Source: Actinomycetota bacterium (lineage in GTDB: Bacteria; Actinomycetota; CADDZG01; JAHWKV01; JAOPZY01). Taken from it: a stretch of 59,472 bases of DNA. The stretch lies in assembly GCA_025963875.1 (NCBI GenBank), contig JAOPZY010000023.1, forward strand, positions 1 through 59,472. The letters run 5' to 3'. Positions 1 through 59,472 of the stretch are shown here, in pieces. Within the stretch, counting starts at the first letter, position 1, and every line of letters starts with the position of its first letter. The position numbers and the translations under genes were made by a program. The notes under the pieces are model-generated. The model did no database searches. It was not told where the DNA came from and saw only the letters and a program-made list of their open reading frames with translations.

Positions 1-554
1 AGCACCGCGGCGGGAACACCTTCCACCGCCTTGGTGGCGGCATCTGCCTTCAGTCCCAGGTCGGTGACGTACCCCTGCGCCGAGGCGATGTCCTTGCCCC
101 GGGCCTTTGCGGCGTCCACGCTCGCCTCCAGCAGACCGGCCAGGTGCTTCAGCGTGCCCGCGGCTGCCTGCACCCGGCCCGCCGCCCGGACCAGCTCGAC
201 CCTGGGGATCAGCAGGGCGTCGACGTAGTAGTCGGTCACGACCTTCCTGCAGTCGGTGCGGACCTTTGCCAAGGTGCCATCGGCGTCGATCGTGGCCTTG
301 AGGGCGGTCAGCCCCGTGACCGCGGTGTCGATCTGCGAGTCGAGGGTCGCCCGGTTCGGGCTGGCGACCGCCGGAGCGGCGTCCAGGTTCTTCTTCACGG
401 TCCCCAGGCTCGTGAGGCGCTTCGCGACCGCCGCGTCGCAGGTCTTCTTTGCGGCGTCGACGGCGCCCGTCTGCGCCCCCGCCGTGCCCGCCAGCGCGAG
501 GACCGCCCCAGCGGCGACCACAAGCGCAACCACGGCCGCCCGCAACCTCCTCAC
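1..554 (-). CDS. Secreted helical hypothetical protein (3' end runs off the window)
   Basis: My translation from GTG 554 gives VRRLRAAVVALVVAAGAVLALAGTAGAQ..., a signal peptide with an AxA site, open to position 1. GTGA overlap with the stop of the upstream lipoprotein gene. Confidence 0.7.
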   Translation of the reverse strand, partial: MRRLRAAVVALVVAAGAVLALAGTAGAQTGAVDAAKKTCDAAVAKRLTSLGTVKKNLDAAPAVASPNRATLDSQIDTAVTGLTALKATIDADGTLAKVRTDCRKVVTDYYVDALLIPRVELVRAAGRVQAAAGTLKHLAGLLEASVDAAKARGKDIASAQGYVTDLGLKADAATKAVEGVPAAV

Positions 555-811
555 GGGCTGACGTCCCCTTCGGTCTGCGGGTTGGCGTTGAGGCCGGCGT
601 CCACCTGCGCAAGGGACTGCTCGAGATCCGCGATGTCCTGCTGGGCCTGCGCAAGGTCCTGCTGCTCGGCGATCGAGCCCGACGTCGCGGGGGCCGTTGC
701 CGGCGTGGTGCCCGAGCTCGTCGGACTGGCACTCTTGCTGCACCCGGCGAGCAGCCAGATGCCCACCATCGCCGGGATCAGCGCCACCTTCTGCCACCTC
801 GTCGGGCTCAC
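551..811 (-). CDS. Small lipoprotein
   Basis: GTG 811 after GGAG. Lipobox LLAGC, Ser/Thr/Pro linker, short coiled coil. It is the C-terminal part of track ORF 551..1576. Confidence 0.7.
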   Translation of the reverse strand: MSPTRWQKVALIPAMVGIWLLAGCSKSASPTSSGTTPATAPATSGSIAEQQDLAQAQQDIADLEQSLAQVDAGLNANPQTEGDVSP

Positions 812-837
812 GCCGCGGGATCCTACTCCCGACGAGC

Positions 838-2556
838 CTATGCGGGCACCCACTCCTCGGGCTCCGCCACGATCGTGGGTCCCTCCTCCTCGTGCACGTA
901 CTTCCGGCCCCGCGCCCAGGAGGCCGCCGCCGCGACGAGCGAGAGAACCACCGACGCCGAGAACACGATCCGCAGGCCGTGGATGAACGGTCCCGAGATG
1001 AGCTGCGGGAAGAAGGTCTTGCCCGTGACGTAGCTGGCCCTGGCGGCCGGGAGGGCGCTGAGGGCCGGACCCAGCAGCGTCTTCATCGGGTTGTAGCCGA
1101 GGAAGGCGGCGAAGAGGCTCCCCACCGGCGGCAGGTTCGCCACCTTCGTGGCGACCGTGGCGGGCACCCCCTGGGCGAGGAGGCCGGCGCTCATGGTGTG
1201 GGGCAGCGCGGAGGCCAGCCCGGCGATCATCAGCGAGAAGAACAGGCCGATGGACAGCAGCATGCCGCTGTTCATGAAGGTCGCCCGCATGCCGGAGGCG
1301 GAACCGCGCAGCCGGGCGGGGACGGCGTTCATGATGCCCGTGGTGTTGGGGGCGGCGAACAGCCCGGAGCCGATGCCGTTGAAGAACAGGAGGGCCCCGA
1401 AGGCCGGGTAGGAGAAGTTGGCCGGGAGGGTCAGCAGCAGCCCGAAGCTGGCGGCCGCGATCAGCATCCCCCCGGTGGCGAACGGCCGGGCGCCGTAATG
1501 GTCGGAGAGCCATCCCGAGACGGGGCCGGCCAGCAGGAAGCCGGCGGTGATCGGCAGCATGTAGATGCCCGCCCACAGCGGTGTGCGCTCGAAGCTGTAG
1601 CCGTGCAGCGGCAGCCAGATCCCCTGCAACCAGATGACGACCATGAACTGCAGCCCCCCCCGCCCGATCGAGGCGAGCAGCGAGGCGACGTTGCCCATCG
1701 TGAAGGGACGGATCCCGAAGAGGCTCAGCTCGAACATGGGATCACGGACATGGCGCTCCACCCACACGAACACCCCCAGCAGCGCCATGCCGCCGATCAA
1801 CATCGTGAGCACCATGGGGCTGGTCCAACCCATGGTGTGGTTGCCGTAGGGCTGGATGCCGTAGGTGATGCCGATGAGCACCGCCACCAGGCCGGCCCCG
1901 AAGGTGACGTTGCCCCACCAGTCGATCCGGGCCGGGGAGCGCAGGCCCATCTCACGGAGCTTCGCGTAGGCCCAGACAGTCCCGAAGATGCCGACCGGCA
2001 CGTTGACCCAGAACACGAGCCGCCAGTTGATGTCGGCCAGGAGGCCACCGACGACCAGACCGATGAACGAGCCCATGATGCCGGCGATCATGTTCACCCC
2101 CATCGCCATGCCCCGCTCCTTGACGCCGAAGGCATCGGTGAGGATGGCCGTGGAGTTCGCCATGAGCATCGCCCCGCCGACGCCCTGGACCACCCGGCCC
2201 AGGATGAGCCACATCGCCCCGCCGCCTCCCGTCCAGGGTGTGAGCGACAGGGCGGCCGACGCCACGGTGAAGATGAGGAACCCCAGGTTGTACATGCGGA
2301 CCCTGCCGAAGATGTCGCCGATGCGGCCCAGCGTCACCACAAGGACCGCCGTCACGACGAGGTAGCCCATGAGCATCCACAGGAGGTAGCCGATGTTGCT
2401 CGGAAGGAGGGGATTGAGCTTGATGCCCCGGAAGATCGCCGGCAGCGAGATGATCACGATGGAGGAGTCGAGAGCCGCCATGAAGATCCCGAGCGTGGTG
2501 TTGGAGAGTGCCACCCACTTGTAGCGGTCCCTGCCGGCCTGGCGCTTCCGATCCAT
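838..2556 (-). CDS. DHA2-type (14-TMS) MFS efflux transporter
   Basis: ATG 2556 after GGAGG. Motif A GRIGDIFGRVR, LDSSIVIISLPAI, GRVVQGVGGA, many TM helices. Confidence 0.93.
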   Translation of the reverse strand: MDRKRQAGRDRYKWVALSNTTLGIFMAALDSSIVIISLPAIFRGIKLNPLLPSNIGYLLWMLMGYLVVTAVLVVTLGRIGDIFGRVRMYNLGFLIFTVASAALSLTPWTGGGGAMWLILGRVVQGVGGAMLMANSTAILTDAFGVKERGMAMGVNMIAGIMGSFIGLVVGGLLADINWRLVFWVNVPVGIFGTVWAYAKLREMGLRSPARIDWWGNVTFGAGLVAVLIGITYGIQPYGNHTMGWTSPMVLTMLIGGMALLGVFVWVERHVRDPMFELSLFGIRPFTMGNVASLLASIGRGGLQFMVVIWLQGIWLPLHGYSFERTPLWAGIYMLPITAGFLLAGPVSGWLSDHYGARPFATGGMLIAAASFGLLLTLPANFSYPAFGALLFFNGIGSGLFAAPNTTGIMNAVPARLRGSASGMRATFMNSGMLLSIGLFFSLMIAGLASALPHTMSAGLLAQGVPATVATKVANLPPVGSLFAAFLGYNPMKTLLGPALSALPAARASYVTGKTFFPQLISGPFIHGLRIVFSASVVLSLVAAAASWARGRKYVHEEEGPTIVAEPEEWVPA

Positions 2557-2569
2557 GACACCTCCGAAG

Positions 2570-2585
2570 GTTGCTTGGTAACAAC
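2570..2585. promoter_or_regulatory. Putative MarR operator between the divergent MFS and marR genes
   Basis: Imperfect palindrome GTTGCTTGGTAACAAC in a 49-bp AT-richer gap. TAGACT -10 lies 6 nt before the marR ATG. Confidence 0.45.
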
Positions 2586-2605
2586 AACTATCGTAGACTA
2601 GCAGC

Positions 2606-3097
2606 ATGCCAACAGCGACGCCAACGGCGGGGATGGACATCGACGCCGCCCCCGAGCTCATCGAGATCGAACGGGGACTGACCACCATCGTGCGGTGGGG
2701 CAACCTCCCCCGTGTCCGTGAGCGGTTCGCGGCGGTGGCCGGGATGGCGCTGGACCGGGCCAGCTACAGCGTCCTCTTCCGCCTCGAGGAGGGCCCGGCG
2801 CGCCTCTCCGACCTGGCGCACAAAGTGGGCGTCGACATCTCCACCCTCAGCCGGCAGGTCCACAACCTCGAAGCCAGCGGACTGGTGGGCCGAAGGGTTG
2901 TGGAGGAGGACCGGCGGGCGGCACTGCTTGCGGTGACCGACAAGGGCCTGGATCTCATATGGCGCATCCGGGCCGCCAAGCGCGCTGCCCTCACCGAGAT
3001 GCTGGAGGGTTGGACGACGGAGGAGCGCACCGAGCTCGGCCGGGTACTCGGCCACCTCGCCGACGAGATGGTGGCCTTCGGCTGCCAGGAGCGCTGA
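2606..3097 (+). CDS. MarR family transcriptional regulator
   Basis: wHTH LSDLAHKVGVDISTLSRQVHNLEASGLV, DRR wing motif. Confidence 0.92.
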   Translation: MPTATPTAGMDIDAAPELIEIERGLTTIVRWGNLPRVRERFAAVAGMALDRASYSVLFRLEEGPARLSDLAHKVGVDISTLSRQVHNLEASGLVGRRVVEEDRRAALLAVTDKGLDLIWRIRAAKRAALTEMLEGWTTEERTELGRVLGHLADEMVAFGCQER

Positions 3098-3103
3098 GCC
3101 CCC

Positions 3104-4138
3104 ATGATCGCAAGCCGCATCGACGAGGCCCTCCCGTCTCTGGAGGCGGACGGCGGCGCGCGTCCGGCCATCGAGGCCCGGGACCTCCGGAAGCGCTTCG
3201 GTGACTTCGAAGCGGTGCGCGGCGTGACCTTCGATGTCATGCCCGGCGAGACCTTCGGATTCCTCGGGCCGAACGGTGCCGGCAAGTCGACGACGATCTC
3301 GATGTTGTGCACGCTGCTGAAGCCGTCCGGCGGCACCGCCCTCGTGGCCGGGCACGACGTCGTCGCCGCCCGGGCAGAGGTCCGGCGGCGCATCGGCCTC
3401 GTGTTCCAGGACACCACCCTCGACGACTACCTGACCGCCGCAGAGAACCTCAGCTTCCATGCGGAGCTCTACGGCGTTCCGAAACACCTCGCCAGGCAGC
3501 GGCTGCAGCAGGTGCTCGAGATGGTGGGCCTCTGGGACCGCCGCGACAGCATCACCCGCACCTTCTCGGGTGGGATGAAGCGGCGTCTGGAGATCGCCCG
3601 GGGGCTGCTGCACTCCCCCAGGGTCCTCTTCCTCGACGAGCCCACCGTGGGCCTCGACCCGCAGACCCGCCTGCACATCTGGACCTACATCAACGAGCTG
3701 AAGCGGCGGGAGCAGATCACGATGTTCCTCACCACGCACTACATGGAGGAGGCCGAGTACTGCGACCGCCTCGCCATCATGGACAACGGGGTGATCGTCG
3801 TCACCGGCACGCCGGAGGAGCTGAAGGCCGGCATCGGCAAGGACCGCGTCGAGCTGCGCACCGACGACGACGAGCTTGCCCGGCGGCGCCTCAAGGAGGT
3901 CTTCGGCATCGAGGCGGCCGGGGGCGACGGCGTCGTCTTCCAGGTGGAACACGGCGAGGAGTTCATCCCGCGCCTGTTCGCATCGCTTGGCGTCGGCATC
4001 CGGTCGGTGAGCGTCGCCCGCCCCACGCTCGACGACGTCTTCATGGAGCACACCGGCCGCACCATCCGTGACGCCGAGTCGTCAGGGTCGGGCATCCGCA
4101 ACAACCCGTTCGTCCGGGCGCAGGCGGGCCGGAGGTAG
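3104..4138 (+). CDS. ABC-2 (DrrA-like) exporter ATP-binding protein
   Basis: Walker A GPNGAGKST, signature FSGGM, Walker B LFLDEP, TTH switch, C-terminal PTLDDVF. Confidence 0.95.
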   Translation: MIASRIDEALPSLEADGGARPAIEARDLRKRFGDFEAVRGVTFDVMPGETFGFLGPNGAGKSTTISMLCTLLKPSGGTALVAGHDVVAARAEVRRRIGLVFQDTTLDDYLTAAENLSFHAELYGVPKHLARQRLQQVLEMVGLWDRRDSITRTFSGGMKRRLEIARGLLHSPRVLFLDEPTVGLDPQTRLHIWTYINELKRREQITMFLTTHYMEEAEYCDRLAIMDNGVIVVTGTPEELKAGIGKDRVELRTDDDELARRRLKEVFGIEAAGGDGVVFQVEHGEEFIPRLFASLGVGIRSVSVARPTLDDVFMEHTGRTIRDAESSGSGIRNNPFVRAQAGRR

Positions 4139-4140
4139 CG

Positions 4141-5007
4141 GTGGCCACCGGCACGGCGACGCTCGACGTCGTCCCCGTCACCGAGGCCCGGGCGTCGTGG
4201 GGTGACGCCCTGCGGGCAGTCCGGGTCGTCTGGAAGCGCGAGCTCATCCGGTGGTCCCGGAACCGAACCCGGATCCTGACCACGCTCGTCCAGCCGGTGC
4301 TGTTCCTCTTCGTGCTCGGCAGCGGGCTGGCCTCGCTGCTGCCCCGCCAGGGGGGCGGCCTCGACTTCCGCACCTTCATGTTCCCGGGGGTCCTGGCGAT
4401 GGTGGTGCTGTTCACATCGATCTTCTCGGCGGTGTCCATCGTCTGGGACCGGGAATTCGGGTTCATGCGGGAGATGATGGTTGCTCCCGTGCCGCGCTCG
4501 GCCCTGGTGATCGGCAAGTGCCTGGGGGGCGCCACCGTGGCGACGATCCAGGGAACGATCCTCCTGTCGCTCGCCGGGCTCGTCCACGTGCCGTACAACC
4601 CGCTGCTGATCGTGACCCTGCTGGCCGAGATGGCCCTGACCGCGTTCACCCTGACGTCGTTCGGCGTGTTTGCCGCCAGCCGCATGCAGCAGGTGGAGTC
4701 GTTCCAGGTGGTGATGCAGCTCTTCGTGTTCCCGATGTTCTTCCTGTCGGGGGCGGTGTTCCCGCTGACGGACCTGCCCCGCTGGCTGGACGTCCTCACG
4801 AAGATCGATCCGCTGACCTACGCCGTCGACGCCATCCGCCGGGCGATCCTGTCCCACGTGGCCCTCGGCCCGGGCAGCTCGAACCTCGCGCATCCCCTCA
4901 CGTGGGGCCACTGGGCGCTGCCCACCGGCTTCGAGCTTGGGATCGTCGCCGTCGTCGGCCTGGCCCTCATCGGGGGCGCCATCGCCCAGTTCTCACGGGC
5001 CGAGTAG
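4141..5007 (+). CDS. ABC-2 (DrrB-like) permease
   Basis: DREFGF motif, FFLSGAVFP, NP/DPLTYAVDAIR; follows the ATPase. Confidence 0.93.
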   Translation: MATGTATLDVVPVTEARASWGDALRAVRVVWKRELIRWSRNRTRILTTLVQPVLFLFVLGSGLASLLPRQGGGLDFRTFMFPGVLAMVVLFTSIFSAVSIVWDREFGFMREMMVAPVPRSALVIGKCLGGATVATIQGTILLSLAGLVHVPYNPLLIVTLLAEMALTAFTLTSFGVFAASRMQQVESFQVVMQLFVFPMFFLSGAVFPLTDLPRWLDVLTKIDPLTYAVDAIRRAILSHVALGPGSSNLAHPLTWGHWALPTGFELGIVAVVGLALIGGAIAQFSRAE

Positions 5008-5037
5008 CGGGAGTTGCCTCTCAGATAGCCTAAGGGC

Positions 5038-5676
5038 ATGCGGCCCGACTGGGTGACCATCTCCTCGCTGGCCACTGCGGGCGGCACGCTCGTGCTGGCG
5101 ATCGCCACGTTCTCAGCGGTGCGCTCCGCGAACCGGGCGGCCCGCACCGCGGAACGGAACCTTCAGGTCGGTCTTCGACCCGTGCTCTTCCAGTCGCGCC
5201 GGGATGACCCAACGCAGAAGATCAGGTGGGCCGACAACCATTGGGCCCACGTCGACGGCGGGCAAGCCAGCGTCGAAAGCGTCGACGGCGTCGTGTACCT
5301 GGCGATGTCGCTGCGCAATGTGGGCTCCGGCATCGCCGTGATCCAGGCGTGGCGGGGGGGACCAGAAGAACTCAGCAGCCGGATGACGCGTCCCACCCTG
5401 GATGACTTCTCTGCGCAGACACGTGACCTGTACGTTCCGGCCGGCGATTCGAGCTTCTGGCAGGCGGCCATCCGGGAGCCCGACGATCCGCACCGGGTGA
5501 GCGTGCTGGAGGGCATCGAGGCGGGGTCGTTGATGATCGACGTGCTGTACAGCGATCACGAGGGAGGGCAGCGGACCATCAGCCGCTTCTCCAACATTCG
5601 ATCGAGCTCCGAAGAGTCCACCTGGCTGTGTTCGGTGGTTCGGCACTGGTATCTCGACCGCCGGGATCCTCGCTGA
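5038..5676 (+). CDS. Hypothetical membrane-anchored protein
   Basis: N-terminal TM helix (SLATAGGTLVLAIATF), normal GC3 codon bias; no family recognised. Confidence 0.7.
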   Translation: MRPDWVTISSLATAGGTLVLAIATFSAVRSANRAARTAERNLQVGLRPVLFQSRRDDPTQKIRWADNHWAHVDGGQASVESVDGVVYLAMSLRNVGSGIAVIQAWRGGPEELSSRMTRPTLDDFSAQTRDLYVPAGDSSFWQAAIREPDDPHRVSVLEGIEAGSLMIDVLYSDHEGGQRTISRFSNIRSSSEESTWLCSVVRHWYLDRRDPR

Positions 5677-5768
5677 CCGCCACATTACGGCTGGGCACAG
5701 TGTCGCCCAAGCAACGGTCCAGATTGACCCGCGAGCTTAGGGTCCACCACATCTCTGAAGGAGTTCGC

Positions 5769-6629
5769 ATGAGCCACCGCAAGCTGCTCGCCGGCGTTGC
5801 CATGGTCGCCGCCCTCGGCGCCGGGGCGACGGTCGGCCTCTTCCTCGGCGTTCCCGGCCTGTCGGGCGCCCAGACCCCGACGCCGTCCTCCAGCGCCTCC
5901 CCGTCGCCGGGTGGGGGCCACCGAGGCCCGGGCTTTGGCGTTGGCCTGAAGGGCGGCGCCTCGTTGCAGGTCATTGCCAAGGACCTCAACATGACCGCAG
6001 CGGAACTGAAGACGTCGCTGAAGGGCGGCCAGAGCATCGCGGCGCTCGCCACGTCGAAGAACGTCGATCCCCAGAAGATCATCAGCGACCTGGTGGCCGA
6101 CGCCACGACCCGCATCGACGCCGCCGTCTCGTCCGGCAAGATCACCGCCGCCCAGGCCACGAAGATGAAGGCCAACCTGACGGCGGGCATCACCGCCTTC
6201 GTGAACGGAACGCGGATGCCGAAGGTGCCGGGCGTGACCGGTACGGCCGTGCCGAGGCTCGGCGCCAAGCCGTCCCTCGACATCGTCGCCAAGGACCTCA
6301 ACATGACCCCGGCAGAGCTGAAGACGGCGCTGCGGGGCGGCCAGAGCATCGCGGCGCTCGCCAAGTCGAAGAACGTCGATCCCCAGAAGATCATCAACGA
6401 CCTGGTGGCCGACGCCACGACCCGCATCGACGCCGCCGTCTCGTCCGGCAAGATCACCGCCGCCCAGGCCGCGAAGATGAAGGCCAACCTGACGACGGGC
6501 ATCACCGCCTTCGTGAACGGAATGCCCCCGGGGAAGGGACACGGCTTCCGGGGTCCCTTCGGTGGGCCGCGACACCCTGGTGGTGGCGAGGTCCCGCCCA
6601 CGAGCACGGCAACACCCGCCAGCGTCTGA
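5769..6629 (+). CDS. Secreted protein with two tandem helical domains
   Basis: ATG 5769 after AAGGAG, signal peptide, two copies of IAKDLNMT.AELKT.L.GGQSIAALA.SKNVD...FVNG. Confidence 0.85.
   Translation: MSHRKLLAGVAMVAALGAGATVGLFLGVPGLSGAQTPTPSSSASPSPGGGHRGPGFGVGLKGGASLQVIAKDLNMTAAELKTSLKGGQSIAALATSKNVDPQKIISDLVADATTRIDAAVSSGKITAAQATKMKANLTAGITAFVNGTRMPKVPGVTGTAVPRLGAKPSLDIVAKDLNMTPAELKTALRGGQSIAALAKSKNVDPQKIINDLVADATTRIDAAVSSGKITAAQAAKMKANLTTGITAFVNGMPPGKGHGFRGPFGGPRHPGGGEVPPTSTATPASV
5976..6522 (+). repeat. Intragenic direct duplication, about 235-nt unit with 312-nt period
   Basis: 5976-6210 and 6288-6522 are nearly identical at nucleotide level. Confidence 0.95.
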
Positions 6630-6749
6630 TCCGGGTCCGTTCGGGGCCCGACTTCCGGGCGTAGCCAACGCCGCGGCACAGGCAATCCACAGTTGCCGGT
6701 GCGATCCTGATCCCACAGGAACAACACCCAGCAGGAGGAATGACTCACG

Positions 6750-7133
6750 ATGGACGGACGCTTCATGGGACCGGGATGGCACGGCGGGTTCACGCTCTTC
6801 GGCAGTCTCTTCGGGATCATGCTCTTCGCAGTCTTCATCGGGCTGCTGGTGTGGGCACTGATGCGACTCCTGAGTCACGACCACCGCCTGCCGCACGCGT
6901 CGGTGCACGGCCCCTGGCAACCCCGGGACGACGCCCTCAGCGCCGCCCGCATGCGCTACGCCCGCGGCGAGCTGGACCGTGAGGAGTACTTCCGCGTCGT
7001 CGAGGACCTCACCGGCGTTCCACGGCCGGTCGAACCGCCCGCGCCAAGCGCCCCGTCCGGGACGGTTCCGCCCTACCCCGCCCCGCCCGCCCCGCCGGCC
7101 GCAGCCGAGCCGGGTACGCCACCCGAGGCATAG
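6750..7133 (+). CDS. SHOCT-domain membrane protein
   Basis: Gly-rich N-terminus, TM helix, ALSAARMRYARGELDREEY; RBS AGGAGG. Confidence 0.85.
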   Translation: MDGRFMGPGWHGGFTLFGSLFGIMLFAVFIGLLVWALMRLLSHDHRLPHASVHGPWQPRDDALSAARMRYARGELDREEYFRVVEDLTGVPRPVEPPAPSAPSGTVPPYPAPPAPPAAAEPGTPPEA

Positions 7134-7148
7134 GAGAACCGTTCGGCG

Positions 7149-8438
7149 ATGGGACCCACCGACCCCTACGGACAGCCCCCTGCTGTCGATCCTCCCGCCG
7201 GCACGCCCGCCGGCGAGGACGGGGCGCCGCCCCCCTTCCCGCCACCCCCGACGCCCTACGGGCCCCCGGCCGGTCCTCCCTACGGGGGTTACGGCCCCGG
7301 CCAGACCCCCTACTGGACGCCGCCGGAGGACCCGAAGCTTCCGAAGAAGTTCTCCCAGCGGCTGCTGCCGTGGTCAAAGGGTCTGCTGGCTGCGGCGGCG
7401 CTGATCGTGGCCGTGTTCGTTGTGGCCAACGCCCTCGGGGCGTTCAAGCACACCAACGGGGTGACGATCCCCACCGGTACCGACGCATCGCTGCGCACCG
7501 CCGCCACGACCCCGCCCAAGGGCACGGCGCCCTCGCTCGACGTGCGGTCGGTGCTGCGCTCGGTTGAGCCCGGCGTCGTCATGATCAGCACCTCGGCCTC
7601 GGGCACCTTCGGGGGCACCACCCAGGGGGAGGGCAGCGGCATGATCCTGGACACCCAGGGCAATGTCCTCACGAACGCCCACGTCGTCAACGGATCGACC
7701 ACCGTCAGCGTGCAGGTCTTCGGCCAGTCGACGGTCTACCAGGCCAAGGTGCTCGGCACCGACGCCGCCGACGACGTCGCCGTCATCCAGATCCAGAACC
7801 CCGGCACCCTGACCCCGGTCAAGATCGGCAAGTCCTCCGGCCTCCAGGTGGGCGACCCCGTGGTCGCCATCGGCAATGCGCTGGGACTGTCCCCCGGCGG
7901 CCCGTCGGTGACAACGGGGATCATCTCGGCGCTCAACCGCTCGCTCCAGACCAGCGGCGAGCGCCTGACGAGCCTGATCCAGACCGACGCCGCGATCAAC
8001 CCGGGCAACTCCGGCGGCCCGCTCGCCGACGCCAGCGGCCAGGTGATCGGCATGAACACGGCGGTCTCCAACAACGGGCAGGGCGTCGCCTTCGCCATCC
8101 CGATCGACCGCGTCGTCCCGTTGGTCGACTCTCTGAAGAAGGGATCCGTGACCACAACCGGGAGGGGCTTCCTCGGCGTGGCCATCACGGCGGCCCAGAA
8201 CGGCGGCGCCCAGATCACCGCCGTCACCCCGAACTCACCGGCAGCATCGGCGGGCCTCAAGCCCGGCGACGTCATCGTTGCCATCGACAACCAGCCGGTG
8301 GCGACCAACGCCGACGCCGCCGACACCATCGGCTCGCTGAGCCCCGGCACCAAGGTGACGATCAAGTACCAGCGAGGAAGCTCGACCAACACCGTGACCG
8401 TGACGCTGGCAACCACCCCCGCCAGCGCCACCGGCTAG
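7149..8438 (+). CDS. HtrA/DegP-family serine protease (TM, trypsin-like domain, PDZ)
   Basis: GSG, TNAHVV, DVAVI, TDAAINPGNSGG, C-terminal PDZ (GFLGV...SPAASAGLKPGDVI). Confidence 0.95.
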   Translation: MGPTDPYGQPPAVDPPAGTPAGEDGAPPPFPPPPTPYGPPAGPPYGGYGPGQTPYWTPPEDPKLPKKFSQRLLPWSKGLLAAAALIVAVFVVANALGAFKHTNGVTIPTGTDASLRTAATTPPKGTAPSLDVRSVLRSVEPGVVMISTSASGTFGGTTQGEGSGMILDTQGNVLTNAHVVNGSTTVSVQVFGQSTVYQAKVLGTDAADDVAVIQIQNPGTLTPVKIGKSSGLQVGDPVVAIGNALGLSPGGPSVTTGIISALNRSLQTSGERLTSLIQTDAAINPGNSGGPLADASGQVIGMNTAVSNNGQGVAFAIPIDRVVPLVDSLKKGSVTTTGRGFLGVAITAAQNGGAQITAVTPNSPAASAGLKPGDVIVAIDNQPVATNADAADTIGSLSPGTKVTIKYQRGSSTNTVTVTLATTPASATG

Positions 8439-8570
8439 GACCCCCGGGGACCGCTGGCCCGCCGCCCACGTGGCCATCGAGAACTGGAAGGATCGCCGGC
8501 GCATGGCGCCGCCCCGCCGGCGTCGGCGATCCTCCCCCGGGGCCTTGGACGAACCTGGCTGCTGTTGACA

Positions 8571-8623
8571 AGCTTCTTTGGGTGCTGAGCGATGAATATC
8601 ATCGTTATTCACTCAAAGAAGCT
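8571..8623. repeat. AT-rich palindromic REP-like element
   Basis: AGCTTCTTTGGGTG...CGATGA-ATA-TCATCG...CACTCAAAGAAGCT; outer stem, internal loop, inner stem. Confidence 0.8.
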
Positions 8624-8633
8624 GGTAGACAGG

Positions 8634-9533
8634 TTAGCTGAGCACCCGCCTCCGGAAGCCGACGATGCCCAGGCGCAGGAAGAGCGCCGCGAACCCAATG
8701 AGAACGGGATAGATCACGTAGAGGTGCATGTGCGGCGCCGTCGTGAGTGCCGCCCGGAACCCCTCGGTGATGTAGATCAACGGGTTGAGCGTCACGAGGG
8801 CCTGCAGCCAGGGGAACCCGCCGACCTGCACCGGGTGCAGCGTCGTCCAGGCGTAGTAGGTGCCCCCGAGGAACGTGATGGGCAGGATGATGAGCGCGAA
8901 GAGGGCGGGGACCTGCCGGGGGTCGAACCTCGTGCCAAAGGTGAGTCCGAGCGAGGCGGTGGTCACGCAGGCCAGCGGGATCATCGTGATCAGGATCAGC
9001 CAGTGGATCGTCAGGTGCGGCACGACGCCGGAGGCGTGCACGAAGGCCGCGATCGGGAACACGACGCAGGCAGCGAAGAGGCCCTGCAAGGCCCCGGCAA
9101 CGACCTTGCCGATGGCCACGAGGCTCACCGGCAGCGGTGCGAGCACCCGGTCCTCGATCTCTTTCGTATAACCGAACTCCTGCACCATCGGAAGAGCCAC
9201 CGACTGGATCCCCTGGAACAGGATCGAGAGTCCCACGACGCCCGCGACGAGGATCGTGGCGAAGGCCGACTCCCCACCTGCCCGGCCCCCGCCGACGCCC
9301 TGGCCGATCTTCGGAAACACGTAGAGGAAGACGAACACGAGCAGGAACGGCTGGATGATTGTGCGTGGGATGAACTCACGGAGGTTCTTCTTCAGCACGG
9401 CGAGGTCGCGGGACAGCAGGGCCGCGAAGGCGCTGCGGCTCGCCCGGGCGGCGGAGCGGCCGATCTGCGAGCCCAACGAACTCGCGGGTTGGGACTCGGT
9501 AGGCGCAGCGGGCGGAGCGGTAACGGTGGCCAT
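8634..9533 (-). CDS. ABC-2 permease
   Basis: EIEDRVLAP, TFLGGTYY, NPLIYITEGFR, multiple TM helices. Confidence 0.9.
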   Translation of the reverse strand: MATVTAPPAAPTESQPASSLGSQIGRSAARASRSAFAALLSRDLAVLKKNLREFIPRTIIQPFLLVFVFLYVFPKIGQGVGGGRAGGESAFATILVAGVVGLSILFQGIQSVALPMVQEFGYTKEIEDRVLAPLPVSLVAIGKVVAGALQGLFAACVVFPIAAFVHASGVVPHLTIHWLILITMIPLACVTTASLGLTFGTRFDPRQVPALFALIILPITFLGGTYYAWTTLHPVQVGGFPWLQALVTLNPLIYITEGFRAALTTAPHMHLYVIYPVLIGFAALFLRLGIVGFRRRVLS

Positions 9534-9595
9534 CAGTCGCCCAGCTCCTTTCCGGTGAGATGGAAGAAGACGTTCTCAGAGAACTGCGTGCGCAT
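9533..9595 (-). pseudogene. Remnant of an ABC ATPase gene (in-frame internal deletion)
   Basis: Reads MRTQFSENVFFHLTGKELGD* with RBS AGGAGAAAGGAAG and TGATG coupling to the permease. The tail matches the ABC-2 ATPase C-terminus (LE.VF..LTG.ELRD). Confidence 0.75.
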
Positions 9596-10052
9596 GGGAC
9601 TTCCTTTCTCCTGCAAGCCGCGTCATGTGCCCGTTCAGCTCGTCCAGGCCGCCCGCCAGGGCGGCGTAGGTCTCCGGGCCGAGCAGCGTGAGGATCTCGG
9701 CATCCATGGCGTCGGCCACCTCCCGCAGCACCGCGAGCCGCCGGCCGCCCGCGGGTGTGACGGTGATCCTCGTCACCCTGCGGTCCCGGGCGTCCCGGCG
9801 ACGCTCGATGAGTCCCTCCCTCTCCAGGCGGTCAAGGTGGCGGACCATCGTCGGCGCCTCGACGCCCATGCGGTCCGCCAGCTGGCGCTGGGACAGCTCC
9901 AGGCCCCCGGGGGCCTCGCTGGCCAGGCGCAGGACGATGAAGGCGGTCAGGCTGCCTCCGACCTCCCCCAGCCGGGCGTCGAACTCGGCGCGGGTGGCTT
10001 TTGCGGTCGCGGCAAGTTGGCGGCCGAGCGGGTGCGGGCCAGGATGATTCAT
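9576..10052 (-). CDS. MarR family regulator (SlyA-like)
   Basis: SQRQLADRMGVEAPTMVRHLDRLEREGLIER...DRR; palindrome GCTAA-CAA-TTAGC at 10054-10066. Confidence 0.9.
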   Translation of the reverse strand: MNHPGPHPLGRQLAATAKATRAEFDARLGEVGGSLTAFIVLRLASEAPGGLELSQRQLADRMGVEAPTMVRHLDRLEREGLIERRRDARDRRVTRITVTPAGGRRLAVLREVADAMDAEILTLLGPETYAALAGGLDELNGHMTRLAGERKSHAHAVL

Positions 10053-10205
10053 AGCTAACAATTAGCATACGACTCATTTTCAAAGCCTCAAGAAGCCACA
10101 CACCGTGGGGAGGAGCGCTCCGGTCGGGTAGGCTGCCGGCGCGGGCGAGCGGAGCGGGGCCGGGCGGGGCGCCCCTCGAGGCGCCCTTCTTGAAAGGAGA
10201 GGTGA

Positions 10206-10568
10206 ATGAGCCAGCAGATGCGCCAGCCCGTACGCCAGGAGTGGAAAGGCTTCCTGGACATCGTGAGCCGGGAAACAGAGGGCGAGCCCGTCACCATCGA
10301 GATCGTGACCGCCGAGTCGGGGAGCCAGGTCCAGGCCGACGGGCTGCCGCTGTCCTCCATCACCTACGACGAGAAGGACGAGGTCGTGATCGTCTCGGTC
10401 CGCGAGCCCGACAGCAGCGACCCGGTCCTTGACCACATCATCCAGAACCCCTGGAACATCCTCTTCGACCCACCGTTGCCCGGGTCCGTCCGCACCATCG
10501 ACATCGAGGGGGCCGATGGGGCCCACACCCTGGTGACCTTCCACGGCCGGGAGTCGCCCGAGGACTGA
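10206..10568 (+). CDS. DUF5335-like hypothetical protein
   Basis: Strong RBS AAAGGAGAGG; EW..FLD..S...G.PVTIEI...G.Q.....PL..ITYD.KD pattern. Confidence 0.75.
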   Translation: MSQQMRQPVRQEWKGFLDIVSRETEGEPVTIEIVTAESGSQVQADGLPLSSITYDEKDEVVIVSVREPDSSDPVLDHIIQNPWNILFDPPLPGSVRTIDIEGADGAHTLVTFHGRESPED

Positions 10569-10574
10569 CGCCCT

Positions 10575-11057
10575 CTAGCCGATCAACTCCTTCACCCATT
10601 CCCGCAGCCGGGGAAGGTGCTCGGCGTAGTGCTCGGGGCCTGCCTTGCGGACCCAGCGATCGGCCTCGACCGTGAATGATCCGGCGCCTTGAGGGACGCC
10701 CACGAGCTGGCCCACCTCGTGCAGCAGCCGGCTTCGGGACGCAGAGGCCTCGGTATGGACCACCGTCATCGGCTGGGGCCGGTTGGCCTCGAGGAACGCC
10801 GCGTTCCTGCCCTCGATGTCCATGTCCTTGCCGTCGAACGTGCCCACCCGGATCTGCTCCAGAACCAGCCCGGCCTCGGCCAGCCACCCGGCGACGTGGG
10901 CGAGGAGATCCTTGGCCGACCAGCCTTCGAGGAAGTAGCCGGGCCGCTCGGCCTGCTCGGGGCTGAGGGACGACAGGAGAACCTGGAACTCGGCCCAGCT
11001 CCGCCGCTCCTCCTCGATCAGCGACCGGATGTCGGTCTCCCCCCCGTCGCCGGGCAT
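10575..11057 (-). CDS. DinB/ClbS-DfsB-like four-helix bundle protein
   Basis: GWSAKDLLAHVAGW and EHYAEH motifs. Confidence 0.85.
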   Translation of the reverse strand: MPGDGGETDIRSLIEEERRSWAEFQVLLSSLSPEQAERPGYFLEGWSAKDLLAHVAGWLAEAGLVLEQIRVGTFDGKDMDIEGRNAAFLEANRPQPMTVVHTEASASRSRLLHEVGQLVGVPQGAGSFTVEADRWVRKAGPEHYAEHLPRLREWVKELIG

Positions 11058-11061
11058 CCGC

Positions 11062-11838
11062 CTACTGCTGCGGGACCCCGGTGGGGTTGATGACGCTGAA
11101 CATCGCCCCGAACGGGTCGACGATCCCCGCCAGCCGCCCCTGCGGGCTGTCGAACGCCGGAAGGAAGACGCCGCCACCGAGCTCCTTGGCCTTGTCGACC
11201 GTGGCGTCGACGTCGGAGACGACGAAGTACACGCCCCAGTAGGACGGCACCTCGGCGGGCATGCCGGGAGGCTTTGCCATCATCCCGCCCATCGTCCGCC
11301 CTCCGACCTTCCACTCCGTGTAGCCGCCGGGAGGACCCCCTTCGTGGGAGGTGTGGTCCCAGCCGAAGACCGCCGCGTAAAAGGCCTTGGACCCCTCGAC
11401 GTCGGAGGTGACGAGCTCGTTCCACCCGAGCGTGCCCTCCTCGTTCACGACGCCGGCGCCCTTCATGCGGCCCGGTTGCCAGATGCCGATCATTGCGCCG
11501 GCCGGATCGGCGAACACGGCCATGCGCCCTTCCTCCATCACGTCCATGGGCTCGACGATCACCGTGCCCCCGCTGGCCCGGACCTTCTCGGCGACGTCGT
11601 CGGCCGAGTCGACGTTGACATAGGTGGCCCAGTACGAGGGGCCGGGCGCCTGCTGGGGGCCGATGCCGGCGACGTTGCGTCCGCCCTTCGTCGCCATGGT
11701 GTACCCGCCGAACTCCGGATCGCCTTCCTTCACGTCCCACCCGAAAACGCCGCTGTAGAACGCTCCTGCCTTGAGGGGGTCCGGGCTGCTGTGGTCGACC
11801 CAGGACGGAACGCCGTGCTCGTAGGACTCGACTTCCAT
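11062..11838 (-). CDS. Two-domain VOC/glyoxalase protein (CFP32-like)
   Basis: GVPSWVD, AFYSGVFGW, GRMAVFADPAGA, duplicated VOC domain. Confidence 0.92.
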   Translation of the reverse strand: MEVESYEHGVPSWVDHSSPDPLKAGAFYSGVFGWDVKEGDPEFGGYTMATKGGRNVAGIGPQQAPGPSYWATYVNVDSADDVAEKVRASGGTVIVEPMDVMEEGRMAVFADPAGAMIGIWQPGRMKGAGVVNEEGTLGWNELVTSDVEGSKAFYAAVFGWDHTSHEGGPPGGYTEWKVGGRTMGGMMAKPPGMPAEVPSYWGVYFVVSDVDATVDKAKELGGGVFLPAFDSPQGRLAGIVDPFGAMFSVINPTGVPQQ

Positions 11839-11880
11839 GCGATGCTCCTCTCGAAAAGCTGGGATGAGGTGCGGGCCGCT

Positions 11881-12267
11881 CTAGCGGGCTCCCTGGGCCT
11901 CCGCCAGGAGCGCCTTCATCCGCTCGAGGAACTCCTCGCGGAGCTGGACGAGCTGTGGGGCCTGCTCGCCGAGAAGGCGATGGGCCTCGAGGTAGTCCGG
12001 CTCCTGCGTCAGCAGGCGAGGGTCGTCACACAGCTTCTCGACGAGGTCGAGCAGCCCGGCGAGCTGCACGGCCGGCACGGTCACGGTCTCGGTGGTGGTC
12101 GGGAATGCGAAGAGGTCCTGGCCGTGGCCGCCGCAGCAGGCCTCGCCCTCCATCGCGCACGCCTCGGCGCTGCCGGCACACGCGGCGTCGTGGGCACAGG
12201 GGCCGCCGGCGGCCGCATGTTCGTGGGCGCAACTCTCCTCGTGATGGTGCTCGGCAACGTCGGTCAT
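11881..12267 (-). CDS. Hypothetical protein with His/Cys-rich N-terminus
   Basis: RBS AGAGGAGG; EHHHEESCAHEH...CAHDAAC...C...CCGGH followed by a helical C-terminus. Confidence 0.7.
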   Translation of the reverse strand: MTDVAEHHHEESCAHEHAAAGGPCAHDAACAGSAEACAMEGEACCGGHGQDLFAFPTTTETVTVPAVQLAGLLDLVEKLCDDPRLLTQEPDYLEAHRLLGEQAPQLVQLREEFLERMKALLAEAQGAR

Positions 12268-12392
12268 CGTCGGGCCTCCTCTCCGGAACGTGGTCAAAAG
12301 CGTCCTCGGCTGCCCATTCTACGTGGGCTGCCGTGGGTATCCTGCGCGACAGAGGCTTCGAGCGACGTCTTCAACCGATCCGGGAGGTGCGC

Positions 12393-12854
12393 ATGGCCGA
12401 CGTGAACCCGATCCCCGAAAACTACCCGCAACTCACGCCCTACCTGGTCATCGACGGCGCCGAGGCCGCCATCGCCTTCTACAGCAGCGTCTTCGGCGCC
12501 TCCGAGCGTGTGCGGCTGCCGATGCCGGATGGCACGGTCGCGCACTGCGAGATGCAGCTCGGCAACTCGCTGATCATGCTGTCGGATCCGTTCCCCGGTA
12601 CCTCCGCCAAGACGCCGAAGGAGCTCGGGGGAACCCCCGTGACGTTGAGCGTGTACGTCGAGGACGTCGACGAGGTCTTCGATCGCGCGCTGCAGGAGGG
12701 GGCCATCGCGATCCGGCCGGTCGAGGACCAGTTCTACGGGGACCGGTCGGGACAGTTCGAGGACCCCTTCGGTCACCGCTGGAGCGTGCAGTCCCACATC
12801 GAGGACGTGTCCCCCGAGGAGATGCAGCGGCGCATGGCGTCCCAGGGAGGGTAG
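12393..12854 (+). CDS. VOC family protein (PhnB-like)
   Basis: ATG after GGAGG; LTPYL, AIAFY..VFGA, DQFYGDRSG.FEDPFGHRW. Confidence 0.92.
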   Translation: MADVNPIPENYPQLTPYLVIDGAEAAIAFYSSVFGASERVRLPMPDGTVAHCEMQLGNSLIMLSDPFPGTSAKTPKELGGTPVTLSVYVEDVDEVFDRALQEGAIAIRPVEDQFYGDRSGQFEDPFGHRWSVQSHIEDVSPEEMQRRMASQGG

Positions 12855-12860
12855 CGAGGC

Positions 12861-13964
12861 TCAGGGCTCGGCGATTCTCGCCATGAAGAGGACAGTGTCG
12901 CTCGCAGGGTGGCCGATCAGCAGGTAGAACGGCCGGTCGACGACCATCTCGACGTCCGGGAGGCTGCGGAACGCCACGGCCTGCACGAGCATGCCGGTGG
13001 CAGCGGCTCCTTCGACGCCGTTCTCGTCCACCCGCAGGACGGCTCGGTGGACCGCATCCGAGATGAACAGAGGCCGGTCGGCGACACCGGTGACTGCCGG
13101 GGCGTGCACATCGAAGATGCTGCGGACTCCCAGGGCTGCGAGCGGTCCAGCCAGACGAGCCCCGGCCTCCAGCCTGGTGCGGGGGAGATGGAGGCCCACC
13201 CGGTGCGGCGTGGCCGCGTTCCGGAGGGTGGCCAGGTGCCCGGCGGTGATCGGCTGCATCGACCGATCCGGAGGCAGGACGACCTCGGCCGCCATGCCCG
13301 CCCCGAGTTGCAGCAAGACGTACTGCCAGGCGGCGGCCCGGGCATAGCCGGTCTCCCGGCGGGCCCGCATCATCGGCACGTCCCGGGTGCCCGCGGGGGC
13401 GTGGAACGCCTCGTCGACAGTGTCCTCGGGACGGAACGGCTGCCGCCATCCCGCCAGTAGGTAGAGAGCGTTCACCAGCAGCGCCGTCATCCCGTCGAGC
13501 GTTCCCTTCTGGAGGATCTCAGGGACGAGCCCGCGGGTCGTTGCGGCAACGTCGGCGTTGACGAGCGTCCGGGCCTCCTCGGGGTCTCGGCTGATCGGGG
13601 CGGTGCGCAGGCCGGCCCCCGGCCATTGCGCCAGCTCGGCGAGGAACGACGGGTTGGGGATGCAGCCCTCGTCGACCCAGAGGCGGTTGGCCACCGCGAG
13701 CACGTCGTGGTCACTTTTACCCGGCGCCTTGAGGGGCGCCTCGGGTCCGCTGCTCTCCATTACCGACGCCGCCTCGCTTCGGAGGTCTTCCGACTTGCCA
13801 ACCGCGGCAGCAATCTCCTTTCGGGCCTCGCTCCCGGTGCCGGGGGCGAGCGCCGCCAGGGCGGAGGCCACCGACCACGGCGAGCAGACGAAGTTGGACG
13901 CGGCGTCCCCGGCCGCCGCACGGAAGAGGGCGGTGGCGAACGCAAGGTGCAGCGTGGGGTCCAT
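12861..13964 (-). CDS. Serpin (serine protease inhibitor)
   Basis: SPWSVASAL, LVNALYL...W, VPMM, hinge DENGVEGAAAT, C-terminal VDRPF...VLFMARI.P. Confidence 0.92.
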   Translation of the reverse strand: MDPTLHLAFATALFRAAAGDAASNFVCSPWSVASALAALAPGTGSEARKEIAAAVGKSEDLRSEAASVMESSGPEAPLKAPGKSDHDVLAVANRLWVDEGCIPNPSFLAELAQWPGAGLRTAPISRDPEEARTLVNADVAATTRGLVPEILQKGTLDGMTALLVNALYLLAGWRQPFRPEDTVDEAFHAPAGTRDVPMMRARRETGYARAAAWQYVLLQLGAGMAAEVVLPPDRSMQPITAGHLATLRNAATPHRVGLHLPRTRLEAGARLAGPLAALGVRSIFDVHAPAVTGVADRPLFISDAVHRAVLRVDENGVEGAAATGMLVQAVAFRSLPDVEMVVDRPFYLLIGHPASDTVLFMARIAEP

Positions 13965-14418
13965 CCGAGCAGCCTGACACAGGGGCCTCCGGGCAGCTGC
14001 TCCCCGGACTTCCGCGTCTTGGCGACCGAATCTTCCCGACATTTCTGCAACCAACAACCCAATAGTTCCATCTCTCCACATCCTGCCGAGTGTTGCCTGT
14101 GGACGTGTTATGGTCTCCTGGCGAATTAGGTGGCTAGACCTCAAACTAGGTGGATCAGCACCAAGGACCACCTGGAATCGTCGACGAACCTAGGGCCCGG
14201 GGCGGACTGCCCCTCATCCCGATTCCAGATACATGGTTCTCAAGACCGGCCAGGCCTTCTCGGCCACCGCTGCAGATCAGCGAGCCCCAGCCCCGGCTCC
14301 AAAGCCTCCTGGAGGTGCGCTATCACGAGCCGGAGAACCCTTTCTGTGGGGCTGGCGTCGGTTGGTATTTCGCTGGTTCGGCCCCTGTCCGTGCTTCACC
14401 TCGGCCAGCGACACGCCC

Positions 14419-15549
14419 GTGACCGGTGATCAGTCACACGTCCTCATCGTCGAAGACGATCCGCAGGGACGTCTCCTGCTCGAGCGCATCCTGGAGACGG
14501 AAGGTGACTATGAAGTCACGGCCGCCGCCAGCGTCGTCGAGGCCCGTCGGCACCTCCTGAACCGGGAGTACGCCGCCGTCCTGATCGATATCTGCCTGCC
14601 GGGACAGTCGGGGATCGAGCTCCTCGAATACGTTCACGCCGAGCACATCGACACGGCGGCGATCATGGTCACCGGGGCTGACGACCGGCACCTCATCGAC
14701 GAGGCATTTGCGAGCGGGGCCTTCGGGTACGTCGTCAAGCCCTACCGGGTGGGCGAACTGCTGATCAGCCTGTCGAACGCCCTGCACCGCAGGGAGCTCG
14801 AGATGCACAACCGGTCCCACATCCGCGAGCTTGAAGAAAAGGTTGTGGACCGAACCAGGGCGCTGCGCCACACGCTCGCCCCCCTCGGAGGGCCGGTGCT
14901 CCCCCCCATCGCCGTCGAGGAAGTGATCGAGCGATTGTCCGCAGCCTTGACAGTCCGCCATGAGGAATCCGGCGCCCACATCCGCAGGGTGAGCGAGTAC
15001 TCGGCACTGCTGGCGGACCGCGCCGGGCTCGAGGCACCAGACCACGAACGAGTGCGCCTCGCTTCCGCCTTGCATGACGTCGGCAAGATCGGCGTTCCCG
15101 ATGCAATCCTGCAGAAGCCCGGCCCACTCACTCCCGATCAGCGTGCGGTGATGGAGCGGCATACGCTCATGGGCCACAAGCTCCTGGAGGATTCGGACTC
15201 CGCCGTCCTCACGCTCGGAGCGGTGATCGCGCTCACGCATCACGAGCGGTGGGACGGCAAGGGCTACCCGGCCGGGCTCGTGGAGGAGGCCATCCCGATC
15301 GAAGGCCGGGTCGTGGCCGTTGCGGACGTCTTCGACGCGCTCACGAATGACCGGGTGTACCGCCGGGCGTTCTCGGTCGAGGAGGCCGTCGCCACCATGG
15401 CAGGGGGAAGGGCAAAGCATTTCGACCCCAACCTCCTCGATACGTTTCTCGAATCCATCGATGCGGTGCTGGCCGTCCGGGAGCGCCACCAGGAGCCGGC
15501 CCGGATGCCCAGCGGGGAGGAGGTCACGGATGCGCACCCAGTCCCCTGA
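14419..15549 (+). CDS. REC + HD-GYP phosphodiesterase (RpfG-like)
   Basis: Receiver domain (VEDD, D, T, KP), HDVGK, HHERWDGKGYP, ADVFDAL. Confidence 0.92.
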   Translation: MTGDQSHVLIVEDDPQGRLLLERILETEGDYEVTAAASVVEARRHLLNREYAAVLIDICLPGQSGIELLEYVHAEHIDTAAIMVTGADDRHLIDEAFASGAFGYVVKPYRVGELLISLSNALHRRELEMHNRSHIRELEEKVVDRTRALRHTLAPLGGPVLPPIAVEEVIERLSAALTVRHEESGAHIRRVSEYSALLADRAGLEAPDHERVRLASALHDVGKIGVPDAILQKPGPLTPDQRAVMERHTLMGHKLLEDSDSAVLTLGAVIALTHHERWDGKGYPAGLVEEAIPIEGRVVAVADVFDALTNDRVYRRAFSVEEAVATMAGGRAKHFDPNLLDTFLESIDAVLAVRERHQEPARMPSGEEVTDAHPVP

Positions 15550-17482
15550 CACCACCGAGCAGGCCAGCCTTGCCCAAGCGCAATTGGCCGCCATCGTGGA
15601 TGCGTCCGACGACGCCATCATTAGCCAGACGCTCACCGGAGCCATCGTGAGCTGGAACTCCGGGGCGGAGCGCATCTACGGCTACCCTTCCGACGCGATG
15701 GTCGGGCGCTCGATCAGCGTCCTCGTTCCCCCCGGCATGCCCGACGTGATGCCGGAGGTGCTGCATCGGATGCAGCAGGGCGAGCGCCTCGAGCGCTACG
15801 ACACCATCCACGCCACCAGGGACGGGGTCTTTATCGACGTCTCGATCACGGTGTCGCCCGTGCGGGACCCCTCCGGCAAGGTGATTGGGGCCGCGACCAT
15901 CGCCCGCAACGTCACCCAGCGCCAGGCGGTGGCGCGTGCCTTGCACGAGACCCAGGAGAAGTACCGCACCATCTTCGAGAACGCGCGCGAGGGGATCTTC
16001 TACGTCACCTCCGATGGCCAGACCGTGGCGGCAAATCCGGCCCTCGTCCGGCTTCTCGGCTACGACTCTGTGGAGGAGTTCATGAGCGATCCCGGCCACC
16101 TCCTGGGGTCGTGGATGACGAACCACAGTCACGAACTCTGGTCCCGGCTCGAAGGCGGACAAGGCGTGCACGACTTCGAGATGGAGGGCCACCGCCGGGA
16201 TGGCACGAAGATCTGGGTCTCGGCGACCATGGTAGCCGTGCAGGATGCCGCAGGCAGCCCCGTCACCTATCAGGGCACCGTCCTCGACATCACCGGTCAG
16301 AAGGGCTCCGAAGCGTCGCTGCGCCGGGAGACCGACGAAGCCGGCAGGGCGAACCGGGCAAAGACCGAGTTTCTCTCCCGCATGAGCCACGAGCTCCGCA
16401 CCCCTCTCACCGCGATCCTGGGATTCGGGCAGCTCCTGCAGATGGGTCGGCTCAATCCCGTGCAGCAGACCGAGTCGGTGGACAACATCCTCAAAGCCGG
16501 GCGGCACCTCCTGAGGCTCATCAACGAGTCCGTCGACATCGCCGGCATCGAGGAGGGGCGGATGGCCTTCTCGCTTGAACCGGTGCGAATCGGGGATGTG
16601 GTGCAGGACGCGATGGACCTCATCGGCCCTGCTGCCGAGCAACGGGGCATCGAGATCAACGTGTTCCCCGCCCACGCCGACTGCTACCTGACGGCAGACC
16701 GCCAGCGCCTTGTCCAGGTCTTCCTGAATCTGCTGTCCAACGCCGTGAAGTACAACAGCGAGCACGGTTCGATCACGCTCTCCTGCGGCGAGTCCAAAGA
16801 CAGAGGCAACCTCACCGTCCTCGTGGCGGACACGGGTCCCGGCATCGCCCCCGAGCTGCGGGACCGGATCTTCATGCCGTTCGAGCGCCTCGGTGCCGAA
16901 AGGAGCGGGGTGGAGGGAACCGGCCTCGGGCTCGCCCTGTCGCTGCAGCTCGTGCAGGCCATGGGGGGAACGATCGCCCTCGAGAGCGAGATGGGGACGG
17001 GAAGCACGTTCTCGGTCACCCTCCCCATCGTGGACGGCCCGGTTGCGCAGCTGGGGGAGATCAGCGGCTGTGGGCCCGCCCCGGACGACGCCGGATCCGC
17101 CTACCCACCGTGCACCGTTCTCTACATCGAGGACAACCTGGCGAATCTCGAGGTGATGGAGCTGGTCCTCGCCTACCGGCCAGGCGTCAAGCTCATCTCC
17201 GCGATGCAGGGCCGCCTCGGGTTCGATCTCGCCAAGGAGCACCAGCCCGACCTGGTCCTGCTCGACATGCGCCTCGCCGATATATCCGGCCGCCAGGTAC
17301 TGGCACGCTTGCAGAGCGATCCCACAACGGTCGACATCCCGGTGGTGATCCTGAGCGCCGAGGCCATGCCGGGAGACGTCGACAGCCTCCTCAAGGCGGG
17401 AGCCAGGGCGTATCTGACCAAGCCGTTCCAGATGGAGGTGATCCTCGAACTCATGGAGGAACTCCTGGGCGGCCCTTCCTGA
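15530..17482 (+). CDS. Cytoplasmic hybrid histidine kinase (PAS-PAS-HisKA-HATPase-REC)
   Basis: Two PAS domains, SHELRTPL, NLLSNAVKY, DTGPG, GTGLGL, C-terminal receiver domain; overlaps the HD-GYP gene. Confidence 0.93.
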   Translation: MRTQSPDTTEQASLAQAQLAAIVDASDDAIISQTLTGAIVSWNSGAERIYGYPSDAMVGRSISVLVPPGMPDVMPEVLHRMQQGERLERYDTIHATRDGVFIDVSITVSPVRDPSGKVIGAATIARNVTQRQAVARALHETQEKYRTIFENAREGIFYVTSDGQTVAANPALVRLLGYDSVEEFMSDPGHLLGSWMTNHSHELWSRLEGGQGVHDFEMEGHRRDGTKIWVSATMVAVQDAAGSPVTYQGTVLDITGQKGSEASLRRETDEAGRANRAKTEFLSRMSHELRTPLTAILGFGQLLQMGRLNPVQQTESVDNILKAGRHLLRLINESVDIAGIEEGRMAFSLEPVRIGDVVQDAMDLIGPAAEQRGIEINVFPAHADCYLTADRQRLVQVFLNLLSNAVKYNSEHGSITLSCGESKDRGNLTVLVADTGPGIAPELRDRIFMPFERLGAERSGVEGTGLGLALSLQLVQAMGGTIALESEMGTGSTFSVTLPIVDGPVAQLGEISGCGPAPDDAGSAYPPCTVLYIEDNLANLEVMELVLAYRPGVKLISAMQGRLGFDLAKEHQPDLVLLDMRLADISGRQVLARLQSDPTTVDIPVVILSAEAMPGDVDSLLKAGARAYLTKPFQMEVILELMEELLGGPS

Positions 17483-17494
17483 GACTCGCCCCCG

Positions 17495-17542
17495 GAGGTT
17501 AGTCGCCCTTCGCGCGCCGACGCGCGATCTGCTCCTAACGTC
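17495..17542. repeat. 48-bp palindromic element
   Basis: GAGGTTAGTCG-CCCTT-CGCGCG-CCGA-CGCGCG-ATCTG-CTCCTAACGTC; closest to the copy at 39330. Confidence 0.75.
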
Positions 17543-17573
17543 CGGGGGAGCCCCGTTGGACCGAAACTCCCGG

Positions 17574-17646
17574 TGCCCCCGGCAGGATTTGAACCTGCGG
17601 CCTTTCGCTCCGGAGGCGAACGCTCTATCCCCTGAGCTACGAGGGC
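17574..17646 (-). tRNA. tRNA-Arg(CCG)
   Basis: GCCCTCG acceptor, TAGCTCAG D-arm, anticodon arm TTCGC-CTCCGGA-GCGAA, GGTTCAAATCC T-arm; CCA not encoded. Confidence 0.96.
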
Positions 17647-17745
17647 AACCCGCCCATTGTAGTCGGCGGCCCGCGGTCGGTCGAAGTGCCCTGGAGCACT
17701 TATGATTCCTGGACGCTTGCCTGCTGCTCCTAGGACCTTTTGACC

Positions 17746-18150
17746 ATGCCCAAGACGATCCTGATCGCCGATGACGACCCGACGATCATCAAACTGTTGC
17801 AGGTGAACCTTGAGATGGAGGGCTATACCGTCGTCTGCGCCTACGACGGTCATGATGCCGTCGAGCAGGCCCAGGTGGAGCACCCCGACCTGGTCCTCCT
17901 CGACATCATGATGCCGAGGATGGACGGCTGGGCAGCACGCGAGGCCCTCTCGGCCATCCCGGGGCTCAAGGACACACCGGTCATCTTCCTGTCCGCCCGT
18001 GCCCAGCAGGCCGACCTCCGCCGGGGCTACGAGGCGGGCGTGGCCGCGTACGTCACCAAGCCATTCGACCCGACGGAGCTGCTCGACATCATCGAGCGGG
18101 TCCTCGACGGCAACTACGAACGCCCGCCCCTCGGCGGTGGGCGACTTTGA
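17746..18150 (+). CDS. Single-domain response regulator
   Basis: ILIADDD, LDIMMP, SA, KPF; overlaps the argS start (TTGA). Confidence 0.92.
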   Translation: MPKTILIADDDPTIIKLLQVNLEMEGYTVVCAYDGHDAVEQAQVEHPDLVLLDIMMPRMDGWAAREALSAIPGLKDTPVIFLSARAQQADLRRGYEAGVAAYVTKPFDPTELLDIIERVLDGNYERPPLGGGRL

Positions 18151-19802
18151 TCCAGGAACGGCTCCGGGGCCTGCTGGCAGAGGCGATCGGGGAGCTGCGT
18201 CGGGATGGCGTCATTCCCGACGGGGTGACGGCCCTGGCGGAGCTGCAGCGCCCCGCCCGGCCGGAGCACGGGGACTTCTCCACCAACGTCGCCCTCGTCC
18301 TGAGCGGCGAGCTCCAGACGCCACCTCGGGCGCTGGCCGACCGCATCGTGCAGGCGCTCCCCGACGCCGACTGGGTGGCAAAGGTGACCGTGGCAGGCCC
18401 GGGCTTCATCAACTTCTTCCTGACCCACGCCTGGCTGCAGGACACCCTCCGGGACATTGCACGGCTCCGTGAGCGGTACGGACGCTGGGACAGCTACGAC
18501 GACGTCGAGGACGGCAGGGTCCAGGTGGAGTTCGTCTCTGCCAACCCCACCGGCCCCCTCCACGTGGGGGCGGGCCGCAATGCTGCCTACGGCGATGCCC
18601 TGGCGAGGCTGCTGGAAGCCGCCGGCCACTCTGTGGACCGTGAGTACTACATCAACGACGCCGGGCGCCAGATCGACCTGTTCGGCCGGTCCCTCGAGGC
18701 GCGCTACCTGCAGGCGCTCGGCCGGGAGGCCGAGCTGCCCGCGGACGGCTACGCCGGCCAGTACCTGGTCGACCTCGGCGCCGAGCTCGCGGAAGCCCGC
18801 GGCGACGAGCTGGTCGGCCATCCCGAGGACATCCGCGCCTGGGGCGTCGAGCGGATGCTCGAGGGCATCCAGGCCACGCTGGAGCGCTTCGGGGTCCTAT
18901 TCGACACCTGGTTCTCCGAGCAGGTGCTCCACGACACCGGCAAGCTCACCGAGGCCCTCGGCCGCCTGCAGGATGCCGGCGTCACCTACGAGCTGGAGGG
19001 CGCGGTCTGGTTCCGCTCCACGCAGTTCGGCGACAGCCGCGACCGGGTCCTGGTCCGCTCGGACGGGAGGCCCACCTACCTGATGTCGGACACCGCCTAC
19101 CTCATCGACAAGGTCGAGCGGGGCTTCGATCACGCGGTCTACGTCTGGGGCGCCGACCACCACGGCGCCGTCGCCAGCCTGGAGGCGGTGCGGAGGGCGC
19201 TGAAGCTCCCGATCGTCGTCGAGATCCTGCTGTACCAGCTCGTCAACCTGTACTCGGGCGGCGAGGTCGTCCGCATGTCGAAGCGCACGGGCGAGATCGT
19301 CACCCTCGACGAGCTGATCGACGAGGTCGGCGCCGACGCCGCCCGGTTCACCTTCCTCCTGCGCTCGCTCGACGGCGCCCTGGACTTCGACCTCGACCTC
19401 GTGAAGGCGAAGTCCCAGGAGAACCCCGTCTACTACGTGCAGTACGCCTACGCCCGCATCTGCTCCATCTTGCGCACGGGAGCCGAGCGGGGCATCGCCC
19501 TCGGGCCCATCGAGGAGGCGCCCCTGGCGGAGCTCGTGCACGAATCGGAGCAGGCGCTCGCCCGGATGCTCTCGGAGTACCCCGAGACCGTGCTGGTCGC
19601 CGCCCGCCTGCGGGCGCCTCACCGCCTCACGACCTACACCCGGGAGCTCGCCGCTCTGTTCCATGCCTTCTACCGGGACTGCCGGGTGATCTCGGACGAT
19701 CCCCAACTCACGCAGGCGAGGCTCTGGCTGGCGGAGACAACCCGCCAGGTGCTCGCGAACGCCCTTGCCGTGCTCGGCGTCAGCGCGCCCGAGAAGATGT
19801 AG
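18147..19802 (+). CDS. argS: Arginyl-tRNA synthetase
   Basis: VEFVSANPTGPLHVG, WGADHHG, RMSKR, NPVYYVQYAYARI, APEKM terminus. Confidence 0.98.
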   Translation: MIQERLRGLLAEAIGELRRDGVIPDGVTALAELQRPARPEHGDFSTNVALVLSGELQTPPRALADRIVQALPDADWVAKVTVAGPGFINFFLTHAWLQDTLRDIARLRERYGRWDSYDDVEDGRVQVEFVSANPTGPLHVGAGRNAAYGDALARLLEAAGHSVDREYYINDAGRQIDLFGRSLEARYLQALGREAELPADGYAGQYLVDLGAELAEARGDELVGHPEDIRAWGVERMLEGIQATLERFGVLFDTWFSEQVLHDTGKLTEALGRLQDAGVTYELEGAVWFRSTQFGDSRDRVLVRSDGRPTYLMSDTAYLIDKVERGFDHAVYVWGADHHGAVASLEAVRRALKLPIVVEILLYQLVNLYSGGEVVRMSKRTGEIVTLDELIDEVGADAARFTFLLRSLDGALDFDLDLVKAKSQENPVYYVQYAYARICSILRTGAERGIALGPIEEAPLAELVHESEQALARMLSEYPETVLVAARLRAPHRLTTYTRELAALFHAFYRDCRVISDDPQLTQARLWLAETTRQVLANALAVLGVSAPEKM

Positions 19803-19807
19803 CCGCC

Positions 19808-21121
19808 GTGCCCCACACGCTGAAAGACGTCCTGCCGGTCACGGCGAGGGTCAACGACGCAGGTCATCTCGAGGTCGGCGGCTGCGACACCTGCGACCTG
19901 GCAGCGGAGTTCGGGACGCCGCTGTACGTCTTCGACGAGGCCACGTTCCGCACCCGTGCCCGGGAGCTGCGTGGCGCCTTCCCCGAGGCCAGCCTGTACT
20001 TCGCCGCCAAGGCCTGCCCGGCCCTCGCCGTCCTTCAGCTCGCCGCGGCGGAGGGCCTGGGCGTCGACGTCGCCTCGGCCGGAGAGATGCACGCGGCCCT
20101 TGCCGCCCGGGTGCCGCCGGCCCGCATGACGCTCCACGGCAACAACAAGGCGGACGCCGACATCGTCCGGGCCGTGGCGGTAGGGCTCGGCCGGATCGCC
20201 GTGGACAACTTCGACGACATCGACCGGGTTGCCGCAGCGGCGGCGGAGGCCGGACGCCGGCAGGCGATCCTGCTGCGGGTCACGCCCGGCGTCGAGGCCC
20301 ACACCCACACGCACATCCAGACGGGCCAGGCGGACTCGAAGTTCGGCCTGTCGATCGAGGCGGGTCTCGCCATGTCCGGCGTCGAGCGGGCCGACGCCTA
20401 CGACACCCTCGACCTGGTCGGGATCCACGCCCACATCGGGTCGAACATCTTCTCCTACGATCCGTTCGGCAAGACCGTCGAGATCCTGTTCGACTTCCTC
20501 GCCGATGTGGAGAAAGTGCTGGGCCTCACCGTCGAGGAGGTCAACCTGGGCGGGGGGCTCGGGATCCCGTACGTCGCCGGCGACTTCCCGATCCGCCTCG
20601 ATCTGCTGGCCAAGCTGATCGCCGAGACGGCCGAGCAGGAGGCCGCTCGCCACGCCATCCCGGTTCCCCGTCTGGCGTTCGAGCCGGGACGGTTCCTGGT
20701 GGGCAACGCCATGGTCACGCTCTACTCGGTCGGCGTGGTGAAGGAGATCCCCGGGATGCGGACCTACGTCTCGGTGGACGGGGGCATGAGCGACAACATC
20801 CGGCCCGCGCTGTACCAGGCCCGCTACGCCGCCCTCCTCGCGAACAAGGCCCTCGAGGAGCCGGGAAGGACGGTGACCGTGGCGGGGATGCACTGCGAGT
20901 CGGGCGACATCCTGGTGCGCGACGTCGGCCTTCCCGCGTCGGTCCGGCGTGGCGACGTCCTCGCCGTCCCGGCGACCGGCGCCTACGGGTACTCGATGGC
21001 GTCCAACTACAACCGCCAGCCCCGGTCGGCGGTCGTGCTGGTCAGGGACGGGGCGGCGCACACGATCGTGCGGCGAGAGAGCCTCGAGGACCTTCTGCGG
21101 CTGGAGAGCCCCCTGCCCTAG
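19808..21121 (+). CDS. lysA: Diaminopimelate decarboxylase
   Basis: GTPLYV, YFAAKA, HGNNK, HIGS, EPGR, HCESGD, GAYGYSMASNYN. Confidence 0.97.
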   Translation: MPHTLKDVLPVTARVNDAGHLEVGGCDTCDLAAEFGTPLYVFDEATFRTRARELRGAFPEASLYFAAKACPALAVLQLAAAEGLGVDVASAGEMHAALAARVPPARMTLHGNNKADADIVRAVAVGLGRIAVDNFDDIDRVAAAAAEAGRRQAILLRVTPGVEAHTHTHIQTGQADSKFGLSIEAGLAMSGVERADAYDTLDLVGIHAHIGSNIFSYDPFGKTVEILFDFLADVEKVLGLTVEEVNLGGGLGIPYVAGDFPIRLDLLAKLIAETAEQEAARHAIPVPRLAFEPGRFLVGNAMVTLYSVGVVKEIPGMRTYVSVDGGMSDNIRPALYQARYAALLANKALEEPGRTVTVAGMHCESGDILVRDVGLPASVRRGDVLAVPATGAYGYSMASNYNRQPRSAVVLVRDGAAHTIVRRESLEDLLRLESPLP

Positions 21122-21204
21122 CAATCCCCCGTCGCCTGGGCCTGGAGAGCATTTTCTGGGTAGAGCTTCTCGGGAAGCGGGGGCCGATCGATCGAGGAGG
21201 TGCC

Positions 21205-21711
21205 ATGCGCAGCGGAAAGAAGATGGGGATCATCGGCGGCATCGCCAGCCTGGCCGTCGTGGCAGCCGTGGTCGTCGCCGGACCGGTCTTTGCCCGAGAG
21301 TCGGGAAAGGGCTCGGGAAAGGCGAACGTGTTCGTCGGCAAGATGACCGGCGGCATGGAAGTCCCGCCGGCGGAGCCGACCGCCACCGCCCGGGCCGTCA
21401 TCACGTTGAAGCCGTCGAGCGACACCGTCTGCTTCCGCCTGCACTGGGACGGGCTGACCTCGGTCACCGCCGCCCATATCCACTCCGGAGCAGCCGGCGT
21501 CACCGGATCCGTCGTCGTCCCCTTCTTCAACGCTCCGATCCCCGACACGATCTCGAGCGTCGGGGGCTGCGTGCACGGCGTCGACCCTGCGCTGATCCAG
21601 GACATCCACGACAACCCGTCCGGGTACTACGTCAACGTGCACGACGCCGCATTCCCCGGGGGAGCGGTCCGCGACCAACTCCATCCGGCCGGGAAACACG
21701 ATGACGACTAG
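21205..21711 (+). CDS. Secreted CHRD-domain protein
   Basis: RBS GAGGAGG, signal peptide, EVPP, AAHIH, YYVNVH..FPGG.VR.QL. Confidence 0.9.
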   Translation: MRSGKKMGIIGGIASLAVVAAVVVAGPVFARESGKGSGKANVFVGKMTGGMEVPPAEPTATARAVITLKPSSDTVCFRLHWDGLTSVTAAHIHSGAAGVTGSVVVPFFNAPIPDTISSVGGCVHGVDPALIQDIHDNPSGYYVNVHDAAFPGGAVRDQLHPAGKHDDD

Positions 21712-21950
21712 GACCTGTTGAACAACCCGACTTTCGTCAACGATCCCCCACACCCTGGCGCGGGAGGCGCCCCGGCGGAGCCGAAACGGGGCCGTTTCGA
21801 ATCGAGTGCGAACTGCTTAGCCTCGTTCTCCCGTCTGGGGCGGTCCGACCCGGCGGAACACATCTGCATGCAACTACGGCTGCCAGTCGTCGCTCTTCGC
21901 CAGCCAGCCCCAGTGGTCGGCGGACAAGCCGCCGCTCAGTGCCTGGTACT
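21709..21950 (-). mobile_element. Possible IS end / degenerate IS remnant
   Basis: TAGGACCTGTTGAACAA resembles IS5/IS1182-type terminal repeats; no partner end or transposase found. Confidence 0.3.
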
Positions 21951-21972
21951 GACAGGAAGCGGGGGGGATTCG

Positions 21973-22020
21973 GAAGTCCGGAAGAAATCGCGTGTATCCA
22001 CGCGAAAAGTTCCGGACTTC
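21973..22020. repeat. 48-bp palindromic element
   Basis: Minus strand: GAAGTCCGGAA-CTTTT-CGCGTG-GATA-CACGCG-ATTTC-TTCCGGACTTC; both stems perfect. Confidence 0.85.
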
Positions 22021-22051
22021 GCTCCCTACTAGGCCGCCGCTGGTGCGTCCG

Positions 22052-22810
22052 TCAGGCGTCGAAGCTGCCCACCGACTCCCGGAGCGACGCCAGCGTCTTG
22101 GCCAGGAGGCGGGACACGTGCATCTGCGAGATCCCGAGCTTCTCGGCGATCTTGCTCTGCGTTTCGTTCGCGACGAAGCGTAGGTACAGGATCTCCCGCT
22201 CGCGGGGGGGCAGCTTCTTCAACAGGGGCGCCACGCTGGCCCACGACTCGAAGAGCTCCAGGGCCTCGTCCTCCGCCCCCAGCTGGGAAATGGAGAGGCT
22301 GCCGTCGTCGGTGCCCGTCGGGGCGTCCAGCGACTTGAGCGAGTAGACCTGGGCAGCGTTCATCGCCTCCAGCACCTCCTCCTCCGAGAACCCCAGCGAG
22401 TCCCCGATCTCCCGCAGCGTCGGGGACCGGCCCAGCTCCTGGGCCAGGGCCGGCACGACCTCGGCGAGCTGCAGGCCCACCTCCTGGAGGCGGCGGGGCA
22501 CGCGGATCGCCCAGCCCTTGTCACGGAAGTAGCGCTTCAACTCCCCGACGATGGTGGGGGTCGCGTAGGTGGAGAACTCGACACCCCGATCGGAGTCGAA
22601 GCGGTCGATGGCCTTCAGCAGGCCCAGGCTGGCCACCTGGATGAGGTCCTCCAGCGGCTCGCCCCGGCCGCGGAAACGGCGGGCGAGGTACTCGACCAGG
22701 GGCAGGTGGAGCTCGACGAGCCGGTCTCGGGCCGTCGGGTCCCTCGGGAGCCGCTCGAAGAGTTCCCGCGTGCGCTCCCGGTTGAGGTCGCGCTGTTCGG
22801 TGTCGGTCAT
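22052..22810 (-). CDS. SigB/SigF/SigG family sigma factor
   Basis: EDLIQVASLGLLKAIDRFD, FSTYATPTIVGELKRYFRD, GISQMHVSRLL. Confidence 0.95.
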   Translation of the reverse strand: MTDTEQRDLNRERTRELFERLPRDPTARDRLVELHLPLVEYLARRFRGRGEPLEDLIQVASLGLLKAIDRFDSDRGVEFSTYATPTIVGELKRYFRDKGWAIRVPRRLQEVGLQLAEVVPALAQELGRSPTLREIGDSLGFSEEEVLEAMNAAQVYSLKSLDAPTGTDDGSLSISQLGAEDEALELFESWASVAPLLKKLPPREREILYLRFVANETQSKIAEKLGISQMHVSRLLAKTLASLRESVGSFDA

Positions 22811-22841
22811 TGGCGGGGTCCCCTTGGGCCAAAGATAGCCG

Positions 22842-23249
22842 TCAACGTTCCGTGGCGCTCTCCCGCGCCGGTCCGCTGAGGACGAGACGGATGGCGGGAC
22901 ACCCCTCCTCGACCACGAACGACACGTCGTCGACGAGGCCGGCCAGGATCCTCCACGCAAGCGTCCGCTGGGCAGGCGGGGGCCACGTCGGCACCACGGC
23001 ATCCGTCATAACGGTGATGTCGATGTCGTTCTCAGCCCGCACCCGGACGGACAGCCTGCCTCCGCGGACGGCGTCGCCGTCTGCGGGCGTCAAACCGAGC
23101 AGATAGGCGGCTGCCTCGCTGGCAGCGAGGCACAACTCGTTGATGGCGTCGTAACTGAGGCCCTGGCGGGCACCCACCCCCGACACCACCGCGCGGACGA
23201 CGTGCAGAAAGTCCGGCTTCGCCGGAACACTCAGTGAGACGTCGCCCAT
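22842..23249 (-). CDS. RsbW-like anti-sigma factor (degenerate HATPase)
   Basis: VSLSVPAKPDFLHVVR...INELCLAASEA, WRILAGLVDDV; directly upstream of the sigma gene. Confidence 0.8.
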   Translation of the reverse strand: MGDVSLSVPAKPDFLHVVRAVVSGVGARQGLSYDAINELCLAASEAAAYLLGLTPADGDAVRGGRLSVRVRAENDIDITVMTDAVVPTWPPPAQRTLAWRILAGLVDDVSFVVEEGCPAIRLVLSGPARESATER

Positions 23250-23358
23250 GGTCTTGACCTCGACGGTGTTCACCCCCAGTGATTTCACCCCAGGACTGTC
23301 CCCGGAGTCGAGACCTGGCAAACCACACCAGGAACTGCTGCCTGCCATTGTGCGCATT

Positions 23359-23383
23359 GTTTTCCAACCTCGCTGCCGGGTAG
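23359..23383 (+). promoter_or_regulatory. SigB/SigF-type promoter
   Basis: GTTT-N15-GGGTAG, 11 nt before the STAS gene ATG. Confidence 0.6.
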
Positions 23384-23394
23384 GCTTTGCGCGA

Positions 23395-23808
23395 ATGGAG
23401 TCCCAGGGACACGTGGCCCGCCAGGAGAGCGACGCGAACGCGCTCCAACCGTTCGCCGTGGCTTCCCGCACCGAGGGTGGCTGGACGGTCATCGACGTCC
23501 GTGGGGACCTCGACGTCTACAGCTCCCCCACCCTGCGGCAGCTGATCCTCGACCGCATCCACCGGGGCGACGGCAGGATCATCGTCGATCTGGAGCACGT
23601 GGACTTCCTGGACTCCGCTGGTGTGTCGGTGATGGTCAGCGCCCTCAGGCAGGCGACGAACCGCAATGGGACGCTCGCCCTGGTCCAGCCGGGCGACCAG
23701 GCGCGCCGTATGCTGAGGCTGACGGATCTCGAAAAGGTGCTGCCAACCTTCACCTCGGTGGAGGACGCCGTCAGCCTGGGACTGCCGGACATGGGAGCGG
23801 AGACGTGA
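23395..23808 (+). CDS. STAS anti-anti-sigma factor (RsbV-like)
   Basis: GDLDVYSSP.LR, VDLEHVDFLDSAG with the phosphoacceptor Ser. Confidence 0.92.
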   Translation: MESQGHVARQESDANALQPFAVASRTEGGWTVIDVRGDLDVYSSPTLRQLILDRIHRGDGRIIVDLEHVDFLDSAGVSVMVSALRQATNRNGTLALVQPGDQARRMLRLTDLEKVLPTFTSVEDAVSLGLPDMGAET

Positions 23809-24233
23809 CCGAAGACGATCTGCTGGAGCTGCAGATACCGCCGCAGGCGGAGTACGTGGGAACGGCTCGCCTGTTCCTCGCGGCCGCCGGACGCCATTTC
23901 GAGCTGAGCGAGGAGGCGGTCGCGGACGTGAAGGTCGCCGTATCCGAAGTGTGCGCCGACGCCATCGAGGACCTTCGCCGCCCCGAGCACCTGAGGATCG
24001 CCATTCGCCCCGGCGTCGACGCGCTGGAAGTCGCCGTCTCCTCGGAACCTGCCGGGATCGAGGCCGACCTCGAGGACACCACGCCGCCTGCTGGTGAGAT
24101 GGCCCCGTTCGAGCGCCGCCTCAGGGAGCCGCTGGTGCATGCCCTCTTCCCCCACGCCGACTACCAGCCCCGGCAGCACAGGCTGCGGCTGTCGCTGCCC
24201 TGGGAGTTGCCAGAGGACATCGAGGGACCCTGA
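23805..24233 (+). CDS. Second RsbW-like anti-sigma factor (degenerate HATPase)
   Basis: LELQIPPQAEYVGTARLF...DVKVAVSEVCADAI; GTGA overlap with the STAS gene. Confidence 0.82.
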   Translation: MTEDDLLELQIPPQAEYVGTARLFLAAAGRHFELSEEAVADVKVAVSEVCADAIEDLRRPEHLRIAIRPGVDALEVAVSSEPAGIEADLEDTTPPAGEMAPFERRLREPLVHALFPHADYQPRQHRLRLSLPWELPEDIEGP

Positions 24234-24262
24234 AGGCACGCTCTCCCTTTATGCTGTGACCC

Positions 24263-25276
24263 GTGGGGGGGCGGAAGGCATGGCTGTTCGTAGGCTCCCT
24301 CGCTGCGCTGGCGGCCACCCCCCGCGGCCGCAGCGCCCTCAAAGGCGCCTTGGTGCTGAGTGAGGTCCTTCCGTCCCCCCTTCATCCTTTGTCGTGGGCC
24401 TCACGGCGTCCTCGGGCCAGCCGTATCGACCTGCCGCATGGCCCCGCCGACCTCTACGAGGGAAGATCGGGGGCGCCGGGGATCGTGCTCGTGCACGGCG
24501 CCAACGCCGGGGGGATCGACGACCCGAGGGTCCGGGACCTCGCGCAGGCCTTCTGCCGCGTGGGCCGGACCGTCCTGGCGCCGTCGCTTGTCCTCGCCGA
24601 GCGGCGGATGGACGCCGATGACGGCCTGCGCATCCTCGATGCCATCGACGAGCTTGCCGACCGGACCGGCCCCGTCGTGGTGGTCGCCTTCTCGTACGGC
24701 GGCGCCCTCGCCCTCTGCGCGCTGGCCCAGCGCCCGTCGATCCAGGCCCGCGTGCGGAGCCTCGCCACAATCGGCACCTACTACGACGTCGTGCACCTCA
24801 TCGAAGGAGTGACGACCGGCAGCGTCTGCGTGAACGGGAGCCTCTATCCGTGGCAGCCCCCTGCTGCGGCGTTGGGCGAGGTCGGCCCGCTGCTGGGCGA
24901 TTTCCTCGGCGGCCGGAGGCTGGAGGTGGTGGAGGAGATCCTCGCCAACCGCGACCCCCGCCGGACCGCACCGCTCATCGCCCAGCTCCCCGACGACGTC
25001 CGGGGCATGCTCGACCGGATCTCCCCCGCGAGACACGTCGACGCCATCCGGGTGCCCGTGCTGGCGCTGCACAGCCGGCTTGACCCCGCCGCCCCGGCCA
25101 TCGAGTCGGCGCAACTCGTTGCGGCGGTGCGTCGACGGGCCCGCTCCCGGCTGACCCTGGTCGGGTCGTTGCGCCATGTGACGCCGGTGGGGACCCTGTT
25201 GGGGTGGGTGCGGGATGCGCCCGGCCTGGTCCGGTTTGCCGCCTCGATCCTGCGGGCCCAGGAGCGCTGGGCCTAG
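24263..25276 (+). CDS. Alpha/beta hydrolase fold protein
   Basis: VLVHG, AFSYGG nucleophile elbow, LHSRLD, LRHV; TATGCT 7 nt before GTG (leaderless). Confidence 0.82.
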   Translation: MGGRKAWLFVGSLAALAATPRGRSALKGALVLSEVLPSPLHPLSWASRRPRASRIDLPHGPADLYEGRSGAPGIVLVHGANAGGIDDPRVRDLAQAFCRVGRTVLAPSLVLAERRMDADDGLRILDAIDELADRTGPVVVVAFSYGGALALCALAQRPSIQARVRSLATIGTYYDVVHLIEGVTTGSVCVNGSLYPWQPPAAALGEVGPLLGDFLGGRRLEVVEEILANRDPRRTAPLIAQLPDDVRGMLDRISPARHVDAIRVPVLALHSRLDPAAPAIESAQLVAAVRRRARSRLTLVGSLRHVTPVGTLLGWVRDAPGLVRFAASILRAQERWA

Positions 25277-25368
25277 GGCGCGCCCGAATAGGGCGTAGCT
25301 GAAGGGAACGACCGGTCCTCCTGCCGCTCAGATGCGGTTTCTAGTGAGAGGGCGCGAGCGGGGGCTCG

Positions 25369-25417
25369 GTTCTTTGCGCATGGCGTCGCGGCAACCGCAA
25401 CGTGGTTCGCAGAGAAC
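25369..25417. repeat. 49-bp palindromic element
   Basis: GTTCTTTGCG...CGTCGCGG-CAA-CCGCAACG...CGCAGAGAAC. Confidence 0.65.
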
Positions 25418-25437
25418 GTCCGCCGCCGGCCCCAAAA

Positions 25438-25489
25438 AAACGTTTGAGTAAATCCCGCCCCTATGGGGGCAGAAAATGCTCAAACGTTT
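25438..25489. repeat. About 50-bp palindromic element
   Basis: AAACGTTTGAG...GCCCC-TATG-GGGGC...CTCAAACGTTT. Confidence 0.75.
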
Positions 25490-25524
25490 ATAGAATAGCG
25501 TTATGGAGCCTTGGATGGCTCAGG

Positions 25525-26107
25525 CTACACGCCAGCTTCGGTTCCGAGCAGTGCTCCCACCTCGATGACGAGGTCGGGAAGGGCCTGGGGGGAGATCCGC
25601 TCGCCGGCAACGTAGCGCCGGAATTCCTGGTAGCCCTCCTTGTCCGGGGTGTGGGACGCCTCGATGCAACCCTCCTGGAGATTGACGATCCAGCACTCCG
25701 GGACCCCGAAGCGGGCGTAGAGCGGGAGCTTCCTCAGGCGGTCGTAGCGGATCGAGCTGTCGGCGACCTCGATCAACAGCAGGACGTCGTCCCCGATGGG
25801 GTGAGCGTCGGTGTAAAAGGTCGGGCGCGGCTTGAGCAGTATCAGGTCGGGCTGCGGCATCGAGCGGTCCCCGAGGGTGCAGGGGATTCTGAGGCCAGAC
25901 CACTGCCCGTTCGCCGGCGCCGCGAACAAGCAGGGTGAGGAGGTGGGCGACGGTGCCCGCGTGCGGACAGCCGATCGGCGCCATCTGGATGATCTCGCCC
26001 TCGATGAGCTCGACCCGCTCGTCGGGAAGGAGGATGTCTGACTCGCCCATCCGCAGGTATTCCTCGACCGTGAAGCGGCGAGGCCGGGGTTCCAGTGCCG
26101 TTGCCAT
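25525..26107 (-). pseudogene. Uma2 (DUF820) PD-(D/E)XK endonuclease, frameshifted
   Basis: N-half RRFTVEEY...RVELIEGEI..MAP is in one frame and C-half PQPD...LLIEVADSS...K..LYA..GVPE.WIV in another; one extra C in CAC-C-CTC at 25875-25877. Confidence 0.88.
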
Positions 26108-26124
26108 GGCAGTGATCGTAACGC

Positions 26125-28569
26125 TCAGATTGAGCCGGTGGGATAGGCGATCGGGCCCTCGGTCTGGACCACGACCGTCGACCCGTCGTTCGCCTTCTCC
26201 AGCACGATGAGGTCGTCGAGGCGGGCCTGGACACCCCCCACGTGGGAGATGACCCCGATGAGGCGGCCGGGCAAAGCCAGGCTCTCGACGCCGTCGATGG
26301 CGAGGTCGAGGCTGGCCGCATCCAGCGAGCCGAAGCCCTCGTCGAGGAAGAAGCAGTCCAGCCGGCTCCCTCCCTCCGCCACCGCCTCGGCCAGGGCCAG
26401 CGCCAGGGCGAGCGAGGCGAGGAACGTCTCGCCACCCGAGAGGGTGTCCGGCGACCGGACGACGTCGTTGGCGAGGTCGAGGAGGTGGAACTGGCCCTCG
26501 TCGTCGAAGCGGTACCTGCCGGTGAGCTGGAAGAGCTTCTCGGAGCCCACGCTGGCGAGGCGCTGGCGGTCGGCGTCGAGGAGGTAGGCGATGAACTTGG
26601 CGTCGGTCAGATCGGCCGCCAGCCGCTGGTACACGCTGCGGCGCCCCTGGATCTCCACCGTCCGAGCTTCGAGGATCGCCTGCTGCTCGATGGCCCGGCG
26701 TGCCTGCTCGATGCGCTGCCCCAGGGCTCCGACCGCCTCCGACGCAGCTTGCAGGGCGTCCTCGATCCGCTCCCGGGGCCCCAGCCCGAGCCGCTCCCGG
26801 AGCCCTGCGAGCACGTCTCTGCTCTCCGCCTCGTCGGCCAGGACCTCCCTGCGGAGCCTGACCTGCTCCTCCAGCATCGCGACCCCGGCGTCCCGGGCCC
26901 GCTTGGCTGCGCCGGCCAGGCTCCCGGCCTCGTCCTCGATCCCCGGTCCCTCGACGCCGAGGATGGTCGAGATCCGGATCAGCTCCCCGGCGAGCTGGCG
27001 CCGCTTCGTCGCAGAGGTCTCCAGGAGGCGCTGCGCCGCGTGTGCGGCCTGGGCGGCAACGTCCGCCCCCTTCCGCGCCGCCGCTGCATCCCTGGCGGCC
27101 GAGGCGATGAGCGCCTCCCGCCTCGCCACCTCGGCGGCTGCCTCGACCCCTGACCCGAGCAGCCTCGCCAGGGCCTCGTCCAGCTCGACCAGCTCCTTCG
27201 TCGCGGCAGCCATCTCCTCCTCGGCCGCCTGGAGCTTGGCGAAGGCCGACGAGGCTGCGCCGAGCAGGGCGGCTGCCTCGGCGGCTTGCTCCCTCGCGAC
27301 CCTGACGGCGGTGGTCGCCGCCTGCTCGGCCGCATCCAGCGCCTCCGGCACGGGACCACCGTCGGGAACCACGGTGACCTCCTGCGCGCAGACGGGACAG
27401 GGCTGCCCCGGTCGCAGCTCCGCCCGGAGGAGATGGGCGGCATGGCCCTCCTGCGCCGCGCGAAGGACCCTCTGGGCGGCCGCTGCGGCCGCCTCGGCCG
27501 TTGCGGCAGCTCGCTCCTGGGCTTCCAACGCCTGCGCCGCCCGGGCGGCTGCCGCCTTCCGCCTTGCAACATCCTCCCGGCGGCCCGCCGCTTCCGCCAC
27601 CGTCCGGACACGCCGGGACGACAGGTCGCGGGCAGCCGCCAGGGCCTCGCCGCCGACCTCGGACTCCTTCTGGACAACAGCCGCCTCGGCCGCCTCGGCG
27701 CGGTGTCGCGCCTCCTCGAGGCCGGCCTCGGCGGCTGCGGAGCGTGCCAGTCCGGAATCCTCTTCGGCGGCCAGCGCCTCGAGGACCGAGACCGCCGGGA
27801 TCTGCGTCACCGTCCTGTCGACCAGCTCCGACCGCCGGGCGATCTCCAACAGGTGCTCCTCCGCCGCGGCGACCACCGCCTGCGCAGCGGAGAAGGCAGC
27901 GACGCCCTCCCGCAGGGCGGAGACCCTGGCATCCCGGTCGATCCGCTGCGCCTCAAGGTGGGCAAGGAGCGCCTCCGGCTCGGGTGGAAGGGCCAGAAGC
28001 TCCGCCTGCACCGCCTTGAGCTCGACGTCGATGCCGGCGACCCGTTGCTTCGCGAGGTCTCTCATGGCGTCGACCCGCTCGTAGCGGAAGATGCGCTTCA
28101 GGATCCTGGAGCGATCGGTGGGGGTCGCCTTGAGGAAGCGGTCGAACTCGCCCTGCGGCAGGGTCACCGACGAGCAGAAGGCATCGAAGTCGAGCCCGAC
28201 GATGTCGGCGATGCGGTCGTTCACGGCCCGCTCACCCGACGTGTCCGGCGTACCCTCGCCGAGGCGCTTGAGGATCACCTGCGACGGACCCTCACGCCGG
28301 AGGACCCGGAGCACCTCCCAGCCCGTGCCGTCGACGTCGAAGACCAGCCGCACCCGGGCTACGCCAGCCCCCGAGGTGATGAGCTTCTTGGTGTCCTTGC
28401 CGATCTGGGGCGTCTTGCCGTAGAGGCTGTAGATCAGGGCGTCGAGGACCGAGGACTTGCCCGCACCCGTGGGGCCGACGATGCCGAACAGGCCCCGGTC
28501 CTGGAAGTCGAACGTCGTGGGCGTCCGGTAGGAGCGGAAGCCCTCCAGGGCGAGCTCAAGGGGCCGCAC
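26125..28569 (-). CDS. sbcC: SbcC/Rad50 SMC-family ATPase
   Basis: GPTGAGKS, LPQGEF, coiled coils with CPVC zinc hook, LSGGE, FLDEGFGSLD, ISH. Confidence 0.95.
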   Translation of the reverse strand: MRPLELALEGFRSYRTPTTFDFQDRGLFGIVGPTGAGKSSVLDALIYSLYGKTPQIGKDTKKLITSGAGVARVRLVFDVDGTGWEVLRVLRREGPSQVILKRLGEGTPDTSGERAVNDRIADIVGLDFDAFCSSVTLPQGEFDRFLKATPTDRSRILKRIFRYERVDAMRDLAKQRVAGIDVELKAVQAELLALPPEPEALLAHLEAQRIDRDARVSALREGVAAFSAAQAVVAAAEEHLLEIARRSELVDRTVTQIPAVSVLEALAAEEDSGLARSAAAEAGLEEARHRAEAAEAAVVQKESEVGGEALAAARDLSSRRVRTVAEAAGRREDVARRKAAAARAAQALEAQERAAATAEAAAAAAQRVLRAAQEGHAAHLLRAELRPGQPCPVCAQEVTVVPDGGPVPEALDAAEQAATTAVRVAREQAAEAAALLGAASSAFAKLQAAEEEMAAATKELVELDEALARLLGSGVEAAAEVARREALIASAARDAAAARKGADVAAQAAHAAQRLLETSATKRRQLAGELIRISTILGVEGPGIEDEAGSLAGAAKRARDAGVAMLEEQVRLRREVLADEAESRDVLAGLRERLGLGPRERIEDALQAASEAVGALGQRIEQARRAIEQQAILEARTVEIQGRRSVYQRLAADLTDAKFIAYLLDADRQRLASVGSEKLFQLTGRYRFDDEGQFHLLDLANDVVRSPDTLSGGETFLASLALALALAEAVAEGGSRLDCFFLDEGFGSLDAASLDLAIDGVESLALPGRLIGVISHVGGVQARLDDLIVLEKANDGSTVVVQTEGPIAYPTGSI

Positions 28570-29737
28570 CCAGCACCTCCTCCTCTAGCTCCCGCACCGC
28601 GGCGATCAGCTCCTCCGAGGCCGCCACCTCGTAGCCGCCGCGGCTCTTCGGCAGGGCATGGAACTCGGCGTACGCGGCGGCCAGCGAGCGCTCCGGACCA
28701 CCGGCGGCCGCCTGCCCGTCGCTGGGGTGGGGCTGCCACGTTGCCTGGGCGAGCACGGCGTCGGGCAGGAAGCTGCGCACCTCGTCGGCGATCCCGAAGA
28801 CCGGCCCAGCGGTGGTGACGCGGATGTCGAGGTAGGCGTCGGCGAACTCGCCCGCCCCGGCCCGGGCACGGAGCTGGTCCATCGTGTCCTCGACCCGGAG
28901 CAGCCGCCGGCCCGAGTCGAGCTGTTGCGACCACACCCGGGGAGGCTTGTGGGCCGACGCCTCGACGAGCACGACCTCCTTGCGGTGGGTCCGTTCGGAG
29001 AAGTCCAGTTGCAGCAGGCTGCCGGCGTAGCGTGCCCGGACCGCTGCCCCGGCGATCTCCTGCGGCCGGTGCACGTGGCCCAGGGCCGCGTAGTGGATGT
29101 TCGGCGGGATCGCATGGACCGTCGCGGCGTACTGTGGACCGACCTGGATCCTGCGCTCTCCCCCGCCGAGCTCGGCCCCCGCCACGAAGAAGTGTCCCGT
29201 CAGGATCCTTACCGCGTCGGGATCGAGGGCATCGCAGAGACGGGCGCAGATCCGCTGGACCCGCTGGTCGTAGCTCTTGAACCACTCCTCGGACTCCTGC
29301 ATGAAGTCCACCACCTCTGCCTCGTGGAGGAAGGGGAAGGCGGCGATGGCGGCGGTCTCGGTCCCGTCGCGGGACGGCACCGTCAGGACGCCTCCCTCGC
29401 TGGGGCGCCGGATGTGGGGGACGAGCAGGATGCCCAGATCCCTGAGCCAGGGCGCCAGGAGGTCGAGCAGGGCCACGGAGTCGTGGTTGCCGGCAATGAC
29501 CACCACGTGGCCGGTGGCATCCGCCAATCGGCGGAGGACGTCGAGGACGAGCGAGATGGCGTCGTAGGGAGCGAACGCCCGGTCCAGCAGGTCCCCGGCG
29601 ACGATGACGAGGTCGACCTTCTGGTCCCGGGCGATGGCGACGATCTCGTCGAAGACCTGCTCGAACTCGGCCCGCCGGTCGACCCGGCCCAGCTTCTTGC
29701 CGACGTGCCAGTCGGCGGTATGGAGGATCCTCACCAC
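28556..29737 (-). CDS. sbcD: SbcD/Mre11 nuclease
   Basis: HTADWH, AGDLLD, GNHD, GHF, ALGHVH, YAGS.LQLDFSE. Confidence 0.95.
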   Translation of the reverse strand: MVRILHTADWHVGKKLGRVDRRAEFEQVFDEIVAIARDQKVDLVIVAGDLLDRAFAPYDAISLVLDVLRRLADATGHVVVIAGNHDSVALLDLLAPWLRDLGILLVPHIRRPSEGGVLTVPSRDGTETAAIAAFPFLHEAEVVDFMQESEEWFKSYDQRVQRICARLCDALDPDAVRILTGHFFVAGAELGGGERRIQVGPQYAATVHAIPPNIHYAALGHVHRPQEIAGAAVRARYAGSLLQLDFSERTHRKEVVLVEASAHKPPRVWSQQLDSGRRLLRVEDTMDQLRARAGAGEFADAYLDIRVTTAGPVFGIADEVRSFLPDAVLAQATWQPHPSDGQAAAGGPERSLAAAYAEFHALPKSRGGYEVAASEELIAAVRELEEEVLGAAP

Positions 29738-29765
29738 GGGCCCCCCGCCGGGCGGGAGGCCGGCC

Positions 29766-29930
29766 AAGGTGCGGAACTTTTGGGACGTATAGCAACGTTT
29801 TTCTTCCGCACCTCCGAGCGGAACACCTTCGTGACCCTCACAACAGGTCCCCGCCCCGTGCCGGCCAAGGTGTTCCTAGCAGAAGTCCGCAACCCTTTCC
29901 GTGTCTGGCACGGTTTTCGTTGCGGACTTC
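29766..29930. repeat. Three adjacent palindromic elements (29766-29814, 29820-29876, 29882-29930)
   Basis: Outer stems AGGTGCGGAA/TTCCGCACCT, GGAACACCTT/AAGGTGTTCC and GAAGTCCGCAAC/GTTGCGGACTTC. Confidence 0.85.
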
Positions 29931-29983
29931 CTCACGGCCCTGCTGGCCGACGCCCCCGTCTGCGCTCACAACGGTGTCGGCCC

Positions 29984-31654
29984 TCACGACAGGCCCTCGA
30001 AGGGGTCGTCGTCGGCCACGGCCTCCTCCTTGCGCGTCGCCCACGGCGGGAACGGGAACGTGAAGACGAGGGGGGCCGGGATACCGGGCTGGAACAGCAC
30101 CATGGTGCCGGGCTTGAAGAGGCGGGCCCTCGCCCGGGTCGACGGCAGCATCCACCCGTACTCGCTGCGCTCCGCCTCGGCGGCGTCGAGGCGCCCGGTG
30201 ACGCGGATCGACGCGTTCTCCACGACCTCCGGGGCCACCCGGGATGCGGTCTGCTGGGCGCCGATGAGGATGATGCCGAGCGACCGCCCCCGCTGGGCGA
30301 TGTCGACGAGGGTCTCCTTGATGGGCGAGTGCCCCTCCCGGGGGGCGTACTTGTTGAGCTCGTCGAGCAGGACCACCTGCAGGGGCTGGCGCTGGCCCGT
30401 GGCCTCCTTGTCGGCAAAGACCTCGTCGAGGATGGCGCCGACGACAAAGCGCTGGGCGAAATCCTGCAGCTTATGGATGTCCACGACGCAGATGGTCTCG
30501 GCCAGGCGGTCCACGCGCCGGCCGCCGGGGCGGATGAGGCGCCCGATGCGGGCCTCGGCTGCCCGCAGGCGCCGCATGAACGCCTGGGCCGTCCCGCCTG
30601 CCACCCGGCCGGTCCAGGCGAGCTCGGGCTCACTGTCGACGGGGTCGAGGTGCTCCTCGATGACCTCGACCAGGTCGGCCAGGGATGCAACCGACCTTCC
30701 CTCGACCACGGCGACGCCGGGGTGGCGGGGGTCGGGGACCGAATGGCGCTGGAGCTGCGCTCGGACGCGCTCCTCGACGAAGGTGAGCTGCTGGCGGAAG
30801 TCGCCGGTCTCGGTGAAGAGGAAGCGCAGCAGGCCTCGCTCGATGAACTCGAGCGGCGTCCACGAGAAGGCGGTCACCCCCTCCATGCGGGACTCCGTGT
30901 CGGGGATCAGCTCCGGGCCGGCCCGCACCGGCGCCCAGAACGACACCGAGGGGAACGGCTCGGCCGGCACCCCGAGGAGGGTCCACTGCTCCCTTGCCTC
31001 CTCGGTGAGGCGGGCATTGGCCTTGTCGAGCCAGAGCAGATCCTCGCCCTTCACGTTGAACACCAGCGCCCGGAGGTTGGCGGCAGCGGGGCCGACGATG
31101 CCGTGGTGCGCCGTCAGCAGGCGCAGGAAGGCGAGGGCGAACGACGTCTTCGTCGCGACCCCCGAGACGCCCGAGATGGAGGCGTGGGCGCCCTTCGTGC
31201 CGTCGAAGAAGTCGAGGTCGACCCACAGCGGCGCCCCGTCCTTGGCGAAGCCGATGGGCAGGCGCCGCTCCATCTCGTCGGCGTAGAGTGCCTCGTCGCG
31301 GGCCGCGCCCGACACCCGCCAGGCCGGCTCGCCCGGGTCGGGCGCCACCCAGATCTCGGGGACCACGCGGATGGTCTGCACCGTCGCCGACCGGGACTTG
31401 TCGGCGTCCATGGTGAGCTCCTCGGCGATGCGGAGGGTGTCGGACTCGAAGCGGCCCCCCTCGTGCCGGGAGGCCACCTCGGTCACGACGCCGTAGGTGC
31501 GGACCGTGCCCGCCTTCGGCACCTCGGTCTCCACGACCACCAGGTCGTCGAGCTGCAGGTAGTTGGCCTCGTCGATGAGGATCCGGAACTCCGTGGTGGT
31601 GGCCGGCTCCAGGCCCAGCACGAGTCCGACCTGCTCCAGCTCGTCGTCAAACAC
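29984..31654 (-). CDS. herA: HerA-family helicase/ATPase
   Basis: N-terminal HAS-barrel-like region, Walker A variant ISGVSGVATKTS, FNVKGED, Walker B LLDELNKYAP, RGRSLG, AQQ; GTG 31654 overlaps the nurA stop. Confidence 0.9.
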   Translation of the reverse strand: MFDDELEQVGLVLGLEPATTTEFRILIDEANYLQLDDLVVVETEVPKAGTVRTYGVVTEVASRHEGGRFESDTLRIAEELTMDADKSRSATVQTIRVVPEIWVAPDPGEPAWRVSGAARDEALYADEMERRLPIGFAKDGAPLWVDLDFFDGTKGAHASISGVSGVATKTSFALAFLRLLTAHHGIVGPAAANLRALVFNVKGEDLLWLDKANARLTEEAREQWTLLGVPAEPFPSVSFWAPVRAGPELIPDTESRMEGVTAFSWTPLEFIERGLLRFLFTETGDFRQQLTFVEERVRAQLQRHSVPDPRHPGVAVVEGRSVASLADLVEVIEEHLDPVDSEPELAWTGRVAGGTAQAFMRRLRAAEARIGRLIRPGGRRVDRLAETICVVDIHKLQDFAQRFVVGAILDEVFADKEATGQRQPLQVVLLDELNKYAPREGHSPIKETLVDIAQRGRSLGIILIGAQQTASRVAPEVVENASIRVTGRLDAAEAERSEYGWMLPSTRARARLFKPGTMVLFQPGIPAPLVFTFPFPPWATRKEEAVADDDPFEGLS

Positions 31655-32603
31655 CCGCGTACTCCGGGGCGCGGGCCACGGCAGAGCGGATCCGGCGGAG
31701 CACCAGCTGGCGGTCGCCCTGCAGGTGCCACAGGCGCCGCTCGAGGGTGGCGATCGGGACGAGGTTCTGGGGCGAGCGGGTGTCCCAGAAGGGCTTCGAG
31801 GAGAAGCGCGGGAGGTGCGCCGCGGTGAGGTCGGCAAGCTCGACCGCCCGCGGGAGCGGCAGGGAGGCGCTCACCTCGCACCGCGCCACACCGGCCCACG
31901 GGTGGCCACCCGGCGAGGCAGCGAGGCGCAGGTACCACGAGTAGTGGTGGTGGCGCTGGTCCATAAGGGCGAAGACGGGCGTCCGCTGACCCGGTCCCAG
32001 TGCGGGAACGATGGGTTGCAGGCCCCGGTCCAGGTAGCCGCCCTCCTGGCTCTTGATGTAGCCGATGACGCTGAGCGGCAGCTCCCGGCGGAGCCGGCCG
32101 TCGGCGATGACGATGAAGCCCTCGTCGGCGAGGGCCGCAGCCAGCAGCCCCTCCCGCTCCTCCCGCAGGCTCTCGAGGGCGAACCGGACGTCTTCGGGCC
32201 TCGGACCCTTCGCCTGCCGGGACTCGTAGTCGAGCACATCCGAGACGAAAGGCATCTCGGCATGCCGGCCGGGCGGGAAGACGAGCGCCCGGTGCACCTT
32301 GGTCGCCCCGAACCTCGTGGCCCCGTTGGTCTTCATCGCCCCGACGCCGACCGATCCGCACAACCCGGCCACCAGCTCGCCGTCGCTCTCGAGAAAGACC
32401 CTGGCATCGACCCGGCTCACGCCGTCGAGGAACGCCAGCGGCGGGAGTACCCCGACGAGGGGGGTGACGGGCGCCCAGGGGACCTCTTCCACCGGCTGGG
32501 CCTGGCCTCCGGCACCCCCGGCTGCTTCAGGCTCGGGGGCGTCGATGCCGTAGGAGGTCCCATACTCGGGACTCCACGCCTCGACCCACATGCGACCAGT
32601 CAT
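31647..32603 (-). CDS. nurA: NurA-family nuclease (RNase H-like fold)
   Basis: AFLDGV.R, IADG.L, IGYIKS, GQRTP.F, YSWYLRL, R.PQNLVPI..LE..L; coupled to herA. Confidence 0.8.
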   Translation of the reverse strand: MTGRMWVEAWSPEYGTSYGIDAPEPEAAGGAGGQAQPVEEVPWAPVTPLVGVLPPLAFLDGVSRVDARVFLESDGELVAGLCGSVGVGAMKTNGATRFGATKVHRALVFPPGRHAEMPFVSDVLDYESRQAKGPRPEDVRFALESLREEREGLLAAALADEGFIVIADGRLRRELPLSVIGYIKSQEGGYLDRGLQPIVPALGPGQRTPVFALMDQRHHHYSWYLRLAASPGGHPWAGVARCEVSASLPLPRAVELADLTAAHLPRFSSKPFWDTRSPQNLVPIATLERRLWHLQGDRQLVLRRIRSAVARAPEYAGV

Positions 32604-32610
32604 GGTTGCG

Positions 32611-32633
32611 ATGCTACTGAGGGGTACCGACAA
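32611..32633 (-). promoter_or_regulatory. PafBC/RecA-NDp-type DNA-damage promoter of nurA
   Basis: TTGTCGG-TACCCCTCAG-TAGCAT fits TGTCGG-N10-TA-N3-T, 7 nt before the ATG. Confidence 0.8.
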
Positions 32634-32706
32634 CCAGAGGGCAATTTCTGCGTCTTCCCAAGAATTCTTCGCGCTCAGGCGGCAAAGCCGGAAGTATCAT
32701 GGATGC

Positions 32707-33534
32707 ATGCCTGCCATGCGATCCATCTGGAACGGGGCCATCACCTTCGGCCTCATCAGCATCCCGGTGCGCCTCTTCACGGCCGTCGAGGAGAAGAGTC
32801 TGAAGTTCCACCAGCTCCATGCCGCCGACAACGGGCGGATCCGCTACAAGCGGGTGTGCTCGGTCGACGAGGAGGAGGTCCCTTACGACGAGATCGTGAA
32901 GGGCTACGAGTACGAGAAGGACCGCTACGTCGTCTTCAGCGACGAGGAGCTCGAGCGGCTGCCCTCCGACAGCATCCGGGCCGTGGACGTGGTGTCCTTC
33001 GTACCCTTGGAGGAGATCGATCCCATCTATTTCCAGAAGTCCTACTACCTGGCTCCCGAGCCAACCGGCCTCAAGGCCTACCGGCTTCTTGCCCAGGCTC
33101 TGCAGGAGTCGGGCCGGGTGGCCATAGCGAAGTTCACGCTGCGCGAGAAGGAGCGCCTGGCCACCCTCCGCCTCCACGATGGCGTCTTCGTCCTCGAGAC
33201 CATGTACTGGCCAGACGAGATCCGCAAGCCCGACTTCGAGCAGCTCGAGAAGGACGTCGAGATCCGGCCCCAGGAACTGGCGATGGCCAAGACGCTCATC
33301 GACAACCTGACCGACCACTTCCAGCCGGATCAGTTCACCGACTCCTACCGCGGGCGCCTGGAGGCAGCAGCCGAGGCGAAGATCGCGGGCCAGGAGGTGG
33401 CAGTCGCGCCCACCGCCGAGCCCACCCAGATCCTGGACCTCATGGAAGCCCTCAAAGCCAGCGTCGAGGCCACGAAAGCCAAGCGTGACGCCTCGGAGGC
33501 GGAGCAGCCGGAGCCTGCCAGGGCGTCCGGCTGA
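32707..33534 (+). CDS. ku: Ku (NHEJ DNA end-binding protein)
   Basis: RSIWNGAITFGLISIPV, EIVKGYEY, IDPIYFQKSYYL, DLMEALKASV; TATCAT 6 nt before the ATG. Confidence 0.97.
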   Translation: MPAMRSIWNGAITFGLISIPVRLFTAVEEKSLKFHQLHAADNGRIRYKRVCSVDEEEVPYDEIVKGYEYEKDRYVVFSDEELERLPSDSIRAVDVVSFVPLEEIDPIYFQKSYYLAPEPTGLKAYRLLAQALQESGRVAIAKFTLREKERLATLRLHDGVFVLETMYWPDEIRKPDFEQLEKDVEIRPQELAMAKTLIDNLTDHFQPDQFTDSYRGRLEAAAEAKIAGQEVAVAPTAEPTQILDLMEALKASVEATKAKRDASEAEQPEPARASG

Positions 33535-33710
33535 CGGCCGTTCGCCCCTCTCTCGGGGACCGGCATGGGCCGGTAAGGCCCTCCCTGCGGTGAAATGGAC
33601 TGCGCTGGGGGGTCCAATTCTGGTAATTTGCGTGCGGTGCCGCACGGGCTTTGTTCGCGCCACCTGGGGGATTAGCGTAGAAATTAGTGGTTAAAAAAGC
33701 AGGGAAACCC

Positions 33711-33739
33711 TTGTCGGAGGCGCTTCGGCTCGCTATTCT
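33711..33739 (+). promoter_or_regulatory. Housekeeping-sigma promoter of whiB
   Basis: TTGTCG-N17-TATTCT. Confidence 0.55.
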
Positions 33740-33779
33740 CACGCTCCTATTGCCCCCGCGAGACTGTCAGGATTGAAGG

Positions 33780-34073
33780 TTGAAAGACGTCACGTTTTAC
33801 CTTGATCCCTTGTCATCCGCTGCATGCGACTGGCGCCACGACGCCGCCTGCCGTGAGATTGAGGATCCGGACATCTTCTTCCCAATCGGGACGACCGGAC
33901 CTGCCCTCGAGCAGATCGAAGCGGCCAAACAGATCTGCAACGACTGCTGCGTGAGGGCGCGGTGTCTGGATTGGGCACTCGCCACGGGGCAGGACATCGG
34001 CGTCTGGGGAGGCCTCTCCGAAGAGGAACGCAAAGAGATTCAGCACAGCCGGCGGCAGCCTTCTTTTGCCTGA
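33780..34073 (+). CDS. whiB1: WhiB1-like Fe-S transcription factor
   Basis: DWR..AAC, DP..FFP.G.TGPAL.QI..AK..C..C.V...CL, GVWGGLSE.ER; convergent with pdtaS as in mycobacteria. Confidence 0.9.
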   Translation: MKDVTFYLDPLSSAACDWRHDAACREIEDPDIFFPIGTTGPALEQIEAAKQICNDCCVRARCLDWALATGQDIGVWGGLSEEERKEIQHSRRQPSFA

Positions 34074-34140
34074 AACAACTTCATAGTTACCTCGGGGTAA
34101 TTCACCCCCCATTAGCGGTAGATGAACTCACCCCTCTACC

Positions 34141-35616
34141 TCACCCGTCCCGCTGCCGCTCCCCAATCCGAAGCGGGATGTCCACAACTGCAGTGACGCC
34201 CGGGTTGCCCCCATTGCTCGCTCCCGACGAGATGTTGATCTTGCCGTGGAGCTCGCTGCCCACCAGCGCCCGGACGATCTGAAGACCCAGCCCCGATTCG
34301 GCGAGGTTGAAGCCCTCGGGGAGGCCCTCACCGTCGTCCTCCACGAGCAGGCGAACGAAGCCGGGCTCCTGGCTCATACGGGCGACCACGGTGCCGCCAC
34401 CCGGACCGAACGCATGCTCGACGGCGTTCTGCACCAGTTCGACGAGGACGACGGCCAGCGGCGTGGCCACCTCGGCGGGCAGCTCCCCGGGGTCACCCTC
34501 GAAACGGATGTCGACCCGGCGGTCGGGCAGGGTCAGGCCGTCGGCGACCATGCGGATGATGGCCCGGCCCACCTCCCCGAACTCCACGGCTTCCCTGGGA
34601 TCACGGGACAGCGTCTCGTGCACGAGGGCGATGGAGGCGATACGGCGCTGGGCCTCCTCCAGGGCGCCCCTGGCCTCCGGACTGTCCAGCCGGCGTGCCT
34701 GCAGGCGCAGCAGGCTGGCGATCGTCTGCAGGTTGTTCTTGACCCGGTGGTGGATCTCCTGGATGACGGCCTCCTGACGGGCGAGCATCCGCTCCCGGTG
34801 GCGCAGCTCGGTGACGTCGCGCACGAGGAGCATGCCGCCGACGACATCGCGGTGCGGCCCCCGGAGGAACGGCACCGCGCGCTGCAGCACGACGGTGCTG
34901 CCGACCTCGACCTCGGCCTCCAACGGCGTCCCCATGTGCAGGGCGGCCCAGGCCAGCGAGGGCTCGACGCCGATGTCGGCGAGGCGCTCCCCCACGATGT
35001 TCGATACCACGCCGAGGCGCCGGTAGGCGGAGACGGCGTTGGGGCTCGCGTAGAGCACCCGGCCCTCCGAGTCGAGCCGCAGGAAGCCGTCGCCCACCCG
35101 GGGAGACAGCTCGGGATCGAGGGCCTCTCCCTCGAAGGGGAAATTGCCCTCCTGGACCATGCGGGTGAGCGCCAGGGCGCAGGACAGGTAGGTCTGCTCG
35201 AGCTGGCCAGGCCGGCGGTGGCCGAGCGGGATGCCCTCCATGGTCATCACCGCGATCACCCGGCCCTCGTACGGCACGGGGACCGCCTCCATCCGCACCT
35301 GCAGGCCGTCGACCAGCACGGGTTCGTCTCTGCGCCAGCTCCGCCCCTCGGCGAAGGCCCGGTCGATGATCGGCAACTCCTCGGGCCGCACGACCCGTGC
35401 GAAGGCATCCTCGGGATGCAGCGTCTGGGCAGTCACCGGGCGGAGCTGGCCCAGGCAGACGAAGCCCTGCGACGCCGACAGCCGGCACCACAGGAGGAGG
35501 TCGGCGAAGGAAAGGTCGGCGATCAGCTGCCAGGCTCCAAGGAAGTGGTGCAGGTGCGCGACCTCGGGCGGAGCGAGGTCGGTCTGCTCCCACGTGCGCT
35601 CGGCGACCGTCGACAT
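34141..35616 (-). CDS. pdtaS: PdtaS-type cytosolic histidine kinase (GAF/PAS/HisKA_2)
   Basis: [60 protein letters not shown]. Confidence 0.93.
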
Positions 35617-35623
35617 CATCCAC

Positions 35624-35630
35624 ATACTAT
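35624..35630. promoter_or_regulatory. Overlapping divergent -10 elements
   Basis: TACTAT (+) and TAGTAT (-) within the 23-bp gap between the divergent starts. Confidence 0.55.
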
Positions 35631-35639
35631 GGGTTCGTT

Positions 35640-36017
35640 TTGGACGAGCCCGAGACCGTCTACACGCGCGAGACCGCCAACCTCCTGCTGGACGAGGTGC
35701 GGGAGCGACTCGTGCGGCTGCAACGGGCCTACGCCGACGTTGCCGGACACCGGACGTCGATGGCCTCGAGCGCCGGTGGCAACGGGGGCGATGCCGGAGC
35801 CTCCCGCTGGCTTGCCTCGTCACGGACCGCGGCAGACGAGCTGTCCTGGTTCCGGGACAGGGGCATCGTCGTGCGCGATATCGAGCAGGGGCTGATCGAC
35901 TTCCCCGGCCTCCGTGGAGGAAGGCAGATCTACCTGTGCTGGCGACTGGGCGAGGATGCGGTCAACTTCTGGCACGACAGGGAGACGGGGTTCGCCGGAA
36001 GGCAGCCGCTGGAGTAG
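35640..36017 (+). CDS. DUF2203 family protein
   Basis: [32 protein letters not shown]...[13 protein letters not shown]. Confidence 0.88.
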
Positions 36018-36072
36018 TCGCCGGCAAGTTGCTCCTCCCTGTCTTCTGAGGTACCGGGAGTATCCTGCGCCG

Positions 36073-36723
36073 GTGCTCCTCGCCTTCGTCCTGCTCCTCG
36101 CTGGCGTGGTGGTCGGTGTGCTGCGCGGCGGGAGCCTGGAGAACATCAACCGGGTTCGCTTCCGGCTTCCCTGGCTCGTCTTCCTCGGACTGGCCCTTCA
36201 GATCGGCGCCGACGCAGCCGCCGCCAGGTTTCCCGGCGTCCAGAAGGGAGTCGCCGGACCCCTCGTGCTGGCCATCTCTTACGGCTTGGTGGGCACATTC
36301 GTTGTGCTCAACTTCCGGTTCCCTGGAGCGATGATCATCGGCCTGGGACTGCTCCTCAACCTGAGTGTCATCCTGGCCAACGGCGCCATGCCGGTCTCGC
36401 TCTGGGCAGCCCGGGTGTCGGGATCGCACGTCGCCTCGCACCTGCAGAACTCGGTGAAGCACGGGGTCAAGGGGCCGGGTACTCGCCTCGGGTTCCTCGG
36501 CGACATCATCCCCGTGCCCCCGCTCGGCATCGTCAGTGTCGGCGACGTGGTGCTGGGCGCGGGCGTGTTCCTTCTGGTGACCTACCTCATGGCGCCGGAC
36601 AAGCGTCGGACCTGCAACAACCCTGGCGAGAACCAAGGCGAGAGCAACCGGAGCGAAGGGGGCCCGGGGCATCAGCGTCAACCGAACACACCCGAGCCCC
36701 CTCCATTCTCCGGATGCCGCTGA
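36073..36723 (+). CDS. DUF5317 family membrane protein
   Basis: G.LRGGSL, LN..VILANG.MPV, TRL.FLGDII, SVGDV. Confidence 0.85.
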   Translation: MLLAFVLLLAGVVVGVLRGGSLENINRVRFRLPWLVFLGLALQIGADAAAARFPGVQKGVAGPLVLAISYGLVGTFVVLNFRFPGAMIIGLGLLLNLSVILANGAMPVSLWAARVSGSHVASHLQNSVKHGVKGPGTRLGFLGDIIPVPPLGIVSVGDVVLGAGVFLLVTYLMAPDKRRTCNNPGENQGESNRSEGGPGHQRQPNTPEPPPFSGCR

Positions 36724-36927
36724 CTAGCTGCGGCCCACGAGCCCTTCAGCGAGCTGATGGATGGCCTGCGCCGGGTAGCGGCGGTGACCCCCGAGGGTCC
36801 GCATGTACGGAAGCTTCTTGTCGTTGGCCCATCGCGAGACGGTCTTGGTCGACACGTGGAGGACCCGAGCGACATCTGCGGTCCGCAGGTAGTCGTTGTT
36901 GCGGACAGCGACTCGTGACTCTGCCAT
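36724..36927 (-). CDS. bldC: BldC-like MerR-type HTH protein
   Basis: L.TADVA..LHVS.KTVSRWA...KLP..RTLGGHRRY; RBS AAAGGAG. Confidence 0.88.
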   Translation of the reverse strand: MAESRVAVRNNDYLRTADVARVLHVSTKTVSRWANDKKLPYMRTLGGHRRYPAQAIHQLAEGLVGRS

Positions 36928-37189
36928 TGCTTCTCCTTTGGTTGAAACGCCATAGTCTCGGCCAGGCCGTAGACCCGTTCGCCTCAATATTCGGCTTTCG
37001 CAGAGCAGGAAAGAATGGACAGATAGGATCAAATTATGGGACCCAATGTGTCTAGTCACATGTTGCTATTCCGGGCGTATGAGGCAAGATGATGGCCCGC
37101 GCTAGCCAAATTGCGTCGGAAAGGGGGACAGGACTACGTAAGTTGGGGGGGCCTGTTGCTACACGAAACTCTGGACGAAACTAGACGCC

Positions 37190-37429
37190 CTACTCCGACC
37201 GGGCGCCCTCGACCTGGATAGCGAACCGGATCCGGGTGACGAGTTGCGGCGGCGCGGGCTCACAGCCGCAGCGGCGCCGGACGAGGTCCTTGAACAGCCG
37301 CTCGGTCTCGTGGCGCCCGAAGCATTCGGTGCAGCGCTCCAGATGACCTTTGAGTTCTTCGCACTTCTCGGGGGAAAGCTCACCGTCGAGAATGAGAGAG
37401 ATCTCTTGCAGCACCTCACGGCAATTCAT
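37190..37429 (-). CDS. rshA: Zinc-binding anti-sigma factor (RsrA/RshA-like)
   Basis: C....., LDGE, HLERCTEC (HxxxCxxC); immediately after the ECF sigma gene. Confidence 0.88.
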   Translation of the reverse strand: MNCREVLQEISLILDGELSPEKCEELKGHLERCTECFGRHETERLFKDLVRRRCGCEPAPPQLVTRIRFAIQVEGARSE

Positions 37430-37432
37430 CGC

Positions 37433-38023
37433 TTACGACCTTCCTTCGACAAGCCCGGTTTCCACCGCCTTCTCCCACAACGCCTTTTGGAGCGCTTTCC
37501 TTCCCCGGTGCAGCCGCGACATGACCGTACCGATCGGAATGTTCAGCATGTCGGCGATCTCCCGGTAGGAGAATCCCTCGACGTCGGCGAGCAGGACGGG
37601 GATCCGGAAGTTCTCGGCAAGGTCGGAGAGCGCCTGCTTGACATCGTCGTCCACCAGGCCCTCGAGCACGATGGACTCCGCCGACTTGCCCACCCCGGCG
37701 TCATGAGCGAGGAGATTGCGGTAAAGATCGAACTCTTCGGTGTCGTCGGTCGAGACAGTGACCGGCTCCCGGCGCCGCTGCCGGTAACCGCTGATGAAGA
37801 GGTTGGTCATGATCTTGAAGAGCCACGCCTTCAGGTTCGTACCCGGCTCGAAACGGTCCCACGCGCGGAAGGCCCGAAGGTAGGTCTCCTGCACGAGATC
37901 CTCGGCATCGGAGGGGTTGCGCGTCATACGGAGCGCCGAGCCGTAGAGCGCGTCGGCGAACACGAGGGCCTCGTCCTCGAAACGGTGGACGGGGACGGGC
38001 AGCGACTGCGAGGACGTGGCCAC
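37433..38023 (-). CDS. sigH: ECF sigma factor (SigH/SigR-like)
   Basis: [50 protein letters not shown]. Confidence 0.9.
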
Positions 38024-38111
38024 GCTGGGTTCCTTGCTTGAGTGAGGGGCTATTCATCGCCTGGTTCAAGGGCCGGACAGCTATCCTACCGGGAGCCGCT
38101 GTGGCGAGCCC

Positions 38112-38159
38112 GAGGTTGGTAGCTTTTCCCGCGGATACGCGGGATTTCCTTCTCACCTC
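38112..38159. repeat. 48-bp palindromic element overlapping the mscS stop
   Basis: GAGGTTGGTAG-CTTTT-CCCGCG-GATA-CGCGGG-ATTTC-CTTCTCACCTC. Confidence 0.8.
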
Positions 38160-39241
38160 TGGTGATCGCCCTGGTTTGGCCGGAGGAGCGCGGTGCCCCG
38201 CCCGTCCCCCTCCCAGCGCAGCGTCTGGATGGGGTACGGGATCTCGATACCCTCCTCGCGGTACCGGGCGTGGAGCCGCTTCACGAATGCGTGACGGACG
38301 GGGTACTGGTCGTAGAACTCGGCTGCCCGGAGGTAGACGGTGCAGTCGATGCTCGAGCTGCCGAAGGCACCGAACCACACCCATGGTTCAAAGTCGGGGT
38401 CACCACCGGGGACCTCGCGCATCACCTCCCGCCCGACCTCGATCGTGACGCGCTCCACCAACTCCAGGTCGCTGTCGTAGCTCACGCCGACGTGGACGGG
38501 AACCTGCAGGCCACGCTGCGGCTCGTGGTAGTTGGTCAGCACGGCCGTCGCGAGGCGTGCGTTCGGCACGAGGATCAGGTTGTCCGGGAGCTGGCGCAGC
38601 GACGTATGCCGCCAGTTGATGTCGACGACGTAGCCCTCCTCGCCGCTGTCCATCCGGACGTAGTCGCCGCCGCGTATGTACTTGGCGGCGATGAGGTGGA
38701 TGCCGGAGAAGAGGTTGGCGAGCGTGTCCTTCAGCGCCAGCGCCACGGCGAGGCCCCCGACGCCGAGGGCCGTCAGCAGCGGCGTGATGGAGATACCCAG
38801 CGTCTGCAGGATGACGAGGACCCCGACCACGAAGACGACCAGCCGGGTGATGTTCAAGAAGATGGATCCGAACATGCCGGAGCCGTCGGAGCGCTGGGCG
38901 TAGTGCTGGACCATGGCTGCCGCCAGGCGTGCGGCAAACACGGTCCCACAGAAGAGGAGCACGACCGCGACAGTCTGGTGCACCAACCTGGCGAGCCCAG
39001 GGGTGAGCGGCAGCGCCAGGCTGGCCGCGTAGGCGCCGATGGAGGTGGAGGCGACGACCACGACACCCTGGGCCGCCCTGACCACGGCCCACCGGGACAC
39101 GAGCCGGCTGCGCCGCAGCCGCGCGAGGACCACCCTCGAGAGCAGCAGACCCACGAGGAGCCCGCTCCCGAGGATGACGCCGGCGGTGGCGAACTGGTGC
39201 ATGCCGGCGTGACGCGTCAGTCCGATGACCGTTGGTTCCAC
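38153..39241 (-). CDS. mscS: Small-conductance mechanosensitive channel
   Basis: LTALGVGGLAVALAL.DTLANLFSG, GDYV, EGYV.DI.WR.T, VPN, GIEIPYP; start codon uncertain. Confidence 0.93.
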   Translation of the reverse strand: MEPTVIGLTRHAGMHQFATAGVILGSGLLVGLLLSRVVLARLRRSRLVSRWAVVRAAQGVVVVASTSIGAYAASLALPLTPGLARLVHQTVAVVLLFCGTVFAARLAAAMVQHYAQRSDGSGMFGSIFLNITRLVVFVVGVLVILQTLGISITPLLTALGVGGLAVALALKDTLANLFSGIHLIAAKYIRGGDYVRMDSGEEGYVVDINWRHTSLRQLPDNLILVPNARLATAVLTNYHEPQRGLQVPVHVGVSYDSDLELVERVTIEVGREVMREVPGGDPDFEPWVWFGAFGSSSIDCTVYLRAAEFYDQYPVRHAFVKRLHARYREEGIEIPYPIQTLRWEGDGRGTALLRPNQGDHQR

Positions 39242-39329
39242 CCTGAATCCTTTACGGTGGCTTTACCCCAGCCGGCGACGGCGGCAAACGGCCTCAGGAA
39301 GCTTTATCCAGGAAGGGCGGCCCGGCCGG

Positions 39330-39377
39330 GAGGTAAGTCCTCTATCGCGCGTATCTGCGCGATCCGCTCCTAACATC
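39330..39377. repeat. 48-bp palindromic element
   Basis: GAGGTAAGTCC-TCTAT-CGCGCG-TATC-TGCGCG-ATCCG-CTCCTAACATC. Confidence 0.7.
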
Positions 39378-39391
39378 GACAGCACCCAAGC

Positions 39392-39416
39392 AAAAAGCCT
39401 GGCCATGGCCAGAGCT
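39392..39416 (-). terminator. Intrinsic terminator after tRNA-fMet
   Basis: CTGGCCATGGCCAG hairpin followed by GCTTTTT on the minus strand. Confidence 0.7.
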
Positions 39417-39423
39417 CTTGTAG

Positions 39424-39497
<74 letters not shown>

Positions 39498-39538
39498 CTG
39501 AAAGATTACCACGAGCTCCTGGAGCGCTGCTCCTGGCG

Positions 39539-39587
39539 GACGTTTCGTAACTTTTGGTTGTCAGGCGACGAAAACTTACGAAACCTC
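39539..39587. repeat. 49-bp palindromic element
   Basis: GACGTTTCGTAA-CTTTT-GGTTG-TCAG-GCGAC-GAAAA-CTTACGAAACCTC. Confidence 0.7.
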
Positions 39588-39604
39588 GGCTTCGCCGAGG
39601 AAGG

Positions 39605-42481
39605 TCAGCTCTTGGACGGCGAGGGCGTCGGGCTGGGCGATCCCGAGGGCGTCGGGCTGGGCGAGGCCGCTGTCTGCAGCACCTGAGCCAGGGCCGCCAG
39701 CTCCTGGCCGGCGGTGGCGAAGTCGCCCTTGCCCTCGGCCTGCTGGTAGGCCTGGAGGTGCTGCAGAGCCTGCTGGGCGAGGCTCTGGGCCGACCCGCTG
39801 GCGCCCGGGGTGGTGGTGGTGGTCCCCGGCGTGCCGGGGGTGGTGGACACCGTTCCCGTGGGCGTCGTCGATGTTCCTCCCACCAGCAGGTTGAGGGAGT
39901 CCGCCAGCGTGGTGCTGAACGCCACCTTGGTGGAGGTGGCGGTGATCACGTATTCGAGGAGCGGCACCGCGTTGGACTGTGCCTGCACGAACATCGGCTC
40001 GACGTAGAGGAGCGAGTTGGCCAGGGGGACCACGAGCAGGTTGCCGAAGTTGACGGTCGAACCCAGCTGGCCCAGCAGGGTCTTGGCGGTGGAGATGTCC
40101 TTGTTGGCGTTGATCCGGGCGTGGACCTGGCCGACACCGTCAACGAGCGCTCCGGGTGGGAAGTGGAGGTCGACGAGCTGCTGGCCCCCGACGACCGGCG
40201 ACGAGCGCGCCGCGATCAGCGAGATCATGTTCTGTTTGTTCTGCGGGTTCATCGGCAGGATGAGCTCGTAGCTTGGCTGGGTGTCGCCGGGCAGCAGCAT
40301 CAGGACGTAGTAGGGCTGGATCTCCTGGCCGTGGGCCAGCGCCGTTGTGACGTTGGGCTGGTTGGGGTCGGGTGGGATCGCCCACGCGTCGCCCTGGGCG
40401 AAGAACGTGCCCGGGTCCGTGACGTGGTACTTCTCGTACACGAACGTCTGGACGCTGAACAGGTCCTCGGGGTAACGCGCATGCTGGGCGACGGGCACCG
40501 GCATCGTGGCGGCGTCCGAGAACAGGTTCGGGAACGCCTTGACCCACGCCTGGATGATGGGATCGCTCGGGTCCCAGACGTAGAGCTTCACCGTGCCGTC
40601 GTAGGCATCGATGGTGGCTTTCACCGAGTTGCGGATGTAATTGTTGTCGCCCGAGATCGCGGTGCTGGAGGTCAGGCTGGACTGCGGGTGAGCCGCGCGG
40701 TCGCCGAAGCTGGTCTGCTCGGAGTAGGGGTACATCGCCGAGACCGTGTAGCCATCGGCGATCCACACCACCTTCCCGTTCACCACCGCCGGGTACGGGT
40801 CGGTGTCCCAGTTCATGAACGGAGCCGCCCGGCTGAGGCGATCCTGGATCTGGCGGTAGTACATGATCTTGGTGTCCTTGCCGACCAGGTTCGAGATGAG
40901 GATGTTCACGTTCTTGAACCGCCAGGCGTACATCAGCCTCGAGAAGAAGCCGGAGACGGGGACGCCGCCCTTACCCTGGTAATTGGCATAGACGTCGCCG
41001 GACGGCGTCGAGTAGTCGAGCTCCTTCTGCTTGGAATCCACCAGCGAGTAGTCGCCGATCTGTCCCTCTCCGAAGTAGATGTCCGGCTGGGTGACGTTGA
41101 GCTCGGCCACGGTGGACGTCGGCGGGATGTTCTGGACCAGGAACACGGGCTGGCCCTCGGGGGTCTTCGCGTTGGCGGGGCTGGCGACCACGCCGTAGCC
41201 GTGGGTGTAGATCAGGTGCTGGCTCTGCCAGCTCTGCCCGTTGAGGTTGGACGTGTTGAGCTCGCGGGTCGAGACGAGCACCTGCTGGATGGCCCCGCTG
41301 ATGGAATAGCGATCCGGGTTCACATCGACGAAGGAGTAGTAGGGCCGGATCTCCTGGAGGGTCTGGTACGCGGTCTGCAGGGTGGCCGGGTCCCAGAGCC
41401 GGATGTTGCTCAGCGTCGCCCCCTCCTTGGCGACCGCGTCGCCCGTGATCGTCCCCACGTCGGTATAGGGCTGTGACGTGATGCCGATGCCGTAGGCAGC
41501 CCGCGTCGCGGTGATGTTGCGCTGGATGAACAGCGCCTCCTTCTGGAGCTGGGCCGGCGCAACGACGAAGCGCTGGACCACGAACGGGTACACACCGGCC
41601 GCCAGCACCGAGGTCAGGAACCAGAGCCCCGCCCCGGCGATCGGCAGGTACCAGCCGCGGACCCGGATGTTCACCAGGAACAGGATCGCCCCGATGATGG
41701 AGATCACGACCAGCAGGCGTAGCGCCGGCAGCTCGGCGTGGATGTCGGTGTACGAGGCCCCCGTGATCTTGCCGCGGGTCGAGTACAGCAGGTTGTACTC
41801 CCCGAGCCGGTATCCCCACGCCCGAAGGAGAGCGATGAGGCCGATCAGGACCGACAGGTGCGCCTTGACCTGCGGGGTGACCCGGTCGGCTGCGGCCTGG
41901 GGACGGATCCCCCCCGTCAGGTAGTGGGCGGAGGCAACGACGAGCGTGACCACGACGAGCGCCGCGAAGGCCCAGCCGTAGAGGAACCGGTAGAAGGGCA
42001 ACCGGAAGACGTAGAAGCTGATGTCGCGGTGGAAGACCGGGTCGGTCGTGTGGAAGGGAACGCTGTGCAGGGCCAGCACGAGGCGGTCCCACAGCGGGGA
42101 GGCGCTGAGGCCGAACAGGAGGGCCAGGAACGCGCTGCCGCCGGCGGCGATCCAGCGCATGTACGGCATGGCGGCGGTGCGGTACCGGTTGAGGGGGTCG
42201 TTCGGATCCGCCGCAAGGCGGTACACCGGCATGAGCCTGGCCACGATGAACAGGTTGGCGAGGCAGAAGAGGAAGAACAGGATCCCGAGCCCCACGCCGA
42301 GCAGCACCTCGGAGCGAAGGATCGTCCAGAACACCGAGCTGAAGCGGACCTCCCGGTACCACTGCAGATCGGTGTAGAGCCGGACGATGGTCGAGATGGA
42401 GATGATGAACAGGAGGACGAGGCCCGCCACCACGAGCAGGATCCGACGGCTGCGTCGGCGCAGAGGCAACCGCTGGACCAT
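39605..42481 (-). CDS. UPF0182 membrane protein
   Basis: DPVFHRDISFYVF.LP, GASYTDIHA.LP, NIRLWD, HLIYTHGYG, NYIRNSVKA.IDAYDG, RYPEDLF. Confidence 0.96.
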   Translation of the reverse strand: MVQRLPLRRRSRRILLVVAGLVLLFIISISTIVRLYTDLQWYREVRFSSVFWTILRSEVLLGVGLGILFFLFCLANLFIVARLMPVYRLAADPNDPLNRYRTAAMPYMRWIAAGGSAFLALLFGLSASPLWDRLVLALHSVPFHTTDPVFHRDISFYVFRLPFYRFLYGWAFAALVVVTLVVASAHYLTGGIRPQAAADRVTPQVKAHLSVLIGLIALLRAWGYRLGEYNLLYSTRGKITGASYTDIHAELPALRLLVVISIIGAILFLVNIRVRGWYLPIAGAGLWFLTSVLAAGVYPFVVQRFVVAPAQLQKEALFIQRNITATRAAYGIGITSQPYTDVGTITGDAVAKEGATLSNIRLWDPATLQTAYQTLQEIRPYYSFVDVNPDRYSISGAIQQVLVSTRELNTSNLNGQSWQSQHLIYTHGYGVVASPANAKTPEGQPVFLVQNIPPTSTVAELNVTQPDIYFGEGQIGDYSLVDSKQKELDYSTPSGDVYANYQGKGGVPVSGFFSRLMYAWRFKNVNILISNLVGKDTKIMYYRQIQDRLSRAAPFMNWDTDPYPAVVNGKVVWIADGYTVSAMYPYSEQTSFGDRAAHPQSSLTSSTAISGDNNYIRNSVKATIDAYDGTVKLYVWDPSDPIIQAWVKAFPNLFSDAATMPVPVAQHARYPEDLFSVQTFVYEKYHVTDPGTFFAQGDAWAIPPDPNQPNVTTALAHGQEIQPYYVLMLLPGDTQPSYELILPMNPQNKQNMISLIAARSSPVVGGQQLVDLHFPPGALVDGVGQVHARINANKDISTAKTLLGQLGSTVNFGNLLVVPLANSLLYVEPMFVQAQSNAVPLLEYVITATSTKVAFSTTLADSLNLLVGGTSTTPTGTVSTTPGTPGTTTTTPGASGSAQSLAQQALQHLQAYQQAEGKGDFATAGQELAALAQVLQTAASPSPTPSGSPSPTPSPSKS

Positions 42482-42490
42482 TGGCGCAGC

Positions 42491-43822
42491 CTACTCCCCC
42501 GCCGCGACTACGGTGCAAGTACAGCCGCCGTGCGCAGGGGGGGCCAGATGCCCGCTGGGGAAGGACACATCGATGCCGACGACACCGGCCGCCGCGTTCG
42601 CACGGCAGGTGTCGCGAGGGCAGTCGGCCTCATCGGGGGACAGCAACCAGCGCTTGCCAGGGCCGTGGGCTTCCCGCCAGGCGTCGAGGAGGCCGTGGTG
42701 GAAGGCAGCGTAGACCAGCCCCTCGCCGAGCAGCTCGGTGCGGACTCCTTTCCAGACCCGGTAGACGTCGCCCGCCCGTTCCGACACCGTCGTGGCCGTG
42801 TCGCCTGCCGCCAGTCTCGGCTCGACCATCCGGCCCAGATCGCGTCGCAGGGGGGCCACAACCTGCTTGGCAACCAGGGCGCCCACCACGTCGGGTGGCT
42901 CCCCGATCGGGATGCCACCGCCCGCAGTGCGACCGGCGATGAATGCGGGTTCCAGCGCGGGGCGCATGCCCTCGACGAAGCGCTCCACCTGCACGGCGGT
43001 GGGGAAGATGTCGTCCTCGAACGTGCCCCGCCCCCGGTGGCGACGGATGCGGTCGAGGAGATCGTTCTGGTCCTCCTGGAGCAGGCGCTTCAGGGTGCGC
43101 CCTGCCAGCAGCGGCGCGTCGGCGAGGGCCTCGGCCCGGGCAACGAACGCCGGCTCGCGGGCAGCGGCAGCTGGCTCGCTCCCGAACTCGAGGGCCGGCT
43201 CGCCCAACGGCAGTTGCGGCTCAAGGGGTACGACGACGGCGAGGACCACCTCGGCGGACTCTTCTTCCAGAGACTCCTCATCCCCCGCAGGCTCGGCCTC
43301 CCCAACCTGGGGCTCGGGCACTCTCTTATCCGGCTTATCCGGCGCCTTGAGGGGCGCCTCGGGCACCACCTCGAGGGGTGGCTCTGCCGGCTCACCTACC
43401 TCGATCAGCACCGGCACCGGGTCCGCTTCGGGCGGTGCTCCAAAGCCCTTCGCAGGCGACGCCGGCTCGGGCGCCTCCACCGGCGTGCGCAACCGCAGGA
43501 TGATCTCCTCGAGCCTGCGGTGCACGTCCTCGATCTGGTTGGCGAGGATGGTCCGCGCCTCCCGGAAGCGCCGAAGCTCCTCCTCCGCGGCCCGCCGCTG
43601 CGATGCGGCTGCCAGCGCCAGCTCGTTGGCCTGGACCCGCGCCTCGGCGACGATGCCGGCTGCGTCGCGGCGTGCCTGCTCCCGGATGCCGCGGCCGGCC
43701 TCCTCTGCGGCAGTGAGGACCTTGGAGGTCTGCTCGCCGAGCTGGCGGAAGAAGGCTGCGGCGTCCTCGGCGGGACCTGCGGAGGGTTGGGCCTCGGGGG
43801 CCCGGGGTTCAGCGGCGTCCAT
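42491..43822 (-). CDS. Coiled-coil (DivIVA-like) protein with C-terminal MuF-like Cys/His domain
   Basis: LGEQTSKVLTAAEEAG..IR..A coiled coil, Pro/Glu linker, KRW...CPRDTC..N...FPSG...PPAHGGCTC; TACGCT 7 nt before the ATG. Confidence 0.75.
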   Translation of the reverse strand: MDAAEPRAPEAQPSAGPAEDAAAFFRQLGEQTSKVLTAAEEAGRGIREQARRDAAGIVAEARVQANELALAAASQRRAAEEELRRFREARTILANQIEDVHRRLEEIILRLRTPVEAPEPASPAKGFGAPPEADPVPVLIEVGEPAEPPLEVVPEAPLKAPDKPDKRVPEPQVGEAEPAGDEESLEEESAEVVLAVVVPLEPQLPLGEPALEFGSEPAAAAREPAFVARAEALADAPLLAGRTLKRLLQEDQNDLLDRIRRHRGRGTFEDDIFPTAVQVERFVEGMRPALEPAFIAGRTAGGGIPIGEPPDVVGALVAKQVVAPLRRDLGRMVEPRLAAGDTATTVSERAGDVYRVWKGVRTELLGEGLVYAAFHHGLLDAWREAHGPGKRWLLSPDEADCPRDTCRANAAAGVVGIDVSFPSGHLAPPAHGGCTCTVVAAGE

Positions 43823-43906
43823 CTGCCGAAGCGTACCCGACGGCGTCCCCGGGTCCCCGTCTTTCCGCCCGAAATCGCCCGAAACCGCCTGAAATCGGGC
43901 CCGATG

Positions 43907-43955
43907 GAAGTTTGGTGACTTTTCGTTGGCTGCGAACAAAAATCCTCCGAACTTC
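43907..43955. repeat. 49-bp palindromic element
   Basis: GAAGTTTGGTGA-CTTTT-CGTTG-GCTG-CGAAC-AAAAA-TCCTCCGAACTTC. Confidence 0.65.
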
Positions 43956-43999
43956 GCGCGTGTCGATGTGGAGCCGCCGCCGTTCCGGGAATCGGGGCG

Positions 44000-45184
44000 C
44001 TAGCCCTTGGCCGCAGGAGTGGGCGACGCCGTGGGCGAAGGGGGCAGGAGCAGGTTGAGGATCCGGTTCAGCAGCGTCGTGACAGGGTCGATCACCTGGT
44101 TGAGCACCCCTGTGGAGGTTGGCGTCGGCGTGGGAGACGGCGTCCCCAGCGGAACGGGTGCCGCCGAGGCTCTGGGCGCGGGGCCGGCCGCGATCACGGG
44201 CGGCTTGGTGGTGACCGGGATCGGGACGAGGCCGGGAGTGGGGTTCGTGACCGTGATACCGACCTTGCGGATGGCAGCGAGCAGGCCGGCGAACACCTCC
44301 TGCGCGGGCACGTGGTACTCCACGGCCAGGAGCCCCCAGCTCTCCCCCGCCAGCCACAGGCCCATGATCTGGTCGAAGGTGGCCTGAGGAGGGTCCCGGC
44401 GGGATGTCGCAGCGGCGAGCACGAGGCCGATCAGCACGTCGGAACGGGGCCGGGAGAGGAAGGGCTCGACATGGGCCAGCGCCACCGGATCGGCAATGAC
44501 GAGCCGGAAGAAGTCGCGGCCGGTGGCGTTCCCGAGCTGCGCATCCAGGCCACCACCGAAGCTGGCAAGCCGGGCATCGAGATCGATGGCGTCGCCCAGG
44601 TAGCGGTGGTCCCACACGTCTCCCCCCGCCAGGATCTCCAGCGGTCGCGGCGCTGTCATCGAGGTACCGGACACCGACGCCGCCTCCCGGAACGCCGGCA
44701 CCGAGAGCGTGGCGCCGGGCCCGGACATGCTCACCAGACCGGCGAAGACGCCGACCCCGGCCGTGGCGCTCGACGTCACGCGGAACGTCCCCGACGCCGA
44801 GGAGACGGTGAGGCCGTGGGTCTCGATCTGGCCCTTTGCGGTGAGGTCCCCGAGGGCGGCGCCCCTCACCAGCTGGATGCGGTCTGCTCCGGTGATCGAT
44901 GCCTCACCTTCGGCGAGCTCGAATGTCCGCCCGCTGCCGAGGTGCAGGACCGCCAGCGAGTTCGGGTCGACGGTGACGTGGTAGCCCACCCCGATCGCCG
45001 CCGCACCCGTGACCTTCTCGGTCCTTCCACCGGCGGAGATCGTGGCACTGCCCTGGCTCATCTGGAGCGTCATCGATGGTGGCGACGAGCTCTTGGCGTG
45101 CGTGCAGGCCGATGTGGCCAGCGTGAGAACCCCCGCAGCCGCGCAGACCTGGACCCACCGGGGCGCTCCCCGGCGTCGCGTCAT
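44000..45184 (-). CDS. Putative lipoprotein with FecR-like beta region
   Basis: Lipobox-like TSAC, beta-rich N-half (SLAVL.L..G....L, GTFRV, V.VF.G.V), Pro/Thr tail. Confidence 0.7.
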   Translation of the reverse strand: MTRRRGAPRWVQVCAAAGVLTLATSACTHAKSSSPPSMTLQMSQGSATISAGGRTEKVTGAAAIGVGYHVTVDPNSLAVLHLGSGRTFELAEGEASITGADRIQLVRGAALGDLTAKGQIETHGLTVSSASGTFRVTSSATAGVGVFAGLVSMSGPGATLSVPAFREAASVSGTSMTAPRPLEILAGGDVWDHRYLGDAIDLDARLASFGGGLDAQLGNATGRDFFRLVIADPVALAHVEPFLSRPRSDVLIGLVLAAATSRRDPPQATFDQIMGLWLAGESWGLLAVEYHVPAQEVFAGLLAAIRKVGITVTNPTPGLVPIPVTTKPPVIAAGPAPRASAAPVPLGTPSPTPTPTSTGVLNQVIDPVTTLLNRILNLLLPPSPTASPTPAAKG

Positions 45185-45192
45185 CCGACCCA

Positions 45193-48100
45193 CTATCGAT
45201 CTCCCTGCCACTCGGGCGGCGGCTTGCGCGCGCCCCGACCTCTCCGCCGGAGTGGGATGACCGGTATTGGTGCGGTTTCGCTGTGGACGGACCGCAGGCC
45301 GCCGAAGTCCCCCGAGCGCTGCATCGGGATGAACAGGGAGAACCTCGATCCCTCCCCCGGCGAGCTCTCGACCTGCAGCTCCCCGTCATGGGCCTCGATG
45401 ATGCGGCGGACGTAGCCGAGCCCCAGGCCCAACCCACCGAAGGCACGCGTCTCGGAGGCGTCCACCTGGACGAAGTCCTGGAAGATCTGGCTCATCTGCT
45501 CGGCGGTGATGCCGATGCCGTGGTCGGTGACCGACACCCGCACCCGATTGGGCCGCTCGGCGTCGATCTCGCCATGGATGGCGATGGGGCCGCCGTCGGG
45601 GCTGAACTTGACGGCGTTGTCGATGAGCTCGTCGATGGCCCTCGGCAGCAGCCGCGGGTCGCCGGCCACCGACGGGAGTGACTCGAACCCGGTGCGCTCG
45701 AAGAAGTGCTTGGGAGCGGACTCCTCCCACTTGGTGACCAGGTCCGCCGTGGCCCGGTCGAGGTTGAACGGCCCGGTGCGGACCATGAGCCTGCCGGCCT
45801 GCATGGCGGAGAAGTCGACGAGCATGTCGACGATGCGCTCCATGCGCTCCGTGGACGCCACGATCACATTGAGGAACGAGATCGCCTTGGCCCTCGGCAC
45901 GACCTTGCGACGGAGCAGGTCGGCGTAGCCCTTGATCGGGGTCAACGGGGTGCGAAGCTCGTGCGAGATGTTGGAGAGGAACTCCGTCTTCATCGTCTCG
46001 ACCTCCAACTCAGACGTGAGGTCACGTACCACCGCGACGGCGCCGGCGACGGTCCCGTCGTCGTCCGTGATGGGGGCGGAGGTGACGGCAACGGGTATGC
46101 CCTGCGCGGCAGCAGTGGGGTTGCCGGCGATGAACCCGGCCGCTGATCCCCCCGCCATGCGGTAGACAGGAAGCTCGACGTGCTCACCGGACGAGTCCAC
46201 GACCGCGAGTACCCGTTCGACCTTTCGGTCCCGTGCCCAGTCCGCAGTCACACCGGTGATGCGCTCGGCCTCCCGGTTGATGGTCACGATGCGACCCGTC
46301 CGGTCCACCGCGATCAGGCCGTCGGTCATCGACTGCAGGATCGTCTCCAGTTCGCCGCGGAGCCGGATCTCCTGAAGGGTCGCCTCCCGTAGGTCGGCGG
46401 CCTGGGTTTCGAGGGACGTCGTCATCTGGTTGAAGGCCTCGCCGAGCATCCCCACCTCGTCGGCCTCGCCCACGGGCACACGGGCCTTGAGGTCACCGCC
46501 GCGCACCTGCTCGGCAGCGTACGTGAGTTCACGGATGGGCCGGGTGATGCGGGAGCCGGAGACCGACGCCGCCCCCACCGCGAACAGGGTTGCGGCGAGG
46601 GCGCCGAGGAAGATCGTCTTCGCCACCTGCTCCTGGGTCGCCCCCAGCGTCTGCTCCTGGGAGATCATGACCGCCCCTACTCGCTTCCCATCGGAGCGAA
46701 GGAGGGGACCGGTTACGACGTAGTACGGCTTCGAGCCGACCGTCGCCTCCTTCTTCACGACGCCCCCCTGCTGGATGGCGCGCACGAGGATGTCCGACTG
46801 CTGGTCCTGCAGGAGCTTGTCCGCCCCGCGGTCAAGGCTGGATCCGAGCAGCTCGCCGTTCGCCCCGATCACCGTGACCGGGACCTTGCCCGGGAGCGGA
46901 AAGGACTCGAGGAAGCTCCTGTTCACAATCCTGCCGGCAACCACGGCCCCGATGACCGGGGAGGACGAGTCCCCGGACCTCACGGGGACGGCGCCCATCA
47001 CCACCAGCTTGCTCCTGCTCGCTCCGATGTCGTCGACCGAGGCGGTCGGCACTCCCTGCAGAGCCCAGCGGGCCTCGGGACTGCCTGCGATAACGAGGCT
47101 CTCCAGGTCGTCGATGCTCTGGCCGTTGCCATCTCCTACCTTCGACGTGAGAATCGTGCCGCCGCACTGAGGCTGGCCTTGGCATGTGGCCTGGGGAGTC
47201 AGGGCAAAGACGAAATCGACCCCCACGGTGCTGGTTGGCTGCTGGCCGAAAAGATTGTGGAAGATCAGGTCCACGGGGGCTTTGGCGTTGGTTGCTATGA
47301 ATGGCTTGGTCACGAGCCCCATGAGCCCTGCGACCGTCTGCATGCTGTTCGCCTGCTCGGCGAAGCGGGTCCCCTCGAACCCGACCTGGGCGGCTTCCGT
47401 CCGGAATGCATCGTCCCGGACGTTGATCGCGAAGGCGTTGGTGACGGTGGCCGAGATCAGCGCGATGACGATGATGAGCAGGAGCACCAGCGACGCCACG
47501 ATGCGTGCCTGGACAGACACGCGGAACGCCCGCCACAGCCAGAACCCGAGGGCGAGCCCAGCGAGGAGGTGCAGCCCGTGGCCGAGCACCCACGTGGCAT
47601 CCACGGTGTTCGAAGACCCGGAGCGCGCGAGAAAGACCTCGGAAGCCCCGAGCAGCCCGAGGGCGAGGGCCAGACGGCGAGCGCCGTCGAGGCGGCTCCG
47701 CAGGGCGAACAGGGCGGCCATCAGGGCAAGGACCGCAGGCCCGGCGGTCCGTGTCGCCGTGGTCAGGGTCATCGCCCAGAATCGGCCGCCCTTGCCCTCA
47801 CGGGATCCCTCAAGGGGGCCCTCACGGGAGCCTGGGGAGGGGCCCTCGGGGGGCGTCCATCCGGGGGGCGTCCATCCGGAGAACGGGGCCGGCTGCCCCG
47901 CTGCCGGGCTCTGCCGCAGGTGCGGCCTTCGGAGGCCCGGCTCGACCGGAAGGGGGTCCACCGGGACGAGCAGGGAGATGAGCAACAGGAAGTAGGCGAT
48001 CGTCCGCAGAGCCAGGACCCCGGTCAGGGAGTCGGCCTGGACGAACTGGGCTCCGTGGAGCGTCTCCGCCACGCCCAGGAAAGCCCAGCCGGCCCCGAAC

Positions 48101-48225
48101 ACGAATCGTGCCCATCCCCGGGGGGCCCACTCCGGACGGGAGACGGCGAGCCAGACGCACGCGAATGCGCCGACGGCCATCATGAAGGTGGCGACGAAGT
48201 GAAGGGGAGCGGCGAAGGCGCTCAT
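45193..48225 (-). CDS. Membrane sensor histidine kinase (multi-TM, extracellular Cache-like, HAMP, PAS, HisKA, HATPase)
   Basis: ITRPIREL...DEVG.L..AFN.M, SHELRTPLT, DNAVKFS, DHGIG, GLGLGL. Confidence 0.92.
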   Translation of the reverse strand: MSAFAAPLHFVATFMMAVGAFACVWLAVSRPEWAPRGWARFVFGAGWAFLGVAETLHGAQFVQADSLTGVLALRTIAYFLLLISLLVPVDPLPVEPGLRRPHLRQSPAAGQPAPFSGWTPPGWTPPEGPSPGSREGPLEGSREGKGGRFWAMTLTTATRTAGPAVLALMAALFALRSRLDGARRLALALGLLGASEVFLARSGSSNTVDATWVLGHGLHLLAGLALGFWLWRAFRVSVQARIVASLVLLLIIVIALISATVTNAFAINVRDDAFRTEAAQVGFEGTRFAEQANSMQTVAGLMGLVTKPFIATNAKAPVDLIFHNLFGQQPTSTVGVDFVFALTPQATCQGQPQCGGTILTSKVGDGNGQSIDDLESLVIAGSPEARWALQGVPTASVDDIGASRSKLVVMGAVPVRSGDSSSPVIGAVVAGRIVNRSFLESFPLPGKVPVTVIGANGELLGSSLDRGADKLLQDQQSDILVRAIQQGGVVKKEATVGSKPYYVVTGPLLRSDGKRVGAVMISQEQTLGATQEQVAKTIFLGALAATLFAVGAASVSGSRITRPIRELTYAAEQVRGGDLKARVPVGEADEVGMLGEAFNQMTTSLETQAADLREATLQEIRLRGELETILQSMTDGLIAVDRTGRIVTINREAERITGVTADWARDRKVERVLAVVDSSGEHVELPVYRMAGGSAAGFIAGNPTAAAQGIPVAVTSAPITDDDGTVAGAVAVVRDLTSELEVETMKTEFLSNISHELRTPLTPIKGYADLLRRKVVPRAKAISFLNVIVASTERMERIVDMLVDFSAMQAGRLMVRTGPFNLDRATADLVTKWEESAPKHFFERTGFESLPSVAGDPRLLPRAIDELIDNAVKFSPDGGPIAIHGEIDAERPNRVRVSVTDHGIGITAEQMSQIFQDFVQVDASETRAFGGLGLGLGYVRRIIEAHDGELQVESSPGEGSRFSLFIPMQRSGDFGGLRSVHSETAPIPVIPLRRRGRGARKPPPEWQGDR

Positions 48226-48346
48226 GGCGTCAGCGTACGACGTGGTGGGGCGCCATCCTCCGCAATTCCGGCGATTCCGGTGCTTCGGGCCCCCGCTGCC
48301 CCGGCTGCCCCCGCTGCCCTCGGTACGCTCGCTGCCCTTGGCGCCC

Positions 48347-49420
48347 TCAGGGAGCGGTCAGCGCTTGCACTGCCTCGTGCAGCGTGGACACACCGAGGAT
48401 CTGCATCTTGGAGTGCCGGCCGGCGGCGGCCGCCTTGGCCTCCGCCTCCTGCGACTTGGGGACGAGGAACAGGGTGGCGCTCTGGCGCTCCGCCCCGATC
48501 TCCTTCTGGGCCACGCCCCCGATCTCGCCCACGGTACCCTTCTCGTCCATGGTGCCGGTGTCCGCGATCACCCGGCCACGGGTCAGGTCGTTGGGGCCGA
48601 GCTGGTTGACGATCTCCAGCGCCCACGACAGTCCCGCGGAGGGTCCCTCGATGTTGCCGGCATTGATGCAGACGTCGACGGGCAGCACCAGGTGCGGTTC
48701 CACACTGACGCCGATCATCCGGGCGGAAGCGTTCTGCGGGTTCTGGACGACGCGTACGTCCATGGTCAAGGTCTTCGTCGGGTTGGGACAGGCGGACGCA
48801 CCCGTGGCCCGCACGACCTCCAGCTTCACCGCCTGGCCAACCGCGTGCGTCTGCACGATGGGTCCAAGCTGGTCCGGCAGGGTGATCGGATGCCCGTCGG
48901 CGGAGGTGATGACGTCGCCCGGCTGGAGGTACCCCGGTTGTGCGGCGGGGGTGCCGGGCTGGATCGCGGCGATCAGGGCGCCGTTGCTCGGCAGGTTGGA
49001 TTTCCCGAGCTCGCCGAAGGCTGCCAGGGTCGCGTTGCGCTGGCTCTGATCCATCGCCAGCACCTCCTGCCCGGGCACGTTGGGGTAGGCAGCCTCCGAC
49101 ACCACCTGGGCCGTCGAGTCGAGCCAGGCGGCGATGAGCTGCGGCAGCCGGACGCCGTAGTACACGCCGACCGTCGTCAGATGGATCGAGCCCGCCCGCC
49201 GCTGCACCGGACCGTTGATGCGAATGAGCGAGCCGGCATCCGGGGCCTCGCCCGGAACGAAGACGTCGTAGTGCAGATGGACCGTCAGGGCGATGCCGAC
49301 CAGCACCGAGAGGATCGCCAGCGCGATCGCAACCTTCGGGAGGCGCCGGTGGCGCAACCATGCCGCGCCGCCCCGGCCCGCGCCATTCGGCGGCTCGGGC
49401 GTCGGAGAGGTGCCGGGCAT
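48347..49420 (-). CDS. YlbL-family PDZ/Lon-protease (S16) protein
   Basis: TM anchor, MDQSQ.NA..AA, PDZ, IEGPSAGL, TGT...G.VG.IGGV.QK; start uncertain (could be 49519). Confidence 0.9.
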   Translation of the reverse strand: MPGTSPTPEPPNGAGRGGAAWLRHRRLPKVAIALAILSVLVGIALTVHLHYDVFVPGEAPDAGSLIRINGPVQRRAGSIHLTTVGVYYGVRLPQLIAAWLDSTAQVVSEAAYPNVPGQEVLAMDQSQRNATLAAFGELGKSNLPSNGALIAAIQPGTPAAQPGYLQPGDVITSADGHPITLPDQLGPIVQTHAVGQAVKLEVVRATGASACPNPTKTLTMDVRVVQNPQNASARMIGVSVEPHLVLPVDVCINAGNIEGPSAGLSWALEIVNQLGPNDLTRGRVIADTGTMDEKGTVGEIGGVAQKEIGAERQSATLFLVPKSQEAEAKAAAAGRHSKMQILGVSTLHEAVQALTAP

Positions 49421-49667
49421 CGTTTCTTGCACGTGTGGTTTTCCCGGCGTGGGTGCCTGATGGTCTCCCGGAGGCTTGCCCTCCGGGACCGCTGGGTCCT
49501 GGTCCAGCAGCGCGCACACCTGCCGATCGCCACCCCAACGGCGGCTTGCACCACGCCGATGTGCGCTCCCCTAGGATAGTTGCTCCCCCTGGGTTTCGTG
49601 ACCTACGAGCTCCCTCAGGGACTCGCGTTCCGGCGGGCCCAGCGGGCTCATTGGCAGGCACGATGTC

Positions 49668-51215
49668 CTAGACCCGCACGCGGCGAGCGAGCCAGACGAC
49701 GCCGGCACCGCCCACCGCGGCGAGGAACAGCACGGAAGCGATCATCTGAACCGAGACGGTCGAGGACGCCGGCTTGCCCGCCGGCCCGCTGGCTGCCCTC
49801 GGGGTCGGGACCCCGGCAGCGGCGAGGGGTGACCCGTCGCCGGTCGATGTCGGCGAGGGAGTGGGGGGTGGCAGCGAGGGAGTCGGGGCCGGCGTCGACG
49901 AGAGCGCCGGGGCCGGCGTGCCGGCCTTCGGCGCGGCCAACTGGGCCGGCTTGGCGACGACCGCCGGGACCGGCCTCACCGCCGGCGCGGCGGGGGGCTG
50001 CGCGGCCACCGGGAGCGAGGCACCGGAGGCGCCGACGGCCGCCGCCGCGTTGAGGCGGGCGCCGGCGGCGACGTGGTCGGCAGAGGAGACGATCCTGCTC
50101 GCGGCGGCCGAGTTGCCGGCACCGGTGGCCATCACCAGCGCCGCCACACCGGCGACGTGCGGGACGGCGAAGGATGTCCCCTCGCTGACCTGGTAGCCGC
50201 CGTGCATCGAGGCGAGGACGACACAGTTGGACGTGTCGCCCGAGGAGCACGCGCCGTTGCCCCCGGGGGCCCAGACGAAGGTGGGGCCACTGCCGGTGTC
50301 CGAATAGGAGGCCACCTCGTCGTGCGGGCCGGTGGCCCCGACGATCAGCACGTTGTTCATGCCCAGGTAGAGGGAGGAGCCGGGCGTGGCCCCCGGATCG
50401 GTGTTGCCGGCCGCCACCACGACAAGGGCGCCGCGCGCCGAGGCGTAGTCGACGGCCGGCTGGAGGGCCTTGTGCAACGAGGACGGGTCATTGACCGGCG
50501 GCGTGAGGCATCCCCCCACGGTGGACGGCGGGCACTCGAGCGTCGGGAACGGACTGCCGAAGGCATCGGGGCCCACCGACAGGTTGACGACCTTCGCCCC
50601 CTGGTCGGCCGCGAACTTGATGCCTTTGGCGATGTCGTCCACCGAGCCCGTGCCGTCGCCGCCGATGGCCTTGATAGCCAGAATCCTTGCGTCGGGAGCC
50701 ACGCCGGCCATCCCCTGGCCATTGTTCGTGGCGGCGGCGATGATGCTGGCCACCCACGTCCCGTGGCCCTGATCGTCTCCGGACGCGTCGGCGGGGCAGG
50801 GGTCCGGCTTGCCGCCGTAGCCCCGGCAGTCGTAGGCGCCCGCCGACTTCGAGGCCGGCAGGTCGGCGATGCCGAACTGCACACCGGTGTCGACGACGGC
50901 AACCGTGATCCCGGCCCCCGTGCTGGTCGTCCACGCCTGGGGCGCCTTGATGACCTTCAACGCCCACTGGCTTGCGAAGTAGCTGTCGTTGGGCGGGTTG
51001 GGGATGACTGCGAAGGCGGGTGCGGCGAGCAGCCCCACTCCGACCGATGCGATCAGGGACCAACGTGCGGTTCTGGCCGGGCCCAGTCGGATACGGACCC
51101 GGATTCTGACTCCAATTCGCGCGCCAAGGTGCGTGCCGATTCGGGGGCGGACGCGCTGCTGCCGGCCCCCGGAGTTCCTGTCGAACGGTGCCCCGATACT
51201 GCCGCGCGCGCTCAA
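49668..51215 (-). CDS. Membrane-anchored S8 subtilase
   Basis: VAVVDTG, HGTWVASII, AAGN, GTSFAVPHVAG, Pro-rich linker and C-terminal TM; start uncertain. Confidence 0.9.
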   Translation of the reverse strand: MSARGSIGAPFDRNSGGRQQRVRPRIGTHLGARIGVRIRVRIRLGPARTARWSLIASVGVGLLAAPAFAVIPNPPNDSYFASQWALKVIKAPQAWTTSTGAGITVAVVDTGVQFGIADLPASKSAGAYDCRGYGGKPDPCPADASGDDQGHGTWVASIIAAATNNGQGMAGVAPDARILAIKAIGGDGTGSVDDIAKGIKFAADQGAKVVNLSVGPDAFGSPFPTLECPPSTVGGCLTPPVNDPSSLHKALQPAVDYASARGALVVVAAGNTDPGATPGSSLYLGMNNVLIVGATGPHDEVASYSDTGSGPTFVWAPGGNGACSSGDTSNCVVLASMHGGYQVSEGTSFAVPHVAGVAALVMATGAGNSAAASRIVSSADHVAAGARLNAAAAVGASGASLPVAAQPPAAPAVRPVPAVVAKPAQLAAPKAGTPAPALSSTPAPTPSLPPPTPSPTSTGDGSPLAAAGVPTPRAASGPAGKPASSTVSVQMIASVLFLAAVGGAGVVWLARRVRV

Positions 51216-51353
51216 AAGCTAGTGACCTACCTCTCCCGGGGGATGGCTCTCGTCGTTATCTTCGGCCAAACGGAGCGCATGCTCGCTAGTCCTTGTCCCC
51301 AGGAAAACTATCTAGTCCCGGCTGGTCACCACGGGGTTTTGGAGGCCGAACGA

Positions 51354-52364
51354 CTACTTTGAGGAGGACGAGACGAAGAGGTCTTTGACCTCGTTGAAGG
51401 AGGCTACGCATTTCCCAGCGCCGAGCACGACGCATTCGAGGGGCCGCGACGCCACGTGCACCGGCACGTCGCACTCCTGCGCCAGGCGGGCCTCGAGGCC
51501 CCGGAGCAGCCCGCCGCCGCCGGTGAGCGCGATGCCGTGGGAGAGGATGTCCTGCGCAAGCTCGGGTGGGGTCGCCGACAGGGCGGCGACCACGGCGTCG
51601 ACGATCTGCCGTACCGGGTCCTCGATCGCCTCCCGGATCTCCTCGGACGTGATGTGGACGATCTTGGGCAGGCCCGCGGCGAGGTCCCGGCCCTTGATCT
51701 CGGCCTTCTCCTCCTCCGCCAGTGGGAACGCCGAGCCGATCGCGATCTTGATCTGCTCGGCGGTGCGCTCCCCGACGACGATGGCGTACTCCTTGCGGAT
51801 GTGGCGGGCGACCGCCTCATCGATGTCAAACCCGCCGATCCGGATCCCCTTGTTCACGACCACACCGCCCATGGACAGCACGGCGACCTCCGACGTGCCA
51901 CCGCCGATGTCGACGACCAGGTTGCCGATCGGCTCACTGATGGGCAGCCCCGCCCCGATAGCGGCAGCGACCGGCTCCTCGATGAGGTAGGCCTCCCGGG
52001 CACCGGCGGCCATGGTGGCCTCCTGCACCGCTCGGCGTTCCACCTCGGTGATGGCCGACGGCACGCAGATGAGCACGCGAGGCCGGGGCACCCGCTTGCG
52101 GACGCCCACCCGCTCCAGGATGAGGCGGATGTAGCGCTCGGTGACCTCGAAGTCGGTGATGGCGCCCCGGCGCAGCGGCCGCTCGGCCACGATGTAGCCA
52201 GGAGTCCGGCCGATCATCCGGTAGGCCTCCTGGCCCATGGCCAGCACCTGTCCGTTCTCGCGGTTGAGGGCGATGACCGTCGGCTCGTTCAGGACGATCC
52301 CTCGCCCGGTGACGAAGACGAGGGTGTTGGCCGTGCCGAGGTCGATGGCGAGATCCCTGCCCAT
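51354..52364 (-). CDS. mreB: Rod shape-determining actin homologue MreB/Mbl (stand-alone)
   Basis: DLAIDLGTANT, IEEPVAAAIGAG, VDIGGGTSE, GERTAE.IK, LTGGGGLL. Confidence 0.95.
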   Translation of the reverse strand: MGRDLAIDLGTANTLVFVTGRGIVLNEPTVIALNRENGQVLAMGQEAYRMIGRTPGYIVAERPLRRGAITDFEVTERYIRLILERVGVRKRVPRPRVLICVPSAITEVERRAVQEATMAAGAREAYLIEEPVAAAIGAGLPISEPIGNLVVDIGGGTSEVAVLSMGGVVVNKGIRIGGFDIDEAVARHIRKEYAIVVGERTAEQIKIAIGSAFPLAEEEKAEIKGRDLAAGLPKIVHITSEEIREAIEDPVRQIVDAVVAALSATPPELAQDILSHGIALTGGGGLLRGLEARLAQECDVPVHVASRPLECVVLGAGKCVASFNEVKDLFVSSSSK

Positions 52365-52627
52365 CAGCGTTCGCTTTCCTCGGCGAGAGTTGTGGGACCA
52401 GCAGCGGGCGCAGCGAACACGAGGTAGAGCACCGACCCGTGTTCCTTTCTTGAAGTACGGCTCTGGAATTACGGCAGTTACGGCCCCCGAATTCGGCGTC
52501 GAGCTTCGATGTCCCAGCTTCCGGGACACTGCGTCGTGCACCGAAGCCAGGAGTATATCGGTTTGGGCAGTTGGCCCGTCCGGGAGTTTGTCCAGTCGTC
52601 GCCCACTCCTCCGGAGTGTCCGACGAC

Positions 52628-52690
52628 CCAGGGGGGATTCGCAGCTCATCCGGCTCCGCTGCGCTCCGCCGGGCTGCTACTCCCCCCTGG
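52628..52690. repeat. GC-rich REP-like stem-loop (different family)
   Basis: CCAGGGGGGA...GCAGC..CCGGC-TCCGCTGCGCTCC-GCCGG-GCTGC...TCCCCCCTGG. Confidence 0.75.
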
Positions 52691-52699
52691 ACCCCCCTC

Positions 52700-53602
52700 C
52701 TAGGCGCAAGCAGGGGTCTCCTGGCTCGGCACCCAGCCGGCGAAGCTGGCCGCGGGTGGAGGCAGGAGGCGATCCTTCTCGACCACCAGGTACAGCGAGC
52801 GGGTCAGCGTCAGGCCGGCAATCCGCACCGCCACCGGCCCTTCCGGCCCCCGGCCCCGAAGGGCCAGACAGGAAACGAACCCGATGCCGTAGCCATTGCC
52901 GGCCGCGGAGACGATCGCGGCGGTATTCGAGAGCACCATGACCGAGCGGTAGGGGGGCACCTCCAGGCCGTGTTCGGCCAGCAGGGCCAGGAAGCTGAGG
53001 TGGGTGCCCGATCCGCTCTCCCGGGTGAGAAATGGCTGTCCCGCCAGTTCGGAGAGCTCGACGGACGTCCGGGAGGCGAACGGGTGCAGCGGGGGGACCG
53101 CGAGCACGATCTCGTCGGTGGCGATGGGGCGGTGCACGAGGTCCCGACCCGGGAGCTTGACGCCGGAGAACCCGACGTCGGCGTTCCTCGATCGGAGCTG
53201 GGCGACCACTTCGGTCGAATCGGCGATCTGGATCCGCGGTGAGACCCGTGGGTGGCTCGTGGTGAACGCGCTCACCAGGCCCGGGACCAGGAACTCACCC
53301 GGCGTCGTGCTGGCGACGATGCGCAGCTCGCCGGCGAGACGGCTCGGCTGCTCAGCGAGGTCGGCCAGGAGCCGAACGTGGCCCCCGACGACCTCTTCGG
53401 CGTAGGACCGCACCCGTTCCCCTGCCGGCGAGAGCTCGACGCGTCCACGGCGGCGGGTGAGGAGTGTGACGCCCAACTCCCGTTCCAGTTTCTGGATGTG
53501 ACGGCTCACCGCAGGCTGGCTGAGGTGGAGCTCGGCGGCGGCACGGGTGAAGCTGCCGCAGCGGGCGAGGAGCAGGAAGGTTTGGAGCTGGTCAAGGTTC
53601 AA
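52700..53602 (-). CDS. LysR family regulator (CysL-like / selenium-metabolism-associated type)
   Basis: SFTRAA.ELHLSQPAVS..I..LE, ASTTPGEFLVP, RESGSGT. Confidence 0.9.
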   Translation of the reverse strand: MNLDQLQTFLLLARCGSFTRAAAELHLSQPAVSRHIQKLERELGVTLLTRRRGRVELSPAGERVRSYAEEVVGGHVRLLADLAEQPSRLAGELRIVASTTPGEFLVPGLVSAFTTSHPRVSPRIQIADSTEVVAQLRSRNADVGFSGVKLPGRDLVHRPIATDEIVLAVPPLHPFASRTSVELSELAGQPFLTRESGSGTHLSFLALLAEHGLEVPPYRSVMVLSNTAAIVSAAGNGYGIGFVSCLALRGRGPEGPVAVRIAGLTLTRSLYLVVEKDRLLPPPAASFAGWVPSQETPACA

Positions 53603-53615
53603 GGTCGTCTCGTTC

Positions 53616-53679
53616 TATAGCAGATCCATCTATAACAATTCGGTATCCCGCCTACTTAGGTATTGCATTCAGGTATGCT
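53616..53679. promoter_or_regulatory. LysR-binding divergent promoter region
   Basis: AT-rich; TATAG-N9-CTATA palindrome, T-N11-A boxes ATAACAATTCGGTAT (53632) and ATTGCATTCAGGTAT (53662), TATGCT -10. Confidence 0.55.
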
Positions 53680-53724
53680 CCGCGGCTTGGACGTTGTTCG
53701 CTAAGAGGGGGCCAAGGGACGCAA

Positions 53725-54993
53725 TTGGGCGATTTTGACCTGGTCGGGATCACACCCGCCGCAACCGTGCAAGCCACAGGAATGGATACGGGCCCCGTCC
53801 TGCTGATGATCAGGAACGCGGTGGCCGGGATCGGCGAGGGCGACGTCCTCGAGGTGACCGGGGGCGACGACGGGCTTGCCGACGACATCGGCGGCTGGTG
53901 CCGCCTCAACGGCTGCGAGGTCGTCGCCAGTCTCGACGGCGGGGTCGACCGGACCTGGCTGCTGCGGAAAGGACCCACCGCCCCGGCCTGGGAGCAACCG
54001 GATTGGGGGATATCGCTGCCCCGCCGCGACGGCCGGCGCATCGACCTGCGGGACTGGTTCGAAGGCCGCGCCGGCGACGTACCCGACGTGGCGCCCACCT
54101 ACTACGGCTTCGTCCCGAGGGGCGCGGTGGCCGAGCCGGGCATGCCTGCGTACCCCTTCACGCTCAACACTAAGGCCGACGTCTGGGCGGACAACATCGC
54201 CGGCCTCTACGAGCAGGCGAAATCCCAGCAGTGGAACGCCTCGGAGGACATCCCGTGGGATCGCCTCGAGCCACTCCCCGAGCCCGTGGAGCGGGCGGTG
54301 TGCCAGATCATGACGTTCCTGGCGGAGAACGAGTACGCCGCCCTCTACATCCCCGCCAAGTTCCTGCCCCGCATCAACGCCCGCTTCGTCGAGCCGGTGC
54401 TGTTCCTCGCCACGATCATCAACGACGAGGCCCGGCATATCGAGGTCTTCACCAAGCGGGCACTCGCCAACGGCGGCGGCCTCCAGTATTCGGCGGCGAT
54501 GACCGAATGGTCGCTGCAGAGCCTCCTGCTCCAGGAGGACTACTTCAAGTCGAGCTTCCTGCTCCACGTGCTGGGCGAGGGGACGTTCCTCGACCTCCTG
54601 GCCTTCATCGAGCACCACGCCCCCGACCCGGTGACCGCCGAGATCGTCCGGCGTGCCCGCCTCGACGAGGGCCGCCACGTCGCCTACGGGATCGCCCATG
54701 TCCGCCAGCAGCTGCGCCACGACCCCACCCGGGTCGAGGAGCTGGTGGCCTCCGCCGAGGAGCGTTCGGCCGTGCTGCAGGCGACGACGGGCGTGAACCC
54801 CCCCGTGCTCGAGGCCCTGACGATCCTCGGCGGCGGCGGATCGTCGCCCGAGCAGCGCCGCCGGGGTGGCGGGGCGGTCCGGGACCTCCACCGCTCGATG
54901 GACGATTACCGCATCCGCCGCATGCTGCAGGTCGGCCTCGACCTCCCCACCGCCCAGAAGATCTCGCAGCTCCACACTCCGAACTTCATGTAA
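53725..54993 (+). CDS. TusA/SirA-like domain fused to a ferritin-like diiron carboxylate domain
   Basis: G.VLEV..DD.L..DI..WC...G (TusA fold); ENEY, DEARH, GEG, DEGRH ligand set. Confidence 0.8.
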   Translation: MGDFDLVGITPAATVQATGMDTGPVLLMIRNAVAGIGEGDVLEVTGGDDGLADDIGGWCRLNGCEVVASLDGGVDRTWLLRKGPTAPAWEQPDWGISLPRRDGRRIDLRDWFEGRAGDVPDVAPTYYGFVPRGAVAEPGMPAYPFTLNTKADVWADNIAGLYEQAKSQQWNASEDIPWDRLEPLPEPVERAVCQIMTFLAENEYAALYIPAKFLPRINARFVEPVLFLATIINDEARHIEVFTKRALANGGGLQYSAAMTEWSLQSLLLQEDYFKSSFLLHVLGEGTFLDLLAFIEHHAPDPVTAEIVRRARLDEGRHVAYGIAHVRQQLRHDPTRVEELVASAEERSAVLQATTGVNPPVLEALTILGGGGSSPEQRRRGGGAVRDLHRSMDDYRIRRMLQVGLDLPTAQKISQLHTPNFM

Positions 54994-55065
54994 CCCAACC
55001 TTCATTGCAGCAGTGCTGCCGGTCGGCAGAGCCCAGTCCCCGCATACTTGAAAGGAGAACCACCA

Positions 55066-56205
55066 GTGCCACTCACCGACGACGCACGCAAGGCCATCGC
55101 CGACCAGGCGTGGGCAGTCGCAGAGAAGATGAAGCCGAGCGCTGCCTCCCTCGACGCCAACCGCACCTACCCGGACGACCACCTCGACGCGCTGGCCGGG
55201 GCGGGCCTGATGGGCCTGCTCGTCTCGCGGGAGCACGGCGGCCTGGGTGGCGACCTCACCAGCCTGGCCCTCGTGTGCGAGGCGGTCGGGTGGGCGAACG
55301 GCTCCACCGGGCTTGTCTACCTCATGCACCTGTGCGGGACGGCCACGATCGGGGCGAAGGCAACCCCCGAGCAGGCCCAGGAGTGGCTCGTCCCCGCAGC
55401 CACCGGCGACACGCTGGCGACCCTCGCCTTCAGCGAACGCGCCAGCGGTGCCCACTTCTACATGCCGGAGATCAAGGCCGAGAAGTCCAACGGCGGCTAC
55501 GTCCTCAACGGCAGGAAGAGCTTCGTCACCAGCGGCGGCTACGCCGACCTGTACCCGGTGCTCGTCAACGCCTCGGGCGGCGAGGGGCTCGACGTGCTTG
55601 TCGTCCACGGTGCCGACAAGGGCGCATCCTTCACCGGCGCCTGGGAGGGCATCGGCATGACCGGCAACTCCTCCATCGAGATGGGGCTCGACGGCGTCGA
55701 ACTCCCCGCCGACCGGCTCGTGGGGGCCGAGGGCGACGGCCAGGAGCTGGTCTTCAACGTCGTTGCCCCCACGTTCCTGATTGGCCTCGCCGCCGTCAAC
55801 GTCGGCATCGCCCAGGCCGCGCTCGACGACACGATCGAGCACGTCAAGACCCGCCGCAACGCCGGCGGGATCCTCGCCGAGCTGCCGACGGTCCAGACCG
55901 AGATCGCCGAGATGACCATCGCCGTCGAAGAGGCCCGCGCGCTGGTCATCACGGCGGCCAGGGCCGCCGACGCCGGCGACCCCGCCGCCCTGCCGCTCGT
56001 GATGCAGTCGAAGATCGGCGCCACCGAGGCCGCCATCGATGTCACGGGCAGGGCCATGGAGGCCTGCGGAGGCCTGGCCTACTCGAAGCGCCTCGACATC
56101 GAGCGCTACTGGCGGGACGGCCGGGCCGGCTCGGTCATGGCCCCCACGAACGAGGTCCTGAAGCAGTGGGTCGGCAAGCTGCAAACCGGCCTGCCGCTGT
56201 TCTAG
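55066..56205 (+). CDS. Acyl-CoA dehydrogenase-fold flavoprotein (possible DszC/SfnB-like monooxygenase)
   Basis: GTG after AAAGGAG; LAFSE, LNGRKSFVT, W.GIGM.GN.S, GGLAY, IERYWRD; VMAPT at the usual IYEGT position. Confidence 0.88.
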   Translation: MPLTDDARKAIADQAWAVAEKMKPSAASLDANRTYPDDHLDALAGAGLMGLLVSREHGGLGGDLTSLALVCEAVGWANGSTGLVYLMHLCGTATIGAKATPEQAQEWLVPAATGDTLATLAFSERASGAHFYMPEIKAEKSNGGYVLNGRKSFVTSGGYADLYPVLVNASGGEGLDVLVVHGADKGASFTGAWEGIGMTGNSSIEMGLDGVELPADRLVGAEGDGQELVFNVVAPTFLIGLAAVNVGIAQAALDDTIEHVKTRRNAGGILAELPTVQTEIAEMTIAVEEARALVITAARAADAGDPAALPLVMQSKIGATEAAIDVTGRAMEACGGLAYSKRLDIERYWRDGRAGSVMAPTNEVLKQWVGKLQTGLPLF

Positions 56206-56212
56206 TGCCCCG

Positions 56213-57016
56213 ATGACAACTGACCGCCTCCTCGTCATCGGCGCCGTCGCGTACGACCCGAAGGTCGTGCCGATCTGGGAGTCCATGCGCGACTACTTCC
56301 GGGATGCCGGAGTGCCGATCGACTACGTGCTCTTCTCCAACTACGAAGCGCAGGTCGATGCCCTCTTCGCCCGGAGCATCGACCTGGCCTGGAACACCAA
56401 CGTGGCGTACGTGAAGTCCGAGCAGCGCTCCGGCGGGATGTGCCAGGTGCTCGGCATGCGCAACACCGACGTGGGATTCACCACCCGCATCGTCGGCCGG
56501 GGAGAGCGTCTGGGTGGGCTCGGTGAGCTGAAGGGCAAGCGGCTCGCCCTCGGCAGCGCCGACTCCGCCCAGGCGGCCATCCTCCCGCTGCAGTGGCTGC
56601 GGCAGGCTGGCCTCGAGCCCGGCGGGGACGTCGAGCTGCTCCGTTTCGACCTCGACGTCGGCAAGCACGGCGACACGGGCACGAGCGAGCTCGAGGTCCT
56701 GCGAGCCCTCCACGAGGGTTACGCCGACTACGGCGCCGTCGGGGACCCCACCTGGATCCGCGAGCTCGAGGCGGGCCACGTCAACAGCTCGCTGGTGAAG
56801 TCGCTGTGGACCTCGCCGCCATACTGCCATTGCAACTTCACGGCGCTGCCGGACTTCGACCCCGCGTGGGCAGCCCGCTGGAGCAACGCCTTGCTGGCGA
56901 TGAGCTACAACGATCCCAAGTGGCGCCGCCTGATGGACCTGGAGGGCCTGACCGCCTGGGTGCCGGGCCGCAAGGCGGGCTACGAGGAACTGACCTTCGC
57001 GCTGAGCCTGACGTGA
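56213..57016 (+). CDS. PhnD/SsuA-fold (PBP2) protein without signal peptide
   Basis: GAVAYDPKVV.IW, YEAQVDAL....IDLAWN, LKGKRLALGSADS.QA, YCHCNF. Confidence 0.85.
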   Translation: MTTDRLLVIGAVAYDPKVVPIWESMRDYFRDAGVPIDYVLFSNYEAQVDALFARSIDLAWNTNVAYVKSEQRSGGMCQVLGMRNTDVGFTTRIVGRGERLGGLGELKGKRLALGSADSAQAAILPLQWLRQAGLEPGGDVELLRFDLDVGKHGDTGTSELEVLRALHEGYADYGAVGDPTWIRELEAGHVNSSLVKSLWTSPPYCHCNFTALPDFDPAWAARWSNALLAMSYNDPKWRRLMDLEGLTAWVPGRKAGYEELTFALSLT

Positions 57017-57048
57017 TCCCGCCCCGGCCCGCTCGGGCCGGGGCGGGA
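57017..57048. terminator. Perfect GC hairpin between convergent genes
   Basis: TCCCGCCCCGGCCC-GCTC-GGGCCGGGGCGGGA. Confidence 0.75.
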
Positions 57049-57062
57049 ACTCGCCTTGCAGC

Positions 57063-58118
57063 TCAGAAGCGCTTCACGAGGGTGGCGACCGTCACGTGCG
57101 GCCAGCTCAGCCCGAGGAAGTTCAGCAGGACCGTCTGCGTGTACTGCAACTGCAGGAAGCTGCCGTTTCCGTGCTTGACCGTCTCGATCCAGAACGTCGC
57201 GGTCATCTGCGCCGCGTCGGCGTTGGCGATCAGGAACGGGATGTTCTCGACGCCGCCGCCGCCGTTGTTGATCTTGTGGACGGTGGGCGGGTTCGTGCCC
57301 TCGGTGAAGCTTGCCACCGTCCCGATGTTGAGGACGACGGTCTCCGTGATGGTCTGGCCCGCGATGGCCGCCGCAAGGGCGACATTGGGGTTGGTCACCA
57401 TCGCCTGCGTGATCCCGGCCGGCACCGGGTTGGTGCGGAACGGGTTCGGTGGCCCGAGGTTGTACTCGGGGAAGCCGTTGGGTGTGTTCTGTGGCGGCAC
57501 ATTGCCACCGACGGGGAACGGCACCGTGTTCGCGAAGGCGAACTTCGGCACGGTCACCGTGAAGGCTGTCCCCTCCGCAGCGAGGGCGTTGCCGTGTGGG
57601 ATTGTCGCCAGGCGCGTGACGCTCGCGGTCTCCACCGGGTCGGTCGTCGACGGCACGTTGATCCAGATGCCCGGCTCCAGGTGGAGCGCACCGCCGTCGG
57701 TGGCGTCGCTGATCTGCTGCAGGTAGTGGAGGCCGAACAGGTCGATGTCGTTCTGGCCGCTCCCGCGGTTGGGGATGGACGAGCCGATCGTTCGGAAGTC
57801 GAGCTCCTCGTTGGTCAGGTTGAGCTCCAGGAAGATGTCGTTGTGGCCCTCGAAGTCCGGTCGGGCGATGAGGTTGAACCCCCTGCCGGCCCAACGGCCG
57901 TTGAGCTTGGCGAGCAGGCCGAGGTTGGCGATCACCGTATCGGGCGGCGGCGCTGCCCGGAACGACGGGATCCGCTAGAGGATCGGGGTGACCACGTCGG
58001 GCACAGGCGTCGGGGCCGTTTGGACGGCCCCCGTCACAGCACCCGTGACGTCGGTGACCACGTTGCCCACAGCGGCGCCGACCGCCCCGAGGGCCGACGA
58101 GATTGGATTGTCAGGCAT
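57063..58118 (-). pseudogene. Putative heme-binding (FMP-peroxidase-like) protein gene interrupted by an in-frame TAG
   Basis: ATG 58118 after AAAGGA; TAG at codon 48 (57975-57977); same frame continues with W.G.GFN.I.RP, IPNRG, LH.EPG.W, IPHG, LQY.Q.V.L.F....WPHV.VATL. Confidence 0.65.
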
Positions 58119-58420
58119 TGACTTGTCCTTTCATGCCGGGTCATTCCGTGACCCGGTGGCGCGTAGCGAATCGGCGGATGGTGTGCGGCTGTTCGTCGTT
58201 GGCGACCCCCTCCGGCCATGCTCTCCGCCGCCCTCGCGCTAAATGGCGCGTTCCCTGCGTTTGGCTCGTAAGCATCAAACCTTACAAACCATGTCACCCA
58301 CAATGGTGCACGCACCCCAAACCGCACGGTGGTGCTGACACCAAGGTCCGAGCGCGAGTTCAGGAGCCGGAATTCCCCACCCCTGGACGCCCGGTGGCGA
58401 CGTGCGCGTAAGCTGGAGCC

Positions 58421-59472
58421 ATGGACATCGACCCCGTGGAGATCGGGATGGCGCTCTCATCCATCCCGCTCTTCCGCGAGCTGCAACGGCTCCTCATGTC
58501 GCAGAGCAGCCCGGTCAATTGGGAGATCGCCGGGCAGATCTCCACCGCCGTCGCTCAGATGCGAGGGTCGGGCGACCGGCCCGGTCCCGGGGAGCAGGCG
58601 GAGTTCGAGGAAGACTGCCGGCTCGCCGAGATGCGGGTTGGCCAGCTCACCGGCCTCGAGTCCCCCGGGTCGATCACCAAGGTGGAGGTCGTCGACCGGG
58701 TCGAGTGGGCCCAGGCCAACCTCGAGGCCATCCGCCCCTTCATGGAGCGCCTCTCGGCCGGACTTGGGGGAGCACTCAGCGGGGGCCTCGGCAACCTGGG
58801 AGGCCCCGGCGGCTTCGGGGCCACGAGCGGTTCGGAGGAGGAGGCAGCCGCCGTGCCGATGAGCGCCGCCCTCGGCATGCTCGGGCCGCTCATCTTCGGG
58901 CTCGAGGTCGGCTTCCTGATGGGCTTCCTGTCCCGACGGGTGCTGGGGCAGTACGACCTCTGCCTTCCCCGCGGCGACGGCAACCGTCTCTGGTTCGTCT
59001 ACCCCAACATCGCCGAAGCCCAGGCCAGCCTCGGGCTCGACGCCCGGCAGTTCCGCATGTGGCTGGCACTCCACGAGGTCACCCACCGGTTGGAGTTCGC
59101 TTCGATCCCGTGGGTGCGCAGCCACTTCACCGGGCTCGTCGAGCGCTTCATCGACGCTGCCGAGATCGACTCCGGCGAGGCGATGAGCCGGCTGCAGTCC
59201 CTCGGCGATCCCGAGCAGCTGAGCCATCTCATGTCGCATCCCGAGGAGCTGCTCCCGATGTTGATCACCCCGCCGCAGCAGGAGTTGGCCCGGCAGATCG
59301 AGACGCTGATGGCGTTGCTCGAGGGCTACACCGAGTGGGTCATGGAGCAGATCGGCTCGGAGCTGTTGCCGGAGTTCTCGAAGATCCGGGAGGGGCTCAG
59401 CCGCCGGAAGGCGGAGCGGTCGTCGGTCGAACGGCTGCTGGAGGGCCTCCTCGGCATCGACCTCAAGCCCGC
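58421..59472 (+). CDS. DUF2342/Zincin_2 zinc-dependent metalloprotease (3' end runs off the window)
   Basis: PVNWEIA, R.EW..AN, LS.RVLGQYD, W.ALHEVTH, M.LLEGY; TAAGCT 6 nt before the ATG. Confidence 0.92.
   Translation, partial: MDIDPVEIGMALSSIPLFRELQRLLMSQSSPVNWEIAGQISTAVAQMRGSGDRPGPGEQAEFEEDCRLAEMRVGQLTGLESPGSITKVEVVDRVEWAQANLEAIRPFMERLSAGLGGALSGGLGNLGGPGGFGATSGSEEEAAAVPMSAALGMLGPLIFGLEVGFLMGFLSRRVLGQYDLCLPRGDGNRLWFVYPNIAEAQASLGLDARQFRMWLALHEVTHRLEFASIPWVRSHFTGLVERFIDAAEIDSGEAMSRLQSLGDPEQLSHLMSHPEELLPMLITPPQQELARQIETLMALLEGYTEWVMEQIGSELLPEFSKIREGLSRRKAERSSVERLLEGLLGIDLKP

Follow-up and report, generated by a model that had tools for sequence, protein, structure and literature searches.

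A nurA-herA-sbcD-sbcC cluster of bacterial-type proteins beside ku in an actinobacterial genome, a probable damage-inducible operon for DNA end processing

Introduction

Double-strand-break resection in actinobacteria is taught as the task of AdnAB or RecBCD. In thermophilic archaea, the herA-mre11-rad50-nurA operon encodes the same four functions as the locus described here, likewise in one co-oriented cluster. Among bacteria, Deinococcus radiodurans has an adjacent nurA-herA pair whose products form the HerA-NurA end-resection complex (7F6D/7WRW; PMC9960219), and these proteins belong to the same families as those studied here over their full length, with the same Walker and DG motifs. A bacterial four-gene architecture is already in print, since nurA-hepA-sbcD-sbcC is mentioned for Oceanithermus profundus in the available text of Blesa et al. 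2017 (PMC5448004). This is one bacterial precedent of the order, and earlier mentions are possible (Iyer 2004, Constantinesco 2004). A 2026 review (PMC13748450) states that nurA of bacteria is not clustered in this way.

Results

In the window (the whole stretch of DNA that was analysed, 59,472 nucleotides), nurA, herA, sbcD and sbcC follow one another in this order on the minus strand, all co-oriented, and ku is divergent on the plus strand. The features are as follows:

26125..28569, minus strand: sbcC, Rad50-like ABC ATPase with a CPVC zinc hook, 814 aa
28556..29734, minus strand: sbcD, Mre11-like phosphoesterase, 392 aa, GTG start at 29734
29735..29983, minus strand: herA-sbcD spacer, ~250 bp, lower in G+C, not conserved in relatives
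29984..31654, minus strand: herA, bacterial-type FtsK/HerA hexameric translocase, 556 aa, GTG start
31647..32603, minus strand: nurA, RNase-H-like nuclease, 318 aa, ATG start
32604..32706, no strand: ku-nurA divergent intergenic region, 103 bp
32611..32632, minus strand: putative PafBC/RecA-NDp-type promoter box, TGTCGGTACCCCTCAGTAGCAT, consensus match; 1 in the window vs 0.06 expected
32695..32700, plus strand: putative -10-like element TATCAT, 6 nt before the ku ATG, judged by sequence
32707..33534, plus strand: ku, bacterial NHEJ Ku, 275 aa, ATG start

All five genes were found where an earlier note on this DNA had placed them, and its gene identities, overlaps, intact catalytic motifs and ku adjacency were borne out. 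The nurA stop codon and the herA GTG lie within GTGTTTGA, in an overlap of 8 nt, and sbcD and sbcC overlap by 14 nt. The 103-bp ku-nurA region contains a partly conserved palindrome, AAGAATTCTT, at about 32660-32669 (alignment A1). The cluster is flanked by housekeeping genes in a synteny common to relatives (a PdtaS kinase upstream and a hydrolase downstream), and the arrangement is far beyond chance. Searches with these queries found sbcC, sbcD, herA and nurA each in a single copy in the genome, and no Rfam family was matched between 25000 and 35000.

HerA and NurA had no match in Pfam or NCBIfam, even at E ≤ 10; RefSeq labels their relatives 'ATP-binding protein' and 'hypothetical protein'. 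HerA matched the D. radiodurans HerA-NurA complex (7F6D_B) at about 1e-115 over residues 6-545, and its profile did so at 5.4e-176. Its Walker A (GVSGVATKTS) and Walker B (LDELNKYAP) motifs are the same as in active DrHerA; these two and RGRSLGI in the arginine-finger region, all identical to DrHerA or nearly so, do not vary among 38 homologues. NurA matched 7F6D_H at 1e-20 (profile, 3.2e-54) and TM1739 of Thermotoga maritima at 3.9e-21. Residues D60/G61, E151 and D168/G169, which correspond to the 'DG' plus acidic residue definition of motifs I and II in the available text of PMC13748450, are invariant in 126 homologues and also in alignment A5. An AlphaFold model of NurA (pLDDT 89.5, pTM 0.88) was matched by Foldseek to DrNurA (7F6D_G; E 2.7e-18, TM 0.72) and to 1ZUP (TM 0.64-0.69), and according to this model the nurA reading frame carries the RNase-H-like NurA fold. 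By homology to 7F6D, the HerA hexamer would dock a NurA dimer.

All structures matched by the HerA and NurA profiles are bacterial (from D. radiodurans, and TM1739 from T. maritima); no archaeal HerA or NurA entry of the PDB was among them. Judged by these matches, both proteins are of the bacterial Deinococcus type, not the archaeal type. SbcD and SbcC also scored far better with bacterial models: SbcD passed TIGR00619 (2.3e-47, 161.9 bits, cut-off 77.65), and SbcC matched TIGR00618 at 1.4e-71 (241.7 bits, under the cut-off of 478.5; the protein is short, at 814 aa), while the archaeal Mre11 and Rad50 models reached only 1e-13 and 1e-25, respectively. The label 'archaeal-type', under which the cluster had first been noted, is not supported by these matches. 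In SbcD, the metal-binding residues D8, H10, D48, N83, H84, H181, H220 and H222 are invariant in 122 homologues. In Pfam, SbcC matched AAA_23 (6.9e-20), SMC_N and SbcC_Walker_B (6e-8), all above their cut-offs, and its Walker A, Q-loop, CPVC hook, LSGGE and Walker B/D-loop can be read in the translation. Ku matched the Pfam family Ku at 2.1e-57 and the Ku_bact equivalog TIGR02772 at 1.5e-96 (322.8 bits, cut-off 150). It is the orthologue of the single Ku in related genomes; a second, divergent Ku is encoded on contig C32 of the same genome, which also contains LigD (polymerase and ligase) and extra Prim-Pol and ligase genes.

To describe conservation, 153 distinct loci of Actinomycetota were examined, 149 of them with a strong HerA. 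The four genes are co-oriented in 124 of these 149, in the order nurA-herA-sbcD-sbcC (n = 101) or herA-sbcD-sbcC-nurA (n = 23); of the remainder, 20 either run into a contig end or could not be evaluated, and 5 are true departures. Genes of the complete clusters lie close together, with medians of 15-32 nt between neighbours and of 15 nt between herA and sbcD. At one locus (L011), no sbcDC was found within 5.3 kb of nurA-herA. HerA was found at E ≤ 1e-30 in 97 of 401 sampled genomes, 89 of which have a strong match, mostly with one HerA match per carrier, which places the cluster in roughly a quarter of the sampled phylum. A single GTDB family (f4) has its members spread over three separate HerA clades with differing gene orders; the HerA clades cut across this family, and the module has therefore moved horizontally. 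Inheritance by vertical descent only was rejected on the same grounds. Mobile elements seldom carry HerA relatives: plasmids do so in 6 of 72,556 records, and 50,697 phage records gave 2 weak matches. Cultured carriers exist, namely Nonomuraea gerenzanensis and a Streptomyces plasmid.

Directly before nurA lies a box of the form TGTCGG-N10-TA-N3-T, whose -10 ends 7 nt before the ATG; the published PafBC/RecA-NDp consensus is tGTCgg(N10)tA(N3)T. The box is kept in relatives. A relaxed version occurs between -200 and +45 of the first cluster gene in 78 of the 143 loci with enough upstream sequence, at a background of 0.006 per 245 nt, and is absent from the other 65; these 78 are among only 123 relaxed-box matches in 5.14 M strand-nt. 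The genome contains 25 strict boxes, 17 of them with a downstream ORF. Ten of these were scanned, and five precede recA (with an intein), a dnaN-like clamp gene, radA, comM and rmuC. The box-bearing rmuC heads an rmuC-NYN-adnA-adnB operon, and adnA is a canonical PafBC target according to the available text of PMC8682763. The earlier note had implied a contrast with organisms that resect with AdnAB, which is not supported, as this genome encodes an AdnAB-like pair as well. A pafC gene is present (HTH_PafC, WYL and WCX domains), and a second WYL gene just upstream, a tandem match, probably encodes PafB. In the searched text of published descriptions of the PafBC regulon, NurA-HerA-SbcCD is not among the targets.

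No PafBC box was found in the herA-sbcD spacer or in front of the window's ku. The -10-like TATCAT of ku is kept in two related loci (L004 and L005), with no PafBC -26 element upstream, so that in the window's lineage ku and nurA have separate putative promoters of different type. At three other loci (L010, L011 and L015), PafBC-like boxes precede both ku and nurA. A sigma-70 consensus scan of 25900-34200 found no promoter, and the terminator-like matches were uninformative. Contigs of RNA-labelled soil libraries matched ku, nurA, sbcD and sbcC as short pieces with 93-100% identity, one of which (32530-32680) spans the proposed nurA promoter; DNA carry-over is possible, and the pieces show only the presence of fragments. 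As to habitat, the library matches point to soil metagenomes and no further.

Discussion

The cluster is probably a chromosomal operon for the processing of double-strand-break ends, likely induced by DNA damage, and not a defence module. It is read as a damage-inducible repair operon because its PafBC box is shared with recA, radA and adnAB. Transcription would begin at the PafBC-type promoter (WYL activator, RecA-NDp) directly before nurA, probably giving a leaderless mRNA, as the position of the box suggests, and the operon would be switched on along with recA, radA and adnAB as single-stranded DNA builds up. SbcD-SbcC, the bacterial Mre11-Rad50, would recognise broken or protein-blocked ends and nick or clean them. 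Next, a NurA dimer seated on a HerA hexamer, the assembly solved for Deinococcus, would move along the duplex and break it down, yielding the single strand that RecA needs. The gene ku is the usual NHEJ gene of the lineage and stands back-to-back with the operon under a putative promoter of its own. The proposal also supposes that the two halves physically cooperate and that transcripts run through the ~250-bp spacer into sbcDC; the spacer may instead divide the window's cluster between two transcription units, and a complex prediction for HerA and SbcD (alignments A3 and A4; scores of 0.40, 0.02 and 0.02) speaks neither for nor against binding.

That nurA-herA and sbcDC are independent operons, merely side by side here, appears quite improbable. 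The non-conserved spacer with its hairpin would fit such a reading, as would the locus with nurA-herA and no sbcDC nearby, and in Deinococcus and Thermus nurA-herA lies apart from sbcCD (PMC5448004, available text). Against it stand the adjacency in 124 of 149 loci in two gene orders, with the short median herA-sbcD gap given above, and the second order itself, in which nurA follows sbcC; that sbcDC should separate nurA from herA there is difficult to account for unless they function jointly. An anti-phage or anti-plasmid module, in which HerA-NurA, an SMC-like ATPase and a phosphoesterase would break down incoming linear DNA as other HerA-based systems do, is more improbable still. According to the available text of the 2026 review (PMC13748450), the main role of NurA-HerA in bacteria is to degrade foreign DNA. 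On a linear plasmid of Streptomyces, herA-sbcD-sbcC-nurA lies beside JetABC-like (Wadjet) genes and ImmA/IrrE, and the cluster type is patchy within one family. TdpAB is the fourth-best PDB match of the NurA model (TM 0.45), and with PADLOC HerA matched mad8 at 1.8e-10 and the HerA model at 1e-7, and SbcC matched mad3 at 1e-27 and also LmuB. These PADLOC matches, however, are partial and confined to generic ATPase cores; no full system was returned, and NurA and Ku had no match. Moreover, the one SbcCD that these queries found in the genome belongs to the cluster, which is conserved, mostly with one HerA match per genome, across roughly a quarter of the sampled phylum and lies among housekeeping genes of shared synteny; apart from one Uma2-family ORF, the scanned neighbours showed no other defence genes. 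Defence is less likely than repair because the operon has the same box as recA, radA and adnAB. Points against the repair reading are the 65 loci that lack even the relaxed box, the horizontal movement of the module, and Thermus, where loss of nurA/herA was reported to raise UV resistance.

The neighbouring ku allows a further reading, namely that ku and the resection genes are co-located because their products contend for the same ends or pass them on to each other. SbcCD and NurA-HerA may, for example, evict Ku or cut it off, enabling RecA-dependent repair, and the 103 bp of control region common to both sides may decide the balance between HR and NHEJ. Such a pathway-choice locus is unlikely, and the HR/NHEJ 'switch' proposed in the earlier note is a conjecture. 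The adjacency itself is not unique to this genome: of the 149 loci, 14 have a divergent ku upstream of the cluster, and these fall into two unrelated clades of HerA with differing architectures. The window's clade has eight loci with ku alone, 109-1164 bp from nurA, and family f10 has six with an ATP-ligase, ku and a LigD Prim-Pol at 0.8-4 kb from herA. At least 4 changes of the adjacency state are needed on the HerA tree, and parsimony suggests that the adjacency is ancestral in the window's 16-row clade, where 8 of 14 evaluable rows have it. The three loci with PafBC-like boxes on both genes also suit the pathway-choice reading, and Ku is present in 86 of 88 genomes with a strong HerA compared to 132 of 312 without HerA, a co-occurrence confounded by kinship and genome size. 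However, no Ku was found in the fetched flanks of 135 of the 149 loci, all five same-order genomes without the adjacency keep one ku elsewhere (in one case ~500 kb off on the same contig), and in the window ku is preceded by a plain -10 with no PafBC box. In a wider form of the idea, which we hold to be rather unlikely, a PafBC-controlled 'resectosome' of SbcD-SbcC and HerA-NurA would be the dedicated machine of Ku-bearing Actinomycetota for moving Ku-occupied or otherwise blocked ends from NHEJ to RecA repair, parallel to AdnAB. Such a hand-over would then be mirrored in the recurrent coupling to ku or a whole NHEJ module and in the near-restriction of the cluster to genomes that encode Ku. 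If true, the resectosome would be a prokaryotic counterpart of the MRN-driven removal of Ku in eukaryotes.

For the operon as we read it, an end-processing unit that is probably induced by damage, the consequence is that about a quarter of the sampled Actinomycetota genomes encode a second, archaeal-style four-gene machine made of bacterial-type proteins, which Pfam and NCBIfam miss and which is annotated as 'ATP-binding protein' and 'hypothetical protein'. The PafBC box leads to a direct prediction of damage induction, which would add the whole module to the PafBC regulon, and through the recurrent link with ku or NHEJ genes the question of end protection versus end resection becomes tractable in bacteria.

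Among the known systems, the Deinococcus pair has no linkage of this kind according to the available text, whereas here the pair is joined to sbcD-sbcC, preceded by a PafBC-type promoter box and placed beside ku. The second actinobacterial order, herA-sbcD-sbcC-nurA, is the order of the Sulfolobales as given in the accessible sections of PMC13748450; unlike in the archaeal operon, the proteins here are of bacterial type and their source is soil metagenomes, a mesophilic habitat. The Oceanithermus precedent concerns one genus of Deinococcota and is made in passing, with no promoter, Ku link or phylum-wide conservation in the available text. HerA-based defence (PADLOC HerA/mad8; TdpAB, PDB 8WFD) has in common a HerA-like ATPase and a NurA-like nuclease, but the resemblance is slight (TM 0.45; E about 1e-7 to 1e-10 in the ATPase core only), no companion defence genes were seen among the scanned neighbours, and the promoter box here is one shared with repair genes. 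With the mycobacterial PafBC regulon, which includes adnAB, the locus shares a box that matches the consensus, a -10 close to the start codon and a pafC gene in the same genome. Finally, the window's Ku is a full equivalog match to that of mycobacterial-type Ku-LigD NHEJ, and LigD is present in the genome; in this lineage, however, ku is paired with the resection operon and not with ligD, and in family f10 the whole ligase-ku-polymerase module adjoins herA.

Gene organization of the locus

ORFs were called in the window with GC3 guidance and then subjected to family scans, which gave five genes:

26125-28569, minus strand, sbcC (curated model match)
28556-29734, minus strand, sbcD (curated model match)
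29984-31654, minus strand, herA (match to 7F6D)
31647-32603, minus strand, nurA (match to 7F6D)
32707-33534, plus strand, ku (curated model match)

Overlaps join nurA to herA (8 nt, shared by the nurA stop and the GTG start of herA) and sbcD to sbcC (14 nt), and 103 bp separate the divergent ku and nurA. The ORF calls, family scans, overlaps and ku–nurA gap thus bear out the five-gene arrangement described in the earlier note. The spacer between herA and sbcD (29735-29983, ~250 bp; median in relatives 15 nt) has a lower G+C content, contains the hairpin CCGTG-N5-CACGG and is unconserved in relatives, even in the 92-94% identical loci L003 and L004. Two of the neighbouring genes in the window, encoding a PdtaS-type kinase and a hydrolase, keep their synteny in relatives; the others are sigma and anti-sigma genes and a Uma2-family ORF. 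The Uma2 ORF (putative restriction-endonuclease-like, 25525-25929, minus strand) lies just downstream of sbcC, and L004 has one too. In the genome that contains the window (G000), sbcC, sbcD, herA and nurA are each present in single copy, together with an AdnAB-like pair.

Protein assignments

Curated models recognise SbcD and Ku, and Pfam domain models recognise SbcC, whose TIGR00618 score falls below that model's cut-off; HerA and NurA gave no Pfam or NCBIfam match even at E ≤ 10. Both match the solved Deinococcus radiodurans HerA–NurA complex, 7F6D (1.8e-115 for HerA, 1e-20 for NurA), and the Walker A, Walker B and RGRSLG segments of HerA are the same as those of DrHerA. A structure model of NurA, with 41 homologues as input, had a pLDDT of 89.5, and the best PDB matches of the predicted fold were DrNurA (TM 0.72) and Thermotoga maritima TM1739. 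No variation is seen at D60-G61, E151 and D168-G169 in 126 NurA homologues, or at the SbcD metal ligands in 122 homologues. SbcD scores 1e-47 on the SbcD model compared to 1e-13 on the archaeal Mre11 model, SbcC 1e-71 on the SbcC model compared to 1e-25 on the archaeal Rad50 model, and bacterial PDB entries are the sole matches of the HerA and NurA profiles. On these matches the label 'archaeal-type', which the earlier note had attached to the cluster, does not hold, and is better replaced by an archaeal-like arrangement of bacterial-type genes.

A PafBC box upstream of nurA

A conserved element, TTGTCGG...TAGCAT, emerged when the ku–nurA intergenic regions from seven loci were aligned. It fits the consensus given in the available text of PMC8635444 for PafBC, an activator of DNA-damage promoters (tGTCgg(N10)tA(N3)T). 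The window contains exactly one match, at 32611-32632 on the minus strand (0.06 expected). Because the −10 of this box stops 7 nt short of the nurA ATG, we infer that the nurA mRNA is leaderless. Between the promoters of ku and nurA, GCGCGAAGAATTCTTGGG (~32654-32676) contains a palindrome, AAGAATTCTT. The palindrome is conserved in the related locus L003, in part also in L004 and L005, and may be an operator or the ku −35 region.

The genome encodes pafC, with a second WYL gene upstream of it, and contains 25 strict boxes, 17 of them with a downstream ORF. Ten such ORFs were scanned: five are recA, a dnaN-like clamp, radA, comM and rmuC, the last heading an rmuC-NYN-adnA-adnB operon, and the others are a thiolase-like ORF, TnpB, a binding protein and two ORFs without assignment. 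According to the available text of PMC8682763, adnA is a canonical PafBC-dependent gene. Of the 143 cluster loci with enough upstream sequence, 78 have a relaxed box (TGTC[GA][GTC]N10TANNNT) at the first cluster gene, in the interval -200..+45, against a background of 0.006 per 245 nt; the whole 5.14 M strand-nt searched gave 123 matches, these 78 included.

The recA gene of G000 (C8:68-2236, minus strand, 722 aa) has a LAGLIDADG homing-endonuclease intein inside and a PafBC box 82 nt upstream. TnpB/IS605-OrfB-type genes with a Cas12f1-like TNB domain are likewise preceded, at 7-10 nt, by strict boxes, as are two near-identical small ORFs; transposon-associated nucleases may be damage-induced in this genome. 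The ORFs behind these boxes, by contig, are:

C26:8707-10145, plus strand
C240:1495-2933, minus strand
C52:444-748, plus strand
C115:32864-33234, plus strand

Distribution in Actinomycetota

A first scan, with one genome per species, yielded 80 loci. In a second sample of 401 Actinomycetota genomes, HerA was detected at E ≤ 1e-30 in 97 (11 unpublished genomes counted in the tally), comprising 89 strong matches and 8 relatives of 31-33% identity in the GTDB family f14. A further 80 regions were taken, 77 with strong HerA matches (published genomes) and 3 with weak f14 matches; after 8 duplicates were dropped, 153 distinct loci remained, window counted, with a strong HerA in 149. The order nurA-herA-sbcD-sbcC is present in 101 of these and herA-sbcD-sbcC-nurA in 23; 20 are cut by a contig end or not evaluable, and five (L011, L117, L118, L133 and L142) are true departures from the four-gene cluster. 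Median intergenic gaps are 15-32 nt. Three HerA clades that differ in gene order occur within the GTDB family f4, which argues against a purely vertical history.

Several individual loci deviate in detail. In L072, L116, L119, L123 and L133, 3.8-5.9 kb of other genes lie between herA and sbcD. The herA of L117 and of L118 is solitary: the NHEJ module is close by, and neither sbcDC nor nurA lies within ~9 kb. The herA of L154 (G222:C7) is probably disrupted: 6 stop codons lie within its span, and the match comes in two pieces ~290 nt apart.

Among the named carriers are Nonomuraea gerenzanensis, on a chromosome-sized record, and a linear plasmid of Streptomyces; on plasmids and in phages, HerA relatives are rare. 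Locus L195, on Streptomyces sp. BB1-1-1 plasmid unnamed2 (411781-431385), carries herA-sbcD-sbcC-nurA, annotated gene by gene as 'ATP-binding protein / SbcD / SMC family ATPase / hypothetical protein', directly adjoining TIGR02680/TIGR02678/DUF2397 (Wadjet-like) genes and an ImmA/IrrE peptidase.

Linkage to ku

An upstream divergent Ku is found at 14 of the 149 loci. A HerA tree of 144 rows, built with FastTree after L154 (internal stops) and all short HerA fragments had been dropped, places the 14 in two clades far apart. The window's clade has 16 rows; of the 14 that can be evaluated, 8 have Ku next to the cluster, which is consistent with adjacency being ancestral and lost once. The other clade is family f10, with adjacency in 6 of 9 rows; the cluster there has a complete NHEJ module as neighbour, made up of ATP ligase, ku and LigD Prim-Pol. 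The unpublished genome G148 adds one more same-order case, from coordinates alone, and all 5 of the same-order genomes that lack adjacency carry a single ku at another place. Ku occurs in 219 of the 401 genomes (unpublished genomes counted) and in 86 of 88 with strong HerA (exceptions G055 and G238), or 75 of 77 without unpublished genomes, both latter counts being confounded by kinship and genome size.

The window ku is the orthologue of the relatives' single Ku. The second Ku of G000 (C32:3461-4228, plus strand) is a divergent, fast-evolving paralogue, 62.5% identical, flanked by a sigma-70 region-4 protein and a GT87 glycosyltransferase, with no LigD gene beside it; elsewhere G000 has LigD (polymerase plus ligase) and several extra Prim-Pol and ligase genes. 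In the window lineage, the sole apparent promoter element of ku is a −10-like TATCAT, 6 nt before the ATG, and no PafBC box was found before ku; a PafBC-like box is present on ku in L010, L011 and L015.

Taken together, Ku adjacency, the tree and co-occurrence indicate that the link between the cluster and NHEJ genes is real and recurrent, yet facultative. The earlier note had raised the possibility of a switch between HR and NHEJ; the boldest reading of the locus, in which the cluster and ku would effect such a hand-over, seems rather improbable. A defence role, also raised there and favoured by the Streptomyces plasmid copy beside a Wadjet-like system, is graded very unlikely for the window's locus. 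Mainly because of the PafBC-box evidence, we take the cluster to be a repair operon inducible by DNA damage, and a PafBC-controlled operon for double-strand-break end processing is probably the best explanation.

Comparison with known systems

Our literature search, made without Iyer 2004 and Constantinesco 2004, found no description of the cluster in Actinomycetota. A 2026 review states, in its available text, that stable four-gene co-clustering is absent for bacterial nurA (PMC13748450); for Actinomycetota this statement is contradicted by the 101 + 23 clustered loci. A nurA-hepA-sbcD-sbcC arrangement in Oceanithermus profundus was already noted by Blesa et al. 2017 (available text of PMC5448004). 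The second actinobacterial order, herA-sbcD-sbcC-nurA, is that of the Sulfolobales. The likeness to the archaeal operon lies in the arrangement, whereas the window proteins differ in being of bacterial type and fall in a Deinococcus/Thermotoga-like bacterial branch.

What the first reader, a model, noticed from the sequence alone, without database searches (positions are those of the whole stretch)
52700..57016. Candidate new sulfur/selenium pathway: LysR, TusA-diiron fusion, ACAD-fold flavoprotein and cytoplasmic PBP-fold protein
Seen: a divergent CysL-like LysR with T-N11-A boxes and a three-gene operon closed by a strong hairpin, with no ABC permease or ATPase. The flavoprotein has VMAPT where many acyl-CoA dehydrogenases have the catalytic IYEGT. 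Known: the Dsz pathway pairs an ACAD-fold FMNH2 monooxygenase (DszC) with a PBP2-fold cysteine desulfinase (DszB), TusA domains carry sulfur, and CysL/CysB regulate sulfur assimilation. Inference: an uncharacterised organosulfur or selenium oxidation/desulfurisation module, or a small-molecule biosynthetic cassette. Routine annotation would label it phosphonate transport plus fatty-acid oxidation. The substrate is unknown.
Basis: partly seen in the sequence, partly recalled or inferred. Interest (0 to 1): 0.8.

Follow-up and report, generated by a model that had tools for sequence, protein, structure and literature searches.

The report
Selenium-linked three-protein oxidase module
A regulator and three neighbouring genes form a widely conserved enzyme set of unknown function that was found only in bacteria able to use selenium, so it may be an undescribed part of selenium metabolism.

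Summary
A LysR gene (52700-53602, -) lies divergent from three co-directional genes closed by a -39.9 kcal/mol hairpin. The genes encode a TusA-like/R2lox-like dimetal fusion, an ACAD-fold flavoprotein with VMAPT in place of the catalytic-Glu motif, and a signal-less PhnD-like protein.

The three genes are adjacent in 63 of 80 genome loci from about ten phyla, and no fourth gene is conserved. A sister operon (NCBIfam Rv1679/Rv1680/Rv1681 families) replaces the dimetal protein with a radical SAM enzyme carrying the same Cys-loop-less TusA-like domain. A complex model places that domain on the PhnD-like protein (score 0.69, best control 0.00).

The Dsz analogy and a TusA sulfur-carrier role are not supported: TusA's Cys aligns with Thr22, and the DszC, SfnB and PhnD models are missed by wide margins.

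The selenium alternative gained support:
- All 63 module-bearing genomes tested have SelD (background 69-89%).
- The adjacent LysR is the genome's best match to the selenium-associated LysR family; one homologous locus passes its cut-off.
- In four lineages the module lies next to selenocysteine-machinery genes (selD, selC, selA or selB; the full set in one).

The substrate is unknown. No paper found describes the module.

The parts
52700..53602 (-). LysR-family regulator. It is the best match in the genome to the selenium-metabolism-associated LysR family (LysR_Se / NF040786).
   Evidence: Pfam HTH_1 plus LysR_substrate. NF040786 scores 237.8 bits against a cut-off of 250. It is the best hit in the own genome (234.7 bits; the next is 182.7 on another contig). 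LysR genes beside the module in other lineages also have NF040786 as their best family: 230.0-238.6 bits in four, and 253.2 bits (above the cut-off) in L175.
53603..53724 (.). Divergent control region. It holds ATAG-N9-CTAT (53617-53633), the conserved ATAAC-N5-GGTAT (53632-53646, a T-N11-A box) and GGTAT repeats. A purine-rich AAGAGGGGG stretch precedes the TTG start.
   Evidence: Sequence read. The palindrome is unique in the genome. Alignment with L001, L002 and L007.
53725..54993 (+). Fusion protein of 422 aa: a TusA-like domain (about residues 10-83, without the CPxP cysteine), a conserved linker (about 87-153) and an R2lox-like dimetal-carboxylate domain (about 154-422). The ligand set is E203, E235, H238, E285, E315 and H318. 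F242 occupies the radical-Tyr position. The C-terminus HTPNFM is invariant.
   Evidence: At least 1704 homologues were found. The predicted interface with the PhnD-like protein uses residues 21-30, 50-63, 85-88, 126 and 138-141.
55048..56205 (+). ACAD-fold flavoprotein of 385 aa lacking the catalytic glutamate (VMAPT in place of YEGT). The C-terminal GLPLF is conserved.
   Evidence: The nearest family is Rv1679/FadE16 (NF049984) at 297.8 bits against a cut-off of 600.
56213..57016 (+). Cytoplasmic PhnD-clade binding-protein fold of 267 aa with a remodelled, invariant pocket: Y14, S42-N43-Y44, W60-N61-T62, R83, D86, S115, D117, S118, the loop D148-x-G-K-H-G-D-T-G-x-S-E159, and H206-C207.
   Evidence: The nearest family is the Rv1680 SBP-like family (NF049985) at 319 bits against a cut-off of 400.
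57018..57047 (.). Perfect 13-bp G+C stem with a GCTC loop, lying between the convergent stop codons of the operon and of the FMP-type heme-binding gene.
   Evidence: Sequence read. Fold of -39.9 kcal/mol with z = -5.4. It has no U-tract and was not called by the terminator scan.

Best explanation
The locus encodes a self-contained, selenium-linked three-protein redox system under a LysR_Se-type regulator.

Shown or modelled:
- The cytoplasmic PhnD-like protein is the common hub. It is always next to the ACAD-fold gene in the 63 complete loci.
- It is modelled to dock, through residues 84-92, 178-197 and 232-248, on the TusA-like domain of the dimetal protein.
- That domain has lost TusA's persulfide cysteine and appears to serve as an adaptor. 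The same domain heads a radical SAM enzyme in the sister Rv1679-81-type operon.

Inferred:
- The hub protein holds a small polar ligand in a remodelled pocket with an invariant His-Cys pair.
- The R2lox-like Fe/Fe or Mn/Fe centre uses O2 for an oxidative step on it. The radical SAM enzyme would do the O2-independent equivalent in the sister system.
- The base-less ACAD-fold flavoprotein performs a non-canonical flavin step rather than alpha,beta-dehydrogenation of an acyl-CoA.
- The most likely physiological role is conversion of a selenium compound, either salvage or release of Se for the SelD pathway or its buffering.

The identity of the ligand and the chemistry are not shown.
For: Module:
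- The three genes are adjacent and co-directional in 63 of 80 genome loci (24 in the window's order, 39 as ACAD-PBP-fusion). Ten more loci are cut by contig ends.
- No other gene family is conserved.

Sister system:
- In G243, an ACAD (637.6 bits, cut-off 600), an SBP-like protein (493.1, cut-off 400) and a radical SAM protein (537.6, cut-off 380) form one operon.
- The radical SAM N-terminus matches the fusion family's N-terminal profile (E 3.5e-5, one-sequence search) and Pfam TusA positions 14-70 (E 0.032).
- The same 'WC' stretch is seen in P0129.
- The pocket residues are invariant when the Rv1680-type member is included. VMAPT is shared.

Docking:
- ipSAE is 0.69 (runs 0.69, 0.75, 0.69); the best of 3 controls is 0.00.
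- This mark was reached by 58 of 80 solved complexes and 2 of 110 mismatched pairs. These counts hold only roughly here because my own alignments were used.
- The runs agree in at least 81% of contacts, and the partner's pLDDT is at least 89.
- The interface includes the invariant W58 and R60 and the former Cys loop.

Dimetal site: all six ligands are invariant. The fold is closest to R2lox.

Selenium link:
- SelD is above its cut-off in 63 of 63 distinct module-bearing genomes: 10; 15; 2 more; 34 new; 2.
- Backgrounds are 213/301, 94/136, 134/151 and 51/61.
- LysR_Se-type regulators lie beside the module in at least three divergent lineages.
- In G210 the genes selD, tRNA-Sec, selA, selB, ACAD, PBP and fusion are collinear on one strand.
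- SelD and SelB lie 2.7 kb from the module in L151. SelB and tRNA-Sec lie 2.3 kb from it in L206. SelB is divergent from it in L028 and L165.
- The PBP's second-best family is the putative selenate SBP TIGR04553 (101.3 bits).
Against: - The SelD background is high in every clade sampled (69-89%), and related genomes are not independent. The 63 of 63 is therefore weaker than it looks.
- Only 4 of 160 loci (3 lineages) plus G210 have Sec-machinery genes in the fetched flanks. None of L001-L080 has SelD within 8 kb.
- The window's LysR scores below the NF040786 cut-off.
- No member has Sec (in-frame TGA) at a conserved Cys.
- G243, which carries the true Rv1679-81 operon, is not among the SelD-positive genomes. 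The shared pocket therefore cannot be strictly selenium-specific.
- The pocket is rich in Asp and Glu and has lost the STSG anion loop of PhnD (SAQA). This does not suit a simple oxyanion.
- The complex score is a model's confidence, not a measurement.
- The fusion's monomer model is only moderately confident (pLDDT 65.4).
- No expression, ligand or activity data exist.
Confidence: 0.4

Rival explanations
1. The operon is selenium-responsive but does no selenium chemistry. It would belong to the LysR_Se regulon, for example as a selenium-independent backup or a stress function switched by Se status, and its substrate would contain no selenium.
For: According to passages of PMC5322559, the archaeal LysR_Se orthologue HrsM represses Se-free isoenzymes when Se is available. 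This would explain the regulator adjacency and the restriction to SelD-positive genomes without Se in the substrate. It also fits the SelD-less G243 sister operon. GrdB-type selenoprotein genes lie beside the module or the sel cluster in L127 and L151, and tblastn matches to the L127 reductase component B lie in L040 and L091.
Against: The co-directional arrangement directly downstream of selD, selC, selA and selB in G210 (109-bp gap between selB and the ACAD gene) suggests co-expression with the Sec machinery rather than opposite regulation. Most loci have no LysR nearby (3 of 80 above 150 bits).
Confidence: 0.2
2. The module builds a selenium-containing small molecule or cofactor from SelD's selenophosphate. 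The PhnD-like protein would bind selenophosphate, and the dimetal or radical SAM enzyme would form a C-Se bond on a substrate handled by the flavoprotein.
For: Strict co-occurrence with SelD in 63 of 63 genomes. The hub has a phosph(on)ate-binder fold with an invariant His-Cys pair. A paralogous cluster has a GT2, a DUF2064/CofC-like nucleotidyltransferase and an epimerase next to the ACAD-SBP pair and a related radical SAM (L101). There is an apparently intact SBP-DUF2064 fusion, P0130.
Against: No gene for a carbon skeleton, and no methyl-, glycosyl- or aminotransferase, is conserved with the core module. The sister operon occurs in a genome where no SelD was found (G243). The anion loop of PhnD is lost.
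Confidence: 0.15
3. One reading: a Dsz-like organosulfur oxidation and desulfurisation module with a TusA sulfur carrier, regulated by a CysL/CysB-type LysR.
For: The folds are shared: DszC is ACAD-fold and DszB is PBP-fold (recalled). SfnB and 3-sulfinopropanoyl-CoA desulfinase models give weak hits (135.9 and 143.4 bits). The PBP-fold protein has an invariant Cys-His pair. CysNC lies 6 kb from the fusion gene in one locus (L031).
Against: The TusA persulfide Cys aligns with Thr22 and the column is not conserved. C59 of the invariant WCR is not among the modelled contact residues, while W58 and R60 are. DszC scores 73 bits against a cut-off of 850, SfnB 135.9 against 430.9 and the CysB family 80.6 against 402. 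No DszB chain is in the listing, which runs to rank 50. No sulfur-assimilation gene is conserved nearby.
Confidence: 0.08
4. The PhnD-like protein is itself the substrate. The dimetal (or radical SAM) enzyme, recruited through its TusA-like domain, and the flavoprotein would install a protein-derived cofactor or crosslink in its invariant loop or His-Cys site.
For: The docking domain is shared by two different radical- or oxidant-generating enzymes. The hub has an extremely conserved 12-residue loop and an HC pair (56 of 56). R2lox is known to modify its own scaffold, and ACAD-fold enzymes act on carrier-bound substrates (both recalled). The prolyl-PCP dehydrogenase models hit at 123.4 and 108.7 bits.
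Against: The modelled interface does not include the loop 148-159 or H206-C207. There is no precedent for an SBP-fold protein as a cofactor scaffold. This reading does not explain the selenium link.
Confidence: 0.07
5. The routine annotation: a phosphonate ABC-transport binding protein plus a fatty-acyl-CoA dehydrogenase, adjacent by chance to a TusA sulfurtransferase.
For: Pfam names these domains. PMC8562490 assigns Rv1680 as a phosphonate transporter component by structure.
Against: The binding protein has no signal peptide. No permease or ATPase is conserved. PhnD scores 29.4 bits against a cut-off of 261. The catalytic Glu is missing family-wide. The trio is conserved across about ten phyla.
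Confidence: 0.02

Closest known systems
Rv1679 (FadE16) / Rv1680 / Rv1681 (MoeX) families of NCBIfam (NF049984, NF049985, NF049973). These are name-only families; no function was found in the papers searched.
   Same: The same ACAD-fold clade, with VMAPT and a C-terminal GLPLF. The same SBP-like clade with an identical invariant pocket. The same gene order (ACAD, SBP, third gene). The third protein begins with the same Cys-loop-less TusA-like domain.
   Different: Here the third enzyme is an R2lox-like dimetal oxidase, not a radical SAM protein. The window's proteins score below both family cut-offs (297.8 against 600 and 319 against 400). The one genome with the true trio (G243) is not among the SelD-positive genomes.
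R2-like ligand-binding oxidases (R2lox; PDB 4hr0, 6f6c)
   Same: A ferritin-like fold with E, ExxH, E, ExxH ligands and Phe at the radical-Tyr position. R2lox is the best PDB match by sequence and by fold.
   Different: Sequence identity is only 18-20%. NF006200 scores 36.8 bits against a cut-off of 194. The window's protein has an added TusA-like domain, a conserved linker and an invariant C-terminal HTPNFM, and it keeps obligate gene partners.
TusA / YedF-type sulfur (selenium) carrier domains
   Same: The fold (TM 0.87, rmsd 1.6 A to 3lvj_C). The second Cys of E. coli TusA aligns with C59. The face that carries the active Cys in TusA is the modelled interface here.
   Different: The persulfide Cys of the CPxP motif is Thr22 here and is variable in the family. 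The Pfam score of 22.1 is below the gathering score of 28.6.
PhnD/PtxB/HtxB/AioX/ArrX oxyanion-binding proteins and TIGR04553 (putative selenate SBP)
   Same: The fold (Foldseek E 8e-25 to 7s6g, TM 0.74). The SNY and R..D motifs are shared.
   Different: No signal peptide and no transporter genes. The anion loop STSG is SAQA. YvDYhW is YCHCNF, with invariant H206 and C207. There is a new invariant DxGKHGDTGxSE loop. PhnD scores 29.4 bits against 261 and TIGR04553 scores 101.3 against 250.
Dsz desulfurisation enzymes (DszC, DszB) and SfnB/MsuC-type ACAD-fold monooxygenases
   Same: An ACAD-fold protein without the catalytic Glu is paired with a PBP-fold protein carrying a Cys. This is a fold-level analogy, recalled from the literature.
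   Different: DszC scores 73 bits against a cut-off of 850 and SfnB 135.9 against 430.9. True butyryl-CoA dehydrogenases are much closer (2e-49 against 1e-20 for DszC). No DszB chain is in the listing, which runs to rank 50. No flavin reductase gene is present.
LysR_Se / HrsM (NF040786; Lin et al. 2015, PMC5322559, passages read)
   Same: It is the best family for the window's LysR and for every module-adjacent LysR tested (5 further proteins). That family is reported only from SelD-containing organisms.
   Different: The window's protein scores 237.8 bits, just under the cut-off of 250. Only the L175 protein passes (253.2). Regulation of this operon by selenium is untested.

Membership tests
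TusA sulfurtransferase (PF01206) | Persulfide-carrying Cys of the CPxP motif at the start of helix 1 | tested here: not met
   E. coli TusA 'lrCpep' aligns with 'mdTgpv' (Thr22). The column varies across the family alignment.
TusA sulfurtransferase (PF01206) | Score above the Pfam gathering threshold, and the TusA fold | tested here: inconclusive
   The score is 22.1 bits against 28.6. The fold superposes with TM 0.87 and rmsd 1.6 A on 3lvj_C.
R2-like ligand-binding oxidase | Six carboxylate and His metal ligands on four helices | tested here: met
   E203, E235, H238, E285, E315 and H318 are invariant in 17 of 17 rows. They align to the DEAKH and DEGRH motifs of 4hr0 and 6f6c.
R2-like ligand-binding oxidase | Curated family score (NF006200, cut-off 194) | tested here: not met
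   36.8 bits.
Acyl-CoA dehydrogenase | Three-domain ACAD fold (Pfam N, M and C domains) | tested here: met
   67.1, 49.7 and 91.3 bits, all above their cut-offs.
Acyl-CoA dehydrogenase | Catalytic glutamate (YEGT position, or the alternative helix-G position) | tested here: not met
   The E of 'iyEgt' aligns with A365. MAPT is at least 95% conserved in 49 members, and no conserved acidic residue lies in 240-260. The helix-G position is judged from recalled knowledge of IVD and LCAD.
DszC / SfnB flavin monooxygenases | Curated family scores (NF043015 cut-off 850; TIGR04022 cut-off 430.9) | tested here: not met
   73 and 135.9 bits. PDB DszC scores E 1e-19 to 6e-21, against 2e-49 for butyryl-CoA dehydrogenase.
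DszB desulfinase | Sequence or fold closer to DszB than to transport SBPs | tested here: not met
   No DszB family appears in the NCBIfam hits. The Foldseek listing, which runs to rank 50, holds PhnD, PtxB, HtxB, ArrX, AioX, XAC2383, GpxB, a sterol transporter, SsuA and TauA entries.
PhnD phosphonate ABC-transporter binding protein | Secreted or lipid-anchored, encoded with a permease and an ATPase, and a curated score (TIGR03431, cut-off 261.1) | tested here: not met
   29.4 bits. Strand 1 begins at residue 7. No transporter genes are conserved.
Rv1679 and Rv1680 families (NF049984, NF049985) | Curated scores of 600 and 400 | tested here: not met
   297.8 and 319 bits. These are nevertheless the best families by a wide margin, and the invariant residues are shared.
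Selenium-metabolism-associated LysR (NF040786) | Curated score of 250 | tested here: not met
   237.8 bits and 234.7 bits in the genome search, where it is the best of the genome. The homologous regulator in L175 scores 253.2.
Selenium-metabolism-associated LysR (NF040786) | Found only in SelD-containing organisms, near Sec genes (as stated in PMC5322559) | tested here: met
   The own genome has SelD at 386.3 bits with an in-frame TGA. In this genome the regulator is not next to SelD, which lies on contig C179.
CysB/CysL sulfur regulators | Curated scores (CysB family 402; CysB 436; Cbl 491) | tested here: not met
   80.6, 65.5 and 68.1 bits.

The most novel reading that the evidence does not exclude
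This would be a previously unrecognised selenium-utilisation trait. A three-protein machine is gated by a LysR_Se regulator. In it, a cytoplasmic descendant of phosphonate- and selenate-binding proteins captures a selenium species on its His-Cys site. It hands that species, through a TusA-derived docking domain, to an R2-like dimetal oxidase or, in the O2-independent sister system, to a radical SAM enzyme. The result would be a C-Se (or C-S) bond made or broken. The uncharacterised Rv1679-Rv1681 operon of mycobacteria would be its chalcogen-handling paralogue.
Probability: 0.3. Interest if true: 0.9.

Novelty: categorically new. Interest (0 to 1): 0.75.

Why it matters
How bacteria acquire, deliver and buffer selenium for SelD is still largely unknown; candidates such as YedE, YedF, DUF3343 and LysR_Se come from comparative genomics only (PMC5322559). 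This module gives a new, testable candidate. It is compact and widespread: at least 1704 homologues of the fusion and about ten phyla. It was never found without SelD in 63 genomes and lies next to the Sec machinery in several lineages.

It also shows three things of wider interest. A TusA fold has been re-used as a protein-docking adaptor shared by a dimetal oxidase and a radical SAM enzyme. A periplasmic binding-protein fold has been turned into a cytoplasmic hub. And an ACAD clade has lost its catalytic base. Finally, it gives a first functional lead for the conserved Rv1679-Rv1681 genes, which are currently annotated as fatty-acid oxidation, phosphonate transport and molybdopterin synthesis.

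Tried and rejected
- Sec-containing variants: I scanned all loci held at that point for in-frame TGA inside homologues of the three genes. The only hit was at query residue 2 of an ACAD, which is an upstream read-through. None was at a conserved Cys.
- SelD within 8 kb of the 80 genome loci: none.
- A shared operator: ATAG-N9-CTAT occurs nowhere else in the genome, so there is no link to the SelD locus. Its left half is not conserved in relatives.
- Rosetta-stone fusions: 15 longer proteins matched at E <= 1e-20. P0123, P0124 and P0129 carry Arg/Pro/Gly-rich junk at the junction and lack the normal ends of the upstream domain. I read them as frameshift read-throughs in high-GC DNA, not as fusions. 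Only P0130, a divergent SBP paralogue joined to DUF2064, looks intact.
- The tblastn 'SelB' hit in L031 is CysNC (975.2 bits) and was dropped.
- An amino-acid permease directly upstream of the module in L206 recurs only in L065 (29% identity, about 3.6 kb from the module, opposite strand) and as a weak 92-residue match in the sister locus L098. It is not conserved next to the module.
- BLASTP of the fusion against the Rv1681-type radical SAM found nothing significant (E 0.28). The relationship of the N-termini appears only with a profile and is weak.
- The ESM Atlas returned only unnamed or ferritin-like clusters.
- Earlier findings of this scan: three look-ups, nothing returned.
- Literature: no functional study of Rv1679-81 or of this trio. 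Searching 'moeX' returned unrelated papers.
- The monomer model of the fusion is only moderately confident (pLDDT 65.4; residues 87-163 below 50), so no pocket analysis was attempted on it.

Full report
1. WHAT IS THERE

The region holds four genes:
- a LysR gene, 52700-53602 on the minus strand;
- a 422-aa fusion, 53725-54993 (+, TTG start);
- a 385-aa ACAD-fold protein, 55048-56205 (+);
- a 267-aa PhnD-like protein, 56213-57016 (+).

The three plus-strand genes are separated by 54 and 7 bases. They are divergent from the LysR gene across a 122-bp spacer.

Two bases after the last stop codon lies a perfect 13-bp G+C stem (57018-57047). It folds at -39.9 kcal/mol with z = -5.4, and none of 200 shuffles folds as well. 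It has no U-tract, and the simple terminator scan did not call it. It sits between convergent genes.

The spacer holds two candidate boxes:
- ATAG-N9-CTAT (53617-33) is unique in the 3.84-Mb genome, but the reversed control pattern occurs only three times, so the uniqueness carries little weight.
- ATAAC-N5-GGTAT (53632-46) is a T-N11-A box and is the part conserved in the two closest loci.

The flanking genes are a subtilase, MreB, an FMP-type heme-binding protein and a zincin-like peptidase. No ABC permease or ATPase is present.

2. THE THREE PROTEINS

2a. The fusion protein

- N-terminal domain. Residues 10-83 align with E. coli TusA (E 1.7e-5) and superpose on it (TM 0.87, rmsd 1.6 A). However, the persulfide cysteine of TusA's CPxP motif aligns with Thr22. 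That column is variable in a 17-row family alignment.
- The invariant residues in this domain are instead W58-C59-R60.
- Dimetal domain. Residues about 154-422 form a ferritin-like dimetal domain. The best PDB relatives are R2-like ligand-binding oxidases (E 2.4e-6; Foldseek 3e-5). The azoxy synthase VlmB and aldehyde-deformylating oxygenases follow.
- All six metal ligands are invariant: E203, E235, H238, E285, E315 and H318. Phe242 occupies the position that I recall as the radical tyrosine in class Ia R2. The last six residues, HTPNFM, are nearly invariant (five invariant; P419 at 90% or more).
- The curated R2lox model is missed by a wide margin (36.8 against 194).

2b. The flavoprotein

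- It has all three ACAD domains and is much closer to genuine butyryl-CoA dehydrogenases (2e-49) than to DszC (about 1e-20).
- The catalytic Glu of YEGT aligns with Ala365.
- MAPT is at least 95% conserved in 49 family members. No conserved acidic residue appears in the helix-G region.

2c. The PhnD-like protein

- Its model is very confident (pLDDT 95.0) and starts strand 1 at residue 7, so it has no signal peptide.
- Its structural neighbours are all P/As oxyanion binders: PhnD, PtxB, HtxB, ArrX and AioX. No DszB chain appears in the listing, which runs to rank 50.
- Its pocket is remodelled. PhnD's STSG loop is SAQA, and YvDYhW is YCHCNF.
- Fifty-six of 56 family members keep Y14, D15, S42-N43-Y44, W60-N61-T62, R83, D86, S115, D117, S118, the loop D148-x-G-K-H-G-D-T-G-x-S-E159, and H206-C207.

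3. IT IS A CONSERVED MODULE

- The fusion has at least 1704 homologues, 55-93% identical among the best 120.
- A scan of one genome per species returned 80 loci. By their record titles they come from Actinomycetota, Chloroflexota, Armatimonadota, Bacillota, Sericytochromatia, Planctomycetota, Acidobacteriota, Myxococcota, Helicobacteraceae, Brachyspira and a Patescibacteria-group MAG.
- All three genes are adjacent on one strand in 63 of the 80 loci. Twenty-four have the window's order and 39 have the order ACAD, PBP, fusion.
- Ten further loci are cut by a contig end.
- Six loci with room on both sides lack both partners (L010-L013, L023, L029). One (L066) keeps only the PBP.
- Clustering all ORFs of the 80 loci found no fourth conserved family; the next cluster is present in 7 loci.

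4. A SISTER SYSTEM WITH A RADICAL SAM ENZYME

- The best NCBIfam families for the flavoprotein and the PhnD-like protein are 'Rv1679 family acyl-CoA dehydrogenase' (297.8 against 600) and 'Rv1680 family SBP-like protein' (319 against 400).
- In the window's phylum, only one of 301 sampled genomes passes the Rv1680 cut-off: G243, unnamed, 5.1 Mb.
- In G243 the operon is ACAD (637.6), SBP-like (493.1) and 'Rv1681 family radical SAM protein' (537.6). All three are above their cut-offs.
- The radical SAM protein begins with about 60 residues that match the N-terminal profile of the fusion family in register, including the W-C pair (E 3.5e-5 in a one-sequence search, 10 bits). They also match Pfam TusA positions 14-70 (E 0.032).
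- A second example (P0129, titled Arthrobacter sp. A5) shows the same 'AAWCARTGNELL' stretch. These similarities are weak but consistent.
- The SBP pocket residues stay invariant when the G243 protein is added. Its ACAD also reads VMAPT and ends in GLPLF.
- So two different oxidant- or radical-generating enzymes carry the same adaptor-like domain and share the same two partners.
- Both systems can occur in one genome (G183, G210, G148).

5. DOCKING MODEL

I used the single complex job on the fusion (17-row alignment) and the PhnD-like protein (55-row alignment).

- The verdict was 'supports binding'. ipSAE was 0.69 (runs 0.69, 0.75, 0.69), and the best of three controls was 0.00.
- This mark was reached by 58 of 80 solved complexes and 2 of 110 mismatched pairs. 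These counts hold only roughly here because my own alignments were used.
- The runs agree in at least 81% of contacts, and the partner's pLDDT is at least 89.
- On the fusion, the interface is residues 21-24, 26-27, 30, 50, 53-54, 57-58, 60-63, 85-88, 126 and 138-141. This is the TusA-like domain, including W58, R60 and the former Cys loop.
- On the partner, the interface is residues 84-92, 178-197, 200 and 232-248.
- C59 is not among the named contacts.
- I know of no solved TusA-SBP complex (recalled, not searched), so a pass from memory seems unlikely.
- This is a model's confidence, not a measurement.

6. SULFUR OR SELENIUM?

6a. The sulfur arguments fail on test

- There is no TusA cysteine.
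- The DszC, SfnB and CysB/Cbl models are missed by wide margins, and there is no DszB-like signal.

6b. Four lines of evidence point to selenium

(i) The regulator
- The window's LysR has the 'selenium metabolism-associated LysR' family as its best hit (237.8 against 250). It is the best such hit in its genome.
- LysR genes beside the module in more distant loci also have this family as best hit: L007 230.0, L161 230.1, L162 237.4, L136 238.6 and L175 253.2. The last is above the cut-off and shares 34% identity with the window's LysR.
- Passages of Lin et al. 2015 (PMC5322559) describe this subfamily as found only in SelD-containing organisms and as a likely selenium sensor.

(ii) Co-occurrence with SelD
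- SelD was above its cut-off in 63 of 63 distinct module-bearing genomes.
- These are 10 of 10 full-length carriers in the phylum sample, 15 of 15 reached by handle, 2 more in the family of L018's genome, 35 of 35 further handles of which one duplicates G148, and 2 in the phylum of L060's genome.
- The backgrounds are high: 213/301, 94/136, 134/151 and 51/61. Relatives are not independent.
- This is therefore a real but moderate signal.

(iii) Neighbourhood
- In G210 the minus strand reads selD, tRNA-Sec, a 166-aa ORF with no Pfam match, selA, selB, ACAD, PBP, fusion. The gap between selB and the ACAD gene is 109 bp.
- In L151, SelD (331.5 bits) and a truncated SelB lie 2.7 kb downstream of the module.
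- In L206, SelB (352.5 bits) and tRNA-Sec lie 2.3 kb upstream.
- In L028 (SelB 370.3 bits) and L165, SelB is divergent from the fusion gene.
- That makes 4 of 160 scanned loci, plus G210.
- A rough expectation is 0.6 loci. This assumes about 2.5 sel loci per 5-Mb genome and 1.1 Mb of flanks. The Poisson P is about 0.003 for four or more and 0.02 for three or more.

(iv) The second-best family of the PhnD-like protein is the putative selenate-binding SBP TIGR04553 (101.3 against 250).

6c. Evidence against the selenium link

- No SelD lies within 8 kb in L001-L080.
- No Sec-containing variants were found.
- G243, with the true Rv1679-81 trio, is absent from the SelD-positive list.

7. MOST LIKELY MECHANISM

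Shown:
- the conserved trio;
- the loss of the ACAD catalytic base and of the TusA cysteine;
- an intact dimetal site;
- a remodelled cytoplasmic binding-protein pocket;
- an adaptor domain shared with a radical SAM sister.

Modelled:
- the adaptor docks on the binding-protein fold.

Inferred:
- the binding-protein fold presents a small polar ligand on its His-Cys site;
- the dimetal centre performs an O2-dependent oxidative step, and the radical SAM enzyme performs its O2-independent counterpart;
- the flavoprotein performs a non-canonical flavin reaction;
- the system serves selenium metabolism, most plausibly salvage, release or buffering of Se for SelD.

I put 0.4 on this reading. Within it, the generic statement of a conserved trio that is functionally linked to selenium utilisation is more likely, at about 0.6. 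The rivals are:
- a Se-regulated but Se-free function (0.2);
- biosynthesis of a Se metabolite from selenophosphate (0.15);
- Dsz-like organosulfur chemistry (0.08);
- maturation of a protein-derived cofactor on the binding-protein fold (0.07);
- the routine annotation (0.02).

As an analogy recalled from the literature, phosphonate C-P cleavage also exists in a diiron-oxygenase form (PhnZ) and a radical-SAM-type form (PhnJ), alongside a PhnD binder. No membership in that system is implied.

8. NOVELTY

- Six full-text searches found no functional study of this trio or of Rv1679-Rv1681.
- Rv1680 appears as a 'putative phosphonate transporter component' assigned by structure (PMC8562490, passage). 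Rv1679 appears as a hypoxia-proteome hit (PMC5017210, passages).
- A 2022 review of prokaryotic selenium genomics (PMC9312934) holds none of the words acyl-CoA, TusA, ferritin, phosphonate, diiron or substrate-binding. The 2015 study (PMC5322559) holds neither acyl-CoA nor ferritin; its SirA and periplasmic mentions concern YedF and the general LysR fold.
- Supplementary tables were closed and might list the regulators.
- The components belong to known superfamilies. The system architecture fails every membership test I could apply to a known system, so I rate it categorically new, with an unknown substrate.

Genomes flagged as unpublished (G148/G723, G001, G018, G048, G082, G088, G120, G226, G239, G268, G621, G646) enter mainly as single counts in the tallies. 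G148 also supplies locus L003 and its rows in the locus and alignment analyses.

Noticed in passing
window 57063-57935 (-): A convergent neighbour encodes an FMP-type heme-binding protein (NF040572, 262.1 bits against a cut-off of 150). It was not found next to the module in L001-L080 by tblastn, so it is probably unrelated.
   Followed up: partly
window 51354-52649 (-), 49668-51215 (-), 58421-59470 (+): MreB: the Pfam match starts at residue 98 of the longest ORF, so the true start is probably internal. The other two ORFs are an S8 subtilase with a Pro/Ala-rich C-terminal tail and a Zincin_2 metallopeptidase that runs off the window.
   Followed up: partly
L101 (G183:C1:1548000-1563000), minus strand about 1772-8940: A paralogous cluster reads ACAD, SBP-like, GT2, DUF2064 (TIGR04282-like, 119.8 bits against 134), a gap with no Pfam match, NAD-dependent epimerase/dehydratase, CMD/AhpD-like and an Rv1681-related radical SAM. 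It looks like a sugar-nucleotide-linked variant of the sister system. G074 has the same spacing between the SBP-like gene and the radical SAM gene.
   Followed up: partly
P0130 (513 aa): An apparently intact fusion of a divergent SBP-like paralogue (it keeps the H-C pair; the loop reads GGLHGDHVGGE) with a DUF2064/CofC-like nucleotidyltransferase.
   Followed up: no
L010, L011, L013 (record titles: Armatimonadota, Armatimonadota, uncultured bacterium): These are stand-alone copies of the fusion gene without ACAD or PBP neighbours.
   Followed up: partly
G251:C2:6364-7296 and G264:C12:196413-197354: Relatives of the dimetal domain that start at profile position 97-99, so they have the linker and ferritin domain but no TusA-like domain. 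They were not matched by the SBP-like family search. G264 is not in the SelD-positive list.
   Followed up: no
G419:C1:3923133-3924394: The fusion gene is matched in two overlapping pieces (profile positions 8-260 and 254-428). This is probably a frameshifted copy or a sequencing error.
   Followed up: no
L127 9896-12267 (+), L151 5523-5984 (+), L040 232-1371, L091 3623-3778: Glycine/sarcosine/betaine reductase genes lie beside the module or the adjoining sel cluster. L127 has component B and GrdB-type selenoprotein B (Pfam), and L151 has a GrdB-type fragment (Pfam). L040 and L091 were matched only by tblastn with the L127 component B.
   Followed up: partly
G000:C179:4504-5433 (-) (L118): The own genome's SelD has one in-frame TGA at the position of the active-site Cys/Sec (GAG*ACK). 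The organism therefore decodes selenocysteine.
   Followed up: partly
L206 2612-3913 (+): An APC-family amino-acid permease ends 12 bases before the ACAD ORF of the module, on the same strand. It recurs only in L065 (about 3.6 kb from the module, opposite strand) and as a weak partial match in L098, so it is not conserved next to the module. It could hint at an amino-acid-like substrate in that lineage.
   Followed up: partly
L031 7255-9174 (-): A bifunctional CysN/CysC (sulfate adenylyltransferase and APS kinase, 975.2 bits) lies 6 kb from a fusion gene at a contig end. It was first mistaken for SelB by tblastn.
   Followed up: yes
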